From an uncultured Anaerolineales bacterium (lineage in GTDB: Bacteria > Chloroflexota > Anaerolineae > CG2-30-64-16), in contig CAZYGI010000013.1 of assembly GCA_964647255.1 (NCBI GenBank), positions 1,846-65,845 on the forward strand: a stretch of 64,000 nucleotides of DNA, in the 5' to 3' direction. The translations under genes and the position numbers were made by a program. Below, piece by piece: positions 1-64,000 of the stretch (position 1 is its first letter; each line of letters opens with the position of its first letter). The notes under the pieces were generated by a model. It was not told the DNA's origin and did not search any database. It saw nothing but the letters and a program-made list of their open reading frames with translations.

Positions 1-1
1 C

Positions 2-1930
2 AACGGCCACGTTGATATTGACAACCAGAATTTCCAGATGAGCCTCTACGCCAGCGGGTCAAGCTGCAAAGACGGCATCATCGAGTTTGATTTCTTCTAC
101 GAGCCGTGGACCTACCGCTTTTTTGCCGGCAATTTTCAGCCGGACGGCTACGACTGCGTGCGCGACGCCTTCATCGGCCCCTACCGGACGGAGACAAACC
201 CCCTCGCGGTCGAACGCGGTGTTTGCAGCGGCAGCGCCGAGCTTGGGGGCAACCACTGCGGCTCGCTCCAGAAGCGACTCAGCCTCCAGCCCGGCAAGGA
301 GGCCCGTCTGCTGTTCATGCTCGGCATCGGCTCCCGCGGCGAGGCCGGTTATGCCATGCAGCGGAAGTACGGGCAGCCCGGCGCAGTGGATCGGGCCTTC
401 GCCGATTTGCAGGCCTACTGGCAGCGCAAGACCGATGTGCTCCAGGTGCAGACGCCGCACGAGGGGCTGGACACGATGATCAACACCTGGACGCTGTACC
501 AGGCCGAGACGTGCGTCGTGTGGTCGCGCTTTGCCTCCTTCGTCGAGGTGGGCGGCCGGACGGGCCTCGGTTACCGCGACACGTCGCAGGATGTGATGGC
601 TGTGCCGCACACCAACCCAGCAAAGGTCAGGCAGCGCATAGTCGAGCTGCTCAACGGCCAGGTGCGTCAGGGCTACGGCCTGCACCTCTTCGACCCCGAT
701 TGGTTCAAGCCGCCGGACCGCAAGCTGCCCGGCGCCAAGCTGCCGACCGTCGTCCCCACGCCGAGCAAGGACCAGTACCTCCACGGCCTGGCCGACGTCT
801 GTTCCGACGACCACCTGTGGATCGTGGCTTCCGTCTGCGAGTACGTCAAGGAGACCGGCGACGTCGGCTTCTTCAATAAAGTCGTACCGTTTGCCGACGA
901 GGGCGAAGCGACGGTCTACGAGCACCTCAAGCGCTCGCTCGACTTCTCGGCCGGCCAGATCGGCGCGAACGGCATCTGCCTGGGGCTGCGCGCGGACTGG
1001 AACGACTGCCTGAACCTGGGCGGCGGTGAGAGCGCCATGTCGCATTTCATCTTCCACTGGGCGCTGCTGGCGTTTGTCGAGGCCGCGCACTACTTGGGCC
1101 GCGAGGATGATGCGGCGCAGTACGCGGCGATCGCCAGCCAGATTGCGGCCGCGGCGGAGGCGCAGCTTTGGGACGGTGAGTGGTACCTGCGCGGCTTCAC
1201 CAGGACCGGCCGCAAGATCGGCTCGCACGAGGCCGGGGAAGGCAAGATCCACCTCAACGGCCAGAGCTGGGCGGTGCTGTCGGGCGTGGCGGGTCAGGAG
1301 CGCGGCCTGGCGTGCATGGATGCGGTGGACAAGTATCTGTACTCGCCCTTCGGCGTTCATCTGTGCTGGCCCAGCTACACCCAGCCTGACGACGAAATCG
1401 GCTACGTGACGCGGGTCTATCCCGGCGTCAAGGAGAACGGCTCGATCTTCAGCCACCCCAACCCATGGGTCATCATGGCCGAGACCAAATTGGGCCGCGG
1501 GAATCGGGCGATGAAATTCTACGACGCGCTGCTGCCGTACCGCCAGAACGACATGATCGAGATCCGACAGGCCGAGCCGTACTCCTACTGCCAGTTCATC
1601 ATGGGTCGCGACCACACCGCGCACGGCCGGGCGCGGCATCCCTGGCTCACCGGCACCGCGGGGTGGATGTACACGGCGGTGACCAAGCATATCTTGGGCA
1701 TCCAGGTCGGCTTCGACGGCTTGACCGTGGCTCCGTGCATCCCCGCCGACTGGGCCGAGTTCAGCGCCACCCGCCAGTGGCGCGGCGCGACGTATCACAT
1801 CACGGTTCAGAACCCGGACGGCGTGCAGCGGGGCGTCCGCGCGGCCATACTCAACGGCGCGCCGACGCAGTTCCCGCTCCCGCCACAGCCCGCGGGGACA
1901 GTGAATGAGCTAAAGGTGGTGATGGGATAA
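2..1930 (+). CDS. GH94-family glycoside phosphorylase (cellobiose/chitobiose phosphorylase-like), 5' end outside window
   Basis: ORF 38..1930 stays open in the same frame back to nt 2, so the N-terminus is off-window. Motifs GLGYRDTSQD, SIFSHPNPWVIMAE and HPWLTGTAGW resemble the catalytic domain of GH94 phosphorylases (recognised from memory). Confidence 0.7.
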   Translation, partial: NGHVDIDNQNFQMSLYASGSSCKDGIIEFDFFYEPWTYRFFAGNFQPDGYDCVRDAFIGPYRTETNPLAVERGVCSGSAELGGNHCGSLQKRLSLQPGKEARLLFMLGIGSRGEAGYAMQRKYGQPGAVDRAFADLQAYWQRKTDVLQVQTPHEGLDTMINTWTLYQAETCVVWSRFASFVEVGGRTGLGYRDTSQDVMAVPHTNPAKVRQRIVELLNGQVRQGYGLHLFDPDWFKPPDRKLPGAKLPTVVPTPSKDQYLHGLADVCSDDHLWIVASVCEYVKETGDVGFFNKVVPFADEGEATVYEHLKRSLDFSAGQIGANGICLGLRADWNDCLNLGGGESAMSHFIFHWALLAFVEAAHYLGREDDAAQYAAIASQIAAAAEAQLWDGEWYLRGFTRTGRKIGSHEAGEGKIHLNGQSWAVLSGVAGQERGLACMDAVDKYLYSPFGVHLCWPSYTQPDDEIGYVTRVYPGVKENGSIFSHPNPWVIMAETKLGRGNRAMKFYDALLPYRQNDMIEIRQAEPYSYCQFIMGRDHTAHGRARHPWLTGTAGWMYTAVTKHILGIQVGFDGLTVAPCIPADWAEFSATRQWRGATYHITVQNPDGVQRGVRAAILNGAPTQFPLPPQPAGTVNELKVVMG

Positions 1931-2092
1931 GCAACCCGGCGTACGCCGTCGGGCAGACCTTTTACCTGCCCGTCAAGGCTTCATTGAATGAAGCGCGAGG
2001 CGGCTAACAGCCCCATCCTCTGCGCTCAGTCTGGCACCCCCTGACGCGGCTTGCTGACCAAAGGAACTTCGGCACTTCGCGCCGCACTGGCC

Positions 2093-3664
2093 CTAACGCA
2101 AGACCAGCGGGAGCATAATGCGATTATGGCTGTTTGCCGTGATCTGCATGCGCCCAACCACAGGGATCGAGATGACCTCGTCCGCGCCCACTTCCAAGCT
2201 GATCACCGCCTGGCCAGGCGGCGCGGTAGCGGTTATGACAAAGTCAAGGGTGTAAGTCGCGCTCTGGCCAGGCGCCAGGCTGCCGCCGGTGAACCCCGCG
2301 TCCGAGGCGCTGAAGCCGCTGCCCTGTCCCTGGATCGCGCCGCTGCCGGGTCGAACAGACAGCCCGGGCGATGCGTTCATCGCCGTGCTGTTGATGTGAG
2401 TGATAGCGACCGGGCCGACATTGATCATCACCGCGCTGAACCGCAACACGTCGCCTGGGTGAGCTGGGCCGCTCGCCAGGCCGCTGAGATCGGTGAGGCT
2501 TCCCAGCGCGCTGAGCTGCGGTTCCGCGTGTTGGACTGCGCTTACGGCTACTGCACCCGAAAGCTGGCTGGAGCTGCCCACCCGGGTGAGATGGGCCGGG
2601 TCTTTTAAGGTGCTTGCGGCAAAGACTTGAACAGGACGCGGCGGCAACGCACCGGTGAACGTGAAAACGCCGCTCGCGGCAGCCGTCACTGGGGCCTGCC
2701 GGGCCAGGGTGAGCTGGTCATCGAAAAAGATATCCACCACCGAGAACGGATTGGCCATGCCAGCTACCTGCACGGTGGCGAAGCCATCGTACGACTGCGC
2801 CGTCAGGATGGTCGGAGTCTGGGCCCAGTTATTGGCGTGAGTGGGGAGGTCGTCGCCGCCCGCCACGCCGTTGCCAACCAGTCCGACCAGCGCGCGGGGG
2901 AAGGGGTCGCGCAGCGTCACACGCTGGGCGGCGCCCGTTGCATCGGCTAGCACCGTAATCGGGCAGCGGCCCGCGTTTCCGCAGCCACCCAGGTTGCCCT
3001 CGCCGCTGCCGGCAACCGTGTCGCCGAGGCGCGAGTCACTGCCGCGCGTGCTGACGATTATCGCGCCGTTGAAGTAGCTGCTGTAGACACTCGCCGCCGG
3101 TGCATCTACGACCAGGGCTGAATGTGATGGCGGCAACGTCATGATGAGCAGGCCATCCCGATCATATTCGATGCCGAGGCCCACCCCGCACACTACGGCG
3201 TTGGCGCCGGTGATCTTCAAACTCACGCCGCCGCCACCGATATCAATGTTGCGGAAGGTCGCGCCGGAGCCCAGGCTGACCACCGGGCTGATCGCCGCGT
3301 CGGCTTCGAGATTGGTCAGCGGCGTCTTGAAACTCCCGCAGCCCGCATCGCGGGTGCGGCCGACCGCGACGCCGTCCGGCACCGTCAGCGTGCTGTTGAT
3401 GAAGATCTTGTCCGCCGCGCTGTCGAACCGGGCGAAGCTCACGAAGTCGCCGCCTGTGGCATGCGCGAGCACGAAGCGCAATGACCCGCTCCGGGTCGTC
3501 AGGCTGCCGTCTGACACGCTGTCGCTTGCGCTGGTGACGTACCAGGTATCACCGGCAGCCGCAGCGGGCGCGTGGTTCCAGCCAAAAAACAAAACACACA
3601 CCAACCCAATACCCAGCAATCGTAACGTAGTGTGCACTGATCCACCCAGTTTCAGCGTTCTCAT
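2093..3664 (-). CDS. secreted hypothetical protein (Gly-rich beta-helix-like N-terminal part, DUF11-like C-terminal repeat domain)
   Basis: ORF 2093..3697. Start moved to MRTLKLGG (ATG at 3664), which precedes a hydrophobic signal-like segment LLGIGLVCVLFFGW..AAA. No enzymatic motif recognised. Confidence 0.55.
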   Translation of the reverse strand: MRTLKLGGSVHTTLRLLGIGLVCVLFFGWNHAPAAAAGDTWYVTSASDSVSDGSLTTRSGSLRFVLAHATGGDFVSFARFDSAADKIFINSTLTVPDGVAVGRTRDAGCGSFKTPLTNLEADAAISPVVSLGSGATFRNIDIGGGGVSLKITGANAVVCGVGLGIEYDRDGLLIMTLPPSHSALVVDAPAASVYSSYFNGAIIVSTRGSDSRLGDTVAGSGEGNLGGCGNAGRCPITVLADATGAAQRVTLRDPFPRALVGLVGNGVAGGDDLPTHANNWAQTPTILTAQSYDGFATVQVAGMANPFSVVDIFFDDQLTLARQAPVTAAASGVFTFTGALPPRPVQVFAASTLKDPAHLTRVGSSSQLSGAVAVSAVQHAEPQLSALGSLTDLSGLASGPAHPGDVLRFSAVMINVGPVAITHINSTAMNASPGLSVRPGSGAIQGQGSGFSASDAGFTGGSLAPGQSATYTLDFVITATAPPGQAVISLEVGADEVISIPVVGRMQITANSHNRIMLPLVLR

Positions 3665-3735
3665 CACACCCCCCGGACACACGCGACTTTGCTCCACTGT
3701 GATCTCAACCGTCAGGAAAACAACCTATCCTTGAA

Positions 3736-5820
3736 TTAACCTCCGGGCACGAGCGGAAAGTCGAACCTGGCCACCGTACGAGAAAGTACCGGTCCCCAAT
3801 TGCCTGCCATATCCCTCGCTCGCACCCACAGTGTATGCGGCGCCCCACTCACCCAGCCGCCGATGTCAACCGTCGCGGTCACCGCCTCGGTGGGGCTATC
3901 GAAAGCGCCGTCCGCGGCGACCAGCGGCGCACCACTGCCGCCGGATGGCGCAATCCCATCGGACCACTCTGCTGCTACGATATTCGACCCTGCCGATGCC
4001 CCATTGGCCGGGTCGGTGATCAGGGCCGTCAAGGTGCCTGTCGAGTTTATCGTGCCCAGGGTCAAAGTGATGCCCTCGATCACCGGGCCTGTCCTGTCCA
4101 GGTGAAGCACGGCAGAGCCGACCGGTCCCCAGTTTCCCAGGGCATCCCGGCCGTGGACATAGAAGATATGCCCGTCGCTTGCCAGCATCGCCAGATCGGC
4201 CGTCGAAAGGGTAATGGACACTGCCTCTGTCGGTGAGCCGTACGAACCATCGGCCGCAGACATTGCTACACCCTTGCCGGCGTCCCCCAAAGTGTCACCG
4301 AAATACTCGGCCGCCGTGATCGCTGAGATCGCGGAGGAAATCGTCGCCGTCAGGACGACGCTCTCCGTCCCGTTGGTCAGGCTGGGCGTCAGGCCAGCCT
4401 GGCCGATCACTGGCCCATAGACAGGCAAGAGCTGCCGATACGCAGCCAGGACGTCGAGCTGGCCGTAGCCAAAATCATTGTCCGGGCCGGCCGGTCCGAG
4501 GTCGGTTGCACTGTTGCGCAACGCAACCTCCTGTTGGGCGGCGGACAAGGTCGGATAGGCGCTTAGCAGCAGCGCCAACGCCCCTGCGACGTGTGGGGCG
4601 GCCAGCGAGGTGCCTGTGGCCGTGTAGTAGCCGCCGAACAGGTCGGTGGTGGTGATCTGAACTCCGGGAGCCACCAGGCTTGGATAGACTGCCCCTGCCT
4701 GGCCGCATGCCGAAAGCCCACGGCTGCTGGACGGGTAGATCTGGCCGGTGTTATCCACCGCACCCACTGCAAATGCCTCCGGGTAGTTGGCCGGGCTCAC
4801 GCTGCTGCCTGCACCGGGCCCGAAATTGCCCCCGGCGAACACCGGCAGGATACCGGCAGCCCGGAGCGCCTGGACATCGAGCTGGAAGGCGAGATTGCAG
4901 CCCGGGCTGCCGAAAGACCACGAGTTATTGACAACTGCCGGCGCGTCGGCGGTGGCCGGATTACCGTCGGGGTCGAGCAGCCACTGGAACGCTCGATGGA
5001 TGGCGGTCGCAGTCGCAGTGCCGCGGTCATTGAAGATCTTAGCAGCGATCCAGCGCGCTTGGGGCGCCGTTCCCAGCACCGTTCCGCTCCCCCCCCCGCC
5101 GACCATCACGCCCATCGTCCAGGTGCCGTGGCCGCTGCGATCGGTTGGCACAGTAGGGTGCTCACCGTAGGGATCGAACCAACTGTTTGTCCCGCCCCGC
5201 CATCGGTTGGCCAGGTCCGGGTGGGTCACGTCTACGCCGGAATCCGTGTTGGCAACAACGATCCCCTGGCCTTGAAAGCCCAGATCCCAAAGCGCCGGGG
5301 CCTTGATGGCTGCCAGGTTCGGCCCGGCGGGTGTGCCCGCCACTCCGACGGGCGTGATCTGGATGTCATCCGGTGTGATGCTGAAGAGTTCCGAACGCGC
5401 CGCTAACTCCTGGATGACATCCGCTGTAGCCGTGACCGAGAAGCCGTTGAACACCCAGAGGTAGGTAACCTGCCCTACCTGTCCCTGAGCCTGCCGGCTG
5501 GATAGGAGTGCTCGGATTGGCCCCTGAGTTGTGTCGGCACGTGCCTGAAGCGCCTTGATCACCTTGCGCTGGCGCTCGGCGTGGTTGGTACCGGTAATCT
5601 TGGACAGATCCTCCTGCGCCTTCAGCGTCGCAATGACTGTAGTCATGCTGCCGTCCGGCAAGTTCGCCAGGGTCTGCTGTACCTCAGGAGGGATCATGGC
5701 AACCGACCGGCCCGCCGTATTCTGAGATGGCGCCACGGGCAGGGGCATCTGCGCGCTGCCCGCGTTCGGGGAGAGGAGCAGCACAATTACCAGCACCATC
5801 AGCCCGATTTTTTGCGTCAT
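3736..5820 (-). CDS. secreted subtilisin-like serine protease (peptidase S8) with two C-terminal Ig-like repeat modules
   Basis: Signal peptide MTQKIGLMVLVIVLLL. Catalytic triad contexts VVANTDSGVD (Asp), HGTWTMG (His) and GTSLAAPHVAG (Ser). The C-terminal ~200 aa contain two copies of the AAEYF...SPTEA...YVHGRD..GNWGP module. Confidence 0.9.
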   Translation of the reverse strand: MTQKIGLMVLVIVLLLSPNAGSAQMPLPVAPSQNTAGRSVAMIPPEVQQTLANLPDGSMTTVIATLKAQEDLSKITGTNHAERQRKVIKALQARADTTQGPIRALLSSRQAQGQVGQVTYLWVFNGFSVTATADVIQELAARSELFSITPDDIQITPVGVAGTPAGPNLAAIKAPALWDLGFQGQGIVVANTDSGVDVTHPDLANRWRGGTNSWFDPYGEHPTVPTDRSGHGTWTMGVMVGGGGSGTVLGTAPQARWIAAKIFNDRGTATATAIHRAFQWLLDPDGNPATADAPAVVNNSWSFGSPGCNLAFQLDVQALRAAGILPVFAGGNFGPGAGSSVSPANYPEAFAVGAVDNTGQIYPSSSRGLSACGQAGAVYPSLVAPGVQITTTDLFGGYYTATGTSLAAPHVAGALALLLSAYPTLSAAQQEVALRNSATDLGPAGPDNDFGYGQLDVLAAYRQLLPVYGPVIGQAGLTPSLTNGTESVVLTATISSAISAITAAEYFGDTLGDAGKGVAMSAADGSYGSPTEAVSITLSTADLAMLASDGHIFYVHGRDALGNWGPVGSAVLHLDRTGPVIEGITLTLGTINSTGTLTALITDPANGASAGSNIVAAEWSDGIAPSGGSGAPLVAADGAFDSPTEAVTATVDIGGWVSGAPHTLWVRARDMAGNWGPVLSRTVARFDFPLVPGG

Positions 5821-5931
5821 CCGTCACCGCCCAACGAAAGAAATCCGCGACCCTAGACAAAGTGTGGAGGGCAGTTCTCAAGCATCACAGCCTTCGCTAC
5901 CGCCACAGCTACCGGTCATCGCCCCAAGTGA

Positions 5932-6330
5932 TTACTTCACAACCAGGGTGGCAGCCATCCCCAACTCCAAGTGCGCCGGAGTGCCACAAACCACCTTATA
6001 GGTCCCTGCCTCGCTCGGGGCGGTGAACGTTTCGGTCTTGGTCTCTCCCGGTTTTGCTTCCATCTCCCAGAAGACCTTGGCCTCGTCGTCGTCATCGAAA
6101 GGCAGCGTAACGTCCATCCCTTTCTTGAGCAATACCCATTCGTGGTCCAGGGCGCCGTCGTTCTTGAGGGTCAGTGCGACCGGCTGTCCTGCAGCGACTG
6201 TCCAGGTCGTCTTATCGAACTTGAAGTCCGTGGTGACCACGTTGAGGGTGCTCTTGGTGCTGCCGCCACAGGCTACGAGCACCAGGATACTTGTGGCTAT
6301 GACACCGGTAGTGATGAACCTTTTGAACAT
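5932..6330 (-). CDS. plastocyanin/azurin-like blue copper protein (cupredoxin), lipoprotein-like signal
   Basis: Start set at MFKRFITTG (ATG 6330), preceded by AGGAGG. Signal ends in LVACGG. Type-1 Cu ligand pattern: H in LDHEW, then C-x4-H-x4-M in VVCGTPAHLELGM. Confidence 0.8.
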   Translation of the reverse strand: MFKRFITTGVIATSILVLVACGGSTKSTLNVVTTDFKFDKTTWTVAAGQPVALTLKNDGALDHEWVLLKKGMDVTLPFDDDDEAKVFWEMEAKPGETKTETFTAPSEAGTYKVVCGTPAHLELGMAATLVVK

Positions 6331-6397
6331 AGAACAGCCTCCTGATTTGTCTCTCCGTTTTCTCACAAGATGAGCGCCTTGCGGCCCATCTTCGTTT

Positions 6398-6937
6398 TTA
6401 CTGCTGCGCGGCATATGGTCCGAAATGAGTATCGCCGATGGCGACTGACACGGAAGTGCCAGGTTTGACGATGCCGCCGGCGTTGGGATAAAGCATGTAG
6501 CGAACCTGGCCGACTTGGACCTCTCCCATCTCCTTCATGGTGTCTTCAGGGTGCGTCAGAATTACGTCACTGCCTTCCACGACCAGATCAGGCATCAGCT
6601 TGGGATCCTTCAGCCACTCCATAGCCTTGTCCGGGTTAACCACCCGATAGCAAAAATCAATCACGCCTCCCGCGGCAGTGATCCCGATCAAGGTGACCTG
6701 GATCCCGTAGCGTTCTGCCAACGCGCTATCCGGGACCAGGCCAGCGGACTCGGCGCTCGTTGCGACTGGCTGGGCGGCCATTACGCTGTGCATGGCTGGC
6801 TGAACGGCCGTTGCGCTGTCAGGAGCCACGCACCCACTCAGCGCCAACAGGTTCAGCGCTGCCAACAGCACCAACCTGATCAGAAGAACAGACGGCCTCA
6901 CTGGCAGTCTGACGTTTGCAGCCGGGTTCTTCATCAT
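6398..6937 (-). CDS. hypothetical lipoprotein
   Basis: 179-aa ORF with a hydrophobic leader and the lipobox-like LALSGC. No known domain recognised. Confidence 0.5.
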   Translation of the reverse strand: MMKNPAANVRLPVRPSVLLIRLVLLAALNLLALSGCVAPDSATAVQPAMHSVMAAQPVATSAESAGLVPDSALAERYGIQVTLIGITAAGGVIDFCYRVVNPDKAMEWLKDPKLMPDLVVEGSDVILTHPEDTMKEMGEVQVGQVRYMLYPNAGGIVKPGTSVSVAIGDTHFGPYAAQQ

Positions 6938-7064
6938 CGCATTTCTCCTACCGCAGGGGAGATCGCCCGGTTGAGACGGCCTCCCCTGCGCAGATCAGAT
7001 ACCATTCAGACTGTAGGCCCCGCGGACAGTCAACGGGAGCCTCCAACCATTGCGGCGCTTCAGA

Positions 7065-10000
7065 TCACGGGCCGAAGAGCGGCGACGCCGTGCGTTTGGA
7101 TGCGAAGGCGTCGAAGTACATGAGCGTCGCATCCCCGGTCGCCGTGATGCTTCCCAGGCGGGCCGCACCCGCCGAGTTGCTCGTGGCGGTGAGTGTCTGG
7201 GACAACACACCGTTCACGTAGAGCACCAGCGTGCCGGGGTTGGGGCCGCCACTGCCTACCGCCTGCCACACCACCTCAATGACATTATTGGCCGTGCCGC
7301 CGCTGATGTTGGCCCACGCAGCGTTAGTGTTGGTCGCGCCCACCTGAACCTGCACCTGTGGGGTAGTGCCATTCAAGCGATACCGCACACGGAACGCTAT
7401 CGTGCCGAACGCGTTTGACGTCGCGACAGCAAAGATGTCTTTGCCGGTAGATGTGTTGCCGTTGGGACGGAAGTAGAAGCGCGCATCGTAGATCGCAGCC
7501 ACAGGGGAGAAGTTGTTTTGTAGGTAATTCGAGGCGTTGCCCTGCGCCTGCATGCCGAAAGCGCCGAACAGAGCCGCCCCAGTCGTCACGTTCAGACGAC
7601 TGGTGGTCGTAGTTGAGCGACCGGACCAACTGCCGGGCAACGTCCCTGACTCGAAGCCGTCGGTGAAGATGTTGTTCGCCGCGGTGACGGTCAACACAGC
7701 GCTGTTGACTCCGGTGCTCCAGTTGCCGGCGGCATCCCGGATGCGTGCGCGCACGGTGTACTGGTGCCCGGCTGTGAGTGAAGCGGTGGGGACGGTCGCG
7801 GACAGGCCGATGAAGGCCGTGCCGCCGCCGGTCCCCGGGTTGGTACAAGTCGTCGGGCAGACCCAGTACTCGCCGCCGGTCACACCGCTGGCGAGGCCAC
7901 CGACCAGGGGATCGGTGGCACTGGTTACGGCCAGGCCTACGGAAGCTGTTCCCGCCGCGATCGAGTTCGGCGTGAGGGTAATGCCACTGAAGGTCGGCGG
8001 CGTGCGGTCGATCAGGAGGATCGTGCTGACCAGCGCGCCCCAGGTGCCGCCGGCGTCCTTGGCGTGCACGTAGATCGTGTGGTTGCCGGCAGTCAGCGCC
8101 GCGACGACTGACGCCGCGATCGTCCCGTTCAGGTTGGCCGATGGCGCCGGCGCACTGACGGTCATCACTGTGCCGGTCCCATTGGCGCCGCCCGCGTCGA
8201 TGAAGTACTCACCGGATGCGATGTTGCTGTTGCCCGTGGTCACGTCGCTCGCTGCTGCACTGATCGCGACGGCCGTGTTGTTGGTCGCGCTGGGATTCAG
8301 CGCGAGACCACTGACGGCCGGTCCGACCTTATCAATCACCAGGACCGTGCTGCTGGCCGGGCCCCAGTTGCCTGGCTTATCCTTGGCGTGTACGTAGAGG
8401 GTATGGTTCCCCTGACTGAGCGCCGCGATCGTGGTCAGCGGGATATCAGCACGGCCCGTCTCGGTCAGGCTGTTGAACAAGCCGTCGCCGGCGACGAACG
8501 GGAAGCCGGCGCCATTGGCGCCCACCGTATCAATGAAGCCTTCCGCCGCGCTGATACTCGACATGCCGTCGGTGAAGGAAGCAGTCACCCGGACAGCCGG
8601 CGTGCTCGAGTTGACACCCAGCGTCCCGTTGTTCGGATTGGGCGCCGCATTCACGCCGCTGGTCGCGGGACCGGTCTTGTCCACCGAGAGGGTGATCGTC
8701 GCGAAGGCCCCCCAGTTACCCAGCGCGTCCTTGCTGTGCACCGAGACGACGTACGTGCCCTGAGCAAGCGCATTGACAGTGGCAGCCGGGATGGTAGCGG
8801 TGAGGCTGGCGATCGGCAGCGCGGCATTCACCACCATCACCGAGCCGGTCCCCGGGCCTCCGGCGGCGCCGATGAAGTACTCGGCCGCCTGGATGTTGCT
8901 GTTGCCGGTGAAGCGATCATCGCCGGTGGCGCTCAACGCCATGGCGACCGAGCCATTGCCCGGGTTGGGCAACAAGCCGAGGCCAGTGGTGGTCGGGCCG
9001 CTCTTGTCCAGGTTGAGCACGACAGGATTGAAGGAGCCCCAGTTGCCGGCGGAGTCCTGCCCGTGGACGTAGACGGTGTGGTTGCCGCTCGACAAACCGG
9101 CCAGGGTCGCCGCCGCAATGGTGGCCTGGACGGCCTCTGTCGGCGAGGCAAACGCACCGGTCATGGCTGTGCCGCCTCCGTTCGCACCCGTTGTGTCAAT
9201 GAAGTATTCGGCCGCCTGGATGTTCGACCCACCCGTGGCGACATCGCTAACTGAGGCGGTCAGGAGCACTGCAACTGTGCCATTTGTCGCGGCAGGGTTC
9301 AAGGTCGCTGCGCTGGTTGCCGGACCGATCGTGTCTGTTGTCGGAGGCGTCGAGGCGCCGACCGTCAGGAAAGTAAGCATGCCGCCGAAGCCCGCGATGT
9401 TGTTGTTGCGCAGCGTGAAGCTTCCATCGTACAGGGCAAACTTACTGCCGTTCATGGCCGAGGCAGGCACGGTGGCGATCACGTCCGCGGTCTGGCCGGG
9501 ACCGATGGTCTCGGCGACCATCGTGTGCGAGTAGGTCGCGAGGCTGCCATCCACGGCCACCACTGTCTGGGACATGCCTAGCAGCGCCATGGAATGGGGC
9601 TGCAAGCCCGCATTGACGTACCGCAGCAGCACCTTGTTGCCGCCGGCGGCTGTGACGATCGGAGCGGTGTTCGGATACGCCTTGCCGTTGATCAGGTAAT
9701 ACTTGGGCGCGTAGTCCCGCATGTCGAAGGTGGCGGGCGTCGGACGGTTGTTTAACGCCGGGTCAACCTCCCCAAGCACCACCAGCGCCTCGTCGTTGAA
9801 GGCGGTAGCCGCGTTATTGTAGGCTTGACCCGCCGTGCCGGATCGCACGACCAGCGCGCCGTACAGGCCCAGCGCGACCTGGTGCTGTGAGTTGGATAGG
9901 AACCCGGCCTCGTACAAATAGGTGCCGGGGTTGGTGGCCGTGAAGGTGTAGGAATGCGTGCCGCCCGCGGCCGCGCCTGTCAGGTCCGGGACCATCGCCT

Positions 10001-10394
10001 GGCCCTGGAACATCATCGCGGTGGCTTCGGTCAGGTTATTGGTCAGGTTCACGGTGACCGTATTGCCCTGGTTGACGATGAGGACGGGGCCGGGCACACT
10101 CACAGGTCCGGGCGTTCCGGACGAAGGAGCGCTCTCCCCCGCATAGCCCCAGACCGTCACAGTGCTGGCATCCGGAAGCGTGATGCTGCCGGCGACGGCC
10201 CACAGATTGCAGGTCGTAGTGGTTCCCGCTGTGGTGCAGGGAGTGGCAGGCAGCGACGCCGCGAGCGGCGCCCTGACCGGCGCGAGATCCGCCGATGCCA
10301 GTGCCTCCCCATGGACCAGGCCGGCGCCGAGCAGAACCACGACCAGCAGGAGCAGGACCCCCATTCCCAACTTGTTGCGTAAGATCGTATGCAT
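7065..10394 (-). CDS. secreted multidomain protein: N-terminal multicopper-oxidase-like cupredoxin domains, five ~100-aa Ig-like repeats, C-terminal lectin/LamG-like domain
   Basis: Start set at MHTILRNKLGMGVLLLL (ATG 10394, AAGGAG 6 nt upstream). The N-terminal ~370 aa align by eye with the adjacent MCO genes (VPGPVLIVNQGNTVTVNLTNNL), but the usual HxHG site reads MMFQGQ. Residues ~375-915 are five repeats with the signature AAEYFID..G.G..M...SPTE...GNHT.YVH..D..GNWG. Confidence 0.75.
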   Translation of the reverse strand: MHTILRNKLGMGVLLLLVVVLLGAGLVHGEALASADLAPVRAPLAASLPATPCTTAGTTTTCNLWAVAGSITLPDASTVTVWGYAGESAPSSGTPGPVSVPGPVLIVNQGNTVTVNLTNNLTEATAMMFQGQAMVPDLTGAAAGGTHSYTFTATNPGTYLYEAGFLSNSQHQVALGLYGALVVRSGTAGQAYNNAATAFNDEALVVLGEVDPALNNRPTPATFDMRDYAPKYYLINGKAYPNTAPIVTAAGGNKVLLRYVNAGLQPHSMALLGMSQTVVAVDGSLATYSHTMVAETIGPGQTADVIATVPASAMNGSKFALYDGSFTLRNNNIAGFGGMLTFLTVGASTPPTTDTIGPATSAATLNPAATNGTVAVLLTASVSDVATGGSNIQAAEYFIDTTGANGGGTAMTGAFASPTEAVQATIAAATLAGLSSGNHTVYVHGQDSAGNWGSFNPVVLNLDKSGPTTTGLGLLPNPGNGSVAMALSATGDDRFTGNSNIQAAEYFIGAAGGPGTGSVMVVNAALPIASLTATIPAATVNALAQGTYVVSVHSKDALGNWGAFATITLSVDKTGPATSGVNAAPNPNNGTLGVNSSTPAVRVTASFTDGMSSISAAEGFIDTVGANGAGFPFVAGDGLFNSLTETGRADIPLTTIAALSQGNHTLYVHAKDKPGNWGPASSTVLVIDKVGPAVSGLALNPSATNNTAVAISAAASDVTTGNSNIASGEYFIDAGGANGTGTVMTVSAPAPSANLNGTIAASVVAALTAGNHTIYVHAKDAGGTWGALVSTILLIDRTPPTFSGITLTPNSIAAGTASVGLAVTSATDPLVGGLASGVTGGEYWVCPTTCTNPGTGGGTAFIGLSATVPTASLTAGHQYTVRARIRDAAGNWSTGVNSAVLTVTAANNIFTDGFESGTLPGSWSGRSTTTTSRLNVTTGAALFGAFGMQAQGNASNYLQNNFSPVAAIYDARFYFRPNGNTSTGKDIFAVATSNAFGTIAFRVRYRLNGTTPQVQVQVGATNTNAAWANISGGTANNVIEVVWQAVGSGGPNPGTLVLYVNGVLSQTLTATSNSAGAARLGSITATGDATLMYFDAFASKRTASPLFGP

Positions 10395-10432
10395 GGTTAA
10401 CTCCTTGTCTTCTGAGGGTTCCATCCGCCCGC

Positions 10433-11755
10433 TTACGGGCACATGTTCGGCAGTGGCGGATCAATCCGCAGATAAGTGACCGGGCCGGTCATGGTCACGC
10501 CCCAGGACGTGATCTGGTAGAGGGCGTGGTTATGGGCGATGATATAGTACTCTCCACATTGGTTGAGTGTGGACATACCAGGGGGCATCTGGCCCATCTT
10601 GCCCAGGTAAGGACTGGCACTCCAGAACATCCCGAATGTCATGTTCGCGATGTCAGGGATAGTCACCGGGACGGGATTGGTCGCCTCGTCGTAGCCTTCG
10701 GCATCATACCATTTGAAGGTTACGTCCCAGGTCTGCCCGGGTCCGATGTTGATGGCGAACTTCTCGAAAGACAGGTCCTGGCCTCCCGGCCCTTCCAGCG
10801 GATGCCCGTCGCGGCCGATGACTTGGCCGTTGTTACCGTGGGGGTGGAAGGGGTAATCTTCGGTGCCCACATTGAGATACCGGATCATCCCAGGATAAGG
10901 ATGGTAGTTCGGATCGCTCGGGGGCAGCGTGTTGTTGAACGCATGAACGCGTGCCAGCGCGCCGTAAGGCTGGTTGGGAAGCCAGCTCGCGTAGTTGTTC
11001 GCGATGCTGTCCGGGAAACCGCGGCCGTTGATCAGCCAGTAACGCGGATGGTAGTTGGCGATGTTATAGGGCGTCCCGTTCTGGACCGCCTGGTGTTGAT
11101 ACGGATCAATCTCGGAGAGCAACACCAGGAACTCCTCCCCCGAGGTGAACTGGCTGTCGGCGCGGTTGTAGGCGAAGGTGGGGCCCATTGTCGGCCGTAC
11201 GATCAGGGCGCCGAACAGGCCCATGCGCACCTGTTTTTCCGGCTGCGTGCCGGACTCATAGATGTAGGTGCCCGGGTTGGAGGCCACAAAGCTGTAGGTG
11301 ATGCTCCCTCCATTCGCACCTGCGACATTCGTCATCGAGGTCAGGTTGCCGCTGCCGTCGAACTGCGGCTGCGCCGGGTTTCCGTCCGCCAGGACGTTAT
11401 CTTGCCCTGGGAAGATGATCGAGGCGGCGTCTGGCAAGTTGTTCACCAGGCGGACCGTCACCGTATCGCCCTGGTTGACGCACAACACCGGGCCGGGGTG
11501 CTGGAAAGGCGCACCGGCCAACGAATAGCTCCACATAAACATCGTGTTGCCGTCCGGCAGGATGATGTCGCCCGTCCCGGTGGTCAGATTGAAAGTTGGG
11601 TTGGGGCTTGTGCCGGTCGTGCAGGCGATGCCCACCGCGGGCCCGGTCTGGGCTGCCACCGGCGTGGGTTTTGCCAACGGGGCGACCGAGAGCAACGCCA
11701 CAAGCAGCACCAAGGCCAGCCCCCACCGGATCCCTTTGAGCATTGATGTACGCAT
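10433..11755 (-). CDS. multicopper oxidase-like protein (two cupredoxin domains), secreted
   Basis: Signal peptide, then HPGPVLCVNQGDTVTVRLVNNL and FHPHGNN (HxH Cu-site-like). AAGGAG lies 6 nt upstream of the ATG at 11755. Confidence 0.75.
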   Translation of the reverse strand: MRTSMLKGIRWGLALVLLVALLSVAPLAKPTPVAAQTGPAVGIACTTGTSPNPTFNLTTGTGDIILPDGNTMFMWSYSLAGAPFQHPGPVLCVNQGDTVTVRLVNNLPDAASIIFPGQDNVLADGNPAQPQFDGSGNLTSMTNVAGANGGSITYSFVASNPGTYIYESGTQPEKQVRMGLFGALIVRPTMGPTFAYNRADSQFTSGEEFLVLLSEIDPYQHQAVQNGTPYNIANYHPRYWLINGRGFPDSIANNYASWLPNQPYGALARVHAFNNTLPPSDPNYHPYPGMIRYLNVGTEDYPFHPHGNNGQVIGRDGHPLEGPGGQDLSFEKFAINIGPGQTWDVTFKWYDAEGYDEATNPVPVTIPDIANMTFGMFWSASPYLGKMGQMPPGMSTLNQCGEYYIIAHNHALYQITSWGVTMTGPVTYLRIDPPLPNMCP

Positions 11756-11785
11756 TCTGAGCTCCTTCTAGCGAGTATCGGGCCG

Positions 11786-13114
11786 CTATGCCCAGTCGTT
11801 CGGGAACTGCTGCGGGCCCACGCCGCTAGGGTAGACGCGCACTTCGGTCCGCTGCCCGCCATACCCGTTGCCCAGGTTATCTGTCTGGGTGTAGCGACGG
11901 TTGTAGAGCACGTAGGTATCGTAGGGGCCGGGACCCTGATAGGCCGGCGCGGTGAAGATGACGTCGAAGCTCTCGCCAGCGCCCATCGAGAGGGTGTCGG
12001 CCTCGTAGCTGGTATCGGTCCCGTCGCGCCCGCGCATCAGGGTGGCATCCCGGCCGACCACACGCATCTTGATGCCCGGCAGGGTCATGGCGGCTTCCCG
12101 GAAGCCCAGGTTGGCGAAGCGCAGCAGCACCCGCTCACCTGCGTTGCACCGCACCAGCGAGGAGAGCGGCTGGTACTGCAGGTGCTCGTAGCCTGGTATC
12201 GGCACCAGATCGCCGTTGGCGTCGCGGACCGGATTGAACGGGTCCACCGAGCCGTTCGGCGCGATCGTGTCAGGATAGACCCGCCCGTTTAGGAGGCTGA
12301 AGTCAGCCCGATAGTCGGACCATTCGGGCAATTGGATGTGTGCGTCGCACCAGTGCGCTTCGGCCCAGACTTCGCTGAGGAACATGGCAAACTCGCGGTC
12401 GAAGCCGGTCGAGCCATTGCCGTCGTTGTAGGCGTATTTGCCGCTGGGGTACAGCGCCGTGTTGCCGTTCTGCGCCGGCCGGACAAAGACCAGGCCGGTC
12501 ATGCCCATGTGCACGTGCTCGACGTCCTCGACGTGGCAGTGGTACATGTACGTGCCCGGCTCGTGCGGCCGGTAGACGTAGGTGAAGTTGCGGCCGATCG
12601 GCACGGAAAGCGACCCTGTCGGCTCGCCGTCGTAGAATGGGATCACGTTGCGGAAGCCGTGCCAGTGAAGCGTGTGCGAGTCCACCAGGTCAGGCCGCAT
12701 CTGCAGGCCCAGGTTTGTGAGCTGAAGGTGAAACTCGTTGCTGCCGTTGTACTGGTTGACCCAGAAGATCGGCGCGTTGTGCTGCGCATGCATCTTCTGG
12801 GCGCTGATCTGCGTCGCATTTAGCCCTGTGATATTGCGGAAGCCGAAGATGTAGGTCGTAAACGGCGCTTGCGCGTACGGGTCCGGATGATAGAACCCGA
12901 TCGGCGGCGTGGGCGGCAGGGAAATCCAGCCGTCCGTGCCGGCAAAGTACAAGTCCGGCGGCCGATCCGCGGCCTCCACGACGCCAACCGGCGCGAGCAA
13001 CCGGTTCAGGCGCCCTGGCACCAGGCTCGCGCCTGCGGTCAGCAAGGCGGCGCCACCAGCCAGCTTCAGGAAGTCGCGCCGGCTGAAACCGTGGGAAAAT
13101 GACTTCGTGCTCAT
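11786..13114 (-). CDS. multicopper oxidase with twin-arginine (Tat) signal
   Basis: Tat motif SRRDFLKLAGGAALL. Cu-ligand motifs HTLHWHG and YMYHCHVEDVEHVHMGM (HCH...H....M type-1/trinuclear signature). Confidence 0.85.
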   Translation of the reverse strand: MSTKSFSHGFSRRDFLKLAGGAALLTAGASLVPGRLNRLLAPVGVVEAADRPPDLYFAGTDGWISLPPTPPIGFYHPDPYAQAPFTTYIFGFRNITGLNATQISAQKMHAQHNAPIFWVNQYNGSNEFHLQLTNLGLQMRPDLVDSHTLHWHGFRNVIPFYDGEPTGSLSVPIGRNFTYVYRPHEPGTYMYHCHVEDVEHVHMGMTGLVFVRPAQNGNTALYPSGKYAYNDGNGSTGFDREFAMFLSEVWAEAHWCDAHIQLPEWSDYRADFSLLNGRVYPDTIAPNGSVDPFNPVRDANGDLVPIPGYEHLQYQPLSSLVRCNAGERVLLRFANLGFREAAMTLPGIKMRVVGRDATLMRGRDGTDTSYEADTLSMGAGESFDVIFTAPAYQGPGPYDTYVLYNRRYTQTDNLGNGYGGQRTEVRVYPSGVGPQQFPNDWA

Positions 13115-13127
13115 CTACACATCTCCT

Positions 13128-13874
13128 CTAGCTTATCGGCGAGAAGCGGCGCCGAACCAGTACGATCAAGACCCCGACGAGGGCCAATACCCCCCCCCAG
13201 GGCAACGCCGCTCCGGCACTCACCATCCCTGCGCCGCCAAACGACTGGAGCGTCACCGCAGTGGGACTCAGCCATTGCAGGTCCGGCTTGGTGCCGGCGC
13301 TGTCCTTAGAGCTAAACAGGGCGACTGATACACTGTTGCTGCAGCCGGCGGTAAAGGCCAGGGCGAAGCTCGCTTTCCTGCCTGGCCCAGGCGCCCCAGT
13401 CCCGGTGTTGAGATAGTTCGTCAACGCGGCACCGCTGAAGGTAACGCTGTTTCCCGCCGTCGGGGCCGGCTTGGAATCCAGAAGCGCGGCCGGCGCCAGA
13501 GGCAAGCCCGGCGCGTTGCTCCAATTTAGCGCGCCCTCGGTCCATGTGCCTGGCACACTATAGAGCCCCAACGTGGCGCTGCCCGCGCTGCTGACAGTGC
13601 TGGCCGTCAGCGTCAGCGATGCGGATCCCACAGTCTGACCTGTCGGGATGCTCGACAAGTCCCACTGAAGATAGGTGATATCGGTCGCATTGCAGGAAGT
13701 CGTGCTTCCGACGACAGACAAGGTGTTCGGATCGGTCGTGCCGAAGGTCGTCCCCGTCGCAGTTGACCTCGCGTAGGCATCGTTGCTGGGCGGATTGGAA
13801 GCCGCCAGGACCGAGCTGGTCGGCAGCGTCAAAACCGCACATGCGATGACAGCTAACAAGAACAGGCGTTTCAT
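13128..13874 (-). CDS. secreted protein with C-terminal membrane anchor (DNRLRE/CBM96-like fold suspected)
   Basis: Signal peptide MKRLFLLAVIACAVL. YLQWDLSSIPTGQTVGSASLTL resembles DNRLRE-type domains. The C-terminus is hydrophobic, followed by RRR (LALVGVLIVLVRRR). Confidence 0.5.
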   Translation of the reverse strand: MKRLFLLAVIACAVLTLPTSSVLAASNPPSNDAYARSTATGTTFGTTDPNTLSVVGSTTSCNATDITYLQWDLSSIPTGQTVGSASLTLTASTVSSAGSATLGLYSVPGTWTEGALNWSNAPGLPLAPAALLDSKPAPTAGNSVTFSGAALTNYLNTGTGAPGPGRKASFALAFTAGCSNSVSVALFSSKDSAGTKPDLQWLSPTAVTLQSFGGAGMVSAGAALPWGGVLALVGVLIVLVRRRFSPIS

Positions 13875-13978
13875 GTCTCATTTCCTCCCTGGTAATCGCT
13901 GGAAAGACCTCACATCAAAGCCGCGTGACTGAGCCTTCCAGTGGCACGCCGCCCGCGCCACTGGAAGGCGGATTCACG

Positions 13979-16900
13979 TCAGGGCCATTGCGCCGGCGCG
14001 CCGGCGGCCAAACATAGTTGATACGGATGTCCGATCTCTGTCGTGAAGTTGGTCCCGAAGGAGATGGCCGGCAGCCAGAACTCGTACGTTTGGCTTAGAG
14101 CGTCCCAGTGCAAGGCCTGATCCACCTGCGTGACCGACGCTGATAAGGCGCCGGCGGTCGTGATGGTCGCCTGATCCAACGGCAACATGATGTTGTTCAG
14201 CAGACAGTTCGGGCTCGCCCCGATCAAACTGAAGTGTAGAGCGCCTGCCGTCGGCACACCGCCCAGGAAGCTCACCACCGATGGCCCGGTGTTGTCGAGT
14301 TGCACCCAGTAGGCCTGGCCGGTCTGCAAGTTGAAGTTCGTCCCGAAGGAGATGGCCGGCAGCCAGAACTCAAACGTCTGTGAGGCGGGGTCCCAGTGCA
14401 GAACCTGCGTGACACCGGCGCCGATGTAGGCCGCCAAGGCCTGTGCGTTCGGCAACTGGGCCAGCACCTCCAGCGGCAAAGCAATCTGATTGAGATACTC
14501 GACCGCACCCACGCCTGGCGTCAGGCCGAAGTTGAACACACCTACCCGGTTGGAGTTCACTGACGGCCCGCCGGCGTTCATGGCGCGTACGACGTAGTAG
14601 TAGTTCACGAGCCCCACATTGCCGACGACGCCGGTGTCCGTGAAGCCAGGGGTGAGGACCGTGGCCCAGAGTGTGTTGACGTCCGGTGCAAAGTACGGGC
14701 TGGTGCTGCGGAACACCTGGTAGCTGGTGACCACCGTGGCCCCGCCCCCGGTGTCCAGCGTCACCGCGGCCCAGTTCAGCACAGCGTTGCTGCCGGAGCG
14801 GGAGATCGTGACGACAGGGGCCTGCGGCGGGAGCGTCCAGACTTCATTGGCGCTCATGTCGAAGCCTGCCCCCTGCGGGCGAAGGATGCCGTCAATATCG
14901 TCGGACGGCGCATTAACACCGCCCGCAGCCGCCGCGCCTGCATCCACTGCCGGTGAACCGGACTGGATCCGGTAGTTGCTCAGCAGGTTCGGCGCCAGAT
15001 CTACGCCCACCATGATGGCGCTGACGAAGTTCGGGTTGGTCCGCCACGGGCTGAACCCCACTGAGGAATTGTAGGGGAGCGCCACGTTCGGATCGGTGCC
15101 GACCTTGTTGGTGGGGCTCGCATTCGTGCCAGCAGTGACCTGCAGGATCGAGTTGGTCGGCGACAACAGGCCGATCCCGTCTGCGTCCGCGAGATCCCAG
15201 TGGTTGATCGGAGTGACATCGCCCGCGATACCGAGGCCAATCACGGTCGCACCGGCCCGAGTGCCCGCCCGATTGTCCCAGAAGATGTTGTTGAACACCA
15301 GCGGGTTGCTCCAGCGCGGCGCCCCAGATGGCAAGGTGGCTTGCAATAGGGTGCTGTTAGCCGAGGTGGAGAGACCGGCCGGGGCCGGCAGGCCGTTGCT
15401 GGTCAGTGCGGTCGCTGTCGTAATGTTCTTCATGATCGTGTTGTTGTAGACCCGCACGTTCGGCGCGTCGTTCAGGCTGATGCCACCGCCCTCATGCGTG
15501 GACACGTTGTTCACGATCATGTTGTTGTAAACGTTGAACGGGAAGTTGCCCGCCATCAGGAAGCGGAGGCCGCCGCCGTCGTCGTTGCCCAGGTTCGCCT
15601 GAATCAGGTTGTCGAAGATGTCGGCCGGCCCCGTGCCCGGCGAGAGTGCGGTTGTGCTCGCCGGCAACTCGCCCGCGATCATGACGCCGCCGCCTTCATC
15701 GTAAGAACGGTCGAAGTAGATGCGGTTATGGTGGATCTTACCGTTCGGGCTGAGGCCGTAGACCGTCAGACCGCCGCCGTATTCGGCCGAGAAGTTGCCG
15801 CAGATGTCGTTGTAGGCCACCTCGTAGGCGTCCGCGCCGGCGAAGAGGCCGATGCCTCCCGCCAGGTTGGTGCCCGCGTTGGCAATGACCCGGTTGTTGG
15901 CGATGCGCACGTTCTCGTTGTGACTGCTCGTGTTCGGCGCAGGCAGATCAGGCGTGCCCAGACGAATGGTGCCGTAAGCGCCGCCATTGTTCTCGACCAC
16001 GTTGTTGGTGATCTGCAGGTTGCGGGCGTAGCCGTTGGCGAAGATAGCCCCGCCTTGGGTAACCAGGTTGGCCGGCAAGCCGGTGATGCCGCCACCGATG
16101 ACATTGAGATTGCCGGGGAAGCCCTGCTGGTCGCCGCCGCGCAGGTCAAAGCCGTCAATGCTGCCGGGGTAGCCGGCGGTGAAGGCGCCATCATGGGTGA
16201 AGATGGAGACCACCGCGCCGTCGAAGATGTTCTGGTTGCCGTCCCAGGTCAAACCAAGGATGGTGGTATACCAGTCGGTGGCTACCACACTATCACCGCC
16301 GAACGCGCCGCCGTCCACGATCGAGCCGGGCACGCGGGTGCCGTCCGGGTATACGCCGCCCGGGCCAACGCCTTGCAGTTTGACCGGCGTGGTCATGATG
16401 AGGTTTTCGTAGTAGGCGCCGCGCGGGTTGACGCGCGGGTCGGGGTCAGGGATGCCCGGGTAGACCACCACGAGGTCATTTCCGGCACTGGCAGCTGCCG
16501 CATTGAGCGCGCGTTGGATCGCGTGCCGCGCCAGGCTGGGGTCCGGATCCGTTGGGCTGTAAGGCTTGCCGGGTCCGACCTCGTAGACGTTAGGCTGGTA
16601 GGCCGCGCCCGGCGGGGCGGTCGTCACCGTACCGCCGCTGAAATTGTCGACGCGCTGCCCGATGGGGAGCTGCATGCCGATCCGGCCGCCGCCCGTCCCC
16701 TGCGTCCAGGCGCCCGTGCCGATCGTCGGGATCGCCACGCTGCCAAGCAGCGTGGTGGTGGCCCCGGTAGTCTTGAACACGTACACGGAGCCGTCGCCGT
16801 ACGCCGCCGCAGTCAGCGTGTCGCCCGACGCGAAGGTCGCCGCGAAGGTGCCGCGCGTCGTCAGCGTGCCACCGGCGTTGGTCGTCGTCGCAACCACCAC

Positions 16901-19900
16901 ACTGGGACTCTGATAAGTCACGACGATGTAGTTGTTCGGGCTTGCAGCGGTGCCCCCGCTCGCCTTCAGAATCAGGCTTGGTCGCGGGGCGATATTGACC
17001 GGCGCATTGGCAAAGGTGAAGGCCGCGCCCTGGGCTGCGCCAAAAACGTTGCCCGTGCCGTTCCAGATCGCCTGGCCTGTCGCCAGTGCTTGCGCCTGAT
17101 TGTTGTTAACCCGGATTGCCGCGATACCTGCAGTGACCGTCTGGCTCCAATTCGCGCCGAGCGTGTTCGCGTTGGTCCGGTTGAAGTTATCGAGCACCGG
17201 TAGAGAAGGCATGGCCCCGCCGCTGCCCAGCACGTGGAAAGTCAGGCCGTTGATCGTGCGCTGGCCGTTGGCTGCGGTGATCTTCAGTTGGTGCGGCCCG
17301 ACAGGGGTGGACCCTGGCACGGTGACGGCGATCGAGCGATCGTTCCAAGACGTCACCGGCAGGGCCGTAGCGTCGAGCGTGACCTGGCCGGCGCCTTGCG
17401 TGGCGCCGAAACCCTGTCCGGTAATCGTGAACGACCCGCTGCCGTTCACGTAGGGCCGCGAGACGGCGAAAATCTGCGGCGTGGCCGCATCCAGCGCGCA
17501 GCTTATGGGTTGATTGAACTGCGAACCCGGCAACTGGATCGTCACACCTACCTGCGTGGGCGCCAGGTCGGCCGGCACGAGCAGACCGGGGAAGGCCTCG
17601 AACTCCGCGGCGATGGTGCGGAACTGCGGGTTGTAGTTCAGGTTGAGGCGACCCGGGATGCCGGGATCGTTGCCGACGAACCGATACAGGTTGGCGCACA
17701 CCCCCGAAGGTGTCGGGCAGTTGATGCGCGTGGTGGATGGCAGCAACACGTCGAAGAGGCCGTTATAGTCGGACTCGACGGTGTCAACCAGCCGATTGGC
17801 GTAGTCGTAGATGCCCACCGGCGCGAACGGAACGCCCGCCTTCTCGCCATAGGTCAACGACCTCGGATTGCTGGAGAAGTTCAGGTCGTCCACGATCAGA
17901 CCCCAGAACCGGCCCGGGATCGGCACGTCGGTGAACAGGTTGAAGCCCGGCGCGGTCGAGCGCCCGTTGCTGACGGTCACCAGTTTCGTGGTGCACAGCG
18001 GCTTCTGCAGGCCTTCATACGGGCTGCCGCCCGCACCGGCAAAGTCGGGGTTGTCCACCGGCGCAGAGGCCGGCACCGTGATGCCGCCGGGGAGCGTGGT
18101 TGCCGGGTAACCATCGGTGCCAACGCCTGCCACGTCAACCGTGTGCAGCGGACCGACGCAGGCTGCCGGCGGGATCTGCGGCACCCACTGGTCGCCCGAG
18201 AAGATGTTGATGTCCTCCTCTTTGGTCACCTGATACATCGGTCTGCCGAGGGCATCATTAGGAATCTGCACGTCAACCAGGTAATCGCCGGGCGTCAGCG
18301 GGCTGAATGCGCCGCCGTTGCAGACCGGGTTGGCCGGGTCAGCGGCGTCCAGGGTGCCGCTGTAGCAGGCGTCGCCGAAGCCGTAGTTGCCGTCCACCGT
18401 GGCACCGAAGTTGGCGTCCGGGGTGCCCTGGTCCGTGGGATAGGCGCCGAACTGGTTGCTCATCAACGGACCTTCCAGACAGTCCGCATTCGGATCCGTG
18501 GGCAACACCTGCTGGTCGGCCGGATAGGTCAGCGGATCGCCGTCAACGTTGCGGGCCACACACCCCTTCGGCCGCTGCCAGTTCTCGGTGACGTAGACGT
18601 TCAGCAGCTTGCCCTTGGCAAAGGAGCCGTCCGGGGCAAGCTCATAGCGCCCGGTCGAATCACACGACGTTCCCGCATGGGTCCCGCAGATTACCGGGGC
18701 GTGCAGGTTGACGGTCAAGTTGGGGATGCCGGGCTGCCAGATCTCCACGAACGCGTAGCGCGGGTCCAGCTCGTTGCGGGTGGTGTCGTAGCTGACCGTA
18801 CCGACGATGCCGCCGTTGGTGCCGGCCGCGTACTGCTTCACACCCCAGTCCAGGCGGCCGGAGAGGCCAATGATCGGCAGCACGCTGACGTCCACGCCGG
18901 CGCCGAGCACCGTGGTTTCGGTCGGCTGATTATCCGCCTGGTAGGTGACGCCGGTGGTGTGGTACAGGTCGCTGTACACTTCCTGCACCAGCCATTGCGT
19001 AATCGGATAAGCGTTCTCCATGTAGTAATAGCCGTTGGCGTCGGTGGTGACCGTGGTGGCGCCGCGATCCATCACCGAATTCTCGCGCTTCTTCATGGTG
19101 ACCGGGAAGTTTGCCAGGCCCGGCTCGCCCGGGTCCATCTTGCCGTTTTCGTTGAGATCGTTGAAGACGTGACCCTCGATCTGGGTCCACCAGCCGGTCA
19201 AGGGCAGCACGCCCAGGTCAACTAGCTCCCCGTTGCTCACAGTGACATTGATCAGGTCGAGGATGTAATCCTGCGGCTCATCCCACCAAGTGAGGGTGTA
19301 GTTGCCATCCGGCACGTGTGGGATATCGAAGGTGCCGTCGGGGTTGCCCTGCCCCACGTAAACGGCGGTGTCGCCGTTCGTCAGATCGGTGAGTGCGATC
19401 CAGGGGCGATCAATCGGCTTGTCGAGCTTCGCGCCCCTCAGGCCGCCCCAGATGGTGCCGGGCAGGCCCAGACCACCTGTTGTGGGGACGTAAACCTTGG
19501 TGGCCATCACCAGGCCCTTGATCTCGCCGGTGGCCGGGCTGGCGGGCAAGGCTGTCGGTTTCACAAACCCAAAGAAGATGGCGGGGTAAGGTTCCCCGGC
19601 GACGATAAACTCCGTGTCCAGGCCGGTCGCGCCTTCCATGACCCAGGCGTCCCAGTCATGGTTGCCTTCCAGGGTCGTGGTCTGGATCCAGGTCTGGCCA
19701 TCGGGCGGAGTTGCCGAAAGAGCGTAGCGGTTGGGACCCACATTCGGGATCACCAAGTCGCCGTTCGCATCGCTGATGCAGTGGCCGCCTGTGCCGGGAA
19801 TGGGGGTCGGGGTGTAGTCCGGCGGATTCAGGATGACGTTGCCGTTCACATCCATCTCGTATTGCGTGCACAACGGGTTGCCAAACACGTCGGTGGTCAC

Positions 19901-20611
19901 CTCGCCGAGATAATCGGCAATGTGGCCGACGAAGCCGGGCAGGCCGTGCTCGGCCGGCTCATCCGGCCCGCTGTTGACGGGCGAAGTATCTTCGAAGATC
20001 CGCGCGCGAATCGTGGCGGTGGGCAGCGGATTGGGCTGCAGCTCCACGGTCACGGGGCCGCTGAGCGGCACCGTGAAATGTGCGCCGTCCAGCTTGTAGC
20101 CGCTGGCCATGACCGAAATCAAATACCTGCCGTTAGGCAGGTTGATGGCGGGATTCGTCCCGTTGAAGTCATCCTGGTTGCCTTCGGCGTAGATCGGGCT
20201 CGAACCCGGCACGCCGGCGATCGAGGTCCATTGACAGGTGCCAGGGTAACCCGGATTAGAAGGTGAGCACGCGCCCCCCTGGTCCGTGGCGTTGGCGCGC
20301 TGGGTTGTCGTGCCGGTGTTATCAATGTTAATGATGTACTTGTATGCCGTGACGGCAGCGCCCTTCGCTACACCCACGCCGCCAAAGGCGCGCGGCTCGG
20401 TTCGGGCGCTGATGACATTCAGGTCAAGAATATTTGTGGTTGCTTCCGGGCCAAGCTGGGCGTTGGCCAGAGGCTGGGCCAGGGCCGTTGACGTCGGGCC
20501 GGGCGCTTGCAGACCGAGCGCGGACAACAGCAAGCCGAGGATCAACAACAAGCGCGCCGAGCTGCTCAACCTCGAGTGGGGCCTGACAAACCTGACATGA
20601 GTGAAATGCAT
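13979..20611 (-). CDS. giant secreted surface protein (2,210 aa): SdrD/Cna-B-like domains, IPT/TIG, parallel beta-helix repeats, FN3, duplicated C-terminal module
   Basis: Start set at MHFTHVRF (ATG 20611, GGAGGG upstream) with a signal-like LLLILGLLLSALGL. An IPT-like segment FTITGQGFG...SIAVTVPG is present. Many NN-rich beta-helix turns occur (e.g. VYNNTIMKN, FNNIFWDN). An FN3-like segment reads VLNWAAV...YQVFRS. Confidence 0.85.
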   Translation of the reverse strand: MHFTHVRFVRPHSRLSSSARLLLILGLLLSALGLQAPGPTSTALAQPLANAQLGPEATTNILDLNVISARTEPRAFGGVGVAKGAAVTAYKYIINIDNTGTTTQRANATDQGGACSPSNPGYPGTCQWTSIAGVPGSSPIYAEGNQDDFNGTNPAINLPNGRYLISVMASGYKLDGAHFTVPLSGPVTVELQPNPLPTATIRARIFEDTSPVNSGPDEPAEHGLPGFVGHIADYLGEVTTDVFGNPLCTQYEMDVNGNVILNPPDYTPTPIPGTGGHCISDANGDLVIPNVGPNRYALSATPPDGQTWIQTTTLEGNHDWDAWVMEGATGLDTEFIVAGEPYPAIFFGFVKPTALPASPATGEIKGLVMATKVYVPTTGGLGLPGTIWGGLRGAKLDKPIDRPWIALTDLTNGDTAVYVGQGNPDGTFDIPHVPDGNYTLTWWDEPQDYILDLINVTVSNGELVDLGVLPLTGWWTQIEGHVFNDLNENGKMDPGEPGLANFPVTMKKRENSVMDRGATTVTTDANGYYYMENAYPITQWLVQEVYSDLYHTTGVTYQADNQPTETTVLGAGVDVSVLPIIGLSGRLDWGVKQYAAGTNGGIVGTVSYDTTRNELDPRYAFVEIWQPGIPNLTVNLHAPVICGTHAGTSCDSTGRYELAPDGSFAKGKLLNVYVTENWQRPKGCVARNVDGDPLTYPADQQVLPTDPNADCLEGPLMSNQFGAYPTDQGTPDANFGATVDGNYGFGDACYSGTLDAADPANPVCNGGAFSPLTPGDYLVDVQIPNDALGRPMYQVTKEEDINIFSGDQWVPQIPPAACVGPLHTVDVAGVGTDGYPATTLPGGITVPASAPVDNPDFAGAGGSPYEGLQKPLCTTKLVTVSNGRSTAPGFNLFTDVPIPGRFWGLIVDDLNFSSNPRSLTYGEKAGVPFAPVGIYDYANRLVDTVESDYNGLFDVLLPSTTRINCPTPSGVCANLYRFVGNDPGIPGRLNLNYNPQFRTIAAEFEAFPGLLVPADLAPTQVGVTIQLPGSQFNQPISCALDAATPQIFAVSRPYVNGSGSFTITGQGFGATQGAGQVTLDATALPVTSWNDRSIAVTVPGSTPVGPHQLKITAANGQRTINGLTFHVLGSGGAMPSLPVLDNFNRTNANTLGANWSQTVTAGIAAIRVNNNQAQALATGQAIWNGTGNVFGAAQGAAFTFANAPVNIAPRPSLILKASGGTAASPNNYIVVTYQSPSVVVATTTNAGGTLTTRGTFAATFASGDTLTAAAYGDGSVYVFKTTGATTTLLGSVAIPTIGTGAWTQGTGGGRIGMQLPIGQRVDNFSGGTVTTAPPGAAYQPNVYEVGPGKPYSPTDPDPSLARHAIQRALNAAAASAGNDLVVVYPGIPDPDPRVNPRGAYYENLIMTTPVKLQGVGPGGVYPDGTRVPGSIVDGGAFGGDSVVATDWYTTILGLTWDGNQNIFDGAVVSIFTHDGAFTAGYPGSIDGFDLRGGDQQGFPGNLNVIGGGITGLPANLVTQGGAIFANGYARNLQITNNVVENNGGAYGTIRLGTPDLPAPNTSSHNENVRIANNRVIANAGTNLAGGIGLFAGADAYEVAYNDICGNFSAEYGGGLTVYGLSPNGKIHHNRIYFDRSYDEGGGVMIAGELPASTTALSPGTGPADIFDNLIQANLGNDDGGGLRFLMAGNFPFNVYNNMIVNNVSTHEGGGISLNDAPNVRVYNNTIMKNITTATALTSNGLPAPAGLSTSANSTLLQATLPSGAPRWSNPLVFNNIFWDNRAGTRAGATVIGLGIAGDVTPINHWDLADADGIGLLSPTNSILQVTAGTNASPTNKVGTDPNVALPYNSSVGFSPWRTNPNFVSAIMVGVDLAPNLLSNYRIQSGSPAVDAGAAAAGGVNAPSDDIDGILRPQGAGFDMSANEVWTLPPQAPVVTISRSGSNAVLNWAAVTLDTGGGATVVTSYQVFRSTSPYFAPDVNTLWATVLTPGFTDTGVVGNVGLVNYYYVVRAMNAGGPSVNSNRVGVFNFGLTPGVGAVEYLNQIALPLEVLAQLPNAQALAAYIGAGVTQVLHWDPASQTFEFWLPAISFGTNFNLQTGQAYWVQLDNTGPSVVSFLGGVPTAGALHFSLIGASPNCLLNNIMLPLDQATITTAGALSASVTQVDQALHWDALSQTYEFWLPAISFGTNFTTEIGHPYQLCLAAGAPAQWP

Positions 20612-21021
20612 GTATCCCTCCGTTTCCCTGGAATTGCTGTCCGACTTACTGAACCGACAACGACGCGGAAATCGCCGCCAGTCACACAAACACGGGAGGA
20701 CCTCGCCTTCCGCCAATCTGGGCTCCCAGAGGCCTGATGGTGACCCTGCCTTACGATAACATGGAAGCGTACGGCGGGCGTCCCGCCGAAGAATGACCCG
20801 TTTCTCCCACTTAAGTCTCATTCCCGATGAGCCGTAGGAGGGTTGCGGCCACCCTCACCGGAGGTCTATACTGAAACCGACTCTCGATGTTTTGTAGACT
20901 TCGAAGGTCTCCGCGATAGCTGGGGTTCGGCCTTCGCGGAGTTAGCCATCGAACAACGTTCACTGGGGCGAATGCAGAAAGTCCTGGCGACTCCAGCGTA
21001 TCTTGATGGAGGAGGAGGAGC

Positions 21022-21408
21022 ATGCGCAGCATTTCAAGAGCCAAGACGGGGCTCGGTGTCATCGTAATCCTGGGGATCGGCTTGATCCATGTGGTGCTCG
21101 CCGCCGGGGAGTTCGCAGAGGCGGCCTACCTGGGTCTGATGTTCGTCGCCTGCGGCGCGGCCTCGGTTGTGGCAGCCTTCGGAATCTACCGGGGCGCGCA
21201 ATTGTGGGGCTGGGGGTTGGGCTTGCTTCTTGCCGTCGGTGCCTTCGTCGGCTACATCTTGAGCCGGACGGTGGGTCTGCCCGGGATGGAGGTGGAGGAG
21301 TGGCTGCTTCCTGCGGGGATCCTCTCACTCGTGCTGGAGATGATCTTCATCGGTCTCTATGGGTGGACACGCACAGAACAACCGCGGATAACCGGAAGCC
21401 CATCCTGA
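21022..21408 (+). CDS. small integral membrane protein (about 4 TM helices)
   Basis: 128-aa ORF preceded by GGAGGAGGAGGAG. Four hydrophobic stretches. Confidence 0.55.
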   Translation: MRSISRAKTGLGVIVILGIGLIHVVLAAGEFAEAAYLGLMFVACGAASVVAAFGIYRGAQLWGWGLGLLLAVGAFVGYILSRTVGLPGMEVEEWLLPAGILSLVLEMIFIGLYGWTRTEQPRITGSPS

Positions 21409-21565
21409 AGGATAACAGGGTCACTTAATTCTCGCACTCATGGCCCCACCCCCCTGGTCTCCACCCCGAACAGGGTGGGAAGGGGATGGCGGGAAGTCCT
21501 CCGCTCCGCTGGTATCGGAGGTTGAATGGGTTGCGTGTCCATTCGAAGAAGCGACTTATCTCTGC

Positions 21566-21952
21566 CTATTCTTTCCCCTCAACAGAGCTCGTCTGGCTAA
21601 CCTGCCGAATCGCAGCAAGCAACATCGCGATTGGCATAGACTTGACGATGAACGCCGTCGCGCCTGCTTCCTGCGCACGCGCACGCGTGCGTGCGTCGTC
21701 GTACATGGTCGAAATGATGATTGCGGTTCCAGGCAGCATCATATGTAGTTCCTTTGTTGCTGCTATCCCATCCATGCGCGGCATGTCCACATCCATCAGC
21801 ACAACATCAGGACGAAGCAGTGGCGCCAGGACGAGCGCCGCCTCCCCACTGACCGCCTCCCCAATCACTACCAGATCCACTTCCGCGTCCAGCCGCATGT
21901 GCAAACCTTTGCGCACATCCAGTTGATCCTCAACAATCAAGAGTCGAATCAT
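21566..21952 (-). CDS. stand-alone response-regulator receiver (CheY-like REC) protein
   Basis: MIRLLIVEDQ...VVLMDVDMPRMDG...TAFIVKS are typical REC motifs. Start moved to the ATG at 21952 (GGAG 6 nt upstream). Confidence 0.8.
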   Translation of the reverse strand: MIRLLIVEDQLDVRKGLHMRLDAEVDLVVIGEAVSGEAALVLAPLLRPDVVLMDVDMPRMDGIAATKELHMMLPGTAIIISTMYDDARTRARAQEAGATAFIVKSMPIAMLLAAIRQVSQTSSVEGKE

Positions 21953-22171
21953 CGTTGCTCCGTTCAACATTGCCCGGGCGGCACGGATGGTCCACGCGGT
22001 TGTGGTATAATACTGGTCTGCCAGGGATCATGTTAGCGTTGCTGGACAAACTGATCATCGCCCAGCAGCAGCATAGCATCCCACATAAGTTTACACATCG
22101 GGACGAGGAGCGATTCATCCCTCACGCTTTGGAACAACGCGCGCCTCACTCGGAAGTATCAGGAGAGCTGC

Positions 22172-22807
22172 ATGGGAATCCGCGTAATAATCGCAGATGA
22201 TCACAGCATCGTGCGCCAGGGATTGCGCATGTTTCTTGGCTCTGACCCGGAGCTCGAAATCATCGGGGAGGCGCGTGATGGCGCCGAGGCGGTTGCCCTG
22301 ACGCACCGACTTCATCCCGACGTTGTCTTGATGGACTTGTTGATGCCCGTCATGGACGGCATCAGTGCCATTGCGGTCATCCGGCGCGAGCTGCCCGCTA
22401 CCGAAGTCGTGGCGCTGACCAGTGTCCTAGATGATGGCGCGGTCGTTGATGCGATACGAGCGGGTGCTATCGGCTATCTGCTTAAGGACACCGATTCACA
22501 CGAACTGCGCCGGACCATCAAGGCCGCGGCAGCCGGCCAGATCCAGCTATCACCGCAGGTGGCTGCACGCCTGGTGCACGAGATCCGCACACCGGAGACG
22601 AGCGCTGAGCCGCTCACCGAACGAGAGACGGATGTGCTGCGACTGTTGGCGCAGGGACAGTCCAACAAGGAAATTGGCCGCGCGTTGCATATCACCGAGC
22701 AGACTGTCAAGACGCACGTCAGCCACGTCTTGGACAAACTGGGCGTGCCCAGCCGCACCCAGGCCGCGCTCTACGCGATTCGCATTGGCCTGGTATCTGC
22801 CGATTGA
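22172..22807 (+). CDS. NarL/LuxR-family two-component response regulator
   Basis: REC domain (IRVIIADDH, VVLMDLLMPVMDG) plus a C-terminal LuxR HTH (LTERETDVLRLLAQGQSNKEIGRALHITEQTVKTHVSHVL). Confidence 0.9.
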   Translation: MGIRVIIADDHSIVRQGLRMFLGSDPELEIIGEARDGAEAVALTHRLHPDVVLMDLLMPVMDGISAIAVIRRELPATEVVALTSVLDDGAVVDAIRAGAIGYLLKDTDSHELRRTIKAAAAGQIQLSPQVAARLVHEIRTPETSAEPLTERETDVLRLLAQGQSNKEIGRALHITEQTVKTHVSHVLDKLGVPSRTQAALYAIRIGLVSAD

Positions 22808-22841
22808 CACGCCGCCGCGCCCTCCCCCGATTTCGATCCGC

Positions 22842-25367
22842 ATGGGTCTCTCGCCCTCAGCGGAACCCCGATCTGCATCCGAATCAAGGATGACCTCCAT
22901 GAACAGACCGCTTCTCCGAGATGTCCTGGGCCCGATCATGCTGGCGGGTGGGTTTATCCTGTCGGATCTACTCGCGGATCGCGTGGCCGATGCGTCGCAC
23001 GGCTTCGATCTGCCACACCTTATCCTGAGCGCATCGGTGCTGTTGATCTCTCTCCTTGTGGTGAATCGGGCCGCACGGATCCACCGCCGCACAGAAGCCG
23101 CCTTGATCCAAGCGTGTGATGAGCTAGATGAGGGGATGCGCGAACGCACGACTGAACTTGAGCGGGCTAACGCGGCGCTGCAGGCAGAGATCGGCGAGCG
23201 CAAGCGCATTGAGCTGGCGCTGCGGACAAGCGAGGAGACAGCCCAGGCGCTGATGAATGCCTCGCCCGAGTCTGCGGTGCTCTTCGATGCCCAAGGCGTT
23301 GTCCTGGCATCCAACCAGACCCTCACACGAAGGTTGGGCGTCTCTCCCGAGCGATTGATTGGTTCCCTGGTTTTTGACTTTTACCCACCGGATGCGGCGG
23401 CAACCAGAAGGGCCCAACTCAACGCCATCTTACAGTCCGGTCAATCTCTGCATTTTGTTGATGAACTGGATGGCAGGACGTTCGATAATTATGTTTCGCC
23501 TGTCTTTGATGCCCAGGGCAGGATCATCAGGCTTGCCGCCTTCGGCCATGATATTACCGAACGCTTGCAGTCGGAGGCGCTGCTGCGGAAGACGATCGAA
23601 CGCCTGGAGCTTACGCAAGCCGCCGCAGGAGCCGGGACATGGGATTGGGATATCTCCACCGGCCGCTTCACGTGGTCGTCAAAGATGTTCGAACTCTTCG
23701 GCCTGGATGAACGGACCGCGGACGCCTCGCTTGAGGTCTGGCAATCTGTGCTGCATCCCGACGACCGCGAGATGGCCGAGAGGCGGATGACTCTGGCGTT
23801 GGAGCAGCACTGCGACCTGGTGAGCGAATATCGGATCGTCCTGCCAGATGGAAACAGCCGCTGGATCAGTGCACTGGGAAAGGGTAGCTATGATACCCAG
23901 GACCAGCCCATCCGCATGAGTGGAATCTGCCTCGACATCACCGATCGCATGCGCGCCGAGGCTAGAATCCAGCACCTGTCCTCTTTTCCGCAGTTGAACC
24001 CCAACCCTGTCCTGGAAGTAAGCGCCGATGGGACGATCACGTTCCGCAATCCTGGAGCCGTGAAAATCTTAGAAGAGCTCGGCCTGGGGGACGATGCTCG
24101 CGTATTCCTGCCCGGCGACATGGAAGCGATCCTGGAGTATCTAATGCAGGGCAGGGAAGCTCACTTCTTGCGCGAAGTGCAACTGGGTGGCGCGATCTTT
24201 GCCGAGTCAGTTATCGTGATCCCATCCTCCGGCGTGGTGCGCCTTTATGGCTTCGAAATCACCCAGCGCGTGCGTGCAGAAGCGGCGCTGCGTGTGAGCG
24301 AGGAGAAGTACCGTCTGCTCTTCGAGAACATGGCAGAGGGCTTCGCACTGTACGAACTGCTGTATGATGAACAGGGCAACCCGGCGGATTGGCGGATCCT
24401 GGAGGTGAACGCCGCCTATGAGCACCATACCGGCGTTGCCCGCGACCGCATTGTGGGCAGACGCATCAGCGAGATCTTCCCTGCTGCGCTGCTTGAGTAT
24501 TTGCCGCGCTTCGCGGCCGTGGTCGCCACTCAGAGGCCTTCCGAGATTGAGACGTACGCAACAGCCATCGGCCGCCATCAGCGCGTCAGCACATTCCCCG
24601 CAGGCGGTCAGCGCTTTGCCAGCATTATCGAAGACATCACCAAGCGCAAGCAGTCGGCAGAAGCGTTGCTCTCGGCGCAAGCCGCGCTCGCCGTGAACGC
24701 TCAGCGACAAAGCGCACTGGAGGAACGGCAGCGCCTGGCGCGCGAGCTGCACGACTCGGTCTCGCAGACGCTCTACGGCATCTCGCTGGGCGTGCATACC
24801 GCGCTGACCCTGTTCGACACGAATAGAGCCAAGGTGCTGGAGGCGTTGAACTACACGCTCTCCTTGGCCCATGGCGGACTTGCGGAAATGCGCGCCCTGA
24901 TCTTCGAACTGCGACCTGAGTCACTGGAAATGGACGGTCTGGCGGTTGCACTAACCAGGCAGGCTGAGGTCGTGCGGGCTCGCCAGGACGTCGAAGTTGA
25001 GCTGAGCCTGTGTGATGAACCGGACGTGCCGCTTGAAGTCAAAGAGGCGGTGTATCGCATCGCCCAGGAGGCGCTCCAAAACGCGATCAAGCACGCGCAT
25101 GCCGACCGGATGACCATCCGCCTGACGCGCGAGCCGGATGGTCTCAGGCTCGAAATTCACGACAACGGCATCGGCTTTGACCCCACGGCCACATATCCCG
25201 GGCACTTGGGACTGCGCTCGATGCGCGAGCGCGCTGCAAAAGTGGGCGGCACACTGGACATCGTCAGTGCTCCGAACCACGGCGCGCAAATCTGGGTGCA
25301 CATCCCTGTTACCGCTCCGTCCCACGCTGACGCGCCCATCCCGGAAGCTGGTCTGACAGGGATGTGA
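22842..25367 (+). CDS. multi-PAS sensor histidine kinase (HisKA_3 + HATPase_c)
   Basis: The track ORF starts at 22431, but its first ~137 codons overlap the regulator gene out of frame. The first plausible ATG after the regulator stop is 22842 (alternatives 22890 and 22899). Two TM segments, several PAS-like blocks, an H-box ARELHDSVSQTLYGISL and an ATPase block IHDNGIGFD...GLRSMRERA. Confidence 0.85.
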   Translation: MGLSPSAEPRSASESRMTSMNRPLLRDVLGPIMLAGGFILSDLLADRVADASHGFDLPHLILSASVLLISLLVVNRAARIHRRTEAALIQACDELDEGMRERTTELERANAALQAEIGERKRIELALRTSEETAQALMNASPESAVLFDAQGVVLASNQTLTRRLGVSPERLIGSLVFDFYPPDAAATRRAQLNAILQSGQSLHFVDELDGRTFDNYVSPVFDAQGRIIRLAAFGHDITERLQSEALLRKTIERLELTQAAAGAGTWDWDISTGRFTWSSKMFELFGLDERTADASLEVWQSVLHPDDREMAERRMTLALEQHCDLVSEYRIVLPDGNSRWISALGKGSYDTQDQPIRMSGICLDITDRMRAEARIQHLSSFPQLNPNPVLEVSADGTITFRNPGAVKILEELGLGDDARVFLPGDMEAILEYLMQGREAHFLREVQLGGAIFAESVIVIPSSGVVRLYGFEITQRVRAEAALRVSEEKYRLLFENMAEGFALYELLYDEQGNPADWRILEVNAAYEHHTGVARDRIVGRRISEIFPAALLEYLPRFAAVVATQRPSEIETYATAIGRHQRVSTFPAGGQRFASIIEDITKRKQSAEALLSAQAALAVNAQRQSALEERQRLARELHDSVSQTLYGISLGVHTALTLFDTNRAKVLEALNYTLSLAHGGLAEMRALIFELRPESLEMDGLAVALTRQAEVVRARQDVEVELSLCDEPDVPLEVKEAVYRIAQEALQNAIKHAHADRMTIRLTREPDGLRLEIHDNGIGFDPTATYPGHLGLRSMRERAAKVGGTLDIVSAPNHGAQIWVHIPVTAPSHADAPIPEAGLTGM

Positions 25368-25674
25368 GGCCGTGAGCCTCCGGTCTTGGCCGCATACGGT
25401 GGCGCCGCGCAACCGCGATGTAGGCCTCCAGTCGCGGGTTGAGATCAGCGACGATGTTACTGCCGGAACGCCGATCCAGTCATCTGCCGCGGGCGACCAA
25501 GGACGCTGCAACACCTGCGAGGTCGGCCAGCGCCGATCCACAAACGCGACCCACGCCGGTGGACGCCCGGCGCTGCGCCCTTTCGCCGCGATTTCGATCG
25601 CCGAGCGCGCCGCGGCCAGATGCTTAACCGGTGCTCTAGCGGCTCCCAAAGAACCGCTCATGCACCCGATCCTT

Positions 25675-25755
25675 TCACGGCGTCACATCCCAGTCGTACC
25701 AGAACACGTCCGCCAGGTAGCGGTAAGCCGCATCCGAACCCACCAGCAGCACCAT
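25675..25755 (-). pseudogene. orphan 3' fragment of a PLD-like gene (last 26 codons plus stop)
   Basis: The minus-strand translation MVLLVGSDAAYRYLADVFWYDWDVTP* matches the C-terminus of the 53065..54990 product (...MALLVGSDAAYRYLADVFWYDWDVTP*). An in-frame TAG lies immediately upstream at 25756-25758. Weaker DNA resemblance to the PLD gene may extend to ~25900 (not verified). Confidence 0.8.
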
Positions 25756-25757
25756 CT
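25675..25757. repeat. left copy of an 83-bp direct repeat (att-like), 81/83 identical to 53065..53147
   Basis: Direct base-by-base comparison. Mismatches only at 25723/53113 and 25751/53141. Flanking sequence to the left of each copy is unrelated. Confidence 0.9.
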
Positions 25758-26020
25758 ACTCGCCCGATAGGGAGAATCGCAGCTCACCCGCCGCCGGTCT
25801 TCCCGTCTGCCGGCCTGCACCAATCAGCCCACGGCCAAGTTGACGATCCCAACCAGGTGACCTGGGCCTCCCCGAACGGACATAGCTCAGATTGGGCGTT
25901 GCACAGTCTGCAAGCTTACCTCCTGCTGCCCCCAGCCTCTGTTTTAATCGCCAGGACCGCACGCCAAATGCAATTATCTATTTGTATTAAATTAGTATTT
26001 TAATTACTTACGATTTGTAC

Positions 26021-26049
26021 TTGATATGTTTTTATTTTAGATGTATAGT
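26021..26049 (+). promoter_or_regulatory. candidate sigma-70 promoter of the CIS operon (TTGATA-N17-TATAGT) inside an AT-rich tract
   Basis: TTGATA at 26021-26026, a 17-nt spacer, then TATAGT at 26044-26049. It sits in a ~110-nt, very AT-rich stretch (about 25966-26075) in an otherwise GC-rich window, ~95 nt upstream of the sheath start. Confidence 0.5.
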
Positions 26050-26143
26050 CGCTTTGTTCTGATGCCGCAAGGCAATCAAGATCCGATGGCAGGTACGAAC
26101 TTTTCTTGCCGGATTGCATGATTTCTGCAAAAGGAGATTAACG

Positions 26144-27796
26144 ATGCCCGTTGCCCCCCCTGTGACCTATCCTGGAGTGTATATTCAGGAGGTGGAAAGC
26201 CCGGTGCACACCGTGACACCGGTGGCAACATCCACCACGGCGTTTGTCGGCCGGGCGAAGCGCGGCCCCGATGGCAGCCCCGACGGTGGTGGGCCGGAGC
26301 TCATCCACAGCTTCGGCGACTTCCAACGTATCTTCGGCGGTTTGTGGGCCGATAGCCCCCTGGGCTACGCGGTCAACGATTTCTTCCTCAACGGCGGCAG
26401 CGATGCAGTGATCGTCAGGCTGCACAATGGCGCCAAGGCCGCAACCATCACCATGCCGGCGGGTGGCGGCACCGTTGCGCTTCAGGCCAAGTCCAAGGGC
26501 GCATGGGGGAACTCCCTACGCGTGCGTGTGGAGTACGTTTTGCCTGCAAACACATCCTCAACCGATCCTACCTACAAGATGGTTGCGGACAATGTAGCCA
26601 CGCCGCTCGGCGTCACCGATCCGACGGAGCTATTCAACTTGTATGTGTATGATGGTGACAGCGGCGCGACAGAGAAACTGACCAACATCACCGCGAACAC
26701 GGGCGTGCGCACCGTCAACAAGGTGCTGGCCCATGAATCGAGCCTGGTGGCGTGCGCCGATCCCGATATGTCGTGGGCCATCAAACCAGACCCCCACGCG
26801 AAGCTGGTCAAGCCGACCAAGCCCTGGTGGGATGATGACAACGCGGGCGGCTTCACTCCGGCGGATGCCAACAGCGGAAGTGATGGCGGCGCGCTGCAAC
26901 CGACCGATTACACCGGCGATCCGGGAAAGAAAACCGGCATCTATGCACTGGAAAATGCGGATATCTTCAACCTGCTGGTAATCCCCCCCGACACCGCCAA
27001 CGGCGATACGCCTACCGACCCTGTATTGACCACGGCGCTGGCCTACTGCGAGCGCAAACGCGCCATCCTCCTGGTGGATCCGCCCTCTGGATGGGCCCGC
27101 AAGGATAACGCCAAGAACGGCGTGCCGATCAGCGGCCTTGGCCCCAGCGCAAACGCCGCCATCTACTTCCCGCGCATCCGGAAGGCCAACCCGCTGCACC
27201 AAAACCAGATCGAGACCTTCGTGCCCAGCGGCACGGTGGCCGGCATCATTGCGCGCACCGATCTGCAGCGGGGTGTCTGGAAGGCGCCGGCGGGGCTCGA
27301 AGCAACCATGAGCGGTGTGGCGTCGCTGACCGTGCCGCTCACCGACGCCGAGAACGGCGAGCTGAACCCGCTTGGCATCAACTGCCTGCGCACTCTGCCC
27401 GCGGCCGGGAACGTCGTTTGGGGCGCACGCACCACGGTCGGAGACGACCGGCTGTCGTCGCAGTGGAAATATCTGCCGGTCCGGCGCACGGCCCTCTGGA
27501 TCGAGGAAACGCTCTATCGCAGCTCCCAGTGGGCGGTCTTCGAGCCCAACGACGAACCGCTCTGGTCGGCCTTGCGGCTGAATATCGGCGCATTCATGCA
27601 GGGCTTGTTCCGCCAGGGCGCATTCCAGGGCCAATCGCCCAAGGACGCCTATTTCGTCCAGTGCGACAGCACCACCACGACCCAGGCCGACATTGACCGG
27701 GGCATCGTCAATATCGTGGTCGGCTTTGCGCCGCTGAAACCCGCCGAGTTCGTCGTGATCTACATCCAGCAGATCGCCGGCAACATCGCGACATGA
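26144..27796 (+). CDS. contractile tail sheath protein (Afp2-4/Cis2-like)
   Basis: Start at MPVAPPVTYPGVYIQEVES (ATG 26144, AAGGAG 7 nt upstream). The PGVYI.E N-terminal hallmark and the C-terminal GINCLRTLP..GNVVWGARTT...KPAEFVVI block are typical of phage/eCIS sheath proteins. Confidence 0.9.
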   Translation: MPVAPPVTYPGVYIQEVESPVHTVTPVATSTTAFVGRAKRGPDGSPDGGGPELIHSFGDFQRIFGGLWADSPLGYAVNDFFLNGGSDAVIVRLHNGAKAATITMPAGGGTVALQAKSKGAWGNSLRVRVEYVLPANTSSTDPTYKMVADNVATPLGVTDPTELFNLYVYDGDSGATEKLTNITANTGVRTVNKVLAHESSLVACADPDMSWAIKPDPHAKLVKPTKPWWDDDNAGGFTPADANSGSDGGALQPTDYTGDPGKKTGIYALENADIFNLLVIPPDTANGDTPTDPVLTTALAYCERKRAILLVDPPSGWARKDNAKNGVPISGLGPSANAAIYFPRIRKANPLHQNQIETFVPSGTVAGIIARTDLQRGVWKAPAGLEATMSGVASLTVPLTDAENGELNPLGINCLRTLPAAGNVVWGARTTVGDDRLSSQWKYLPVRRTALWIEETLYRSSQWAVFEPNDEPLWSALRLNIGAFMQGLFRQGAFQGQSPKDAYFVQCDSTTTTQADIDRGIVNIVVGFAPLKPAEFVVIYIQQIAGNIAT

Positions 27797-27834
27797 GCAG
27801 CAGCCCTGGGCACGGGCGCTAAGGAGAGAACACC

Positions 27835-28248
27835 ATGGCAGAAAAAGCAAGTTGGACAATGCAGTTGAGGATCGATGGGGGCCCCGCGATCAGCGCGGCC
27901 AGCCAGGTGACCGTGGACGCCTACGACAAGGCGAGCCTTGATCTGACCAAGAACGCGGCCACCAAGACCGTCCAGGTGCAGCCCGCTCCCGGCCTGGCAA
28001 GATACCTGGTGGTCACCGCCAGTGCATACAGCGACCCAAAAGATAACACGGCAAAGGTGAGCTTCAAATTCGCGAAGGCTGATGGCACCCCCATCGGCAA
28101 TGATATCCAGTTGGTGGATGCGCTGGTGGTGACCGGCCAGGCGGCCCTGGCCAGCATCGCGCCGAATTGGACCGGCCTGACGTTCACGAGCACGTTCGCC
28201 GATCCCATCACCGTGAATGTGCTGGTCTGCCGGGCTGCTGCTCCGTGA
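27835..28248 (+). CDS. hypothetical beta-rich 137-aa protein between sheath and tube genes
   Basis: Good RBS (AAGGAGAG). No domain recognised. Confidence 0.55.
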   Translation: MAEKASWTMQLRIDGGPAISAASQVTVDAYDKASLDLTKNAATKTVQVQPAPGLARYLVVTASAYSDPKDNTAKVSFKFAKADGTPIGNDIQLVDALVVTGQAALASIAPNWTGLTFTSTFADPITVNVLVCRAAAP

Positions 28249-28341
28249 TGGCCCGGCGCTGGCACCTCGCGCCGGCCGCGCCCATCGACCTGGCCGCGAT
28301 CCGATCCCGGCCATCACTTCAAAGCCTGAAAAGGAGGAAGC

Positions 28342-28872
28342 ATGCCTGCTCCAGAGTTCACGGTCAACACGTACCGATACGATCCGTCCAAGAAGTTCAA
28401 ATTTCGCGTCAATTGGTATAACAATTATTTGGCCGGCATCAGCAAGGTGGGCGGCCTGACGCGCACCACGCAGGTCGTCAGCCACCGCGAGGGCGGCGAC
28501 CCCAGCAGCAGCCGCAAATCGCCGGGCCAGACCGACTATGGGCCGATCACCCTGGAACGCGGGGTCACGCACGATAAAGACTTCGAGCAGTGGGCCAATA
28601 AGGTCTGGGCCTACGGCAACGCGGCCGGCCAGGAGGTCTCGCTCAAGGATTTCCGCAAGGACATCATCATCGAGCTGTACAACGAGGCCGGGCAGAAGGT
28701 GGTCGCGTACAACGTCCATCGCTGCTGGGTGTCGGAGTTCACGGCGCTGCCCGAGCTGGATGCCGGCGGCAACGCGGTCGCGATCCAATCCATCACGCTG
28801 CAACATGAAGGGTGGGAACGTGACACCTCGGTGGTTGAGCCGACGGAACCGAACTATTTGCTGCCATCGTAA
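28342..28872 (+). CDS. tail tube protein (T4 gp19-like / Afp1-Cis1-like)
   Basis: KFKFRVNW...ISKVGGLTRTTQVVSHREGGDPSSSRKSPGQTDYGPITLERGVTHD..FEQWA matches the conserved phage-tail-region tube family pattern. RBS AAAGGAGG. Confidence 0.85.
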   Translation: MPAPEFTVNTYRYDPSKKFKFRVNWYNNYLAGISKVGGLTRTTQVVSHREGGDPSSSRKSPGQTDYGPITLERGVTHDKDFEQWANKVWAYGNAAGQEVSLKDFRKDIIIELYNEAGQKVVAYNVHRCWVSEFTALPELDAGGNAVAIQSITLQHEGWERDTSVVEPTEPNYLLPS

Positions 28873-28893
28873 GGCTGCCTGCCACATTGGGGG

Positions 28894-29631
28894 ATGCGTG
28901 TGATGCGTACACTCTCTGCCCTGGACCTGGTGCGCGCGTGGGAGGCAGGCCGCGATCGCCATCCGGTGGATCGCGCGCTGCTGCTGCTGGCGCTCGCGTA
29001 CCCCGAGCTCACGCGAGACCAGCTGGCCGCGCTCACCATCGGACAGCGCAACGGCCGGCTCCTGGCGCTGCGCCAGCAGCTTCTGGGCGCGCACTTGAAC
29101 GCGTACGCCGAATGTCCCCAATGCCGCGAAGCGCTGGAATTCTCCATCAACGCGCCATCGCTCCGGTCGCCCGAACCCGCAGAACTGATGTTCACCCTGG
29201 CCATTGATGGATTGGAGGTGCGCCTCCGCCTGCCCGACAGCCTGGATCTGGCGGCCATCAGCGATGTGCCGGGGCCGGATGAGGCCCGACGCCAGCTGTT
29301 CGAGCGCTGTGTGCTGGAGGCCCGGCAAGGCGAGACGCCGGTCGCGGCCGCGGCGTTGTCCGATGAGATCGTGACGGCTTTGGCTGACGCCATGGGCGAA
29401 CGCGATCCGCAGGCGAGCCCGCGCTTCCGATTGAACTGCCCGGCCTGCGGGCACGGCTGGGCCGCCCTGTTCGACATCGTCTCGTACTTCTGGACCGAGA
29501 TCAACGCCTACGCGCAGCGCCTGCTGGGTGAGGTGCATCACCTGGCACGGGCCTATGGCTGGCGCGAAGCCGATATCCTGGCGATGAGCTCAGCTCGGCG
29601 CCAATTCTATCTGAACCTGGCGGGCGAATGA
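28894..29631 (+). CDS. conserved-position hypothetical protein with a CxxC...CxxC zinc-ribbon-like pair
   Basis: ECPQCREAL and NCPACGHGW motifs. Its stop overlaps the next start (ATGA at 29628). Function unknown; I think similar proteins occur after the tube gene in other eCIS loci, but I cannot verify that. Confidence 0.6.
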   Translation: MRVMRTLSALDLVRAWEAGRDRHPVDRALLLLALAYPELTRDQLAALTIGQRNGRLLALRQQLLGAHLNAYAECPQCREALEFSINAPSLRSPEPAELMFTLAIDGLEVRLRLPDSLDLAAISDVPGPDEARRQLFERCVLEARQGETPVAAAALSDEIVTALADAMGERDPQASPRFRLNCPACGHGWAALFDIVSYFWTEINAYAQRLLGEVHHLARAYGWREADILAMSSARRQFYLNLAGE

Positions 29632-31817
29632 ACGATTTTCTGGCCGCGATCGTGACGGCAGTGCAGACGCCCCCGGCTTCACCGATGATCCAGCCGTCCT
29701 TGGCGCCGCACTTTGCGCTCATGCCGGACATCGCCGGCGACAGCATGGCCGTCGGGGGCGATGTCGGTGACCCGCTGTTTGAGGCGGTCGGGATGGCCAA
29801 CGGCGCCTTACCGGGTGCGCCGGATGTTATCCCACCGCTGCTGCCGCTCGGCGTCTATGATGATGACACGGCGCACTTGCCGTGGTCGGAGGCTGAGGCG
29901 CCGGCGTTTGCGGCCGAACCCGGGGACCCGGCCAGTCCGGAGGCTCCGAGCCGATCCACAATCAGCCAACCGGTCTTCGCTGATGCCAGCGCGGATGAAA
30001 CATCTCGCGCCGCCACGATAGATGAATCCGCTCGTAGGAGCGACTTCAGTCGTTCGGCGCAGACCACGGCGGACGAATCCGCTCGTAGTAACGACTTCAG
30101 TCGTTCGGCGCAGACCACGGCGCCTGAAGTCGCTCCTACAAACCGATCCATTTTCAGAGCAGCCAGCCAGGCCTCGCGCGACGCCACAGCAAATGAGAAT
30201 GGACGTCGCAGCTTGCCGCGTTCCGGCGCGAGCCCCGACGTCCCGAACCTCGAAGCTGCTTCACATTCTGGATCAGAACGCTCGCCGCTGTCCGGTTCCG
30301 TTGCAATCACGGACGCTGTTTCAGCGCCGGAGCCGGAGTCCGCGGCGCGCACTGGCGCAACACGGGTGACACCGGGCATTCCACCTGATGCAGACGCGAC
30401 GCGCATCACCGCACAGCCGGTCGTTCCGGCCCCCGCTCACTCGTCATTCGGCACATCTCCCTTGAAGGCGTCCGATGTGGTCGAGCCCGCAGCCGCTAAT
30501 CGGCCGGGCGCAGACGCACCGAAAGCGACCCTCAGGGCGGCAGATGCGCATGGGAGCGCCGGCGCCACGCTGGCTGAAGAGCTCAAACCAGGGCGTACAG
30601 AGCACGAAGTGCAGGCCGGTTCTAAGAGTCATCCTGGCGCCGTTGCGGCTTGGCGGGCGACCGGTGCACCCACACCCGAGAGCCTGTGGGACACCGATCC
30701 CAAGAGAGTTACTTTCGGGATGGAGGCCCTTGTCGGGCGCGCCGCCACGACGGATGAATCCGCTCGTAGTAACGACTTCAGTCGTTCGGCGCAGACCACG
30801 ACGGACAAATCCGCTCGTAGTAACGACTTCAGTCGTTCGGCGCAGACCACGGCGCCTACAGATGCAACGGGTGCGGTGATGCCCGACGAGGTGAAACCAA
30901 GAGCCCTACCAGACTCCCAAACGAACGCGCCCCCCAGGCTTGCGGCTGGCGCACCGCTCGAGGCCACGCGGGCGACGCGCAGCCGAATCCGGCCGGCAGG
31001 ATCCCGCCGCGCCGGGGTGACCCCAGTCCAGGCGCAGGCAGGCGAGGCCATACGCCACGCCGCTCCCGGGCACACCGCTGAGGCTGCGAGCCCCACCTCG
31101 GAGGCCGATGCGAAGCCAACGACATCGTCACTACCCTTCGTAAGTATGGCGCGACCCAGGAGTGAGATACCGCGAGCGACTTTAGCGGAGACAGGCGCGG
31201 CGGCCGCCGAGAACGTAGCGCAAGCTGGCAGCTTGCGCCACTCGCCCGTTCTCAGAGCAGCCGCCCATGCCGTGAGCGGCGCCACCGACGATGAAGCCAG
31301 ACGGGGCAGCTCCCTGCGTGCCGGGGCCAGACCTGCCAACCAGATGTTCAGAGCCGCCAATGAAAGCGGGATGCGAGTGGATGCAGGGCCCATGAACGAC
31401 TCGGACACTGCCCGCCTTGATCCGCGCCGTCCGCGTCCCATGCTCAAAGCGGTGCGTGTCCCTGAGCAGACCGCACCGGTGACAGCCGAGGCGAGGGACA
31501 GCACCCCGGAGCACTTCAACGCGCTGGTCCGCCAGACGGAGCGCGCCGCCACGAGCGGGAGTGTGCGGACCCCATCCATCATCCGGCCTGTGCCGGAAGC
31601 ACCTGCAGCGGTCACAGGCCGGACCGCGGCCTCGGGTCGGTCACAGGTCCAGGAGCTGGCCCCGGCCGAGTCATTGCCCACCATTCGGGTGACCATCGGC
31701 CGCATCGAGGTGCGGGCCCGCAGTACCGAAGCAGCCCCTGTGCCGGCTCGTCCCATGCCGCGCCCCCCGATGTCACTCGACGCGTACCTCGGCCGCGCCG
31801 CAAGAGGCAACCGATGA
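29628..31817 (+). CDS. putative tail-length tape-measure-like protein (Afp14/Cis14-like), low complexity with internal tandem repeats
   Basis: 729 aa, Ala/Pro/Arg/Ser-rich, with four 17-aa DESARSNDFSRSAQTTA units. The C-terminal LPTIRVTIGRIEVRA motif is what I recall from eCIS tape-measure candidates. Translationally coupled on both sides. Confidence 0.5.
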   Translation: MNDFLAAIVTAVQTPPASPMIQPSLAPHFALMPDIAGDSMAVGGDVGDPLFEAVGMANGALPGAPDVIPPLLPLGVYDDDTAHLPWSEAEAPAFAAEPGDPASPEAPSRSTISQPVFADASADETSRAATIDESARRSDFSRSAQTTADESARSNDFSRSAQTTAPEVAPTNRSIFRAASQASRDATANENGRRSLPRSGASPDVPNLEAASHSGSERSPLSGSVAITDAVSAPEPESAARTGATRVTPGIPPDADATRITAQPVVPAPAHSSFGTSPLKASDVVEPAAANRPGADAPKATLRAADAHGSAGATLAEELKPGRTEHEVQAGSKSHPGAVAAWRATGAPTPESLWDTDPKRVTFGMEALVGRAATTDESARSNDFSRSAQTTTDKSARSNDFSRSAQTTAPTDATGAVMPDEVKPRALPDSQTNAPPRLAAGAPLEATRATRSRIRPAGSRRAGVTPVQAQAGEAIRHAAPGHTAEAASPTSEADAKPTTSSLPFVSMARPRSEIPRATLAETGAAAAENVAQAGSLRHSPVLRAAAHAVSGATDDEARRGSSLRAGARPANQMFRAANESGMRVDAGPMNDSDTARLDPRRPRPMLKAVRVPEQTAPVTAEARDSTPEHFNALVRQTERAATSGSVRTPSIIRPVPEAPAAVTGRTAASGRSQVQELAPAESLPTIRVTIGRIEVRARSTEAAPVPARPMPRPPMSLDAYLGRAARGNR
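30021..30122 (+). repeat. 2 x 51-bp in-frame tandem repeat (pair 1) inside the tape-measure-like gene
   Basis: Copies at 30021-30071 and 30072-30122, near-identical. Each contains the palindrome CGACTTCAGTCG. Confidence 0.9.
30753..30854 (+). repeat. 2 x 51-bp in-frame tandem repeat (pair 2), same unit as 30021..30122
   Basis: Copies at 30753-30803 and 30804-30854. The unit GA(T/C)(G/A)AATCCGCTCGTAGTAACGACTTCAGTCGTTCGGCGCAGACCACG is shared with pair 1, 732 bp away. Confidence 0.9.
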
Positions 31818-33004
31818 GCAACGCGCGCGCGATCGCTGTCGTCACCGCGGCCCTGGCCAGCATCTTGACATCGGTGGCCAGGACGGTCCTGTCCGGCACC
31901 GTCATCCATGTGGGGCGGCCAGAGAAACTCCCGGAGCCGGACCGTGATCAGCCCGGCATCAACGTCTTTCTCTTCCAGGTGAGCATCAACGATACGCTGC
32001 GTAACGTGGACCTGCCGATGCGTATGGCCGACGGCCGTCTGGTGCAGCGTCCTACCCTGGGCCTGGATCTGATCTATCTCCTGACCTTTCATGGCCCCGG
32101 CCTTGTGCCTGAGCTGCTGTTGGGACGCACGCTTAGCGCGCTTCACGCCCGTCCGGCGCTGTCACCGGAGCTGGTGGCCAACGCCATCCAACAAAAGGGC
32201 AACGTACCCGGCGATCGCTATCTGCAGGAGACGGACATTGATCAAGCCAAGGGGATCCGTTTCGAGTCGTACCCACTTTCTCTGGAGGAGCTTTCCAAGC
32301 TGTGGTCCGTCTTCTTCCAGATGCCTTACGCCCTCTCGCTGGCCTACCGGGCGACCGCCGTGATGGTCGAGGCTGAGGATTTGCCGGTGCCTGCGCTGCC
32401 GGTGCGTGACATCAGCGCGCGGTCCGGCGCCGGCGGCATCCCGCAGATAGAGCAGATCCTGCCGCCGCTGGTCGAGCCCGACACCCCCATCGTGCTGCGT
32501 GGCCGTAACTTGAGCGCGGCTGACACCTGGATCCAGTTCAGCGGGTCCGCGACGCCCGTGGCGCCACAGGTAACCGCGGATGGCTTGCAGGTCACGCTGC
32601 CCAATGACCTGGCTGCGGGCGCGACGTCCGCGTCGCTGGTCGACGCGACCGGGCGGCCGCTGTCCAACGCCGCGCCGTTTATGCTCCACCCGCGCGTCAT
32701 CAGCGCTGACGTCGCCAACAGGCTGCTCACGGTGAACCTGGTGCCGCAGGTGCAAGCGGGGCAGCGCGTGCGGCTGCTGCTGAATATGGTCGGGAGCCGT
32801 GAGGCGTACACAATCGATGTACCGAACGTGACGCAGTCTACCGGCCAAATTGCGATCCCCGTCCCTGCGCTGCAATCCGGCGGCAGCTACCTGGTGCGCG
32901 TGCAGGTGAATGGCGCGGAGAGCCAGCTCACCACCGTCCCGCCGCCTGATAAGCCGCACAGCCCGGCTCAGCCGTACAACTTCCCGATGGTAACCCTCCC
33001 ATGA
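31814..33004 (+). CDS. DUF4255 (Pvc16/Afp16-like) tail terminator/cap protein with C-terminal IPT-like domain
   Basis: The N-terminus MSNARAIAVVTAALASILTSV...INVFLFQVSIN is typical of the Pvc16 N-terminal domain. The C-terminal PIVLRGRNL...LQVTLP is Ig/IPT-like. ATGA overlaps at both ends. Confidence 0.75.
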   Translation: MSNARAIAVVTAALASILTSVARTVLSGTVIHVGRPEKLPEPDRDQPGINVFLFQVSINDTLRNVDLPMRMADGRLVQRPTLGLDLIYLLTFHGPGLVPELLLGRTLSALHARPALSPELVANAIQQKGNVPGDRYLQETDIDQAKGIRFESYPLSLEELSKLWSVFFQMPYALSLAYRATAVMVEAEDLPVPALPVRDISARSGAGGIPQIEQILPPLVEPDTPIVLRGRNLSAADTWIQFSGSATPVAPQVTADGLQVTLPNDLAAGATSASLVDATGRPLSNAAPFMLHPRVISADVANRLLTVNLVPQVQAGQRVRLLLNMVGSREAYTIDVPNVTQSTGQIAIPVPALQSGGSYLVRVQVNGAESQLTTVPPPDKPHSPAQPYNFPMVTLP

Positions 33005-34989
33005 GCGCGACGACGGCGGCCAACTGGGCCGAAGCCAACTGGCAACATCTGACGAACGCGCTGGAAACGGTGCGCTACGCGTTGCTGCGCCATACCAGGA
33101 AGTACGACATTCCAGAGTCCGCGGGTTCGCCGGCCGCCGGCATGGAACTGTCACCGCCACCTGCCCTGGAGACCGTAGTCAAGTTATTCGGCCTTTCGGC
33201 CTTTGAGCGGGCCGTGCTGCTGCTGTGCGCCGGCTGCGAGCTGGATTCGCGCTTCGCGACCCTGTGCGCGACGATTCATGGGGATCCGCACCAGTCCTAT
33301 CCAACCTTCAGCGTGGCGCTGGCCGCCTTGCCCGACCCCCAGTGGTCGGCAGTGACCCCGGCCGCGCCGCTGCGCGACTGGCAACTGATCCACGTGGAGC
33401 CGGGCGCTAGCCTGACGCGCAACACCCTGCGGATTGACGAGCGCATCCTGCACTACCTGGCCGGCGTTTCGCACCTGGATGCGCAGCTCGCCGGGCTGGT
33501 CCAGCCGCAGGTCCCGCCCGAAAAACTGGCGCCGTCGCACTGGGCCCTGGCCCGCGAGATCGCAGCCACCTGGTCGCAGGCTGCAGGCCAGGGCGCCTTG
33601 CCTGCGATGCAATTATGTGGGCCCGAGGTCGCAGGCAAGCGCGATATCGCCGCGGCAGCCTGCCGCTTGCTGGGCCTGCCGCTCTACCGCATGCCGGCCG
33701 CGGCGCTGCCCACCCGTCCGGGTGAGCATGACCAGATGCTGCGCCTGTGGCAGCGGGAATACCTGCTGGACAACCACGTGCTGCTGTTGGACTGCGACGA
33801 CAGCGACCCGCACGACAAGGCGCTGGAGAGCGCGATCGCACAGATCGTCGAGGCGACGCCCTACATGCCGCTGCTGCTGACCGGCCGCGAACGCCGCGGC
33901 CCGTGGCAGCGCCCGGTGCTCACCTTCGACGTGGTCAAGCCTACCCCGGCCGAACAGCGCCAGGTCTGGGTGGCGTTGTTGGGGCAGGATGCAGAGCTGT
34001 TGGCCCCCCAGGTGGAGCAGATCGTCAGCCAGTTCAACCTGGATGCGCCTGCCATCGCCGCGGCGCACAGCGGCGCGCTGGGGCTGATGGAAGACGCGAT
34101 ACGCAGCGGCGATCGGCCTGCCGAGGAAAAGCTAGGGGACGCGCTCTGGCAGGTCTGCCGGCGGCAGGCCCGCCCCCGCCTGGACGACCTCGCGGCGCGG
34201 ATTGACACCGTCGCCGGCTGGGATGACCTGGTGCTGCCGGACGCCGAACTGGAGATCCTGCACGAGATCGCGGCCCAGGTGCGGGGACGCAGCCAGGTGT
34301 ACGAAAGGTGGGGCTTCCAGGCCAAGAGCCGCCGCGGCCTGGGGATCAGCGCGTTGTTCGCGGGCGCCAGCGGGACGGGCAAGACCCTGGCGGCCGAGGT
34401 GCTGGCCAACGAGCTGCGGCTGGACCTCTACCGCATTGACCTCAGCGCCATCGTCAGCAAGTGGGTGGGGGAGACTGAGAAAAACCTGAGCCGCGTGTTT
34501 GACGCCGCCGAGGCGGGGGGTGCGATCCTGCTCTTCGACGAGGCCGATGCGTTGTTCGGCAAGCGCGGCGAGGTCAAGGACAGCCACGACCGCTACGCCA
34601 ATATCGAGATCAGCTATCTGTTGCAGCGTATGGAATCGTATCGCGGGCTGGCGATCCTGACCTCCAACCTGAAGGAATCGCTCGACAGCGCCTTTGCCCG
34701 GCGCATCCGTTTCACCGTAACGTTTCCTTTTCCCGATGCGGCCGAGCGCGCGGCCATCTGGCAACGGGTGTTTCCGGCCGCAACGCCCACGAAGGGACTG
34801 GACCCGACCAAACTGGCGCGGCTGGATCTGCCGGGCGGCTCGATCCGCAACATCGCGCTCAACGCCGCGTTCCTGGCCGCGGGCGCGGGCGAGCCGGTGC
34901 GCATGGCGCATCTGCTGCGCGCGGCGCGGCGCGAATATGCCAAGCTGGAACGGCCGATCAACGCCGCGGACGTCAAGGACTGGCTGTGA
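33001..34989 (+). CDS. AAA+ ATPase (Afp15/Cis15-like)
   Basis: Walker A GASGTGKT, Walker B ILLFDEADALFGKR, and second region of homology LAILTSNL...AFARRIRF in the C-terminal half. Confidence 0.9.
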   Translation: MSATTAANWAEANWQHLTNALETVRYALLRHTRKYDIPESAGSPAAGMELSPPPALETVVKLFGLSAFERAVLLLCAGCELDSRFATLCATIHGDPHQSYPTFSVALAALPDPQWSAVTPAAPLRDWQLIHVEPGASLTRNTLRIDERILHYLAGVSHLDAQLAGLVQPQVPPEKLAPSHWALAREIAATWSQAAGQGALPAMQLCGPEVAGKRDIAAAACRLLGLPLYRMPAAALPTRPGEHDQMLRLWQREYLLDNHVLLLDCDDSDPHDKALESAIAQIVEATPYMPLLLTGRERRGPWQRPVLTFDVVKPTPAEQRQVWVALLGQDAELLAPQVEQIVSQFNLDAPAIAAAHSGALGLMEDAIRSGDRPAEEKLGDALWQVCRRQARPRLDDLAARIDTVAGWDDLVLPDAELEILHEIAAQVRGRSQVYERWGFQAKSRRGLGISALFAGASGTGKTLAAEVLANELRLDLYRIDLSAIVSKWVGETEKNLSRVFDAAEAGGAILLFDEADALFGKRGEVKDSHDRYANIEISYLLQRMESYRGLAILTSNLKESLDSAFARRIRFTVTFPFPDAAERAAIWQRVFPAATPTKGLDPTKLARLDLPGGSIRNIALNAAFLAAGAGEPVRMAHLLRAARREYAKLERPINAADVKDWL

Positions 34990-35035
34990 AGGGGCGGCAC
35001 GTGAGATCGGTGAGTAGCTTTGAGGAGAAGCAGGG

Positions 35036-36004
35036 ATGCGTGCAATCATGAGGTCTGTGAGCGGACGTGCAACGGGGACAGTGAGATCATCTGCCGCCCC
35101 GTCATCATTACATCCTGCCGGGCCTGGCTTCTCTGTCCGTCAGGGTCACACAATGACGAACCTAGGGAATTTCACCACGCGCTGGGCCGATGAACCGGAC
35201 GTTCGACGATCTGCCGGCAGGGCGTTCACAAGCGTGAATGGGAACATGCGGGAAATTCCGCACCAGGCGGACCGGGAACGCCCGAGCTCGATGGCTCAAA
35301 GCCTGGCGCTGCGGCACATCCAGCGCGCGAATCAACGCGCCGGACGCAGCAACTCGATGGTGCTTTACCGTCACGGCTCGATCACGCCGCTCACGCATCC
35401 TGACGAAGAGGCCGCCGAAGTCGGAGGCGAATTGAACCTGAACGAGCAGACGAGCCCGCATCTGCGCGACTTCGCTGAGCTGACCCACCAGTCTGGACTA
35501 CCAGGAATCGCAGTGATGGCGCCAGTGGCGCCGCGCAACTACCCGACGGCGCACCTACCGGGTGAGCTCAACGAGAAGCCGGATCGCACGCAGGCCGCCT
35601 TGCTCCAGGCCGCGCAGCAGACGGGCATCCCGGTCCACGCGGTCGGCCACAGTTGGGGCGGAGCGGAGACGGTCAACGTGTTGAGCGGGCAGCCGGAGGA
35701 GGTGCAGCAGAACACGACCCTCCATTTCGCCGGCGGCGCCACCTGGCCGACGCGCCAGGAGGAGCTGAAGAAGAATCTGGCAGGCCTCCGATCTCCCGTC
35801 AATCTGTACAAGGGCGCCACGGATCCGGTCACCCATTTCGGCGGGGCCTATGACTATTTCAGTGGTCGGCCGGTGACAGAGCGACCGGAGGTGGAACTGC
35901 ACAGAACCGCGGGCGGACATGGTTTCGCTCAGAGCTACCTCCCAAAGGTGAGCGAAGAGATCGCAAAACGTGAGGAAAGTAAAAAAGTTGGCGGGAAGGA
36001 TTAG
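35036..36004 (+). CDS. alpha/beta-hydrolase-like protein (GHSWGG nucleophile elbow); candidate CIS payload
   Basis: GAGGAG RBS 8 nt upstream. VHAVGHSWGG (Ser codon 35651-35653) fits the G-x-S-x-G motif. Downstream GATDPV and GGHGF are possible acid/His positions. The N-terminal ~100 aa look disordered. Confidence 0.55.
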   Translation: MRAIMRSVSGRATGTVRSSAAPSSLHPAGPGFSVRQGHTMTNLGNFTTRWADEPDVRRSAGRAFTSVNGNMREIPHQADRERPSSMAQSLALRHIQRANQRAGRSNSMVLYRHGSITPLTHPDEEAAEVGGELNLNEQTSPHLRDFAELTHQSGLPGIAVMAPVAPRNYPTAHLPGELNEKPDRTQAALLQAAQQTGIPVHAVGHSWGGAETVNVLSGQPEEVQQNTTLHFAGGATWPTRQEELKKNLAGLRSPVNLYKGATDPVTHFGGAYDYFSGRPVTERPEVELHRTAGGHGFAQSYLPKVSEEIAKREESKKVGGKD

Positions 36005-36010
36005 GCAATC

Positions 36011-36604
36011 ATGAGATTACTTCGATCTCCCATCGTGAGGGCAGGTGCTGTGGGGGCCACTGCGGCAACGGCAGGATACCAGGCCATGCAACAACGTGAG
36101 GCTGTACCCGCCGGCGCCGGGCATCGAACCGACCAGATGCGGGCCGGCAATGTGCCCACTGACCGAAGCGTCACGGGTTTTGCCAAGAACTGGGTATGGG
36201 ATGATCCCACGCATCAGATCCAGGATCAAGGCCGGCAACAGATTGCTGACGCCACGTCGCGGAGCGATACATTCTATGGCTATCTGGTCGCTCGCACCAA
36301 CCGCGCACTCGACAGAAGCGGTTACGGCTTACCCGGGCACTTGGCAAGACCCATCGCTCAAAACGTTGGAGACGAATCCACGGGCAAAATCACCCAGGCT
36401 CAGGCGCACTGGAATGAGGCGAAGGGATTTGCACACCATTATTTCAAAGAGGGATTGTGGAGAGGCAACAATGAAGCTCGAGATCCCATTTACCTAACCG
36501 GCGCGGCGATGAACACCCTTGGGGCGGGCGGTTCCGCCGCGGCGAGCGCTCTCGCCAGGGGATACAAAGCTGATCCGGATAACAATGAGCCGCCGTGGCT
36601 ATAA
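36011..36604 (+). CDS. hypothetical 197-aa protein
   Basis: An ORF with coding-like composition directly after the hydrolase-like gene. No domain recognised. Confidence 0.45.
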   Translation: MRLLRSPIVRAGAVGATAATAGYQAMQQREAVPAGAGHRTDQMRAGNVPTDRSVTGFAKNWVWDDPTHQIQDQGRQQIADATSRSDTFYGYLVARTNRALDRSGYGLPGHLARPIAQNVGDESTGKITQAQAHWNEAKGFAHHYFKEGLWRGNNEARDPIYLTGAAMNTLGAGGSAAASALARGYKADPDNNEPPWL

Positions 36605-36640
36605 TTTGCGCAGATCCGTTATCGGCATGAGGGAGTGAGA

Positions 36641-36982
36641 ATGGACCGGCAGGCCAACCTGGCTTTACGCATCGAGCAGCTCATCCTGCACGACCTGCCC
36701 TACAGCCAACGCAGCCGCGTGGCCGCAGCCATCGAGGCGGAGTTGACCCGCCTGCTGACCGAGCGGGGCATCCCCGAGGGGTGGAGTGGCGACATGCCGC
36801 CCATCAACGCCGGCCCGGTGCACGTCAGCCCGCACCTGTCGGCGGAGACCATAGGCCGGCAGGTGGCGGAAACGGTCTACGCAGGATTTGCCGGCGCCGC
36901 GCGCAGCACAGCGCCGGCCGGAGATCGAGCCGGGTCCGGACAGTTAATGTCGACGGCGCATCCCGGCGGGGAAAATCACTGA
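36641..36982 (+). CDS. hypothetical 113-aa protein
   Basis: The track ORF starts at GTG 36635. ATG 36641 has GGGAG 5 nt upstream. No domain recognised. Confidence 0.45.
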   Translation: MDRQANLALRIEQLILHDLPYSQRSRVAAAIEAELTRLLTERGIPEGWSGDMPPINAGPVHVSPHLSAETIGRQVAETVYAGFAGAARSTAPAGDRAGSGQLMSTAHPGGENH

Positions 36983-36992
36983 GGACGCACCT

Positions 36993-37649
36993 ATGCCTAC
37001 CTACTTGCCGGGACCACGCCTTCTGAAGGGCGCCATCGTCGCGATCGACCTGGCGACCAACCAGCGCAGCGCGATCGTCTTCCAGTATAACCCGGAGACG
37101 CTGAGCCGCTCCCTGCAGCCGCAGATGGCCGGCGGCGACCAGGGACAGCGCTCGCCGGCAGTGCGCTTCACCGGCGCGCCGGTGGAAACGGTCACGCTCG
37201 ACGTGATGATTGACGCCACCGACCAGTTGGAGGCGGGCGACGCGCAGGCCGCCGGCACGGGCATCTACCCCCAGCTCACCGCACTGGAGATGCTGCTCTA
37301 CCCGCAAAGCCAGCAGGTCATCCAGAACAACCAGGTGCTCAGCCAGGGCAGCATCGAGATCGGTCCCTACGTGGCGCCGCTGACGCTGTTCATCTGGGGC
37401 GGCAACCGGGTCCTGCCCGTCCTGCTGACCGGGCTGAACAGCCGCGAGGAGCTGTTCGACAATCACCTGAACCCCATCCGGGCCACGGTGACCTTGAACA
37501 TGCGCGCGCTCAGCTACTCGGACCTGGACAGCAGCCACAAAGGCTATCATCTTTTCCTGGCCTACCAACAGGCCAAGGAAGTCATGGCCCGCCGGGGACT
37601 GGCCAGCGATCCCGACAAGGCTATCGGCGTCAACATCAACCGCCTGTAA
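36993..37649 (+). CDS. CIS tube-initiator/adaptor protein (Afp7/Pvc7 N-terminal-domain-like)
   Basis: LKGAIVAIDL..SAIVFQYNPETLSRSL..VRFTGAPVETVTLDVMIDATD resembles the conserved tube-protein N-domain seen in LysM-containing eCIS proteins. Confidence 0.6.
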   Translation: MPTYLPGPRLLKGAIVAIDLATNQRSAIVFQYNPETLSRSLQPQMAGGDQGQRSPAVRFTGAPVETVTLDVMIDATDQLEAGDAQAAGTGIYPQLTALEMLLYPQSQQVIQNNQVLSQGSIEIGPYVAPLTLFIWGGNRVLPVLLTGLNSREELFDNHLNPIRATVTLNMRALSYSDLDSSHKGYHLFLAYQQAKEVMARRGLASDPDKAIGVNINRL

Positions 37650-37658
37650 GGAGTTACC

Positions 37659-37955
37659 GTGTTCGATCATACCAGCCGTTACTACTACCTGGAAGATAGG
37701 ATCTACGAGACCCCAGACGGCCGCCAGATCGCCTACAAGGCCCGGCGCTTCCTGCCGCAGGGTCAGGCGCTGCCCCTGCTGGGCGAGGCCACCGCACGTG
37801 TGGAAGAACGCCTGGACCTGATTACCGCCCGCTCCTTGGGCGACCCGGCGCTGTTCTGGCAGATTTGCGATGCCAACAACGCCCTGGATCCTTTTGACCT
37901 GGTAGATGAGGCCGGCCGCGTCCTGCGCGTGCCGATTCCCCAGTTCGTGAAGTGA
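37659..37955 (+). CDS. LysM-like / phage tail protein X-like small protein
   Basis: GTG start with TAAGGAG 5 nt upstream. ARSLGDPALFWQICDANNALDPFDL...GRVLRVP resembles a LysM/gpX fold signature. Confidence 0.55.
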   Translation: MFDHTSRYYYLEDRIYETPDGRQIAYKARRFLPQGQALPLLGEATARVEERLDLITARSLGDPALFWQICDANNALDPFDLVDEAGRVLRVPIPQFVK

Positions 37956-37956
37956 T

Positions 37957-39096
37957 ATGAACCCGCCAAACCTTCTCCTCAACCTCCTCATCGGCCGCGT
38001 GGCGCCGGCGCCGGCGCCGATAGAGCTGATGACTGCGCTGGAAAGCGTCGAGGTGAACCAGAGCGACGACGGAGACGCCGGGTTCAGCCAGGGCTTCCAA
38101 CTGATTTTCCGCGCCGAGCGCGACAAGACGCTGACCAGCCAGGTTGCACTGCTGCACCAGCCGCTTCTGCAGCCGGGCGGGCGGGTGATACTCACGGTGA
38201 CCTTGGGTGGAACGCCCCAGGTGTTGATGGACGGCATCATCACCCATCACCAGTTTACCCCAGGCCGGGATGCGCGGTTGGTGGTGACCGGCAAGGATCT
38301 CAGCGTGCTGATGGATATGCTTGAACTCTCGCTGGGGTACCCGGCCATGCCCCACGAAGCGATTGTGGCCCTGGTGCTGGCGAAGTACGCAGCCTTCGGC
38401 ATTATTCCCGAGGTTATCCCGGCGCCGACCGCCTGGACGGGCACGCCGATCCAAGAGGTGCCCTTCCAGGTGGGCACAGACCGCACCTACCTGCGCACCC
38501 TGGCCCAGTCTCACGGGTATATTTTCGGCGTACGGCCGGGACCGGCGCCGGGGGTCAACCAGGCGTACTGGGGCCCCTTGATCAAGATCGGCGTGCCTCA
38601 GAAGGCGCTCAATGTGGACATGGGCGCGTCGACCAACGTGGAGTCTCTCGATTTCTCCAACGACTCGCTGGCGCCGGAGCAGGTGTATGGCCTGGTGCAC
38701 TTGCGAGACAGCGAGGTTCCCGTGCCGATTCTGACCATGGCCACGGTCGGGCTACAGCCCCTGGCCAGCCAGCAGGCCGTCCTTGCGAACCAACCCTTCG
38801 TACGCAAGACACGACTGGCATACCAGGGATCCAGTCCTATCGAGGCCCTGGCGCAAGCCCAGTCCACGACCAACTCGTCAAGCGAGGCCACCGTGACGGG
38901 CACGGGCGCCCTAGACGCCCTGCGCTATCGGGCGATCCTCACCGCGCCGGGCATCGTCGGCGTGCGCGGCGCAGGCGAGAGCTACGACGGCTACTACTGG
39001 GTCAAGAACGTGAAGCACCAGATCAGCCTGGGCGAGTACAAGCAAAGTTTCACCCTAACCCGCGAGGGAACCGGCACGACCACGCAAAGGATGTAA
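37957..39096 (+). CDS. phage late control gene D-like baseplate hub (gp27/VgrG N-terminal-like; Afp8 N-part)
   Basis: The C-terminal YYWVKNVKHQISLGEYKQSFTLTREG is typical of gpD-family proteins. The position immediately upstream of the spike gene agrees. Confidence 0.75.
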   Translation: MNPPNLLLNLLIGRVAPAPAPIELMTALESVEVNQSDDGDAGFSQGFQLIFRAERDKTLTSQVALLHQPLLQPGGRVILTVTLGGTPQVLMDGIITHHQFTPGRDARLVVTGKDLSVLMDMLELSLGYPAMPHEAIVALVLAKYAAFGIIPEVIPAPTAWTGTPIQEVPFQVGTDRTYLRTLAQSHGYIFGVRPGPAPGVNQAYWGPLIKIGVPQKALNVDMGASTNVESLDFSNDSLAPEQVYGLVHLRDSEVPVPILTMATVGLQPLASQQAVLANQPFVRKTRLAYQGSSPIEALAQAQSTTNSSSEATVTGTGALDALRYRAILTAPGIVGVRGAGESYDGYYWVKNVKHQISLGEYKQSFTLTREGTGTTTQRM

Positions 39097-39098
39097 GT

Positions 39099-39794
39099 AT
39101 GCCAAACTTTGGAAAATACCGCGGCAAAGTCATAGATCCCGTCGATCCGGAGCAACTGGGGCGCATCATCGCCCTCGTCCCTTCGATCTCCGAGCTGCCG
39201 CTGACCTGGGCCATGCCCGCCACACCCTACGCCGGCTCGGGCGTGGGCTTCTTTGCCATCCCGCCTGTGGGCGCCAACGTCTGGATCGAGTTCGAGGGCG
39301 GCGATCCTAACTATCCCATCTGGACGGGCTGCTTCTGGGGTGATGGCGAGGTGCCGGCCGAGCCGGCCCTCCCCACCACGCTGATGCTCAAAACCACGCT
39401 GGGGGTCTTCAGTATCAACAACTTGGATGCAGAGCTCAAGCTGAGCCTCACTGCTCCTGATGGGCAGATGACTCTGGTGATGAATCCCACGGGCATCAAG
39501 CTGAGCCTTAACGAGGTCAGCATCACCATCACCCAGGAAGCCATCACCTTGAGCCACGCGCCGTCCACGGTCGAGGTCACGCCCGAAGGCATCACCGCAT
39601 CCTGTCCCGAGAGCGTCACCCTGAACAGTGCCGAGGCCAGCGTCGAGGTGACGCCGGCGGCGATCAATCTCGCTAACGGCGCGGCCAGCATCGAGATCGC
39701 ACCGGCCGCCATTGCCATCGAGAACGGCGCCGGCAGCATTGCCATTTCGCCGGCCAGCGTCACCATCAACGAAGGCGCCCTGGAGATTATCTAA
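39099..39794 (+). CDS. gpV/gp5-like spike protein (OB-fold plus beta-helical needle; Afp8 C-part)
   Basis: GKYRGKVIDPVDPEQLGRI..WAMPATPYAG..GFFAIPPVGANVWIEFEGGDPNYPIWTGCFW is the baseplate-assembly-protein-V signature. The C-terminus has short periodic repeats (VEVTPEGITA..VEVTPAAINL..IEIAPAAIAI). Confidence 0.85.
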   Translation: MPNFGKYRGKVIDPVDPEQLGRIIALVPSISELPLTWAMPATPYAGSGVGFFAIPPVGANVWIEFEGGDPNYPIWTGCFWGDGEVPAEPALPTTLMLKTTLGVFSINNLDAELKLSLTAPDGQMTLVMNPTGIKLSLNEVSITITQEAITLSHAPSTVEVTPEGITASCPESVTLNSAEASVEVTPAAINLANGAASIEIAPAAIAIENGAGSIAISPASVTINEGALEII

Positions 39795-39795
39795 C

Positions 39796-40125
39796 ATGCC
39801 CGGATTCATCCTTCACGAAGGCGCGCTGGTGCAGTGCGCGCACGGCGGCATGGTCCAGCCCACCGTGCCCAACCCGCGGGTGACAGTCATGGGCATGCCG
39901 ATCATCACCGTCGGCGCGCCGTGGGTCGTCGCCGGCTGCGCGTTTCCGCCGCCGCCGGTCGCCAACGGGCCCTGCGTCGTCGCGGAGTGGCTGCCGCCGA
40001 CCGCCTCGCTGCGCGTCACCTCGATGGGCATGCCCGTGCTGGTGCAGAGCAGCCAGGCTATCTGCACCCCCACCGGCACGCCGGTGATCGTGGGCGTCAC
40101 GCAGACTCGCGTCATGGCGGAGTGA
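39796..40125 (+). CDS. PAAR-like spike-tip protein (Afp10/Cis10-like)
   Basis: Start at MPGFILHEGALVQCAHGG (ATG 39796, 1 nt after the spike stop). Small, Gly/Pro/Val/Cys-rich, in the canonical position after the spike. Confidence 0.65.
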   Translation: MPGFILHEGALVQCAHGGMVQPTVPNPRVTVMGMPIITVGAPWVVAGCAFPPPPVANGPCVVAEWLPPTASLRVTSMGMPVLVQSSQAICTPTGTPVIVGVTQTRVMAE

Positions 40126-40128
40126 TCC

Positions 40129-40479
40129 ATGCAGCTCGCTTTTCCGTACCGCATCAACCACACGGGCCGCACCAGCCAGGATCGCGGCATGCACCTGCGC
40201 GATCTCATCGAGCAAGTGTTGTTCACGACGCCGACCGAGCGCGTAAACCGGCCCGACTTCGGCGCCGGCGTGCTCGAACTGGTCTTCGCGGCCGAGAACG
40301 ATGAGCTCCTGGCCGCCAGCCGATTCATGATCCAGGGCGCCTTGCAACAGTGGCTCGGTGACCTGATCCAGGTCGAGGCTGTCGCAGTCGAGCGAGAGGA
40401 TACGACCGTGAGCATCACGATCCGGTACCTGGAGCGCCGCACCCAGGTGCGCCAGGTAGCCCAGTTCAGGAGCGCGTAG
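40129..40479 (+). CDS. gp25/GPW-like baseplate wedge protein (Afp9/Cis9-like)
   Basis: LRDLIEQVLFTTPTERVNRPDFGAGVLELVF matches the GPW_gp25 family core. Confidence 0.8.
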   Translation: MQLAFPYRINHTGRTSQDRGMHLRDLIEQVLFTTPTERVNRPDFGAGVLELVFAAENDELLAASRFMIQGALQQWLGDLIQVEAVAVEREDTTVSITIRYLERRTQVRQVAQFRSA

Positions 40480-40483
40480 CCCC

Positions 40484-42616
40484 ATGAGCCGCTTTGACCG
40501 CCCGCCTGAGATTGATTACCTGGCCAAGGATTTTGCCAGCTTCCGGCAGCTCATGCTGGACCAGATCGCGCTGCTGATTCCCGACTGGCAGGAGCGCCAT
40601 CCCGCCGATCTGGGCAACGTTCTGGTGGAGATCCTGGCGTATGCGGCGGACTATCTTAGCTACACGCAAGATGCCATCGCCACTGAGGCCTATCTGGGCA
40701 CAGCCCGCCTCCGGCGTTCCGTGCGGCGGCACGCCAGGCTTCTCGACTACAATCTCCACAACGGGTGCAACGCGCGGACCTGGGTCCATATCGCCCTCCA
40801 GCCGAGCGCCGGTGACTGGCGCCTGCCCAAAGGCGCTTTGCTTCTGGCCGGTTTCGACGGCTACGGCCGGTCAGTGGTCACCCCCGGCGAGTTGGCGGCG
40901 ATCATGGCGCAGGACTCGCCGGTGCAGGTGTTCACAACCCTGCACGATGTGCAACTTTCAGGTGGACAGCCTGAGATTGCATTCTATGTCCAGGATCGCG
41001 CGGACGTGGTGCTGCGCTGCGGCGCGACATCGGCCCGCCTGGCGGACAGCCTCGACCCGCAGACCCACAGGAGCGCCCTCGATGATCTCCAGGTCGGCGA
41101 TGTGCTCATCTTCGAACAACGGCTGAATCCCGAAAGTGGTTTAAGTGCAGGCGTGGATCCCGGCCATCGGCACGCGGTGCGGTTGACCAAGATCGTGCGA
41201 ACGTCGCAGGCGCGGTGGCAGGCGGAGACGGCCCATACCGCAAGCCCGGTCCCCACGCTGCCGCCTGTTGGCATCCAGTGGGATCAGGCTGATGCGCTGC
41301 CGTTCGACCTGCCAGTTGGCGCCTACCGCTCAGCAGCCACAGGGTCTGGCGGCAGGGACAGAGAACTCAGCGTTGCCCTGCGCAACATCGTGCTGGTGGA
41401 TCATGGCGCCTGGGTCGAGCCGGAGAGGCTGCCGGCCGTGATCGCCGACGCGCGTTACCGCCCGTCTCTCACGCACCGAAATGTGACCTACACAACGGTC
41501 TATAATCACGCCCAGGCGTGTCGCCAGCCGGCTAGCGCCGCAACGGCCCAGCGCCCGTATGACGCCCAGGCCGCGGTCGAGCTGACAGAGCAGCGAACCC
41601 TCGTGCTGCCGGAATCCGCGGATCACCCGCCGCTGCTGCGGATGTCCCAGGCCGCCACCGGCGGCGCCCGGTTTGAGTCGCTTCATCGCTGGGTTCAGCG
41701 CCGCGACCTCCTGAGCAGCGACCGGACCGCGCGCACCTTCGTGGTGGAAACCGAAGACGACGGACGGGCGTACTTGCGCTTTGGCTACGGCGGCCTGGGC
41801 AAGGGACTCTCTGCCGGCGATACGCTGGTCGCCACCTATCGCGTTGGCAACGGTTCGCAGGGCAACGTCGGGCGGCATGCCATCGCGCACCTGGTTTCGG
41901 ATGATCGGATCAGCGGCATGGCCGCTCGGATCCAGGAGGTGCGCAACCCGCTCCCCGTCACGAGCGGCTTCGATGCGGAATCCATCGAAACGACGCGGCT
42001 GTCCGCGCCCCACGCCTTCCAAACGCCCTTGAGCTGCGTCAGCCCTGAGGATTACGCTGCGCAGGCGCTGCAGCTTCCCGGTGGCGGGGTGCGCCAGGCC
42101 AGGGCGCGGATCGAGCACACCGGCAATTGGCAGACGGTCTTCGTGTACGTGCAGCGCCAGGGGGGCCGGCCCCTGGATCCCGCGTTCGGCCAGCAATTGC
42201 TGGCCTGGCTGCAGCCGCGGGCCATGAGCGGCTACGAGGTGGCGATACGACCGCCCCACATGGCTGCGCTCGACCTCCATCTGCGCGTGTGGGTCGCGCC
42301 CCATCGGTTCAAAAGTGCTGTGCGTCAGGCAGTGCAGGAGGCACTCAGCAACAAAGCGCAAGCAGACGGTGAACAGGGGTTTTTCCATCCAGACAACCTG
42401 AGCTTCGGCCGTTCAATCTACAGGAGCGAGGTGATTCGCGCCGCAATGGCCCTCGACGACGTTGCTCGGGTTGAGATCGTGCGGTTCAACCGGCAGGATG
42501 ACACCCGCCAGATGGACCCGTTGCCCATTGGGGATCTGGAGATCGCCCGGCTCGACGCCGACCCCGATCGGCCCCAATACGGCACGCTGCGTGTTGACGT
42601 GGAAGGGGGCCTATGA
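40484..42616 (+). CDS. baseplate J/gp6-like wedge protein (Afp11/Cis11-like)
   Basis: The N-terminal EIDYLAKDFASFRQLMLDQIALLIPDW...DLGNVLVEILAYAADYLSYTQDAIATEAYLGTA is the baseplate-J-type signature. Confidence 0.8.
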   Translation: MSRFDRPPEIDYLAKDFASFRQLMLDQIALLIPDWQERHPADLGNVLVEILAYAADYLSYTQDAIATEAYLGTARLRRSVRRHARLLDYNLHNGCNARTWVHIALQPSAGDWRLPKGALLLAGFDGYGRSVVTPGELAAIMAQDSPVQVFTTLHDVQLSGGQPEIAFYVQDRADVVLRCGATSARLADSLDPQTHRSALDDLQVGDVLIFEQRLNPESGLSAGVDPGHRHAVRLTKIVRTSQARWQAETAHTASPVPTLPPVGIQWDQADALPFDLPVGAYRSAATGSGGRDRELSVALRNIVLVDHGAWVEPERLPAVIADARYRPSLTHRNVTYTTVYNHAQACRQPASAATAQRPYDAQAAVELTEQRTLVLPESADHPPLLRMSQAATGGARFESLHRWVQRRDLLSSDRTARTFVVETEDDGRAYLRFGYGGLGKGLSAGDTLVATYRVGNGSQGNVGRHAIAHLVSDDRISGMAARIQEVRNPLPVTSGFDAESIETTRLSAPHAFQTPLSCVSPEDYAAQALQLPGGGVRQARARIEHTGNWQTVFVYVQRQGGRPLDPAFGQQLLAWLQPRAMSGYEVAIRPPHMAALDLHLRVWVAPHRFKSAVRQAVQEALSNKAQADGEQGFFHPDNLSFGRSIYRSEVIRAAMALDDVARVEIVRFNRQDDTRQMDPLPIGDLEIARLDADPDRPQYGTLRVDVEGGL

Positions 42617-45600
42617 ACGACATCGCCGGCGAGCACGCCCTCCAGCTTCCAGCCGTTAGCGTCGAGCGCACGCGCATCAACCCGCCAGGCCGGTCTCAAC
42701 TGGCGTACGGGGGTGGAGCTTACCTGGCAGTCCTGGATCGGATGTTGATCCGGCTGCCGCGCCAGGTGATCCCCGGGCCGGATGGCGGCCCGGACCTGGC
42801 GCCGTTCGCCCGGTTCAACGCCGACTCCGGCGACGACTGGACCGTGGCCCTGCTGCATGCCTGGGCCGCGGTGACCGACGTGCTCGGCTTCTATCACGAA
42901 CGCATCATCAACGAAGGCTATCTGCGGACGGCGACCGAGCGCCTGTCGGTCGTGCAGTTGGCGCGCACCGTAGGCTACGAGTTGCACCCTGGCCTGGCCG
43001 CCGGCGCCGTGCTGGCTCTCACCGTGGTGCAGGGGCTGGGCGAACCGCCCAGGACCTTTTTCGTGCCGAAGGGCACGGCCGTGCAGAGCCTTCCGTCACC
43101 CAAGAGCGGGCTGCACCAGGGAACGCCAGCCAGCAGCATGCCGCAGGTCTTCGAGACCAGCGACGATTTCGTGGCCCGTTCGGACTGGAACCTCCTGCGG
43201 CCGGCAGCCAGCGGTGAATTGACCGGGGAACATCGCATCCTGCCCGGCACGAATTCCTTGCGCCTCCTGGGCAACCGCACTGACCTGAGAAAGGGAGACC
43301 GGCTGCTGTTCATCGGCCAGGACCCGACGCATCCGCAGCGCAAGCTCTGGCAGATGGCCCAGGTGAAGGTCACCGCGCCCAACGCCGCCGGGTTCACCGC
43401 GGTCTCGTGGGAAAGCGTGCCTGGCCTGCCAGCGGGTCCTCTGCCGCTCCTAGGCCCCGACCCAGAGCCCGACGTCGAGCCGCTAGCCATCGCCGCCCCC
43501 CAGCTCTTCGTGCTGCGCCAGCAGGCCAAACTATTCACTTACACGGCGGCCGGGGTCTACCGCACCTGGCCTTCCCAGGGGACAGCGGGCGAACCTGACG
43601 CCGGGGATGTCGCAACCTCCGGCAGCGCCGACGGACAAGCTCCGGCCGCTGCGCATGACGTCCAGCCCCAGCCAGCCTGGTGGCCGGCCGGCATCGGCCT
43701 GCCGCACGAGCCGGTAGACTTGCTCCTGAGCACCCGGAGCGGCCATCTGCTGGGAGTCACCACGAAAGGCATCTACCGCTCGAACGACGGCGGGGCCACG
43801 TGGCAGCCAGCCGGCGCAGGGTTGCAAGCCAGGCATATCACGGCCCTGACCGAAGGCAATGATGGCACGCTCTACGCCGGCACCGACAAGGGCGAGGTGC
43901 ACCTGTCACAGGACGAGGGCGAAACCTGGCGGCAGGCGGCCGGCGACCCCATCCACCTGCCCGTGCGCGGCCTGGGCAAGCTGGCGCCGGCTATCCTGCG
44001 CAGCACGGGCCACCTGCCGGAGGTCGTCGTCACCTCGCTGGCAGCCTACCGCAGCGGCGGCACAGACGTGCTGGCCGCCGGCGCCGACTCGGGTGTGTTC
44101 CTGTCAACGAATCAGGGCCGGCAGTGGAAGGCGGCCAATCTGGTGCTGCCCAAGCTCGACCGCAAGACCGGCATGGCAAAGGTCAGCGTACAGGCGCTGG
44201 GCGTCGTCCGCGCCGGCAAGCGCCAGCAGCTCTACGCCGGCACAGACGAGGGGGTGTTCCCTATCCGGGCGACGTCCAGCGCGACGCCTGTCATCCTGGC
44301 CGGCCTAGTGTTGGCCGTGCTCTACCGGCTGATACTCAACCCGGGCGGCATCCTGACCAGGCAAGTCTATACTGCGGTCGTCAATTTGACCAAGGCTGCC
44401 GGCGCCGCAGTCGCCGCACTCTTGACCCGGTTGAATGAGATCGCCGGGATCAACCTGCCCCCGATCAGCGATCCGCTGGCAACCCCCGTCGCGAAGTTGA
44501 TCGGCAACGTGGGCAAGGCGATCTTGACGCCTATCGCCCAGCTTCCCGCGACCATACCGGTCCCTACGGCGACGCCGGCCAGCACAGCCAGCGCAACGGC
44601 CACGGCGATGGCGACGGCCACCGCAACGCCTACGGCGATGGCCGCGGTGACTGTGACACCCGCGGCAACGGCCGCGGCCGCGTCGGCTCCGGTCGCAGCA
44701 GCGCTGCCCAAGCCGATTGCGGCAATCCTGGCCGTCTTAGACCAGTATCCGGTGCTCTGGTTTCTTGTTGATGCCGCGTTGATCGCCGCGGCGATCGGCA
44801 TCGTGATGATCGCCTGGTGGCTGATCTGGCGTTTCTTGAACAACCGGCCCGGCCGTCGCATCGCCGGCGCGCTTCCCCCTGCCGCGCTGCCGGCCGCAAT
44901 GCCGGGCAAGCTGCCCGGTGTGAAAGATCTGATCCAGCAGCTCACGGCCCAGAGGCCCCCTGTGGCAGTGCGAGATCTCAAAGCCAACCTGACGGGGCTG
45001 TACGCTGGGACGGCCCAAGGCGTTTATCATGCCGCGGGACCTGGGCCAGGACCGCAAGACAAGTGGCTGCGCCGCCTGGGCGCGCGTCTCGTGCAGATCG
45101 CTTTTCCCGGCCTGCTGGCCGGTTGGACCCGGTTGGAGACCGCTTCGCAGGCTCAGCCGGATGTCCAGTCGCTGGCCTTGCCTGAACCGGATTCCCTGCT
45201 GGCGGCTACCGGGGCTGGCGCGACCCACCATTACCGTTATGTCAATAATTCTTGGAAACCGACGGAGGCGGATGGCGCACCGGCAGCGTTGACAGGCATC
45301 GCCGGCACTGCCGCACTCGGCAAGGGGCTGTTCCTGGCCGGGACGCCGCCTAAGGCCAAAGTCGACCCCGCCTGGTCGCCCTGGCAGTTGCAAGAACACG
45401 CCATCCACCTGGACGCGCTGCCTGATGGCATCGCGGCGGGGAGCTGGCTGGTTTTGGACGCTGCAGGCGGGGCCCAGACCGACCAGCCCTCGCCCTTGCC
45501 GCGCTTGTACCAGGTGCGCAAAACTGAGCGCGCCGACAGCAGCGATGCCAGCAAGAAGCAGCCGCTCACGCGCGTGGTTGTTGACCGGGGCGATGACCTG

Positions 45601-47328
45601 GCGCGCTATGACCGCACGACAGCGCGCGCGCTGTTCCAGAGTGAGCCGTTGGCGATCTATGACGACCGGCCGGTGCAGGGCAGCATCCTGGCCCTCGACC
45701 GGGTTGTGACGGACCTGCGGCCAGGCCAACCCGTGATCATCAGCGGCAAGCGCATGCGCGCCCGGTTGATCGCTCCAGCGGACCCCCCCGTCACTTTGAC
45801 AACATTGAACGGGCTGCAAACAGTGCCGATCCGGCCGGGAGAATCGCTGATCGTGCTCAGGCCTCCGCAGCGCCAGGCCGTGACGAACCAAAATGCAAGC
45901 CGGACACGTGGCGACGCCGCTCAGGCCCCCGGCCCAGCGGACCAGCAGCCCACCGCGGAAATCTGGCGCCTGCGCAACCGGGATGGGATCGAGGGCGAGG
46001 CGACCATCGAAGCCGCGACGGACGCGGCCGCGCCTCAGTTCGTCATCGAGCCGCCGCACGACGATGATCCGGAGGTCAACGAGCTTGCCGCGCTCTACGA
46101 TATCGCCGCCAGCGCCGACCGGACGACGCTCACGCTGACCACCGATTTGTCTGCCCCGGACCGGACGCTCAGGCCGCTCGCCAACATGTTCGAGCGGACG
46201 ACGGTTACCCTGCGTGCCAACATCGTTCAGGCCACGCACGGCAGCACGGTACCGCTAGAGGTGCTGGGCAGCAGCGATGGCTCGCAAGCCAATCAACGCT
46301 TCCTGCTGCGCCAGGCCCCGCTGACCTACATCAGCGCCGCCACGCCGGAGGGCCGACAGAGCACGTTGGCCGTCACGGTGGCCGGGGTGCGTTGGCGACA
46401 GGCGCCGTTCCTGTACGGGCATCCGCGCGACGAGCGGGCCTACATCGTGCAGCACGACGAACAAGGCCGGGCCACCATCACCTTCGGCGACGGCCGCGCC
46501 GGTGCGCGCCTGCCCAGCACACGAGAGGAGGTTCGGGCCACCTATCGCATCGGGATCGGCGAGGCAGGAAACGTGCCCGCGGGCAGCCTGACCCAACTGC
46601 GGTCCGCGCCGCCTGGGCTGGCAGGTGTGACCAATCCGCTCCCGGCATCGGGCGGCGTCGAACCGGAGACGAACGACTCAATCCGGGCGAACGTGTCGCT
46701 TGGGCTGCACGCCATGCACCGCATCGTCTCTTTGAGCGACTACGAGGACTTCGTGCGTTCCTTTGCCGGCATCGGGCGGGTGCAAGCCAAGATGTTCCAC
46801 CGCGGTCATGGCGGCCTGTTGCACCTCACCGTTGCCGACGCCGACGGCAACCCACTGCCGCTAACCTCAAACCTTTACCTGAACCTGGTGACGGCGGTTG
46901 AGCGCGCCCGGGTCGCGCCCACGCCACGGCTGCGGATTGATGCCTACGAGCCGGTATTCTTCGATGTCGCGCTCAAGGTGGTCGTGGACCACGACTTCAA
47001 AGCCCGGCAGGCAACGATCGAGCAGCAAGCCAGGCTGGCTTTGAGCAACGCCTTCACGTTCCAGCGCCGCGACTTCGGCCAGGGCGTGTCGGCGTCGGAG
47101 ATCATCAACCTGGTCCAGCCGATCGCTGGGGTCGTGGGTGTCGAGATCACGCAGCTGGCCTATCACGGCAGCAGTCCAACCCAACCGCCCCCCGATACGG
47201 CGCAGGCCGTGGCCGCGCAACCCGCCCGCTGGCCGCAGGACGCCGTCCTTCCCGCACCAGCCCAGTTGCTGTTGATCAACAGTCAGAATCCGAAGGGCAT
47301 CGCCATCGCCGTGGAGTTTGTGCCATGA
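42613..47328 (+). CDS. giant baseplate wedge protein (putative-baseplate-assembly family) with a ~640-aa insertion carrying Asp-box/BNR repeats, two predicted TM helices and an Ala/Thr/Pro linker
   Basis: N-terminal family signature DDWTVALLHAWAAVTDVLGFYHERIINEGYLRTATERLSVVQLARTVGY. Asp-boxes SNDGGATW (43780-43803), SQDEGETW (43906-43929) and STNQGRQW (44104-44127). Hydrophobic helices PVILAGLVLAVLYRLIL (44287-44337) and VLWFLVDAALIAAAIGIVMIAWWLIWRFL (44752-44838). ATGA coupling at both ends. Confidence 0.8.
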   Translation: MNDIAGEHALQLPAVSVERTRINPPGRSQLAYGGGAYLAVLDRMLIRLPRQVIPGPDGGPDLAPFARFNADSGDDWTVALLHAWAAVTDVLGFYHERIINEGYLRTATERLSVVQLARTVGYELHPGLAAGAVLALTVVQGLGEPPRTFFVPKGTAVQSLPSPKSGLHQGTPASSMPQVFETSDDFVARSDWNLLRPAASGELTGEHRILPGTNSLRLLGNRTDLRKGDRLLFIGQDPTHPQRKLWQMAQVKVTAPNAAGFTAVSWESVPGLPAGPLPLLGPDPEPDVEPLAIAAPQLFVLRQQAKLFTYTAAGVYRTWPSQGTAGEPDAGDVATSGSADGQAPAAAHDVQPQPAWWPAGIGLPHEPVDLLLSTRSGHLLGVTTKGIYRSNDGGATWQPAGAGLQARHITALTEGNDGTLYAGTDKGEVHLSQDEGETWRQAAGDPIHLPVRGLGKLAPAILRSTGHLPEVVVTSLAAYRSGGTDVLAAGADSGVFLSTNQGRQWKAANLVLPKLDRKTGMAKVSVQALGVVRAGKRQQLYAGTDEGVFPIRATSSATPVILAGLVLAVLYRLILNPGGILTRQVYTAVVNLTKAAGAAVAALLTRLNEIAGINLPPISDPLATPVAKLIGNVGKAILTPIAQLPATIPVPTATPASTASATATAMATATATPTAMAAVTVTPAATAAAASAPVAAALPKPIAAILAVLDQYPVLWFLVDAALIAAAIGIVMIAWWLIWRFLNNRPGRRIAGALPPAALPAAMPGKLPGVKDLIQQLTAQRPPVAVRDLKANLTGLYAGTAQGVYHAAGPGPGPQDKWLRRLGARLVQIAFPGLLAGWTRLETASQAQPDVQSLALPEPDSLLAATGAGATHHYRYVNNSWKPTEADGAPAALTGIAGTAALGKGLFLAGTPPKAKVDPAWSPWQLQEHAIHLDALPDGIAAGSWLVLDAAGGAQTDQPSPLPRLYQVRKTERADSSDASKKQPLTRVVVDRGDDLARYDRTTARALFQSEPLAIYDDRPVQGSILALDRVVTDLRPGQPVIISGKRMRARLIAPADPPVTLTTLNGLQTVPIRPGESLIVLRPPQRQAVTNQNASRTRGDAAQAPGPADQQPTAEIWRLRNRDGIEGEATIEAATDAAAPQFVIEPPHDDDPEVNELAALYDIAASADRTTLTLTTDLSAPDRTLRPLANMFERTTVTLRANIVQATHGSTVPLEVLGSSDGSQANQRFLLRQAPLTYISAATPEGRQSTLAVTVAGVRWRQAPFLYGHPRDERAYIVQHDEQGRATITFGDGRAGARLPSTREEVRATYRIGIGEAGNVPAGSLTQLRSAPPGLAGVTNPLPASGGVEPETNDSIRANVSLGLHAMHRIVSLSDYEDFVRSFAGIGRVQAKMFHRGHGGLLHLTVADADGNPLPLTSNLYLNLVTAVERARVAPTPRLRIDAYEPVFFDVALKVVVDHDFKARQATIEQQARLALSNAFTFQRRDFGQGVSASEIINLVQPIAGVVGVEITQLAYHGSSPTQPPPDTAQAVAAQPARWPQDAVLPAPAQLLLINSQNPKGIAIAVEFVP

Positions 47329-49694
47329 GTGACAGCATCGAAGAACGCTTCTATGCCCTGTTGCCGCAGTTGTATCGCCATCGTGACATGCTGCAAGGCC
47401 AGCCCCTGCGCGCGCTCCTGGCCGTGCTTGAAGGAGAGTATCAGGCGCTGAGCCAGGACATGCAGGCCACCTACGACAATTGGTTCGTGGACACCTGCGA
47501 TGAGTGGGTGTTGCCCTACCTGGCCGACCTGCTCGGCATCCGCGGCCTGGACCACGTCCAGCACCTGTTTCCCACCCAGCGCCGCCTCGTGGCCAACGCC
47601 CTGGCCTACCGGCGCCGCAAAGGGACCGCAGCCGTCTTGGAGCACGTCTTGCGCGATGTGACCGGCTGGGACGTGCGGGTGGTCGAATTCTTCCAGCTCC
47701 TATCGGTCACCCAACATCTGTCCGCGCTCCGGCCCAACACCGGCCGCAGCGTGGATCTCCGGGAGTCCCTCGCCCTGTCGCAAGCAGGCGGCGCCTTCGA
47801 GCGCTTTGCGCACACCCTGGATGTAAGAGGCAACGAGGCCGAGCTTGTGCTATCCGGTTCTGACCGAGGGGCCCAGCCATCGAAGTATCACCCGGCTAAC
47901 CTGGGCATCTTCGTGTGGCGGCTGCGCGCCTACCCCCTGGATGACACCTTCGCCCGTCCGGTCGCCGGTTCCGCGCACGCGGGGTGCTTCACCTTCGACG
48001 CGGCCGGTCGTTCGGTGCGCCTGTTCAACCGTCCTCAGCCCGTGGATAGCATCCTGGATCGCGCCCAGGCGCCCAATCTGACCATCCCCCTGACCCGCGC
48101 GTTGCTGGACTCTGACCTGCGGGCCGCAGCAGATGAGGCCGGCAACGGCGCCTATTACGGTCCCGACCGCAGCTTCATGATCAGCTATCGAACCGGACCA
48201 GGCGATCCTTTCCAGCCAGTTCAGCCTGAAGGCCTGCTGGTGGCTGACCTCTCTAGCTGGCGCCTTCCACCAGGCCAGCCATCGGACGCGTCCGGCGGCC
48301 CGAAGATCGTCGCCGTGGATCCGGAACTGGGACGGATGAGGTTTCTCTTGCCGCAGGGGCCCAAGGAGATGGGCGACGTCATCGTCAGCTACACCTATGG
48401 CTTCAACGCCGATTTGGGAGGAGGCGCCTACAGCCGCTACGCAGATCTGCAGGCGCTGGAAAACCTCCCCGAACACGCGCTGCGGATCAGTGTCGCCGAG
48501 GGCGGCCTGAGCGAGCTCCCAGCAATCGCGGACGCAAGTGACCGCGACGCTTTAGATTGGCCGCGTCCACTTCGTACGCTCCAGGCGGCCCTGGACGCGT
48601 GGGAACGCTACTGCGAAGACTGCGCGGTCAAAGACCTGCGGCCGATCGGCGCCATCGTCATCCTGGACAACGGGCGCTACGGCGGCAAGTCGCAGCGCGG
48701 TGACAGCCAAACGCTCGATGCGAGCGGCGATCTGGTGATCCGGCTGCCACAGGGCGCGCAATTGTCCATCATCGCCGCCGATGGCGTGCGACCCTCCATC
48801 CGGCCCTTCAATCGGCTGAGGATCACCACGACGCTCGAGCCAATCCCGCGGAAGGGAGTTGAGCCACGGCTGCTGAGCAAAGCCAGTGAGCCATCCGCGC
48901 CCGATCGCCGCCTGCAGTTAAACGGGATCCTGCTCGAGGGCCGGCCCATCGAGATCAACGACGAGCCATTTGATGGCTTCATAGACCTGGAGCTGAAACA
49001 CTGCACGACTCTGGCATCGGGCATCAGGGTCAAGTTACGCTCGCCACGCTCCCAGGCGTTGCGCGTTCGGATCGAAAATAGCATCGTGGGTGCGGTGCGG
49101 CTTCCCAGTGACACCTTCGAGTTGGCGATCGCCGACAGCATCGTAGATTCGGGCGACGAAGAAGATGCCATCGCGGGGAGTAAACCTGGAGAAATGGGGC
49201 CGGCCACAACACTAGAGCGCGTTACGGTCTTGGGCGCTACACGAGTTCTTGAACTGAAGCTGGCCTCGGATGTGATCTTCACCCAGCCCCTGCATGTCGA
49301 GCACTGCCAAGGCGGGCTGATCCGCCGGTGTTATGTACCGCCGGAAAGCCAGGCGACGCCGCGCCGCGAGCACTGCCAACCCGACCTCGCCCTCGAGGCG
49401 CTCGGTCGCATCACAACACCGCCCGACACGGCCGCTGCCGAGGCGCTTGCCGCTGAAAAGGATCGGCTGCAACGGCGAATACGGCCCATCTTCACATCCA
49501 CCGATCCTGGCCATCCCGGCTACGCGCAGTTGCACCCTTCAACCGCCGTCGAGATACGGAGCGGCGGCCAGGCCGGTGCAGAAATGGGCGCATTTCATGA
49601 CCTGTACGAACATCAACGCGTGGCAAACCTGCGCCGAGCGTTGGACGAGTACTTGCCGCTGGGCAAGCAGGTCAGCATCCATTTCGTGACCTAG
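47325..49694 (+). CDS. P2 gpI-like baseplate/tail protein (Afp12/Cis12-like)
   Basis: The N-terminal ERFYALLPQLYRHRD...LRALLAVLEGEYQAL...WFVDTCDEWVLPYLADLLGI is the phage-tail-protein-I-type domain signature. Confidence 0.75.
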   Translation: MSDSIEERFYALLPQLYRHRDMLQGQPLRALLAVLEGEYQALSQDMQATYDNWFVDTCDEWVLPYLADLLGIRGLDHVQHLFPTQRRLVANALAYRRRKGTAAVLEHVLRDVTGWDVRVVEFFQLLSVTQHLSALRPNTGRSVDLRESLALSQAGGAFERFAHTLDVRGNEAELVLSGSDRGAQPSKYHPANLGIFVWRLRAYPLDDTFARPVAGSAHAGCFTFDAAGRSVRLFNRPQPVDSILDRAQAPNLTIPLTRALLDSDLRAAADEAGNGAYYGPDRSFMISYRTGPGDPFQPVQPEGLLVADLSSWRLPPGQPSDASGGPKIVAVDPELGRMRFLLPQGPKEMGDVIVSYTYGFNADLGGGAYSRYADLQALENLPEHALRISVAEGGLSELPAIADASDRDALDWPRPLRTLQAALDAWERYCEDCAVKDLRPIGAIVILDNGRYGGKSQRGDSQTLDASGDLVIRLPQGAQLSIIAADGVRPSIRPFNRLRITTTLEPIPRKGVEPRLLSKASEPSAPDRRLQLNGILLEGRPIEINDEPFDGFIDLELKHCTTLASGIRVKLRSPRSQALRVRIENSIVGAVRLPSDTFELAIADSIVDSGDEEDAIAGSKPGEMGPATTLERVTVLGATRVLELKLASDVIFTQPLHVEHCQGGLIRRCYVPPESQATPRREHCQPDLALEALGRITTPPDTAAAEALAAEKDRLQRRIRPIFTSTDPGHPGYAQLHPSTAVEIRSGGQAGAEMGAFHDLYEHQRVANLRRALDEYLPLGKQVSIHFVT

Positions 49695-49750
49695 TTGCAG
49701 GGATGCGCCGCTGCGCGGTCAGGCATTTTCCACAGACAATGAAGGTAACA

Positions 49751-51655
49751 ATGCGAGGCGATTTCTCACGTTCGACATTTGATCCCAAGCAACACTACAC
49801 CACCGTGCGCATGCAACAGGGCCGGATGCAGCTTGATGCCGACTGGAACGAGCAGATGGACATCCTGTTGCACCTGCTGCGCGTCCAGGCGCAAGACCTG
49901 CTAGGCCCTTACGGCGCACCTGCGCGTTCGGCCGGTTTCGCCATCTCGCTGCCGGAGCGCGGCGGTCTTCAGGACGATCTGCGCATCGCGGCCGGCCGTT
50001 ACTACGTTGACGGCATCCTGGTGGAAAACGATAGCGACACGTTGTTCCGTGCGCAACCGTATTGGCCCAATGCTGACCTGCGGGAGGCCATGCATGACGC
50101 CGACCGCTGCGTGATCTATCTGGATGTGTGGGAGCGACATCTGAGCGGCGCCGAGGCGCCGTCGCTCCTCGAGCCTGCCCTGGGCGGCCTCGATACCACC
50201 ACCCGCACCCAGACCGTGTGGCAGGTGAAACGATGGCCGGCGACCTCCTCGGACAAAGTTCCCCAACCAGCTACGAACAAGGGCCTGTTGAGCGCATGGA
50301 GCCAATGGCGTGATGCGCAGAGCCGACCAGGCGGTTCGGTCGGTCGTGGCGCGCTGCGCCCCAGGGTGACACCGGCCGGTTACGGCCTGACCAATCAGCT
50401 TTATCGGGTCGAAATCCACACCGGAGGCGATGAAGCGACGTTCAAGTGGTCGCGGAACAACGGCTCGGTCACGTTTGTTGTGACGAGCCTACAATTCAAA
50501 GACGCGCTGCTGACGGTCACGTTGGAAGGTGTATCGGCGGCGACGGACCTACAGGTGGGCGACTGGTTGGAACTGGCTGATCCGTCGTACGAGCTAAGCT
50601 CGCGGCCGGCGCCGCTGTTCAAGATCCACGACTCACCCAACTGGGATTCCGCGTCCGCGACGGTCAACCTGGTTCCCGCGACCGCTCCGAGCGAACAAGA
50701 CCGCCAGGAGATCGAGGCCATTGGACAGCACCTATCCCAAGGCAGGCAGATCCAACTGGATGGCATGCGCACAGTCCTGCGGCGTTGGGACCACAATGAG
50801 CATGCCCAGGGGAACAGCGCCGGCCTGGATGGCGCCATCGCGGTGCGACCCAACCAGTGGCTGCCCCTTGAAAACGGCATCGAGGTCCGCTTTGAGGGCG
50901 CCAGTGACCTGCGCACAGGCGACTACTGGCTTATTCCTGCCCGCAGCGAGACCGAGGGCTATTCGCTCCTCTGGCCAGTTGAACCCGCACAGGTCAATGC
51001 AACCCGCAGTGAGGCGTCAGCCGTCGATCCGACTGCCCCTGAAGCAGCATCACAAAGTCTCTCGTATGCGAAGCAACCTGCGCAGCGGATCGAACACCAT
51101 CTTGCCCCTTTGGCGGTGCTCTTCCGCGACGGAACAGCTCCGGCCGTGTCCGACCTGCGAACGCTCTTCCAGCCCGTTGTCGGCTTCGAATCTGACGAAA
51201 CCGCTATCGAGCAACGCCTGCAGGGTGCGATTGACGCGCTGAGGGGCGAAATCACCCAAATGTCGTCTGCGGTCTACCCGGTGGCCGATCCCAGCGCCGG
51301 CCTCGAATCAGGCCAGGTGGTTGCCCTGGATCCGGTCAGCGGCGGCATCGAGCTGGCCAAACGCAGCAATGCATCCCTTGTCGTCGGCGTGACGCTCGGT
51401 CCCTTTGGCGACTGGGAGGAGCGGAAACAGGCAACCCCAAGCTACCGGGTAGCGCAAACCGGCCGCCACCAATGCCTGGTGCGCGGTCGGATTGAGCCCG
51501 GCGACCTGCTGGTACCCTCGGATGTGCCCGGCTATGCCATGTCGGCAGGACTGATTATCCAGCCAGGCGCGGTGATCGGCAAGGCGCTACAGGCCCACCA
51601 CCCAACCGATGTCAAAGAGGTTGCAACGATCGCCATCATGGTGACCTTACAGTAA
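49751..51655 (+). CDS. DUF6519-like protein (CIS-associated, function unknown)
   Basis: Start set at MRGDFSRSTFDPKQHYTTVRMQQGRMQLDADWNEQ (ATG 49751). I recall this N-terminal motif from DUF6519-type proteins encoded at the distal end of eCIS loci (memory only). Confidence 0.6.
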   Translation: MRGDFSRSTFDPKQHYTTVRMQQGRMQLDADWNEQMDILLHLLRVQAQDLLGPYGAPARSAGFAISLPERGGLQDDLRIAAGRYYVDGILVENDSDTLFRAQPYWPNADLREAMHDADRCVIYLDVWERHLSGAEAPSLLEPALGGLDTTTRTQTVWQVKRWPATSSDKVPQPATNKGLLSAWSQWRDAQSRPGGSVGRGALRPRVTPAGYGLTNQLYRVEIHTGGDEATFKWSRNNGSVTFVVTSLQFKDALLTVTLEGVSAATDLQVGDWLELADPSYELSSRPAPLFKIHDSPNWDSASATVNLVPATAPSEQDRQEIEAIGQHLSQGRQIQLDGMRTVLRRWDHNEHAQGNSAGLDGAIAVRPNQWLPLENGIEVRFEGASDLRTGDYWLIPARSETEGYSLLWPVEPAQVNATRSEASAVDPTAPEAASQSLSYAKQPAQRIEHHLAPLAVLFRDGTAPAVSDLRTLFQPVVGFESDETAIEQRLQGAIDALRGEITQMSSAVYPVADPSAGLESGQVVALDPVSGGIELAKRSNASLVVGVTLGPFGDWEERKQATPSYRVAQTGRHQCLVRGRIEPGDLLVPSDVPGYAMSAGLIIQPGAVIGKALQAHHPTDVKEVATIAIMVTLQ

Positions 51656-51667
51656 GGAGGATGGATC

Positions 51668-52444
51668 ATGATTAACTTCAAGAATGGGGGCTTTCTGCTG
51701 GGATTGCTGGCGGGTGCGGCGCTGACGGCGCTGTTAGGCATCTTCGTGCTGACGCTGATCCAAACCGCCAGGCCTGCGCCGGTCGTGACGCCAACCGACA
51801 CGCCCACAACCGAGCCAACGCACACGCCTACACCAGTCACGCTAACCGACACGCCCACAACCGAGCCAACGTACACGCCCACACCAGTCATGCTAACCGA
51901 CACGCCCACAACCGAGCCAACGTACACGCCCACCCAGACGCCTACACCGGCTACGCCTACGGTTACCCCGGCAGTGCCATCTGTGACCCCAAACACTGTG
52001 GGTGGATCCGGGGGGAGTCCCTATTCGTTAGCCTGTCCGCCAGGATCCGCGGCCACTGGCATCCAGGGGCGGGCTGGTAGTAACGTCAACCAGGTGCGGG
52101 TGCGGTGTCAGGGCATCGTCGATGCGACGCTCTCCGGGGCGAGCTCAACGACAGCCAGCGCGGGCGGCGGGGGAGGCTCTCCCTATGACCTGGGCTGCCC
52201 CGCTGGCTACGTTGTAGTAGGCATCCGCGGGAGGGTCGGGAACGGTGGCGCAGGGGTCGTGGATATGCTGGGCGTTGACTGCGCCGCACCGGCGGGAGGC
52301 CCCACGTTTACCACCGCCTCGGTTGGGACGATCTTCGGCGGTTCAATCGAGTATAGCCTGAGGTGCCCAGCCGGCACGATCGTCAGGGGTCTGCAAGGAA
52401 GAGCAGGGGACCTCGTCGACGCCATCGGGCTGCAATGCCAATAG
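51668..52444 (+). CDS. membrane-anchored protein with a Thr/Pro tandem-repeat linker and three Cys-containing lectin-like (jacalin/beta-prism-like) repeats
   Basis: AAGGAGG 7 nt upstream. N-terminal TM GGFLLGLLAGAALTALLGIFVLTLI. The 17-aa TDTPTTEPT(H/Y)TPTPV(T/M)L unit occurs about 2.7 times. Three repeats of GG(S/G)GGSPY.L.CP.G....GI.GR.G......V.C. Confidence 0.7.
   Translation: MINFKNGGFLLGLLAGAALTALLGIFVLTLIQTARPAPVVTPTDTPTTEPTHTPTPVTLTDTPTTEPTYTPTPVMLTDTPTTEPTYTPTQTPTPATPTVTPAVPSVTPNTVGGSGGSPYSLACPPGSAATGIQGRAGSNVNQVRVRCQGIVDATLSGASSTTASAGGGGGSPYDLGCPAGYVVVGIRGRVGNGGAGVVDMLGVDCAAPAGGPTFTTASVGTIFGGSIEYSLRCPAGTIVRGLQGRAGDLVDAIGLQCQ
51793..51932 (+). repeat. 51-bp in-frame tandem repeat (about 2.7 copies) encoding the Thr/Pro linker
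   Basis: Copies start at 51793, 51844 and 51895, with only a few substitutions. Confidence 0.9.
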
Positions 52445-52573
52445 GCGCGACTGCGAGCAGCCGCGCAACCGGTCTCTGTGCCCGGTTTCAGCCTGTCAGA
52501 CGGCGCCTGAAGTGCTATCGTTGGAGGCCGCGCGCGCTGCTCGTGAGCGTCCCAGACGCAAAGGAGTCATAGA

Positions 52574-52620
52574 CCGCCGGCAAAGCCGGCGGCTTGAGAT
52601 TTGAGCCGCTCAAAGCGGCT
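52574..52620 (+). other. two consecutive perfect short hairpins downstream of the last CIS gene
   Basis: CCGCCGGC-AAA-GCCGGCGG (52574-52592) and AGCCGCT-CAA-AGCGGCT (52604-52620). Neither has a clear U-tract. Confidence 0.6.
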
Positions 52621-52767
52621 AGCGGAGCGCCTGACGGCGCGTCTGAAGCACGTTTCGCCGTGCCAATTGACATGCGTCTGCCGTCCAGTTCGGGGAACAC
52701 AACCAAACGATGCCTCTATGTGCGACATCGCGCTTGCAGCCCGATCTCGTGTACGCTAGACTGTCTT

Positions 52768-52887
52768 GGGAGTCGTGCAGAGCCACCTTGCGGGAATCTT
52801 GAGCGGTTCACGCTGGCGGATTCCACACGACTCCCGGAACTGTCAAACTCTACAAGTCTCCCCGGCAGAGCCGGGGGTTTCCCTTTT
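52768..52887 (+). ncRNA. candidate structured small RNA or leader remnant ending in an intrinsic terminator
   Basis: A perfect 10-bp long-range pairing, GGGAGTCGTG (52768-52777) with CACGACTCCC (52826-52835), is followed by the hairpin CCCCGGC-AGA-GCCGGGG (52860-52876) and GTTTCCCTTTTC. No convincing ORF spans it. The promoter is only weakly supported (TTGCAG-N17-TAGACT around 52734-52762). Confidence 0.25.
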
Positions 52888-52893
52888 CAATGA

Positions 52894-53060
52894 TCATGCC
52901 AGCAAAGGGTACTTCTGCCACACCGGCCGATCGGCCGCATCATAGTCCCATTGGGTGACGAACGTGCCGCCGCCCGTTCCGCTGACGACTTTGGTCGCTT
53001 GGGGTCACGCAGCCGCGCGTCGTAGGTCCAACTGGCTCTGCCGGAACTATCGCTCAGGCT
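52894..53060 (-). pseudogene. RHS/YD-repeat gene remnant (frameshifted fragment)
   Basis: Minus-strand translations give ...SWTYDARLRD (one frame) and PQATKVVSGTGGGTFVTQWDYDAADRPVWQKYPLLA* (frame shifted by 1 nt near 53004). Both contain YD-repeat-like motifs (xTYDA, WDYDAADR). Confidence 0.45.
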
Positions 53061-53064
53061 GCGC

Positions 53065-53147
53065 TCACGGCGTCACATCCCAGTCGTACCAGAACACGTC
53101 CGCCAGGTAGCGATAAGCCGCATCCGAACCCACCAGCAGCGCCATCT
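53065..53147. repeat. right copy of the 83-bp direct repeat (att-like); coincides with the last 27 codons (including the stop) of the PLD-like gene
   Basis: See 25675..25757. The offset between copies is 27,390 bp. Confidence 0.9.
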
Positions 53148-54990
53148 CCCGGTTGAGCTTGGCCGAGACCTCCCCGCCGTTCAGGCTGCCGGCCACAACC
53201 CACCCCTGGCCGCCGATCTGCGCCAACACCAGCTTGTTGTGGATGCCGGCCCCGGTCGGGTTGCGCCGCCGCGCCTGCAAGTCCAGCCCTTCACTTTGGG
53301 CGATATAGCTCAAATACTCCACCGTGCGCAGGTTGCTGCGCGGGCTCTCCAGATCCTGGTTGTCGAAGAACGCGTCCAGCAGCACGCGCACGGTCGCGCC
53401 TCGCCGCGCGGCCGCGATGTAGGCCAGCAGCCGCGGGTTGGGATCGGCGGTCACATTGCTGCTCTCCGCGCCAAAATACGTATTTTCATACAGCTGCTCC
53501 ACCAGGATCGTGTCGCCCGCCCCGGCGCGGTTCACCAGCCCCAGCAGGCTGTCCTGGTCTCGCAGCGCCTGCTCCGGCGAGTGAATAAGCTGGAAGGTGA
53601 ACGTCCCTTCGGCGAAGAGCGGCAGTGGCTTGCGGATCGGATAGAAGCTGCCGCCGGACTCGTACGACGGGATATAACCGCTTGGCGGCGCGCCCAGGGT
53701 CACGTCGCCGGCATCCCAAACCCAGATGTCCTGCTGGACACCCGGCGCGATGTCGGCGTCCATGATGGCGGTCAGCTCTGCCACCACCGACGGCGCATCG
53801 GTCGCCAGGTACACCCCGCGGCGGCCGAGCGTGCCGTCACTCTTGTCATCGTCGGGGAACGCCTCTGCATTCGGGTTCTCGCTGCCGATCAGCGCTGTGT
53901 CGCCGTCCAGCACCCAGAACTTGCCGTGCTGGTAGGTGTAGCGGTCATGGATGCCGGCCGCCGAATTCGAACGAAAGTAATACGCGCGGCCGCCGGCCTG
54001 GACGATCTGCTGCACGATCCACCGCTGCTGGTCGCTGATCCCGCCGGGCGGAGCGCCTTCCAAGATCATCTCGACCGCGACGCCCGCGCGCGCCCGTGCA
54101 ACCAAGATCTCGCCCAACCGCGCGTTATCGAATGTATATCCCTCGAAGCGGATGCTGACGTGCGCCCCTTGGAGAAGCGCCTTGAGCGCCGCAAAGGAGT
54201 TGTCCGGCGCGAGGAAAACCTCCAGGGTCGCCGCCTCTGTGGCGACGTGCGGCACAAAGAAGCGCTCCAGTTGCCAGCCGGGATATTGTGCCTTTCGGCC
54301 GTTGATGAGGTCGTCCGGATCCGAGGCCCAATCCGCTCGGGTGTCGGTGTCGGCAACGGGCAGGCCGGTGCGCTGATCCAGCTTGCGGTACAGGATCTGA
54401 CCTGCCTCGCCAAAGTTTACAGAGGGCTTGTACGGGGTGACTGCCGCGCCGCGCCAGCCAGCCGAAACGACGTCGCCGCCTTCGTAAACCAGGACATCGC
54501 TGTAGCTGCCGCTCGGACTGCCCAGCGTCACTCGTCCGCCGGTGTTGCCCAATGTGAACGCCGTGCCGGTCAAATCCGGCACCGCCGGATCGGTGTCGCC
54601 GCCGTACTCACACGCCGGCTTGAACCCGAAAGTTAGCGTGAAAGAAACCGCCTTGCGGGCGCACCACAACTTGGTTTGCGCGTCCAGGGCCATTCCGTTC
54701 GGAAATGCCACCGTGCGGCTGCCCACCGTCACCTTCCAGCCCGCCAAAGATGCCGCGGCCGAGAGTGGGTTGTAGACCTGAAACGCCTCGTCCGGCTCGC
54801 CGGACAGATACGTGTCATAGTACAACGCGGAGAGCAGCAGGGGCGGATCGCCGGTGCGAAAGCTACGTCCGATCAAGGGCAGGTAAACGCGACGGGGTGG
54901 GGGCGCTGCCGGCCCGCCGTAAGCAGGCACAGCCATAGCAAGCGCCACACTGGAGATCAAGACCGCCAGGAGCAACGGGCGAGGTCGCAT
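53065..54990 (-). CDS. secreted phospholipase D-family (two HKD motifs) protein with an N-terminal lamin-tail-like domain
   Basis: Signal peptide MRPRPLLLAVLISSVALAMA. HKD motifs HGKFWVLDGDTALIGSEN and HNKLVLAQIGGQGWVVAGSLN. The N-terminal LLSALYYDTYLSGEPDEAFQVYNP..LAGWKV is LTD-like. Confidence 0.8.
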   Translation of the reverse strand: MRPRPLLLAVLISSVALAMAVPAYGGPAAPPPRRVYLPLIGRSFRTGDPPLLLSALYYDTYLSGEPDEAFQVYNPLSAAASLAGWKVTVGSRTVAFPNGMALDAQTKLWCARKAVSFTLTFGFKPACEYGGDTDPAVPDLTGTAFTLGNTGGRVTLGSPSGSYSDVLVYEGGDVVSAGWRGAAVTPYKPSVNFGEAGQILYRKLDQRTGLPVADTDTRADWASDPDDLINGRKAQYPGWQLERFFVPHVATEAATLEVFLAPDNSFAALKALLQGAHVSIRFEGYTFDNARLGEILVARARAGVAVEMILEGAPPGGISDQQRWIVQQIVQAGGRAYYFRSNSAAGIHDRYTYQHGKFWVLDGDTALIGSENPNAEAFPDDDKSDGTLGRRGVYLATDAPSVVAELTAIMDADIAPGVQQDIWVWDAGDVTLGAPPSGYIPSYESGGSFYPIRKPLPLFAEGTFTFQLIHSPEQALRDQDSLLGLVNRAGAGDTILVEQLYENTYFGAESSNVTADPNPRLLAYIAAARRGATVRVLLDAFFDNQDLESPRSNLRTVEYLSYIAQSEGLDLQARRRNPTGAGIHNKLVLAQIGGQGWVVAGSLNGGEVSAKLNREMALLVGSDAAYRYLADVFWYDWDVTP

Positions 54991-54998
54991 GATTAGCC

Positions 54999-55232
54999 TT
55001 AACTGCCATCAGAACCTATGCGGAGCAGGACGTCCATCGGTTCATCCCGCACCACAGCGCCATGCGGACACGCTGAAACACACACCAGGCAGGCCCGGCA
55101 GCGCACATGCTGGATGATGGGCAGATCACCGCGCTCCGGCTGGACGATGGCGCGTGTGCGGCAGACAACCCGGACCTGACAGGTCGAGCACGTCCGGCAT
55201 AGGGACCGATCCACGCGAGGAAGCGTTCGCAT
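54999..55232 (-). CDS. small 4Fe-4S dicluster ferredoxin-like protein
   Basis: CRTCSTCQVRVVC and CRACLVCVSACP cysteine clusters. GGAG 8 nt upstream of the ATG. Confidence 0.65.
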   Translation of the reverse strand: MRTLPRVDRSLCRTCSTCQVRVVCRTRAIVQPERGDLPIIQHVRCRACLVCVSACPHGAVVRDEPMDVLLRIGSDGS

Positions 55233-55378
55233 CGCAAAAACTCCGCCCGGAGTATAGCGCGGGATAGCATACGCGGCAAATCGTGATTGACACCGCGCCC
55301 CTCAGGTGTTATAGTGGCCTCGTCAGCACGCTGCCGGAACCCGGCACATTCTCACCTTAATCCGCACGGGGGCCAGAT

Positions 55379-56248
55379 ATGGAAAACCTCGTCCCGCACT
55401 TTGTCGAGTTGATCCGCCGCGCATCCACTGATCTGCCCGCGGACATGGAATCTGCCCTGCGCCAGGCGCGGGAAAACGAAAATCCCGGCTCTGCGGCGCA
55501 AACCACGCTCGATGCCATCCTGGAGAACGTCCGCCTGTCGCGAGCGGGCTCCACCCCGATCTGCCAGGACACTGGCACGCCGATCTTCTATGTCTACTAC
55601 CCGGCCGGCTGGTCAACCCTGGCGCTCAAGAAACAGATACGCGAGGCGGTCGCCGAGGCAACGGCAAAATCGTACCTGCGCCCCAACTCGGTGGATAGCC
55701 TCACCGGCAAAAACCCGGGCAACAACCTGGGCGACGACTTCCCTTCCTTCCACTTCGAGGAATGGGAGGAGGACACTCTCAAAGTAGATCTGATGTTGAA
55801 GGGCGGCGGCTGCGAAAACGTCGGTGCACAGTACAGCCTGCCCGACACGCGCCTCGACGCCAACCGGGACCTGGAAGGGGTGCGCCGCGCGGTGCTCGAT
55901 GCGGTGCAGCAGGCCCAAGGGATGGGCTGCGCGCCTGCGGTGATCGGCGTGGCGGTGGGCGGCGACCGGGGCACCAGTTATATCAAGTCCAAGGAGCAGT
56001 TCTATCGCCCGCTGGACGATGAAAGCCCCGATCCACGGCTTGCAGCGCTGGAGAAGCGGCTGACACAGGAAGCAAACACCCTGGGCATCGGCCCGATGGG
56101 GTTTGGGGGCAAGACCACCGTGCTATCGGTCAAGATTGACTCGTTGGAGCGCCTGCCTGCCAGCTACTTCGTCACCGCGTCGTATATGTGTTGGGCGGAC
56201 CGCCGGCGGACCATGATCTACCGAAACGGCGAAGTGACGATTCAATGA
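55379..56248 (+). CDS. class I fumarate hydratase / Fe-S hydro-lyase, alpha (N-terminal-domain) subunit
   Basis: PICQDTGTPIFYV, LKGGGCENV and GIGPMGFGG motifs of the tartrate/fumarate Fe-S hydro-lyase family. Confidence 0.85.
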   Translation: MENLVPHFVELIRRASTDLPADMESALRQARENENPGSAAQTTLDAILENVRLSRAGSTPICQDTGTPIFYVYYPAGWSTLALKKQIREAVAEATAKSYLRPNSVDSLTGKNPGNNLGDDFPSFHFEEWEEDTLKVDLMLKGGGCENVGAQYSLPDTRLDANRDLEGVRRAVLDAVQQAQGMGCAPAVIGVAVGGDRGTSYIKSKEQFYRPLDDESPDPRLAALEKRLTQEANTLGIGPMGFGGKTTVLSVKIDSLERLPASYFVTASYMCWADRRRTMIYRNGEVTIQ

Positions 56249-56318
56249 CGTGAAGCGTGGAGCGGACGTGTTCGCTCCACGCTCTCTGCTCCACATCTCG
56301 CGCCGAGGAGCTCTCCGT

Positions 56319-56936
56319 ATGGCTACTGTAGATTTGCGTATCCCGATCAGCGAAGAAAGCATTCGTGCACTGCACGTGGGCGATCAGGTGCGCCTGTACG
56401 GCGTCATCGTCACCGCGCGCGATGCTGCGCATAAATACATCAAAGACACCTTCTTCCACAGCGCCGTGCCCGAGGCCGAACGGCCGGTACACGACGAGCT
56501 GAAACGGCTATGGGCCGGCGGTGCGATGTACCACTGCGGTCCGGTGGTCAGCCGCGACGATGCGGGGCGCTGGCACTTCGTCTCCGCCGGACCGACCACC
56601 AGCATCCGGGAAGAACCCTATGAGGCGGATGTGATCGCCTATTTCGGCCTGCGCGCAATCATCGGCAAGGGCGGCATGGGACCAAAAACGTTAGCCGCAT
56701 GCCAGAAATCAGGCGCGGTCTATCTGCACGCCATCGGCGGTGCGGCAACCCTGATTGCCAGTTATGTCAAAGAAGTTGTGACCGTGTTCAAGAAGGATGA
56801 GTTGGGGGTGCCTGAGGCGTTCTGGGTAGTGCGCGTCGAAGGTTTTCCCGCTGTAGTCACCATGGATGCCCACGGCCAGAGCCTCCACGAGCAGATATAC
56901 GAGGCATCAAAACAGAAGCTGGCCGAGCTGCTGTAG
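56319..56936 (+). CDS. class I fumarate hydratase / Fe-S hydro-lyase, beta (C-terminal-domain) subunit
   Basis: Start set at MATVDLRIP (ATG 56319, GAGGAG 8 nt upstream). LHVGDQVRLYGVIVTARDAAHK...GPTTS.R...IIGKGGMG are family motifs. Confidence 0.85.
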   Translation: MATVDLRIPISEESIRALHVGDQVRLYGVIVTARDAAHKYIKDTFFHSAVPEAERPVHDELKRLWAGGAMYHCGPVVSRDDAGRWHFVSAGPTTSIREEPYEADVIAYFGLRAIIGKGGMGPKTLAACQKSGAVYLHAIGGAATLIASYVKEVVTVFKKDELGVPEAFWVVRVEGFPAVVTMDAHGQSLHEQIYEASKQKLAELL

Positions 56937-57023
56937 CAAGTACGCGCCGAGGCGCAAAGCGCAGCTTATCGCTGGCAACTTTGCGCCTCGGCGCTAGGCT
57001 ACCTGGTGAGCGCGTTTGACGCG

Positions 57024-57221
57024 CTAGACCATTCCGGGCAGCTTGTCCGGGTCGCCGCAGTGCCGGTGCTCGATCTCAGTAATCTTTCTACGCAACCGGC
57101 GCACGAAATCCAGGGCCGCTTCCGCGTCCTCATCCTGCACGATCATCTTTACTTCGACCACTTCTTCCGGCGAAAGCGGCACGCCGACCCCGAACGGCTT
57201 TGCTGAACTGTACTGGCTCAT
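57024..57221 (-). CDS. small hypothetical protein, divergent from the CsoR-family gene
   Basis: 65-aa ORF with a strong GGGAGGGAG RBS. No domain recognised. Confidence 0.4.
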   Translation of the reverse strand: MSQYSSAKPFGVGVPLSPEEVVEVKMIVQDEDAEAALDFVRRLRRKITEIEHRHCGDPDKLPGMV

Positions 57222-57261
57222 GCTCCCTCCCGGATTTGACGCTCGATCCCGACAGCGATAT

Positions 57262-57279
57262 ACTATACCCCAGTATAGT
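57262..57279. promoter_or_regulatory. candidate operator palindrome ACTATAC-CCCA-GTATAGT upstream of the CsoR-family gene
   Basis: A 7-bp perfect inverted repeat with a C-rich centre, 37 nt upstream of the ATG at 57316. CsoR-type operators are typically AT-rich arms around a G/C tract. Confidence 0.4.
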
Positions 57280-57315
57280 TATGCGTATGGCGGGTGTCAA
57301 ATCGCCGGGGGGACT

Positions 57316-57585
57316 ATGGAACTGCAATCGCCTGAGGTCAAGTCGGACCTGGCGGCTCGGTTGAAACGGATCGAAGGCCAGGTGCGGGGCGTAGAAAAGA
57401 TGGTTGAAGAGGAGCGCGAGTGCACCGACATCTTGCAGCAGATGACGGCGATCCGCTCCGCGATGCATCAGGCGAGCCTGGTGTTGGCCCGCTCGTACGC
57501 GGCGCGCTGCCTGGCTGAACCGACCCGGGGCAACCTGGACGACATGCTCGACCAACTCATGGCGACGCTGCGCAAGTTGGAGTGA
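57316..57585 (+). CDS. CsoR/RcnR/FrmR-family (DUF156) metal- or stress-sensing repressor
   Basis: LAARLKRIEGQVRGVEKMVEEERECTDILQQMTAIRSAMHQ is the family core. Cys (ECTD) and His (AMHQ) are present, but the residue 4 positions after the His is Leu, not the Cys of classic Cu-CsoR. Confidence 0.8.
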   Translation: MELQSPEVKSDLAARLKRIEGQVRGVEKMVEEERECTDILQQMTAIRSAMHQASLVLARSYAARCLAEPTRGNLDDMLDQLMATLRKLE

Positions 57586-57757
57586 GGAGGGCTGCAATGA
57601 CGGTAATGGACCTGCTGTTCGGTGCCTTGTTTGTATTCTTGCTGATCAACATGTTCCGCGGCGGCGGCTGAGCATCATCAGGCGTATGCCGGCCCCGTGC
57701 GGGCAGCCCAAAGCCAGATGAACAGCACGCCAGACAATCAAGCGACTGAATGGAGAG

Positions 57758-58156
57758 TTGAGCATCATGGATCTTCTGAAACGGATTATCGGCGCCAAGA
57801 CCAACGATGTTGAGACGAGCGACGCGGTCGTCGTCGAGCCGCGCCATCTGACCGGCGAGGAGTTCGATCGGATCGTCGCCGGTTCGAACATCCCGGTGCT
57901 GGTGGACTTCTGGGCCGAGTGGTGTGGGCCGTGCCGTGCGATTGCACCGTCGGTCAGCAAGCTGGCCGAAGAATATGCGGGCCGGGCGTTGATCACCAAG
58001 CTGGACGCGGATGAATACCCCGACATCTTGCAGCGCTACGGCATCATGGGCATCCCGACCCTGATCTTCTTCAAGGATGGCCGAGAGCGGGACCGCCAGG
58101 TCGGCTTCACCAGCTACGGCGCCCTCAAGAGTAAACTGGACCCTCTGCTGGCCTGA
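57758..58156 (+). CDS. trxA: thioredoxin
   Basis: VLVDFWAEWCGPCRAIAP active site (WCGPC) and GIMGIPTLIFFKDG. Confidence 0.9.
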   Translation: MSIMDLLKRIIGAKTNDVETSDAVVVEPRHLTGEEFDRIVAGSNIPVLVDFWAEWCGPCRAIAPSVSKLAEEYAGRALITKLDADEYPDILQRYGIMGIPTLIFFKDGRERDRQVGFTSYGALKSKLDPLLA

Positions 58157-58234
58157 TCCCAAGAGCACCTGAGAGGCGTCTGAACCACCCGCCTCACCGA
58201 CCTCAGCATCCCGATCGCCGCGCCTGGACAGGCC

Positions 58235-58270
58235 CCGCCCGATGGTATAATAGCTATCGGGCGGTTTCTT
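58235..58270 (+). terminator. hairpin downstream of trxA (possible terminator) whose loop contains TGGTATAAT
   Basis: 9-bp stem CCGCCCGAT/ATCGGGCGG (58235-58243 / 58256-58264), a 12-nt loop, then TTTCTTG. The loop sequence also reads as an extended -10 element, so the role is ambiguous. Confidence 0.4.
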
Positions 58271-58309
58271 GTAACGCCGCCATCATCCCGGCATCAAAAG
58301 GAGTGGCCT

Positions 58310-58936
58310 ACGGACGTTTCTCATCTCAGCGAAGCGGCGCTGGTCGAGGCCGCCGTTGCCGGACAACAGGAAGCCTTCGCCGAAATCGTCGAACGCTACT
58401 CCGGCACGATTTACAACCTGGCGTTGCGCCTGATGAACGACCGGCAGGAAGCCGAGGAAGTGCTGCAGGAGACCTTCATCAGCGCGTTCCGGGCCCTGGA
58501 GCGATTCGAGGGCCGCAGCCAATTGAGCACATGGCTTTATCGGATCGGCTACAACGCGGCGCTCATGCGCCTGCGCAAACGCCGGCTGCCGACCCTGTCG
58601 CTGGATGAGCCGCGCGAGGGCGAGGAGGGCGAGTACACGCCGCGGCAGTTGGTGGACTGGACGGCGGCGCCGGATCGGCTGCTGATGGGCCAGGAGCTGC
58701 GCCAGGTCCTGAATGCCGCATTGGCGACCCTGCCCGAATCGCTGCGCAGCGTGTTTGTGCTGCGCGATATCGAAGGTCTATCCACCACGGAAGCGGCGGC
58801 GGCGCTCGGTCTCACCGAAACCAACGCCAAGGTGCGCCTCCACCGCGCGCGACTGGCGCTGCGCGAGCGACTGACGGGCTATTTTGTCCAGACAACCGGC
58901 GACGCCGGACAACCTGGGCTTCGAGCAAAGGCTTAA
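58310..58936 (+). CDS. ECF (sigma-70 family, group 4) RNA polymerase sigma factor; start codon uncertain
   Basis: Region 2 (FAEIVERYSGTIYNLALRLMNDRQEAEEVLQETFISAF) and region 4 (LRSVFVLRDIEGLSTTEAAAALGLTETNAKVRLHRAR). The frame is open from 58184 with no ATG/GTG/TTG before 58424, which lies inside region 2. AAGGAG at 58298-58303 is followed 6 nt later by an in-frame ACG (58310), and there is a CTG at 58340. Confidence 0.8.
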   Translation, partial: TDVSHLSEAALVEAAVAGQQEAFAEIVERYSGTIYNLALRLMNDRQEAEEVLQETFISAFRALERFEGRSQLSTWLYRIGYNAALMRLRKRRLPTLSLDEPREGEEGEYTPRQLVDWTAAPDRLLMGQELRQVLNAALATLPESLRSVFVLRDIEGLSTTEAAAALGLTETNAKVRLHRARLALRERLTGYFVQTTGDAGQPGLRAKA

Positions 58937-58946
58937 GGTGAACGAC

Positions 58947-59177
58947 ATGTTCTGCAAAGAAATGCTGGGGGAGCTATCAGATTATCTCGACGGCGAGCTG
59001 CAAGCGCAGCTCTGCGCCGAGATCGAACAGCATATGGTGGAGTGCGGCAATTGTCGCGTGGTGGTGGATACCTTACGCAAGACCGTGTCGCTCTACCACG
59101 AATATGGCCACGAGCCGGTGCCCACAGATGCCAAGGAGCGGCTGTATGCGGTGCTGAAGCTGGATACCGGCAGCTAG
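58947..59177 (+). CDS. zinc-binding anti-sigma factor (ZAS, RsrA-like)
   Basis: H-x3-C-x2-C motif in EQHMVECGNC plus N-terminal Cys residues. It starts 11 nt after the sigma stop. Confidence 0.75.
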   Translation: MFCKEMLGELSDYLDGELQAQLCAEIEQHMVECGNCRVVVDTLRKTVSLYHEYGHEPVPTDAKERLYAVLKLDTGS

Positions 59178-59282
59178 ACACCGGAAGCCAGCAGGCTCCG
59201 CTCCCCGTTCGGATCCAGCAGCCAGCAGCCGGCTTCCGGATTTGCCAAATCATGCCCGCCTGCGTATAATCTCTTCAGTTCC

Positions 59283-59359
59283 GGGCGGTTAGCTCAGTTG
59301 GCTAGAGCGCAGCGTTGACATCGCTGAGGTCAGAGGTTCAAGCCCTCTACCGCCCACCA
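59283..59359 (+). tRNA. tRNA-Val (anticodon GAC)
   Basis: Hand-folded cloverleaf. Acceptor GGGCGGT/ACCGCCC, D-arm GCTC/GAGC, anticodon stem CAGCG/CGCTG with loop TTGACAT, T-arm AGAGG-TTCAAGC-CCTCT, encoded CCA. Confidence 0.95.
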
Positions 59360-59369
59360 GAATAGACTC

Positions 59370-59615
59370 AAAGCGTTGACCGGGACGAGTACGTGGCGCA
59401 GATGCGTCAGAGAGGGCGGGTCGTTGGCTGCAAGCCCGCTTCGCTGAAGTCCACCGAAAACCCCCCGGGAGCGGATGCCTGAAAGCGCAAGCGACTATGG
59501 CATCCCGGACGACCCCGTTATAAGTCACAAGAGAAGACGCATGGCTGTGCCCATACGTCAACTTGGGTGGAACCGCGAGCTCCTCGCCCCAATGGCGATG
59601 GAGCTTTTTGTTTTC
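59370..59615 (+). promoter_or_regulatory. T-box riboswitch leader controlling thrS
   Basis: Conserved T-box sequence TGGGTGGAACCGCG (59564-59577) overlaps the 5' arm of a terminator GAGCTCCTCGCC-CCAAT-GGCGATGGAGCT (59577-59605) followed by TTTTTGTTTT. Upstream AGTA and AGAGAG stem-I elements are present. Candidate Thr specifier ACC at 59460-59462 (or 59453-59455). Confidence 0.8.
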
Positions 59616-59633
59616 TCAGAAAGGAGGCCTTTA

Positions 59634-61463
<1,830 letters not shown>

Positions 61464-61464
61464 G

Positions 61465-61558
61465 AAGACGACCGATAAACGATAGACGACGGACGATAAC
61501 AGCGTCTATCGTCTATCGTCCACGGTCCACCGTCCGTTCATCGGCGGTCGGTCTTTTT
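61465..61558 (+). terminator. long imperfect nested hairpin plus T5 downstream of thrS
   Basis: CGATAGACGA (61480-61489) pairs with TCGTCTATCG (61509-61518). Outer arms GACGACCGAT / ATCGGCGGTCGGTC are imperfect. Ends in CTTTTT at 61553-61558. Confidence 0.45.
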
Positions 61559-61682
61559 GACACCCTCCCCCCGTTATGTTATAGTTGCTCCTCGGTGTGG
61601 CCTGGCCGATGACCAGGCCGCCTTTTGCGTATTGGTAAGGCCCGCCCGATAGCGAGCCGTTGAAACAAATGAGGGAAGCCGT

Positions 61683-62219
61683 ATTACTACCATAACCGCC
61701 AAGCCCAACCGCGTGAATCAACAGATCCGCGTGCGAGAGGTGCGGGTCATTGACGAAGAAGGCAACCAGCTCGGCATTTTGCCGATCCAGGAAGCCCTTC
61801 GCATCGCCTATGAGCGCAGCCTGGACCTTGTCGAGGTGGCGCCGAACGCCGTGCCTCCTGTCTGCCGTTTGCTCGACTATGGTAAGTTCCAGTACGAGAA
61901 ACAGAAGAAGGAGCGCGAGGCCCGCAAGGCGCAGAAAGTCATCGAGATCAAAGAGATCCGTCTGCGACCGCGCACCGGCGAGCACGACCTGGATACCAAA
62001 GTGCGTCAGGCGATCTCCTTCCTGGATGAAGACAGCAAGGTCAAAGTGGCCGTGCGCTTCCGGGGCCGCGAGATCACGCATCCGGAGATTGCACGCGAGC
62101 AGTTGGATGAATTCGCGGCCAAAGTTGGCGCCGCGGCGGTCATCGAAATGACGCCATCCATGGAAGGGCGCAACCTGTTCATGTTGTTGAGCCCGAATCC
62201 GGCGACGAAGAAGCAGTAG
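61683..62219 (+). CDS. infC: translation initiation factor IF-3, probable AUU start
   Basis: KPNRVNQQIRVREVRVIDEEGNQLGI... is the IF-3 N-terminus. The frame is open from 61653 with no ATG/GTG/TTG before GTG 61713, which would remove conserved N-terminal residues. ATT at 61683 sits 8 nt after GAGG (61671-61674). Confidence 0.85.
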   Translation: MTTITAKPNRVNQQIRVREVRVIDEEGNQLGILPIQEALRIAYERSLDLVEVAPNAVPPVCRLLDYGKFQYEKQKKEREARKAQKVIEIKEIRLRPRTGEHDLDTKVRQAISFLDEDSKVKVAVRFRGREITHPEIAREQLDEFAAKVGAAAVIEMTPSMEGRNLFMLLSPNPATKKQ

Positions 62220-62251
62220 GCGCCACATTTCTGATAGCGCGTTCTCATAAT

Positions 62252-62325
62252 ACGTAAAACGTAGAGCGCATCACGGAATTGTAGCTAAGATTGCGGGGCT
62301 GCGCCTCACGTTTTACGTTTTATTC
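62252..62325 (+). promoter_or_regulatory. long hairpin plus T-rich tract between infC and rpmI (possible attenuator / L20-responsive element)
   Basis: ACGTAAAACGTAGAGCGCA (62252-62270) pairs with TGCGCCTCACGTTTTACGT (62300-62318), 17/19 complementary. Followed by TTTATT. Confidence 0.4.
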
Positions 62326-62345
62326 TGTCTGGGAGGGTTTTTACA

Positions 62346-62549
62346 GTGCCGAAGATCAAGACCCACAAGTCAACGGCCAAGCGGTTCCGCCGCACGGGCA
62401 CCGGTAAACTGGTTGCGATGCACCAGGGCCGCGGCCACCTGCGACGCCACAAGGCCCCGCGCACGCTGGTCAAGTACCGCGAGATCAAGGTCGTCGAGGG
62501 CTCGTCGGCCGACAAGCGCGTGCAGACGCTCGCGCCGTACATTGATTGA
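62346..62549 (+). CDS. rpmI: 50S ribosomal protein L35
   Basis: GTG start after GGGAGGG. The PKIKTHKSTAKRFRRTGTGK signature. Confidence 0.95.
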   Translation: MPKIKTHKSTAKRFRRTGTGKLVAMHQGRGHLRRHKAPRTLVKYREIKVVEGSSADKRVQTLAPYID

Positions 62550-62654
62550 GAGCACGGCTCGCCACCGACGCCCGGCTGCCAAATCTCAACCGGCAGCCCA
62601 TGGCCACTACGAAGTGCCGATTTGATCGGCCGCCATCGAGAGGAGTAATAAGCA

Positions 62655-63008
62655 ATGCCCCGAGCAAAGGGTGGAGTTGTCCTCCGCCGCCGTCACAACA
62701 AAATCTTGAAGCTGACCAAGGGCCAGCGCATGTCGCGCCACTTATTGTGGCATCGCGCAAACGAAGGCATGCTGAAGTCCTTGTTCTATGCCACGCGTGA
62801 CCGCCGCACCCGCAAACGCGACATGCGCGGCCTTTGGATCGCCCGCATCAACGCTGCGGCCCGCCAGAACGGCATCACCTACAGCCGGCTGACCCACGCG
62901 TTGAAGCAAGCCGACATCCGGCTTGACCGCAAAATCCTGGCCGACCTCGCGGTGCGTGATCCGCAAGCGTTCGCCCGGGTGGTTGAGGTCGCGAAGGCAG
63001 CGCTGTAA
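62655..63008 (+). CDS. rplT: 50S ribosomal protein L20
   Basis: [23 protein letters not shown]...[23 protein letters not shown] signature. Confidence 0.95.
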
Positions 63009-63027
63009 ATCCTGCCAGGAGCCGTGC

Positions 63028-63578
63028 ATGATCACGAGCCCTGACAACCCGAAGGTCAAAGCGGCCTAAGCACTCCTGGAGCGTAAGGGCCGCGAACAAG
63101 CAGAGTTATGCCTGGTCGAGGGTGTACGGCTGGTTGAAGATGCCATAAGAGCGGGGGCTATCCCCGCTCTTATTTTTTCACTGCGTCGAGCAGCGAGACC
63201 GAGCGTGGCCGCGCGCTGTTGGCCGCGACCGCGGACTTGGGCGCGACCCGGCTGGAAACCACGCCTGCGATCCTCGGAACTTTGAGCGACGCGGTAACGT
63301 CCCAGGCCAGCGCAGCCGTTACGGGCACCTGGCGCGCCGACCCACACGGCGGCCCGCCCTACGATGCGGTGAATTGGACTGCGCCCCCTGCGTTGATCCT
63401 GGAGGGTGAAACCGATGGCTTGAGCCCCGCAGCCGAGACGCTCAGCCCCGGCAGAGTCACCATCTCGATGGCGAAGGAAGTCGGGTCCCTAAACGCTGCG
63501 ATGGCCGTCACCGTCGTACTCTTCGAAGCCGCGCGGCAGAGGCGCAATTGGACACAGAGCAATTGCACAAAAGATTGA
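63028..63578 (+). pseudogene. decayed TrmH/SpoU-family RNA 2'-O-methyltransferase
   Basis: MITSPDNPKVKAA-TAA(63067-63069)-ALLERKGREQAELCLVEGVRLVEDAIRAGAIPALIF. Then a 1-nt frame change in the T6 run at 63173-63178 leads into FTASSSETERGRALL...LGTLSDAVTSQA. The central SpoU catalytic region appears missing before ...ALILEGETDGLS...ISMAKEVGSLNAAMAVTVVLFEA. Confidence 0.65.
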
Positions 63579-63690
63579 ACCGATGTATTATTGCCGCAGA
63601 GAGGAGGCCGCCGGCGCGTGAGGTGAGACTACAATCTGGCCCGGAATGCAACTTGTCCCGATCATAACATAGGGAAAAAGGAATGCCCAG

Positions 63691-64000
63691 ATGACTGCCG
63701 ACATCATTTTTCGTATCATTGGCTTCATTCTTTTCGGAATCATCGGTTGGATGGCAGGCACGGCTTGGGCGGGCGCTGCGGCGGGCACAACGCAACCGAA
63801 CCTGACCACGTTGCGATACCTCCTGCCGCCAACCGTAGTCGGTGCTGTGCTCGGCGCGATCGTCGCGCCGTGGTTGACGACGAAACCCGCCGCCTGGATC
63901 CGGCACGCCGTGCGCGAAATGACTGCCGTCCAGATCCTCGCGGGCAGCCTGGGCCTGGTGCTCGGCCTGGTGGTTGCCGCGCTGCTTGCTTTACCTTTGT
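63691..64000 (+). CDS. integral membrane protein, 3' end outside window (PIN/TRAM YacL-like N-terminus suspected)
   Basis: ATG 63691 opens a frame with no stop to the window end. Three or four hydrophobic helices (IIFRIIGFILFGIIGWMAG, VVGAVLGAIVAPW, ILAGSLGLVLGLVVAALLALPL). Absent from the ORF track, presumably because it has no stop. Confidence 0.5.
   Translation, partial: MTADIIFRIIGFILFGIIGWMAGTAWAGAAAGTTQPNLTTLRYLLPPTVVGAVLGAIVAPWLTTKPAAWIRHAVREMTAVQILAGSLGLVLGLVVAALLALPL

What the first reader, a model, noticed from the sequence alone, without database searches (positions are those of the whole stretch)
43540..45460. Baseplate wedge protein carries a ~640-aa insertion with Asp-box (BNR) repeats and two predicted transmembrane helices
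Seen in sequence: the 1,571-aa ORF begins and ends like a baseplate-assembly (gp6/J-type) protein. Residues ~310-950 form an insertion containing:
- three S-x-D-x-G-x-(T/Q)-W Asp-boxes (43780, 43906, 44104), typical of BNR/Ycf48-like beta-propellers;
- a moderately hydrophobic helix (44287-44337);
- an Ala/Thr/Pro low-complexity linker (about 44560-44710);
- a very hydrophobic 29-residue helix followed by basic residues (44752-44838, ...WWLIWRFLNNRPGRR).

Established knowledge: classical eCIS baseplates are soluble and released. Membrane attachment through baseplate extensions has been described only for a few cytoplasmic or thylakoid-anchored CIS, in cyanobacteria and Streptomyces.

Inference: this particle may be tethered to the producer's membrane through its wedge, with a propeller domain displayed on one side. 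That would make it a membrane-anchored CIS of a new design.
Basis: partly seen in the sequence, partly recalled or inferred. Interest (0 to 1): 0.85.

Follow-up and report, generated by a model that had tools for sequence, protein, structure and literature searches.

The report
Baseplate wedge protein with membrane hairpin
A phage-tail-like injection machine in a Chloroflexota bacterium has a baseplate wedge protein carrying a beta-propeller split by two membrane-spanning helices, so the particle probably anchors itself in the cell membrane without a separate adaptor protein; no such built-in anchor turned up in the literature searched.

Summary
ORF 42613-47328 (1,571 aa) is the second of two tandem gp6/Cis11-type wedge genes in a complete contractile injection system (CIS) cluster. 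The host is a Caldilineales-like Chloroflexota bacterium. The closest solved structure is the Streptomyces cytoplasmic CIS.

Relative to short homologues, residues ~333-930 are an insertion. It is a roughly seven-bladed Asp-box beta-propeller. Between blades 4 and 5 sits a second insert of two hydrophobic helices (aa 557-575 and 714-739) joined by a 137-aa loop.

In this Ala/Leu/Val-rich protein, hydrophobicity alone is weak evidence. The family-level evidence is strong:
- About 30 homologues (31-65% identity) keep the helix pair at the same place.
- The top hydrophobic peak falls in that zone in 23 of 25 proteins.
- Most members (22 of 28) show two helices, or four; three or one are scored in the other six.
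- Lys/Arg favour the propeller-side flanks 132:44.
- The loop varies from 14 to 230 aa.
- These proteins form one clade, seen so far only in Chloroflexota.

Intact near-identical copies in two independent assemblies exclude a frameshift fusion. The best reading is a built-in N-in/C-in membrane anchor. This is a new variant of CIS membrane attachment, predicted but not shown experimentally.

The parts
42613..47328 (+). cis11b: the second gp6/Baseplate_J-type wedge gene, 1,571 aa. Its ATGA start and stop overlap both neighbouring genes.
42613..43608 (+). N-terminal wedge core (aa 1-332), including the gp6-like helical segment. It aligns with short homologues that lack the insertion.
43609..44271 (+). 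Propeller blades 1-4 (aa ~333-553), carrying the three Asp-boxes at nt 43780, 43906 and 44104.
44281..44337 (+). Predicted TM helix 1 (aa 557-575, ATPVILAGLVLAVLYRLIL). It is marginally hydrophobic and preceded by Arg.
44338..44751 (+). Inter-helix loop (aa 576-713), predicted to be extracytoplasmic. It has two modelled helices and the Ala/Thr/Pro low-complexity linker (nt ~44551-44712).
44752..44829 (+). Predicted TM helix 2 (aa 714-739, VLWFLVDAALIAAAIGIVMIAWWLIW), with a family-conserved Asp near its outer end.
44830..44859 (+). Conserved basic stop-transfer motif RFLNNRPGRR (aa 740-749), leading straight into blade 5.
44875..45402 (+). Propeller blades 5-7 (aa ~755-930).
45403..47325 (+). 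C-terminal wedge core (aa 931-1571), with the Baseplate_J/TIGR02243 domain.
40484..42616 (+). cis11a: the first gp6/TIGR02243 paralogue (710 aa). It has no propeller and no TM helix.
47325..49694 (+). cis12: the gp7/Tail_P2_I-type wedge protein (789 aa).
49703..51655 (+). DUF6519 protein (650 aa), conserved downstream of cis12 in most related loci.
26114..40479 (+). The rest of the CIS cluster. It holds the sheath, the gp19-type tube (28342-28872), the Pvc16-type cap, the AAA ATPase, a CIS_tube protein, the VgrG-type spike, PAAR and gp25.

Best explanation
Cis11b is an integral-membrane baseplate wedge subunit.

**Architecture (shown by sequence and model)**
- A gp6-type core carries an inserted Asp-box beta-propeller of about seven blades.
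- The connection between blades 4 and 5 carries a helical hairpin with an N-in/C-in topology.
- Only about 5-15 residues separate each helix from the adjacent blade, so the propeller should sit flat on the cytoplasmic face of the membrane.
- The variable loop (14-230 aa in the family) would project outside.

**Mechanism (inferred)**
- One Cis11a, one Cis11b and one Cis12 form each of the six wedges. This copies the two-Cis11-plus-one-Cis12 wedge of the Streptomyces CIS.
- Six hairpins, or 12 helices, would then dock the baseplate, spike first, onto the cytoplasmic membrane of this monoderm-type filamentous bacterium.
- In this way Cis11b would replace a separate adaptor such as Streptomyces CisA.
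- Contraction would drive the spike through the producer's own membrane. The outcome would be either contact-dependent delivery outward or stress-induced cell death; which one cannot be told from sequence.
For: **Cluster and lineage**
- The CIS cluster is complete and has the gene order gp25, Cis11a, Cis11b, Cis12.
- The nearest solved relatives are S. coelicolor CIS Cis11 (9gtp, 12 chains, E 6e-17 with the family profile) and its sheath (8bky/9gtp, E 5e-69).
- In that structure each wedge holds two Cis11 and one Cis12 (PMC12237407).

**Structure model**
- The AlphaFold2 model of aa 290-960 has pLDDT 74.8 and pTM 0.71, with blades above 90.
- It places helices at aa 558-575 and 713-743 and a disordered Ala/Thr/Pro linker.
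- Foldseek returns only propellers such as Ycf48, BT4663 and WD40.

**Family evidence for the hairpin**
- The helix pair sits at the same inter-blade site in about 30 homologues.
- The top KD19 peak lies in that zone in 23 of 25 proteins, and both top peaks do in 22 of 25, although the zone covers only 5-18% of each protein.
- Helix number is 2 in 21 proteins and 4 in 1. A Ktedonobacterales genome locus, L004, also has 4.
- Lys/Arg count 132 on the propeller-side flanks against 44 on the loop-side flanks. The four-helix protein alternates correctly.
- Loop length is free to vary, while the motif R-x-x-N-x-R-x-x-R ... PVxAL after helix 2 is conserved.
- Helix-bearing proteins form one clade in a neighbour-joining tree of the C-terminal core.

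**Specificity and natural control**
- No other structural CIS protein of the cluster, from sheath to DUF6519, has a comparable hydrophobic segment. Weaker peaks occur in the cap (KD19 1.81), the 379-aa protein (1.97) and the sheath (1.74). The terminal 258-aa gene does have an N-terminal TM segment (KD19 2.51).
- Calidithermus chliarophilus, whose Cis11b homologue (locus L010) has no helices, was imaged with free-floating cytoplasmic CIS (PMC12998442). I did not confirm that L010 is the cluster that was imaged.
Against: - No topology predictor or experiment was available.
- Helix 1 of this protein is only marginal: the summed Hessa scale gives +1.65 kcal/mol for 19 residues, against -2.2 for helix 2.
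- Comparable KD19 peaks arise by chance in 4-20% of shuffles of this one sequence.
- Four family members score three peaks and two score one with the crude threshold.
- Wedge stoichiometry and the direction in which the insertion points are inferred, not shown. I could not map the insertion site onto a solved Cis11 structure.
- Asp-box propellers are usually extracytoplasmic, whereas here the propeller must be cytoplasmic.
Confidence: 0.62

Rival explanations
1. The particle is a released extracellular CIS. The propeller is a receptor-binding or cage domain. The hydrophobic hairpin stays shielded in the particle, or binds membranes only peripherally, and acts on the target membrane after release.
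For: - Propellers of this type bind glycans or peptides in other proteins: BT4663, GH74 enzymes and Ycf48.
- Cyanobacterial Cis11b homologues carry many propellers and no helices, so the propeller has a role independent of any anchor.
- AlgoCIS Alg11 has a large extra domain (residues 278-643) inserted at a similar place in the sequence. That domain forms a carbohydrate-binding spike cage (PMC8894135).
Against: - A positive-inside bias of 132:44, predominantly even helix numbers, and a freely variable, Thr/Pro/Ala-rich connecting loop are marks of co-translationally inserted hairpins. They are not marks of shielded fusion-type segments.
- Helix 2 spans 26 residues and reaches KD19 of about 3.0-3.3 in lower-GC homologues.
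- The sheath and Cis11 are closest to the non-released Streptomyces cytoplasmic CIS.
Confidence: 0.2
2. The two segments are ordinary buried or oligomerisation helices of a soluble baseplate extension. Their hydrophobicity simply reflects the Ala/Leu/Val-rich composition of a high-GC genome.
For: - Shuffles of this protein reach the same KD19 in 4-20% of trials.
- Helix 1 is above 0 kcal/mol on the Hessa scale.
- The pLDDT of the helical module is only about 65-83.
Against: - The segments are the most hydrophobic 19-mers of the whole protein in 23 of 25 family members, and always at the same site.
- They become more hydrophobic, not less, in homologues with different composition, reaching KD19 of 3.3.
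- The charge asymmetry of the flanks would have no explanation.
Confidence: 0.12
3. The ORF is an assembly or frameshift artefact that fuses a wedge gene with an unrelated membrane or propeller gene.
For: Nothing beyond the unusual length and the low-complexity linker.
Against: - An intact 1,572-aa near-identical ORF occurs in two independent assemblies, L082 and L083.
- The same architecture occurs in about 30 homologues and in four named Chloroflexota genomes.
- The wedge core is split around the insertion, and the propeller is split around the hairpin. No simple fusion can produce that nesting.
- The ATGA overlaps with both neighbours are intact.
Confidence: 0.01

Closest known systems
Streptomyces coelicolor cytoplasmic CIS with the bitopic membrane adaptor CisA (PDB 9GTP; PMC12237407, PMC10066040)
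   Same: - It is the closest solved sheath (E 5e-69) and the closest solved Cis11.
- Its wedge is built from two Cis11-type subunits plus one Cis12.
- The link between baseplate and membrane is proposed to run through Cis11.
   Different: - Streptomyces uses two copies of a single Cis11 and a separate membrane protein, CisA, that is thought to bind transiently.
- Here there are two distinct Cis11 paralogues, and the membrane helices are part of Cis11b itself. That implies constitutive rather than conditional attachment.
- A cisA homologue was not looked for.
Thylakoid-anchored CIS of Anabaena sp. PCC 7120 (PDB 7B5H; PMC8894136)
   Same: The baseplate is tied to a membrane of the producer cell through extensions of baseplate-associated proteins.
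   Different: - There the anchor is a single C-terminal TM helix of the fibre-like Cis13, plus a Cis12 extension with a putative amphipathic helix. Its Cis11 (All3317) forms a spike cage and has no TM helix.
- All3317 matches the present family only weakly (E 0.002).
- Thylakoids are not known from Caldilineales-type Chloroflexota (established knowledge; the window's placement rests).
Haloarchaeal T6SS-like CIS of Halogeometricum borinquense (PMC11566945)
   Same: It has two cis11 genes in the cluster, and the particle stands perpendicular on the cytoplasmic membrane of a single-membrane cell.
   Different: The proposed anchor is a separate protein with six TM helices (Hbor_38620), encoded upstream of the cluster. 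No TM helix is reported in either Cis11.
AlgoCIS Alg11 cage domain and the T6SS subtype iv membrane attachment site (PDB 7AEB; PMC8894135)
   Same: A large extra domain (Alg11 residues 278-643) is inserted after the N-terminal ~280 residues of a Cis11 protein. This is a similar place in the sequence to aa ~333 here. The authors name that domain as the hotspot that mediates inner-membrane attachment in T6SS subtype iv.
   Different: The Alg11 domain consists of two carbohydrate-binding modules that form a spike cage, with no propeller and no TM helix. Structural equivalence of the insertion sites was not established here.
Canonical T6SS (TssJLM membrane complex with TssEFGK baseplate)
   Same: It is a contractile machine fixed to the producer's cytoplasmic membrane with the spike pointing outward.
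   Different: - The anchoring is done by a dedicated trans-envelope complex, and TssF (the gp6 homologue) is soluble.
- No TssJ, TssL, TssM or TssK is detectable here. The only trace is a sub-threshold TssG match of Cis12.

Membership tests
Cis11 / gp6 / Baseplate_J wedge proteins (TIGR02243, PF04865) | The protein passes the curated family models. | tested here: met
   TIGR02243 scores 180.4 bits against a cut-off of 155.8. PF04865 scores 35.6 bits against a cut-off of 21.1.
Cis11 / gp6 / Baseplate_J wedge proteins (TIGR02243, PF04865) | The gene lies between the gp25-type and gp7/P2-I-type genes of a contractile-tail cluster. | tested here: met
   The order is gp25 (40129-40479), Cis11a, Cis11b, then Tail_P2_I (47325-49694). 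The same order occurs in about 80 related loci.
Cis11 / gp6 / Baseplate_J wedge proteins (TIGR02243, PF04865) | Sequence relationship to structurally solved gp6-type proteins. | tested here: met
   The family profile hits S. coelicolor Cis11 9gtp (6e-17), Alg11 7aeb (2.6e-5), T4 gp6 5hx2 (1e-4) and All3317 7b5h (2e-3).
Cis11 / gp6 / Baseplate_J wedge proteins (TIGR02243, PF04865) | Physical incorporation into the wedge as one of the two gp6 positions. | not testable with these tools
   This needs cryo-EM or co-purification. It is inferred from the 2:1 wedge of CIS-Sc.
BNR/Asp-box beta-propellers (Ycf48-, sortilin-, GH74-like) | Repeated S-x-D-x-G-x-T-W motifs at blade turns. | tested here: met
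   There are three motifs. None of 5,000 shuffles reached three.
BNR/Asp-box beta-propellers (Ycf48-, sortilin-, GH74-like) | The protein passes the curated Pfam thresholds. | tested here: not met
   BNR scores 22 against 27, Sortilin-Vps10 25.9 against 33, and PSII_BNR 12 against 27. The family profile nonetheless hits the BNR hydrolase 3b7f at 3e-14 and Ycf48 at 2e-8.
BNR/Asp-box beta-propellers (Ycf48-, sortilin-, GH74-like) | A closed multi-bladed propeller fold. | tested here: met
   The AlphaFold2 model has four-stranded blades at pLDDT above 90 on both sides of the hairpin. Foldseek's top hits are all propellers, some aligned over about 600 columns.
Thylakoid-anchored CIS (Anabaena type) | A Cis13 fibre with a C-terminal TM helix, a Cis12 extension and a Cis19 crown. 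| tested here: not met
   No TM helix is seen in Cis12 or in the DUF6519 protein. Cis11 is only remotely related. Cis19 was not searched for specifically.
Streptomyces-type cytoplasmic CIS (lineage IId in the papers' nomenclature) | Closest sheath and Cis11 relationship. | tested here: met
   Among solved structures, the S. coelicolor CIS is the best match for both proteins. A formal lineage tree was not built.
Streptomyces-type cytoplasmic CIS (lineage IId in the papers' nomenclature) | Free-floating particles that need a CisA-type adaptor for membrane contact. | not tested
   No CisA sequence was on hand. The built-in hairpin argues against free-floating particles, but only imaging can tell.
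Integral membrane helical hairpin | Two hydrophobic spans of about 19 residues or more, with a positive-inside flank bias and conserved position. | tested here: met
   Searches support this for the family. For this protein, helix 2 is clear and helix 1 is marginal.
Integral membrane helical hairpin | Prediction by a dedicated topology program, or an experimental topology. | not testable with these tools
   DeepTMHMM, Phobius and TMHMM were not available.

The most novel reading that the evidence does not exclude
The hairpin may be more than a tether. It could be the trigger of the machine. The helices sit in Cis11b, a subunit of the wedge ring whose opening starts sheath contraction. Perturbation of the membrane, or a signal received by the external loop, could then be passed through the rigid propeller to the wedge and fire the CIS. 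This would make it a self-contained membrane-integrity sensor coupled to an injection or suicide device. It would also explain how CisA-less cytoplasmic CIS of Chloroflexota reach the membrane.
Probability: 0.15. Interest if true: 0.85.

Novelty: new variant of a known kind. Interest (0 to 1): 0.64.

Why it matters
How non-T6SS contractile injection systems meet a membrane is an open question.
- In Streptomyces, firing needs the separate membrane protein CisA, and its contact with Cis11 is unproven.
- For Roseiflexus and its relatives, the authors state that the mechanism is unknown because close cisA homologues are absent (PMC12998442).

A Chloroflexota clade in which Cis11b itself carries a conserved membrane hairpin suggests a direct, genetically simple solution. 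It also gives a natural comparison set: sister lineages with a propeller only, or with no insertion at all.

Cultivable relatives make the idea testable by fractionation and cryo-ET. These are Kouleothrix and Ktedonobacterales members; cultivability is from my own knowledge.

The site may also be useful as an engineering point for tethering CIS particles to membranes.

Tried and rejected
**Searches that led nowhere**
- PDB sequence searches with Cis11a and Cis12 alone gave no hits.
- A PDB search with the N-terminal 340 aa gave only a sub-threshold gp6 match. I therefore could not map the insertion site onto Alg11, All3317 or CIS-Sc Cis11.
- The exhaustive search of 1.84 billion representatives with the insertion (aa 290-960) was swamped by generic multi-propeller proteins: 24,657 hits at E <= 0.001. 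Even so, every top-150 hit with internal helix pairs flanked by wedge-core homology was a Cis11b. It added about eight further 50%-identity clusters, and the module turned up in no other protein family.
- An exact look-up of the window protein in the contig index failed. The 1,572-aa cluster mate worked.
- Literature searches for 'Cis11b', for Afp11 with transmembrane, and for Kouleothrix with CIS found no prior description.

**Ideas considered and dropped**
- Frameshift fusion was rejected (see the rival explanations).
- Membership of the Anabaena thylakoid-anchored type was rejected.
- The terminal 258-aa TM protein was considered as a CisA analogue. It was set aside because only 12 residues precede its TM helix and it is absent from all related loci.

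**Not used**
The second structure-prediction job was not used, because the tools return no coordinates with which to orient the insertion.
Full report
**1. What is in the sequence**

The window holds an ORF at 42613..47328 (+) of 1,571 aa.
- Its ATG overlaps the stop codon of the upstream gene (ATGA), and its own stop overlaps the ATG of the downstream gene.
- The three Asp-boxes are at aa 390, 432 and 498, which is nt 43780, 43906 and 44104. The two hydrophobic segments are aa 557-575 and 714-739. The Ala/Thr/Pro linker is aa ~647-700.
- Three Asp-box matches never occurred in 5,000 shuffles.
- Hydrophobicity is weaker evidence. The protein is rich in Ala, Leu and Val, so shuffles reach the Kyte-Doolittle 19-residue mean (KD19) of segment 1 in 20% of trials and that of segment 2 in 4%. 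On a simple Hessa sum, segment 2 is clearly membrane-like (-2.2 kcal/mol) and segment 1 is marginal (+1.65).

**2. Genomic context**

The gene lies in a complete contractile injection system (CIS) cluster on the + strand:

| Component | Coordinates |
|---|---|
| Sheath | 26114-27796 |
| gp19-type tube | 28342-28872 |
| Pvc16-type cap | 31814-33004 |
| AAA ATPase | 33001-34989 |
| CIS_tube protein | 36993-37649 |
| VgrG-type spike | 39099-39794 |
| PAAR | to 40125 |
| gp25 | 40129-40479 |
| TIGR02243/Baseplate_J protein, 710 aa | 40484-42616 |
| Target ORF, also TIGR02243 (180 bits, cut-off 155.8) | 42613-47328 |
| Tail_P2_I (gp7-type) protein, 789 aa | 47325-49694 |
| DUF6519 protein | 49703-51655 |

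The target is therefore the second of two tandem gp6/Cis11 paralogues. I call them Cis11a and Cis11b; they share 27% identity over the C-terminal domain.

This tandem arrangement, followed by Cis12 and DUF6519, is the rule in about 80 related loci from many phyla. Two cis11 genes have also been noted in a haloarchaeal cluster (PMC11566945).

The threonyl-tRNA synthetase in the window is about 80% identical to those of Caldilineaceae, Litorilinea and Anaerolineae MAGs. The host is thus a Caldilineales-like member of the Chloroflexota.

Among solved structures, the sheath and Cis11b are closest to the cytoplasmic CIS of Streptomyces coelicolor. The sheath matches 8bky/9gtp at E 5e-69, and Cis11 of 9gtp matches the family profile at E 6e-17.

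**3. Anatomy of the insertion**

- Against the 918-aa homologue P0041, the wedge core aligns as aa 23-332 and 931-1559. Residues ~333-930 are therefore inserted.
- Against the cyanobacterial homologue P0035, which has the propeller but no hydrophobic pair, aa 63-553 and 790-1567 align. The hairpin module (aa ~554-789) is thus a second insertion, inside the propeller.
- An AlphaFold2 model of aa 290-960 was built with 31 aligned sequences (mean pLDDT 74.8, pTM 0.71). It gives four-stranded blades with pLDDT above 90, four before the module and three after it.
- The same model places helices at aa 558-575, 580-610, 625-642 and 713-743, and a disordered stretch at the Ala/Thr/Pro linker.
- Foldseek against the PDB returns only beta-propellers: Ycf48, the periplasmic domain of BT4663, and WD40 proteins. 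The family profile hits a BNR glycosidase (3b7f, 3e-14) and Ycf48 (2e-8) by sequence.
- The Pfam BNR-type models stay below their curated thresholds.

**4. Is the hairpin real? Family evidence**

The protein search found 247 relatives. These fall into three groups:
- About 30 relatives, at 31-65% identity and 1,286-1,744 aa, keep three or four Asp-boxes and a pair of strongly hydrophobic segments at the same place.
- Cyanobacterial relatives have up to 20 Asp-boxes and no such segments.
- The shortest relatives (~870-1,100 aa) have neither feature.

The evidence from the first group is as follows.
- In an alignment of 25 helix-bearing members, the most hydrophobic 19-mer of the whole protein lies between blades 4 and 5 in 23 of 25. 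Both top peaks lie there in 22 of 25, although the zone is only 5-18% of the length.
- The number of peaks is two in 21 proteins, four in one, three in four and one in two of 28, using a crude threshold. A Ktedonobacterales genome also shows four. Even numbers are what an insertion within a single folded domain requires.
- Lys and Arg are three times more frequent on the flanks next to the propeller than on the flanks next to the connecting loop (132 against 44). In the four-helix protein the pattern alternates correctly.
- The loop between the helices varies from 14 to 230 residues. In contrast, the sequence after helix 2 (R-x-x-N-x-R-x-x-R, then PVxAL entering blade 5) and an Asp near the outer end of helix 2 are conserved.
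- In a neighbour-joining tree of the C-terminal core, the helix-bearing proteins form essentially one clade, distinct from the cyanobacterial multi-propeller clade.
- Named genomes with the variant are all Chloroflexota: Kouleothrix, Ktedonobacteraceae, Ktedonobacterales and Anaerolineae. The Kouleothrix locus has the same synteny.
- The exhaustive search of 1.84 billion representatives added about eight more 50%-identity clusters. The module appeared in no other protein family among the top 150.

**5. Artefact excluded**

- A near-identical 1,572-aa ORF is intact on contigs from two independent metagenome assemblies.
- The nested architecture, with the core split by the propeller and the propeller split by the hairpin, cannot arise from joining two genes.

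**6. Most likely mechanism**

The N-terminus has no signal sequence, and the wedge core must assemble with cytoplasmic sheath and tube. Both halves of the propeller are therefore cytoplasmic, and the hairpin must be N-in/C-in with the loop outside. This agrees with the charge bias.

Few residues separate each helix from its blade, so the propeller should lie against the inner face of the membrane.

The following steps are inferred:
- By analogy with the S. coelicolor wedge (two Cis11 and one Cis12), each wedge would hold Cis11a, Cis11b and Cis12.
- That would give six hairpins per baseplate.
- The particle would then be fixed to the cytoplasmic membrane with no separate adaptor.

Sequence does not decide what firing achieves. 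The options are outward delivery, as in a T6SS, or stress-induced death of the producer, as in Streptomyces and Anabaena.

A useful natural control is Calidithermus chliarophilus. Its Cis11b homologue in my set (L010) has no helices, and cryo-ET showed its CIS unattached in the cytoplasm (PMC12998442). I did not verify that L010 is the imaged cluster.

**7. Comparison with known systems**

Known CIS membrane attachments use other parts:
- Anabaena uses the TM helix of the fibre-like Cis13, plus a Cis12 extension.
- Streptomyces uses the separate bitopic CisA, predicted to bind Cis11.
- Haloarchaea use a separate six-helix protein.
- T6SS subtype iv attaches at a site on the Alg11-type cage domain.
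- The canonical T6SS uses TssJLM.

A hairpin built into a Cis11 paralogue through a propeller was not found in the searchable literature. I therefore rate it a new variant of a known kind, namely a membrane-attached CIS. It is predicted from sequence and is so far restricted to one Chloroflexota clade.

**8. Limits**

- No topology predictor and no model coordinates were available.
- Helix 1 of this particular protein is marginal.
- Stoichiometry and orientation are inferred.
- The role of the propeller and of the variable external loop is unexplained.

Noticed in passing
window 40484-42616 and 42613-47328; loci L002-L081: Two tandem gp6/Cis11 paralogues, followed by Cis12 and a DUF6519 protein, are the standard layout in about 80 related loci. 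The phyla include Acidobacteriota, Chloroflexota, Cyanobacteria, Pseudomonadota, Verrucomicrobiota and Deinococcota. This suggests wedges in which the two gp6 positions are filled by different proteins.
   Followed up: partly
window 51668-52444 (+): The last gene of the cluster encodes a 258-aa protein. It has an N-terminal hydrophobic anchor (aa 13-31), TDTPTTEPTxTPTP repeats, and three Cys-containing repeats with a sub-threshold Jacalin-lectin match. It is probably a surface lectin-like protein. It is absent from all related loci, and with only 12 residues before its anchor it does not resemble CisA.
   Followed up: partly
proteins P0026, P0028, P0031, P0039, P0045 (cyanobacterial homologues; e.g. 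Calothrix sp. NIES-2098): Cyanobacterial Cis11b homologues reach 2,500-2,700 aa, with 12-20 Asp-boxes (several propellers) and no hydrophobic helices. They form a separate clade. The function of these giant wedge extensions is unknown.
   Followed up: partly
protein P0019 and locus L004 10810-15288 (Ktedonobacterales MAG): Some members of the helix-bearing clade have four strongly hydrophobic helices (KD19 about 2.4-3.3) instead of two, with alternating charge bias. This is a double hairpin at the same inter-blade site.
   Followed up: partly
window 22431-25367 (+): A 978-aa multi-PAS histidine kinase (HisKA_3/HATPase_c) with one hydrophobic segment lies directly upstream of the sheath gene. 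It is a possible regulator of the cluster.
   Followed up: no
window 53065-54990 (-): A 641-aa protein of the phospholipase D family has an N-terminal hydrophobic segment and a weak lamin-tail-domain match. It is encoded convergently just downstream of the cluster. It could be an effector, or it could be unrelated.
   Followed up: no
window 29628-31817, 35036-36004 and 36011-36604 (+): Three cluster genes (729, 322 and 197 aa) have no significant family match. The 322-aa protein shows only faint alpha/beta-hydrolase hits. They are candidates for a tape measure, cargo or effectors.
   Followed up: no
window 7065-20821 (-): Upstream of the CIS cluster lies a block of three multicopper-oxidase-like genes, a CBM96 protein and a 2,280-aa surface-type protein with SdrD_B/TIG domains. 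The block looks unrelated to the CIS.
   Followed up: no
window 39712-40125 (+): The mechanical ORF for the PAAR protein (137 aa, TTG start) overlaps the spike gene. Gene calls on the near-identical contigs give 109 aa, so the true start is probably near 39796.
   Followed up: partly
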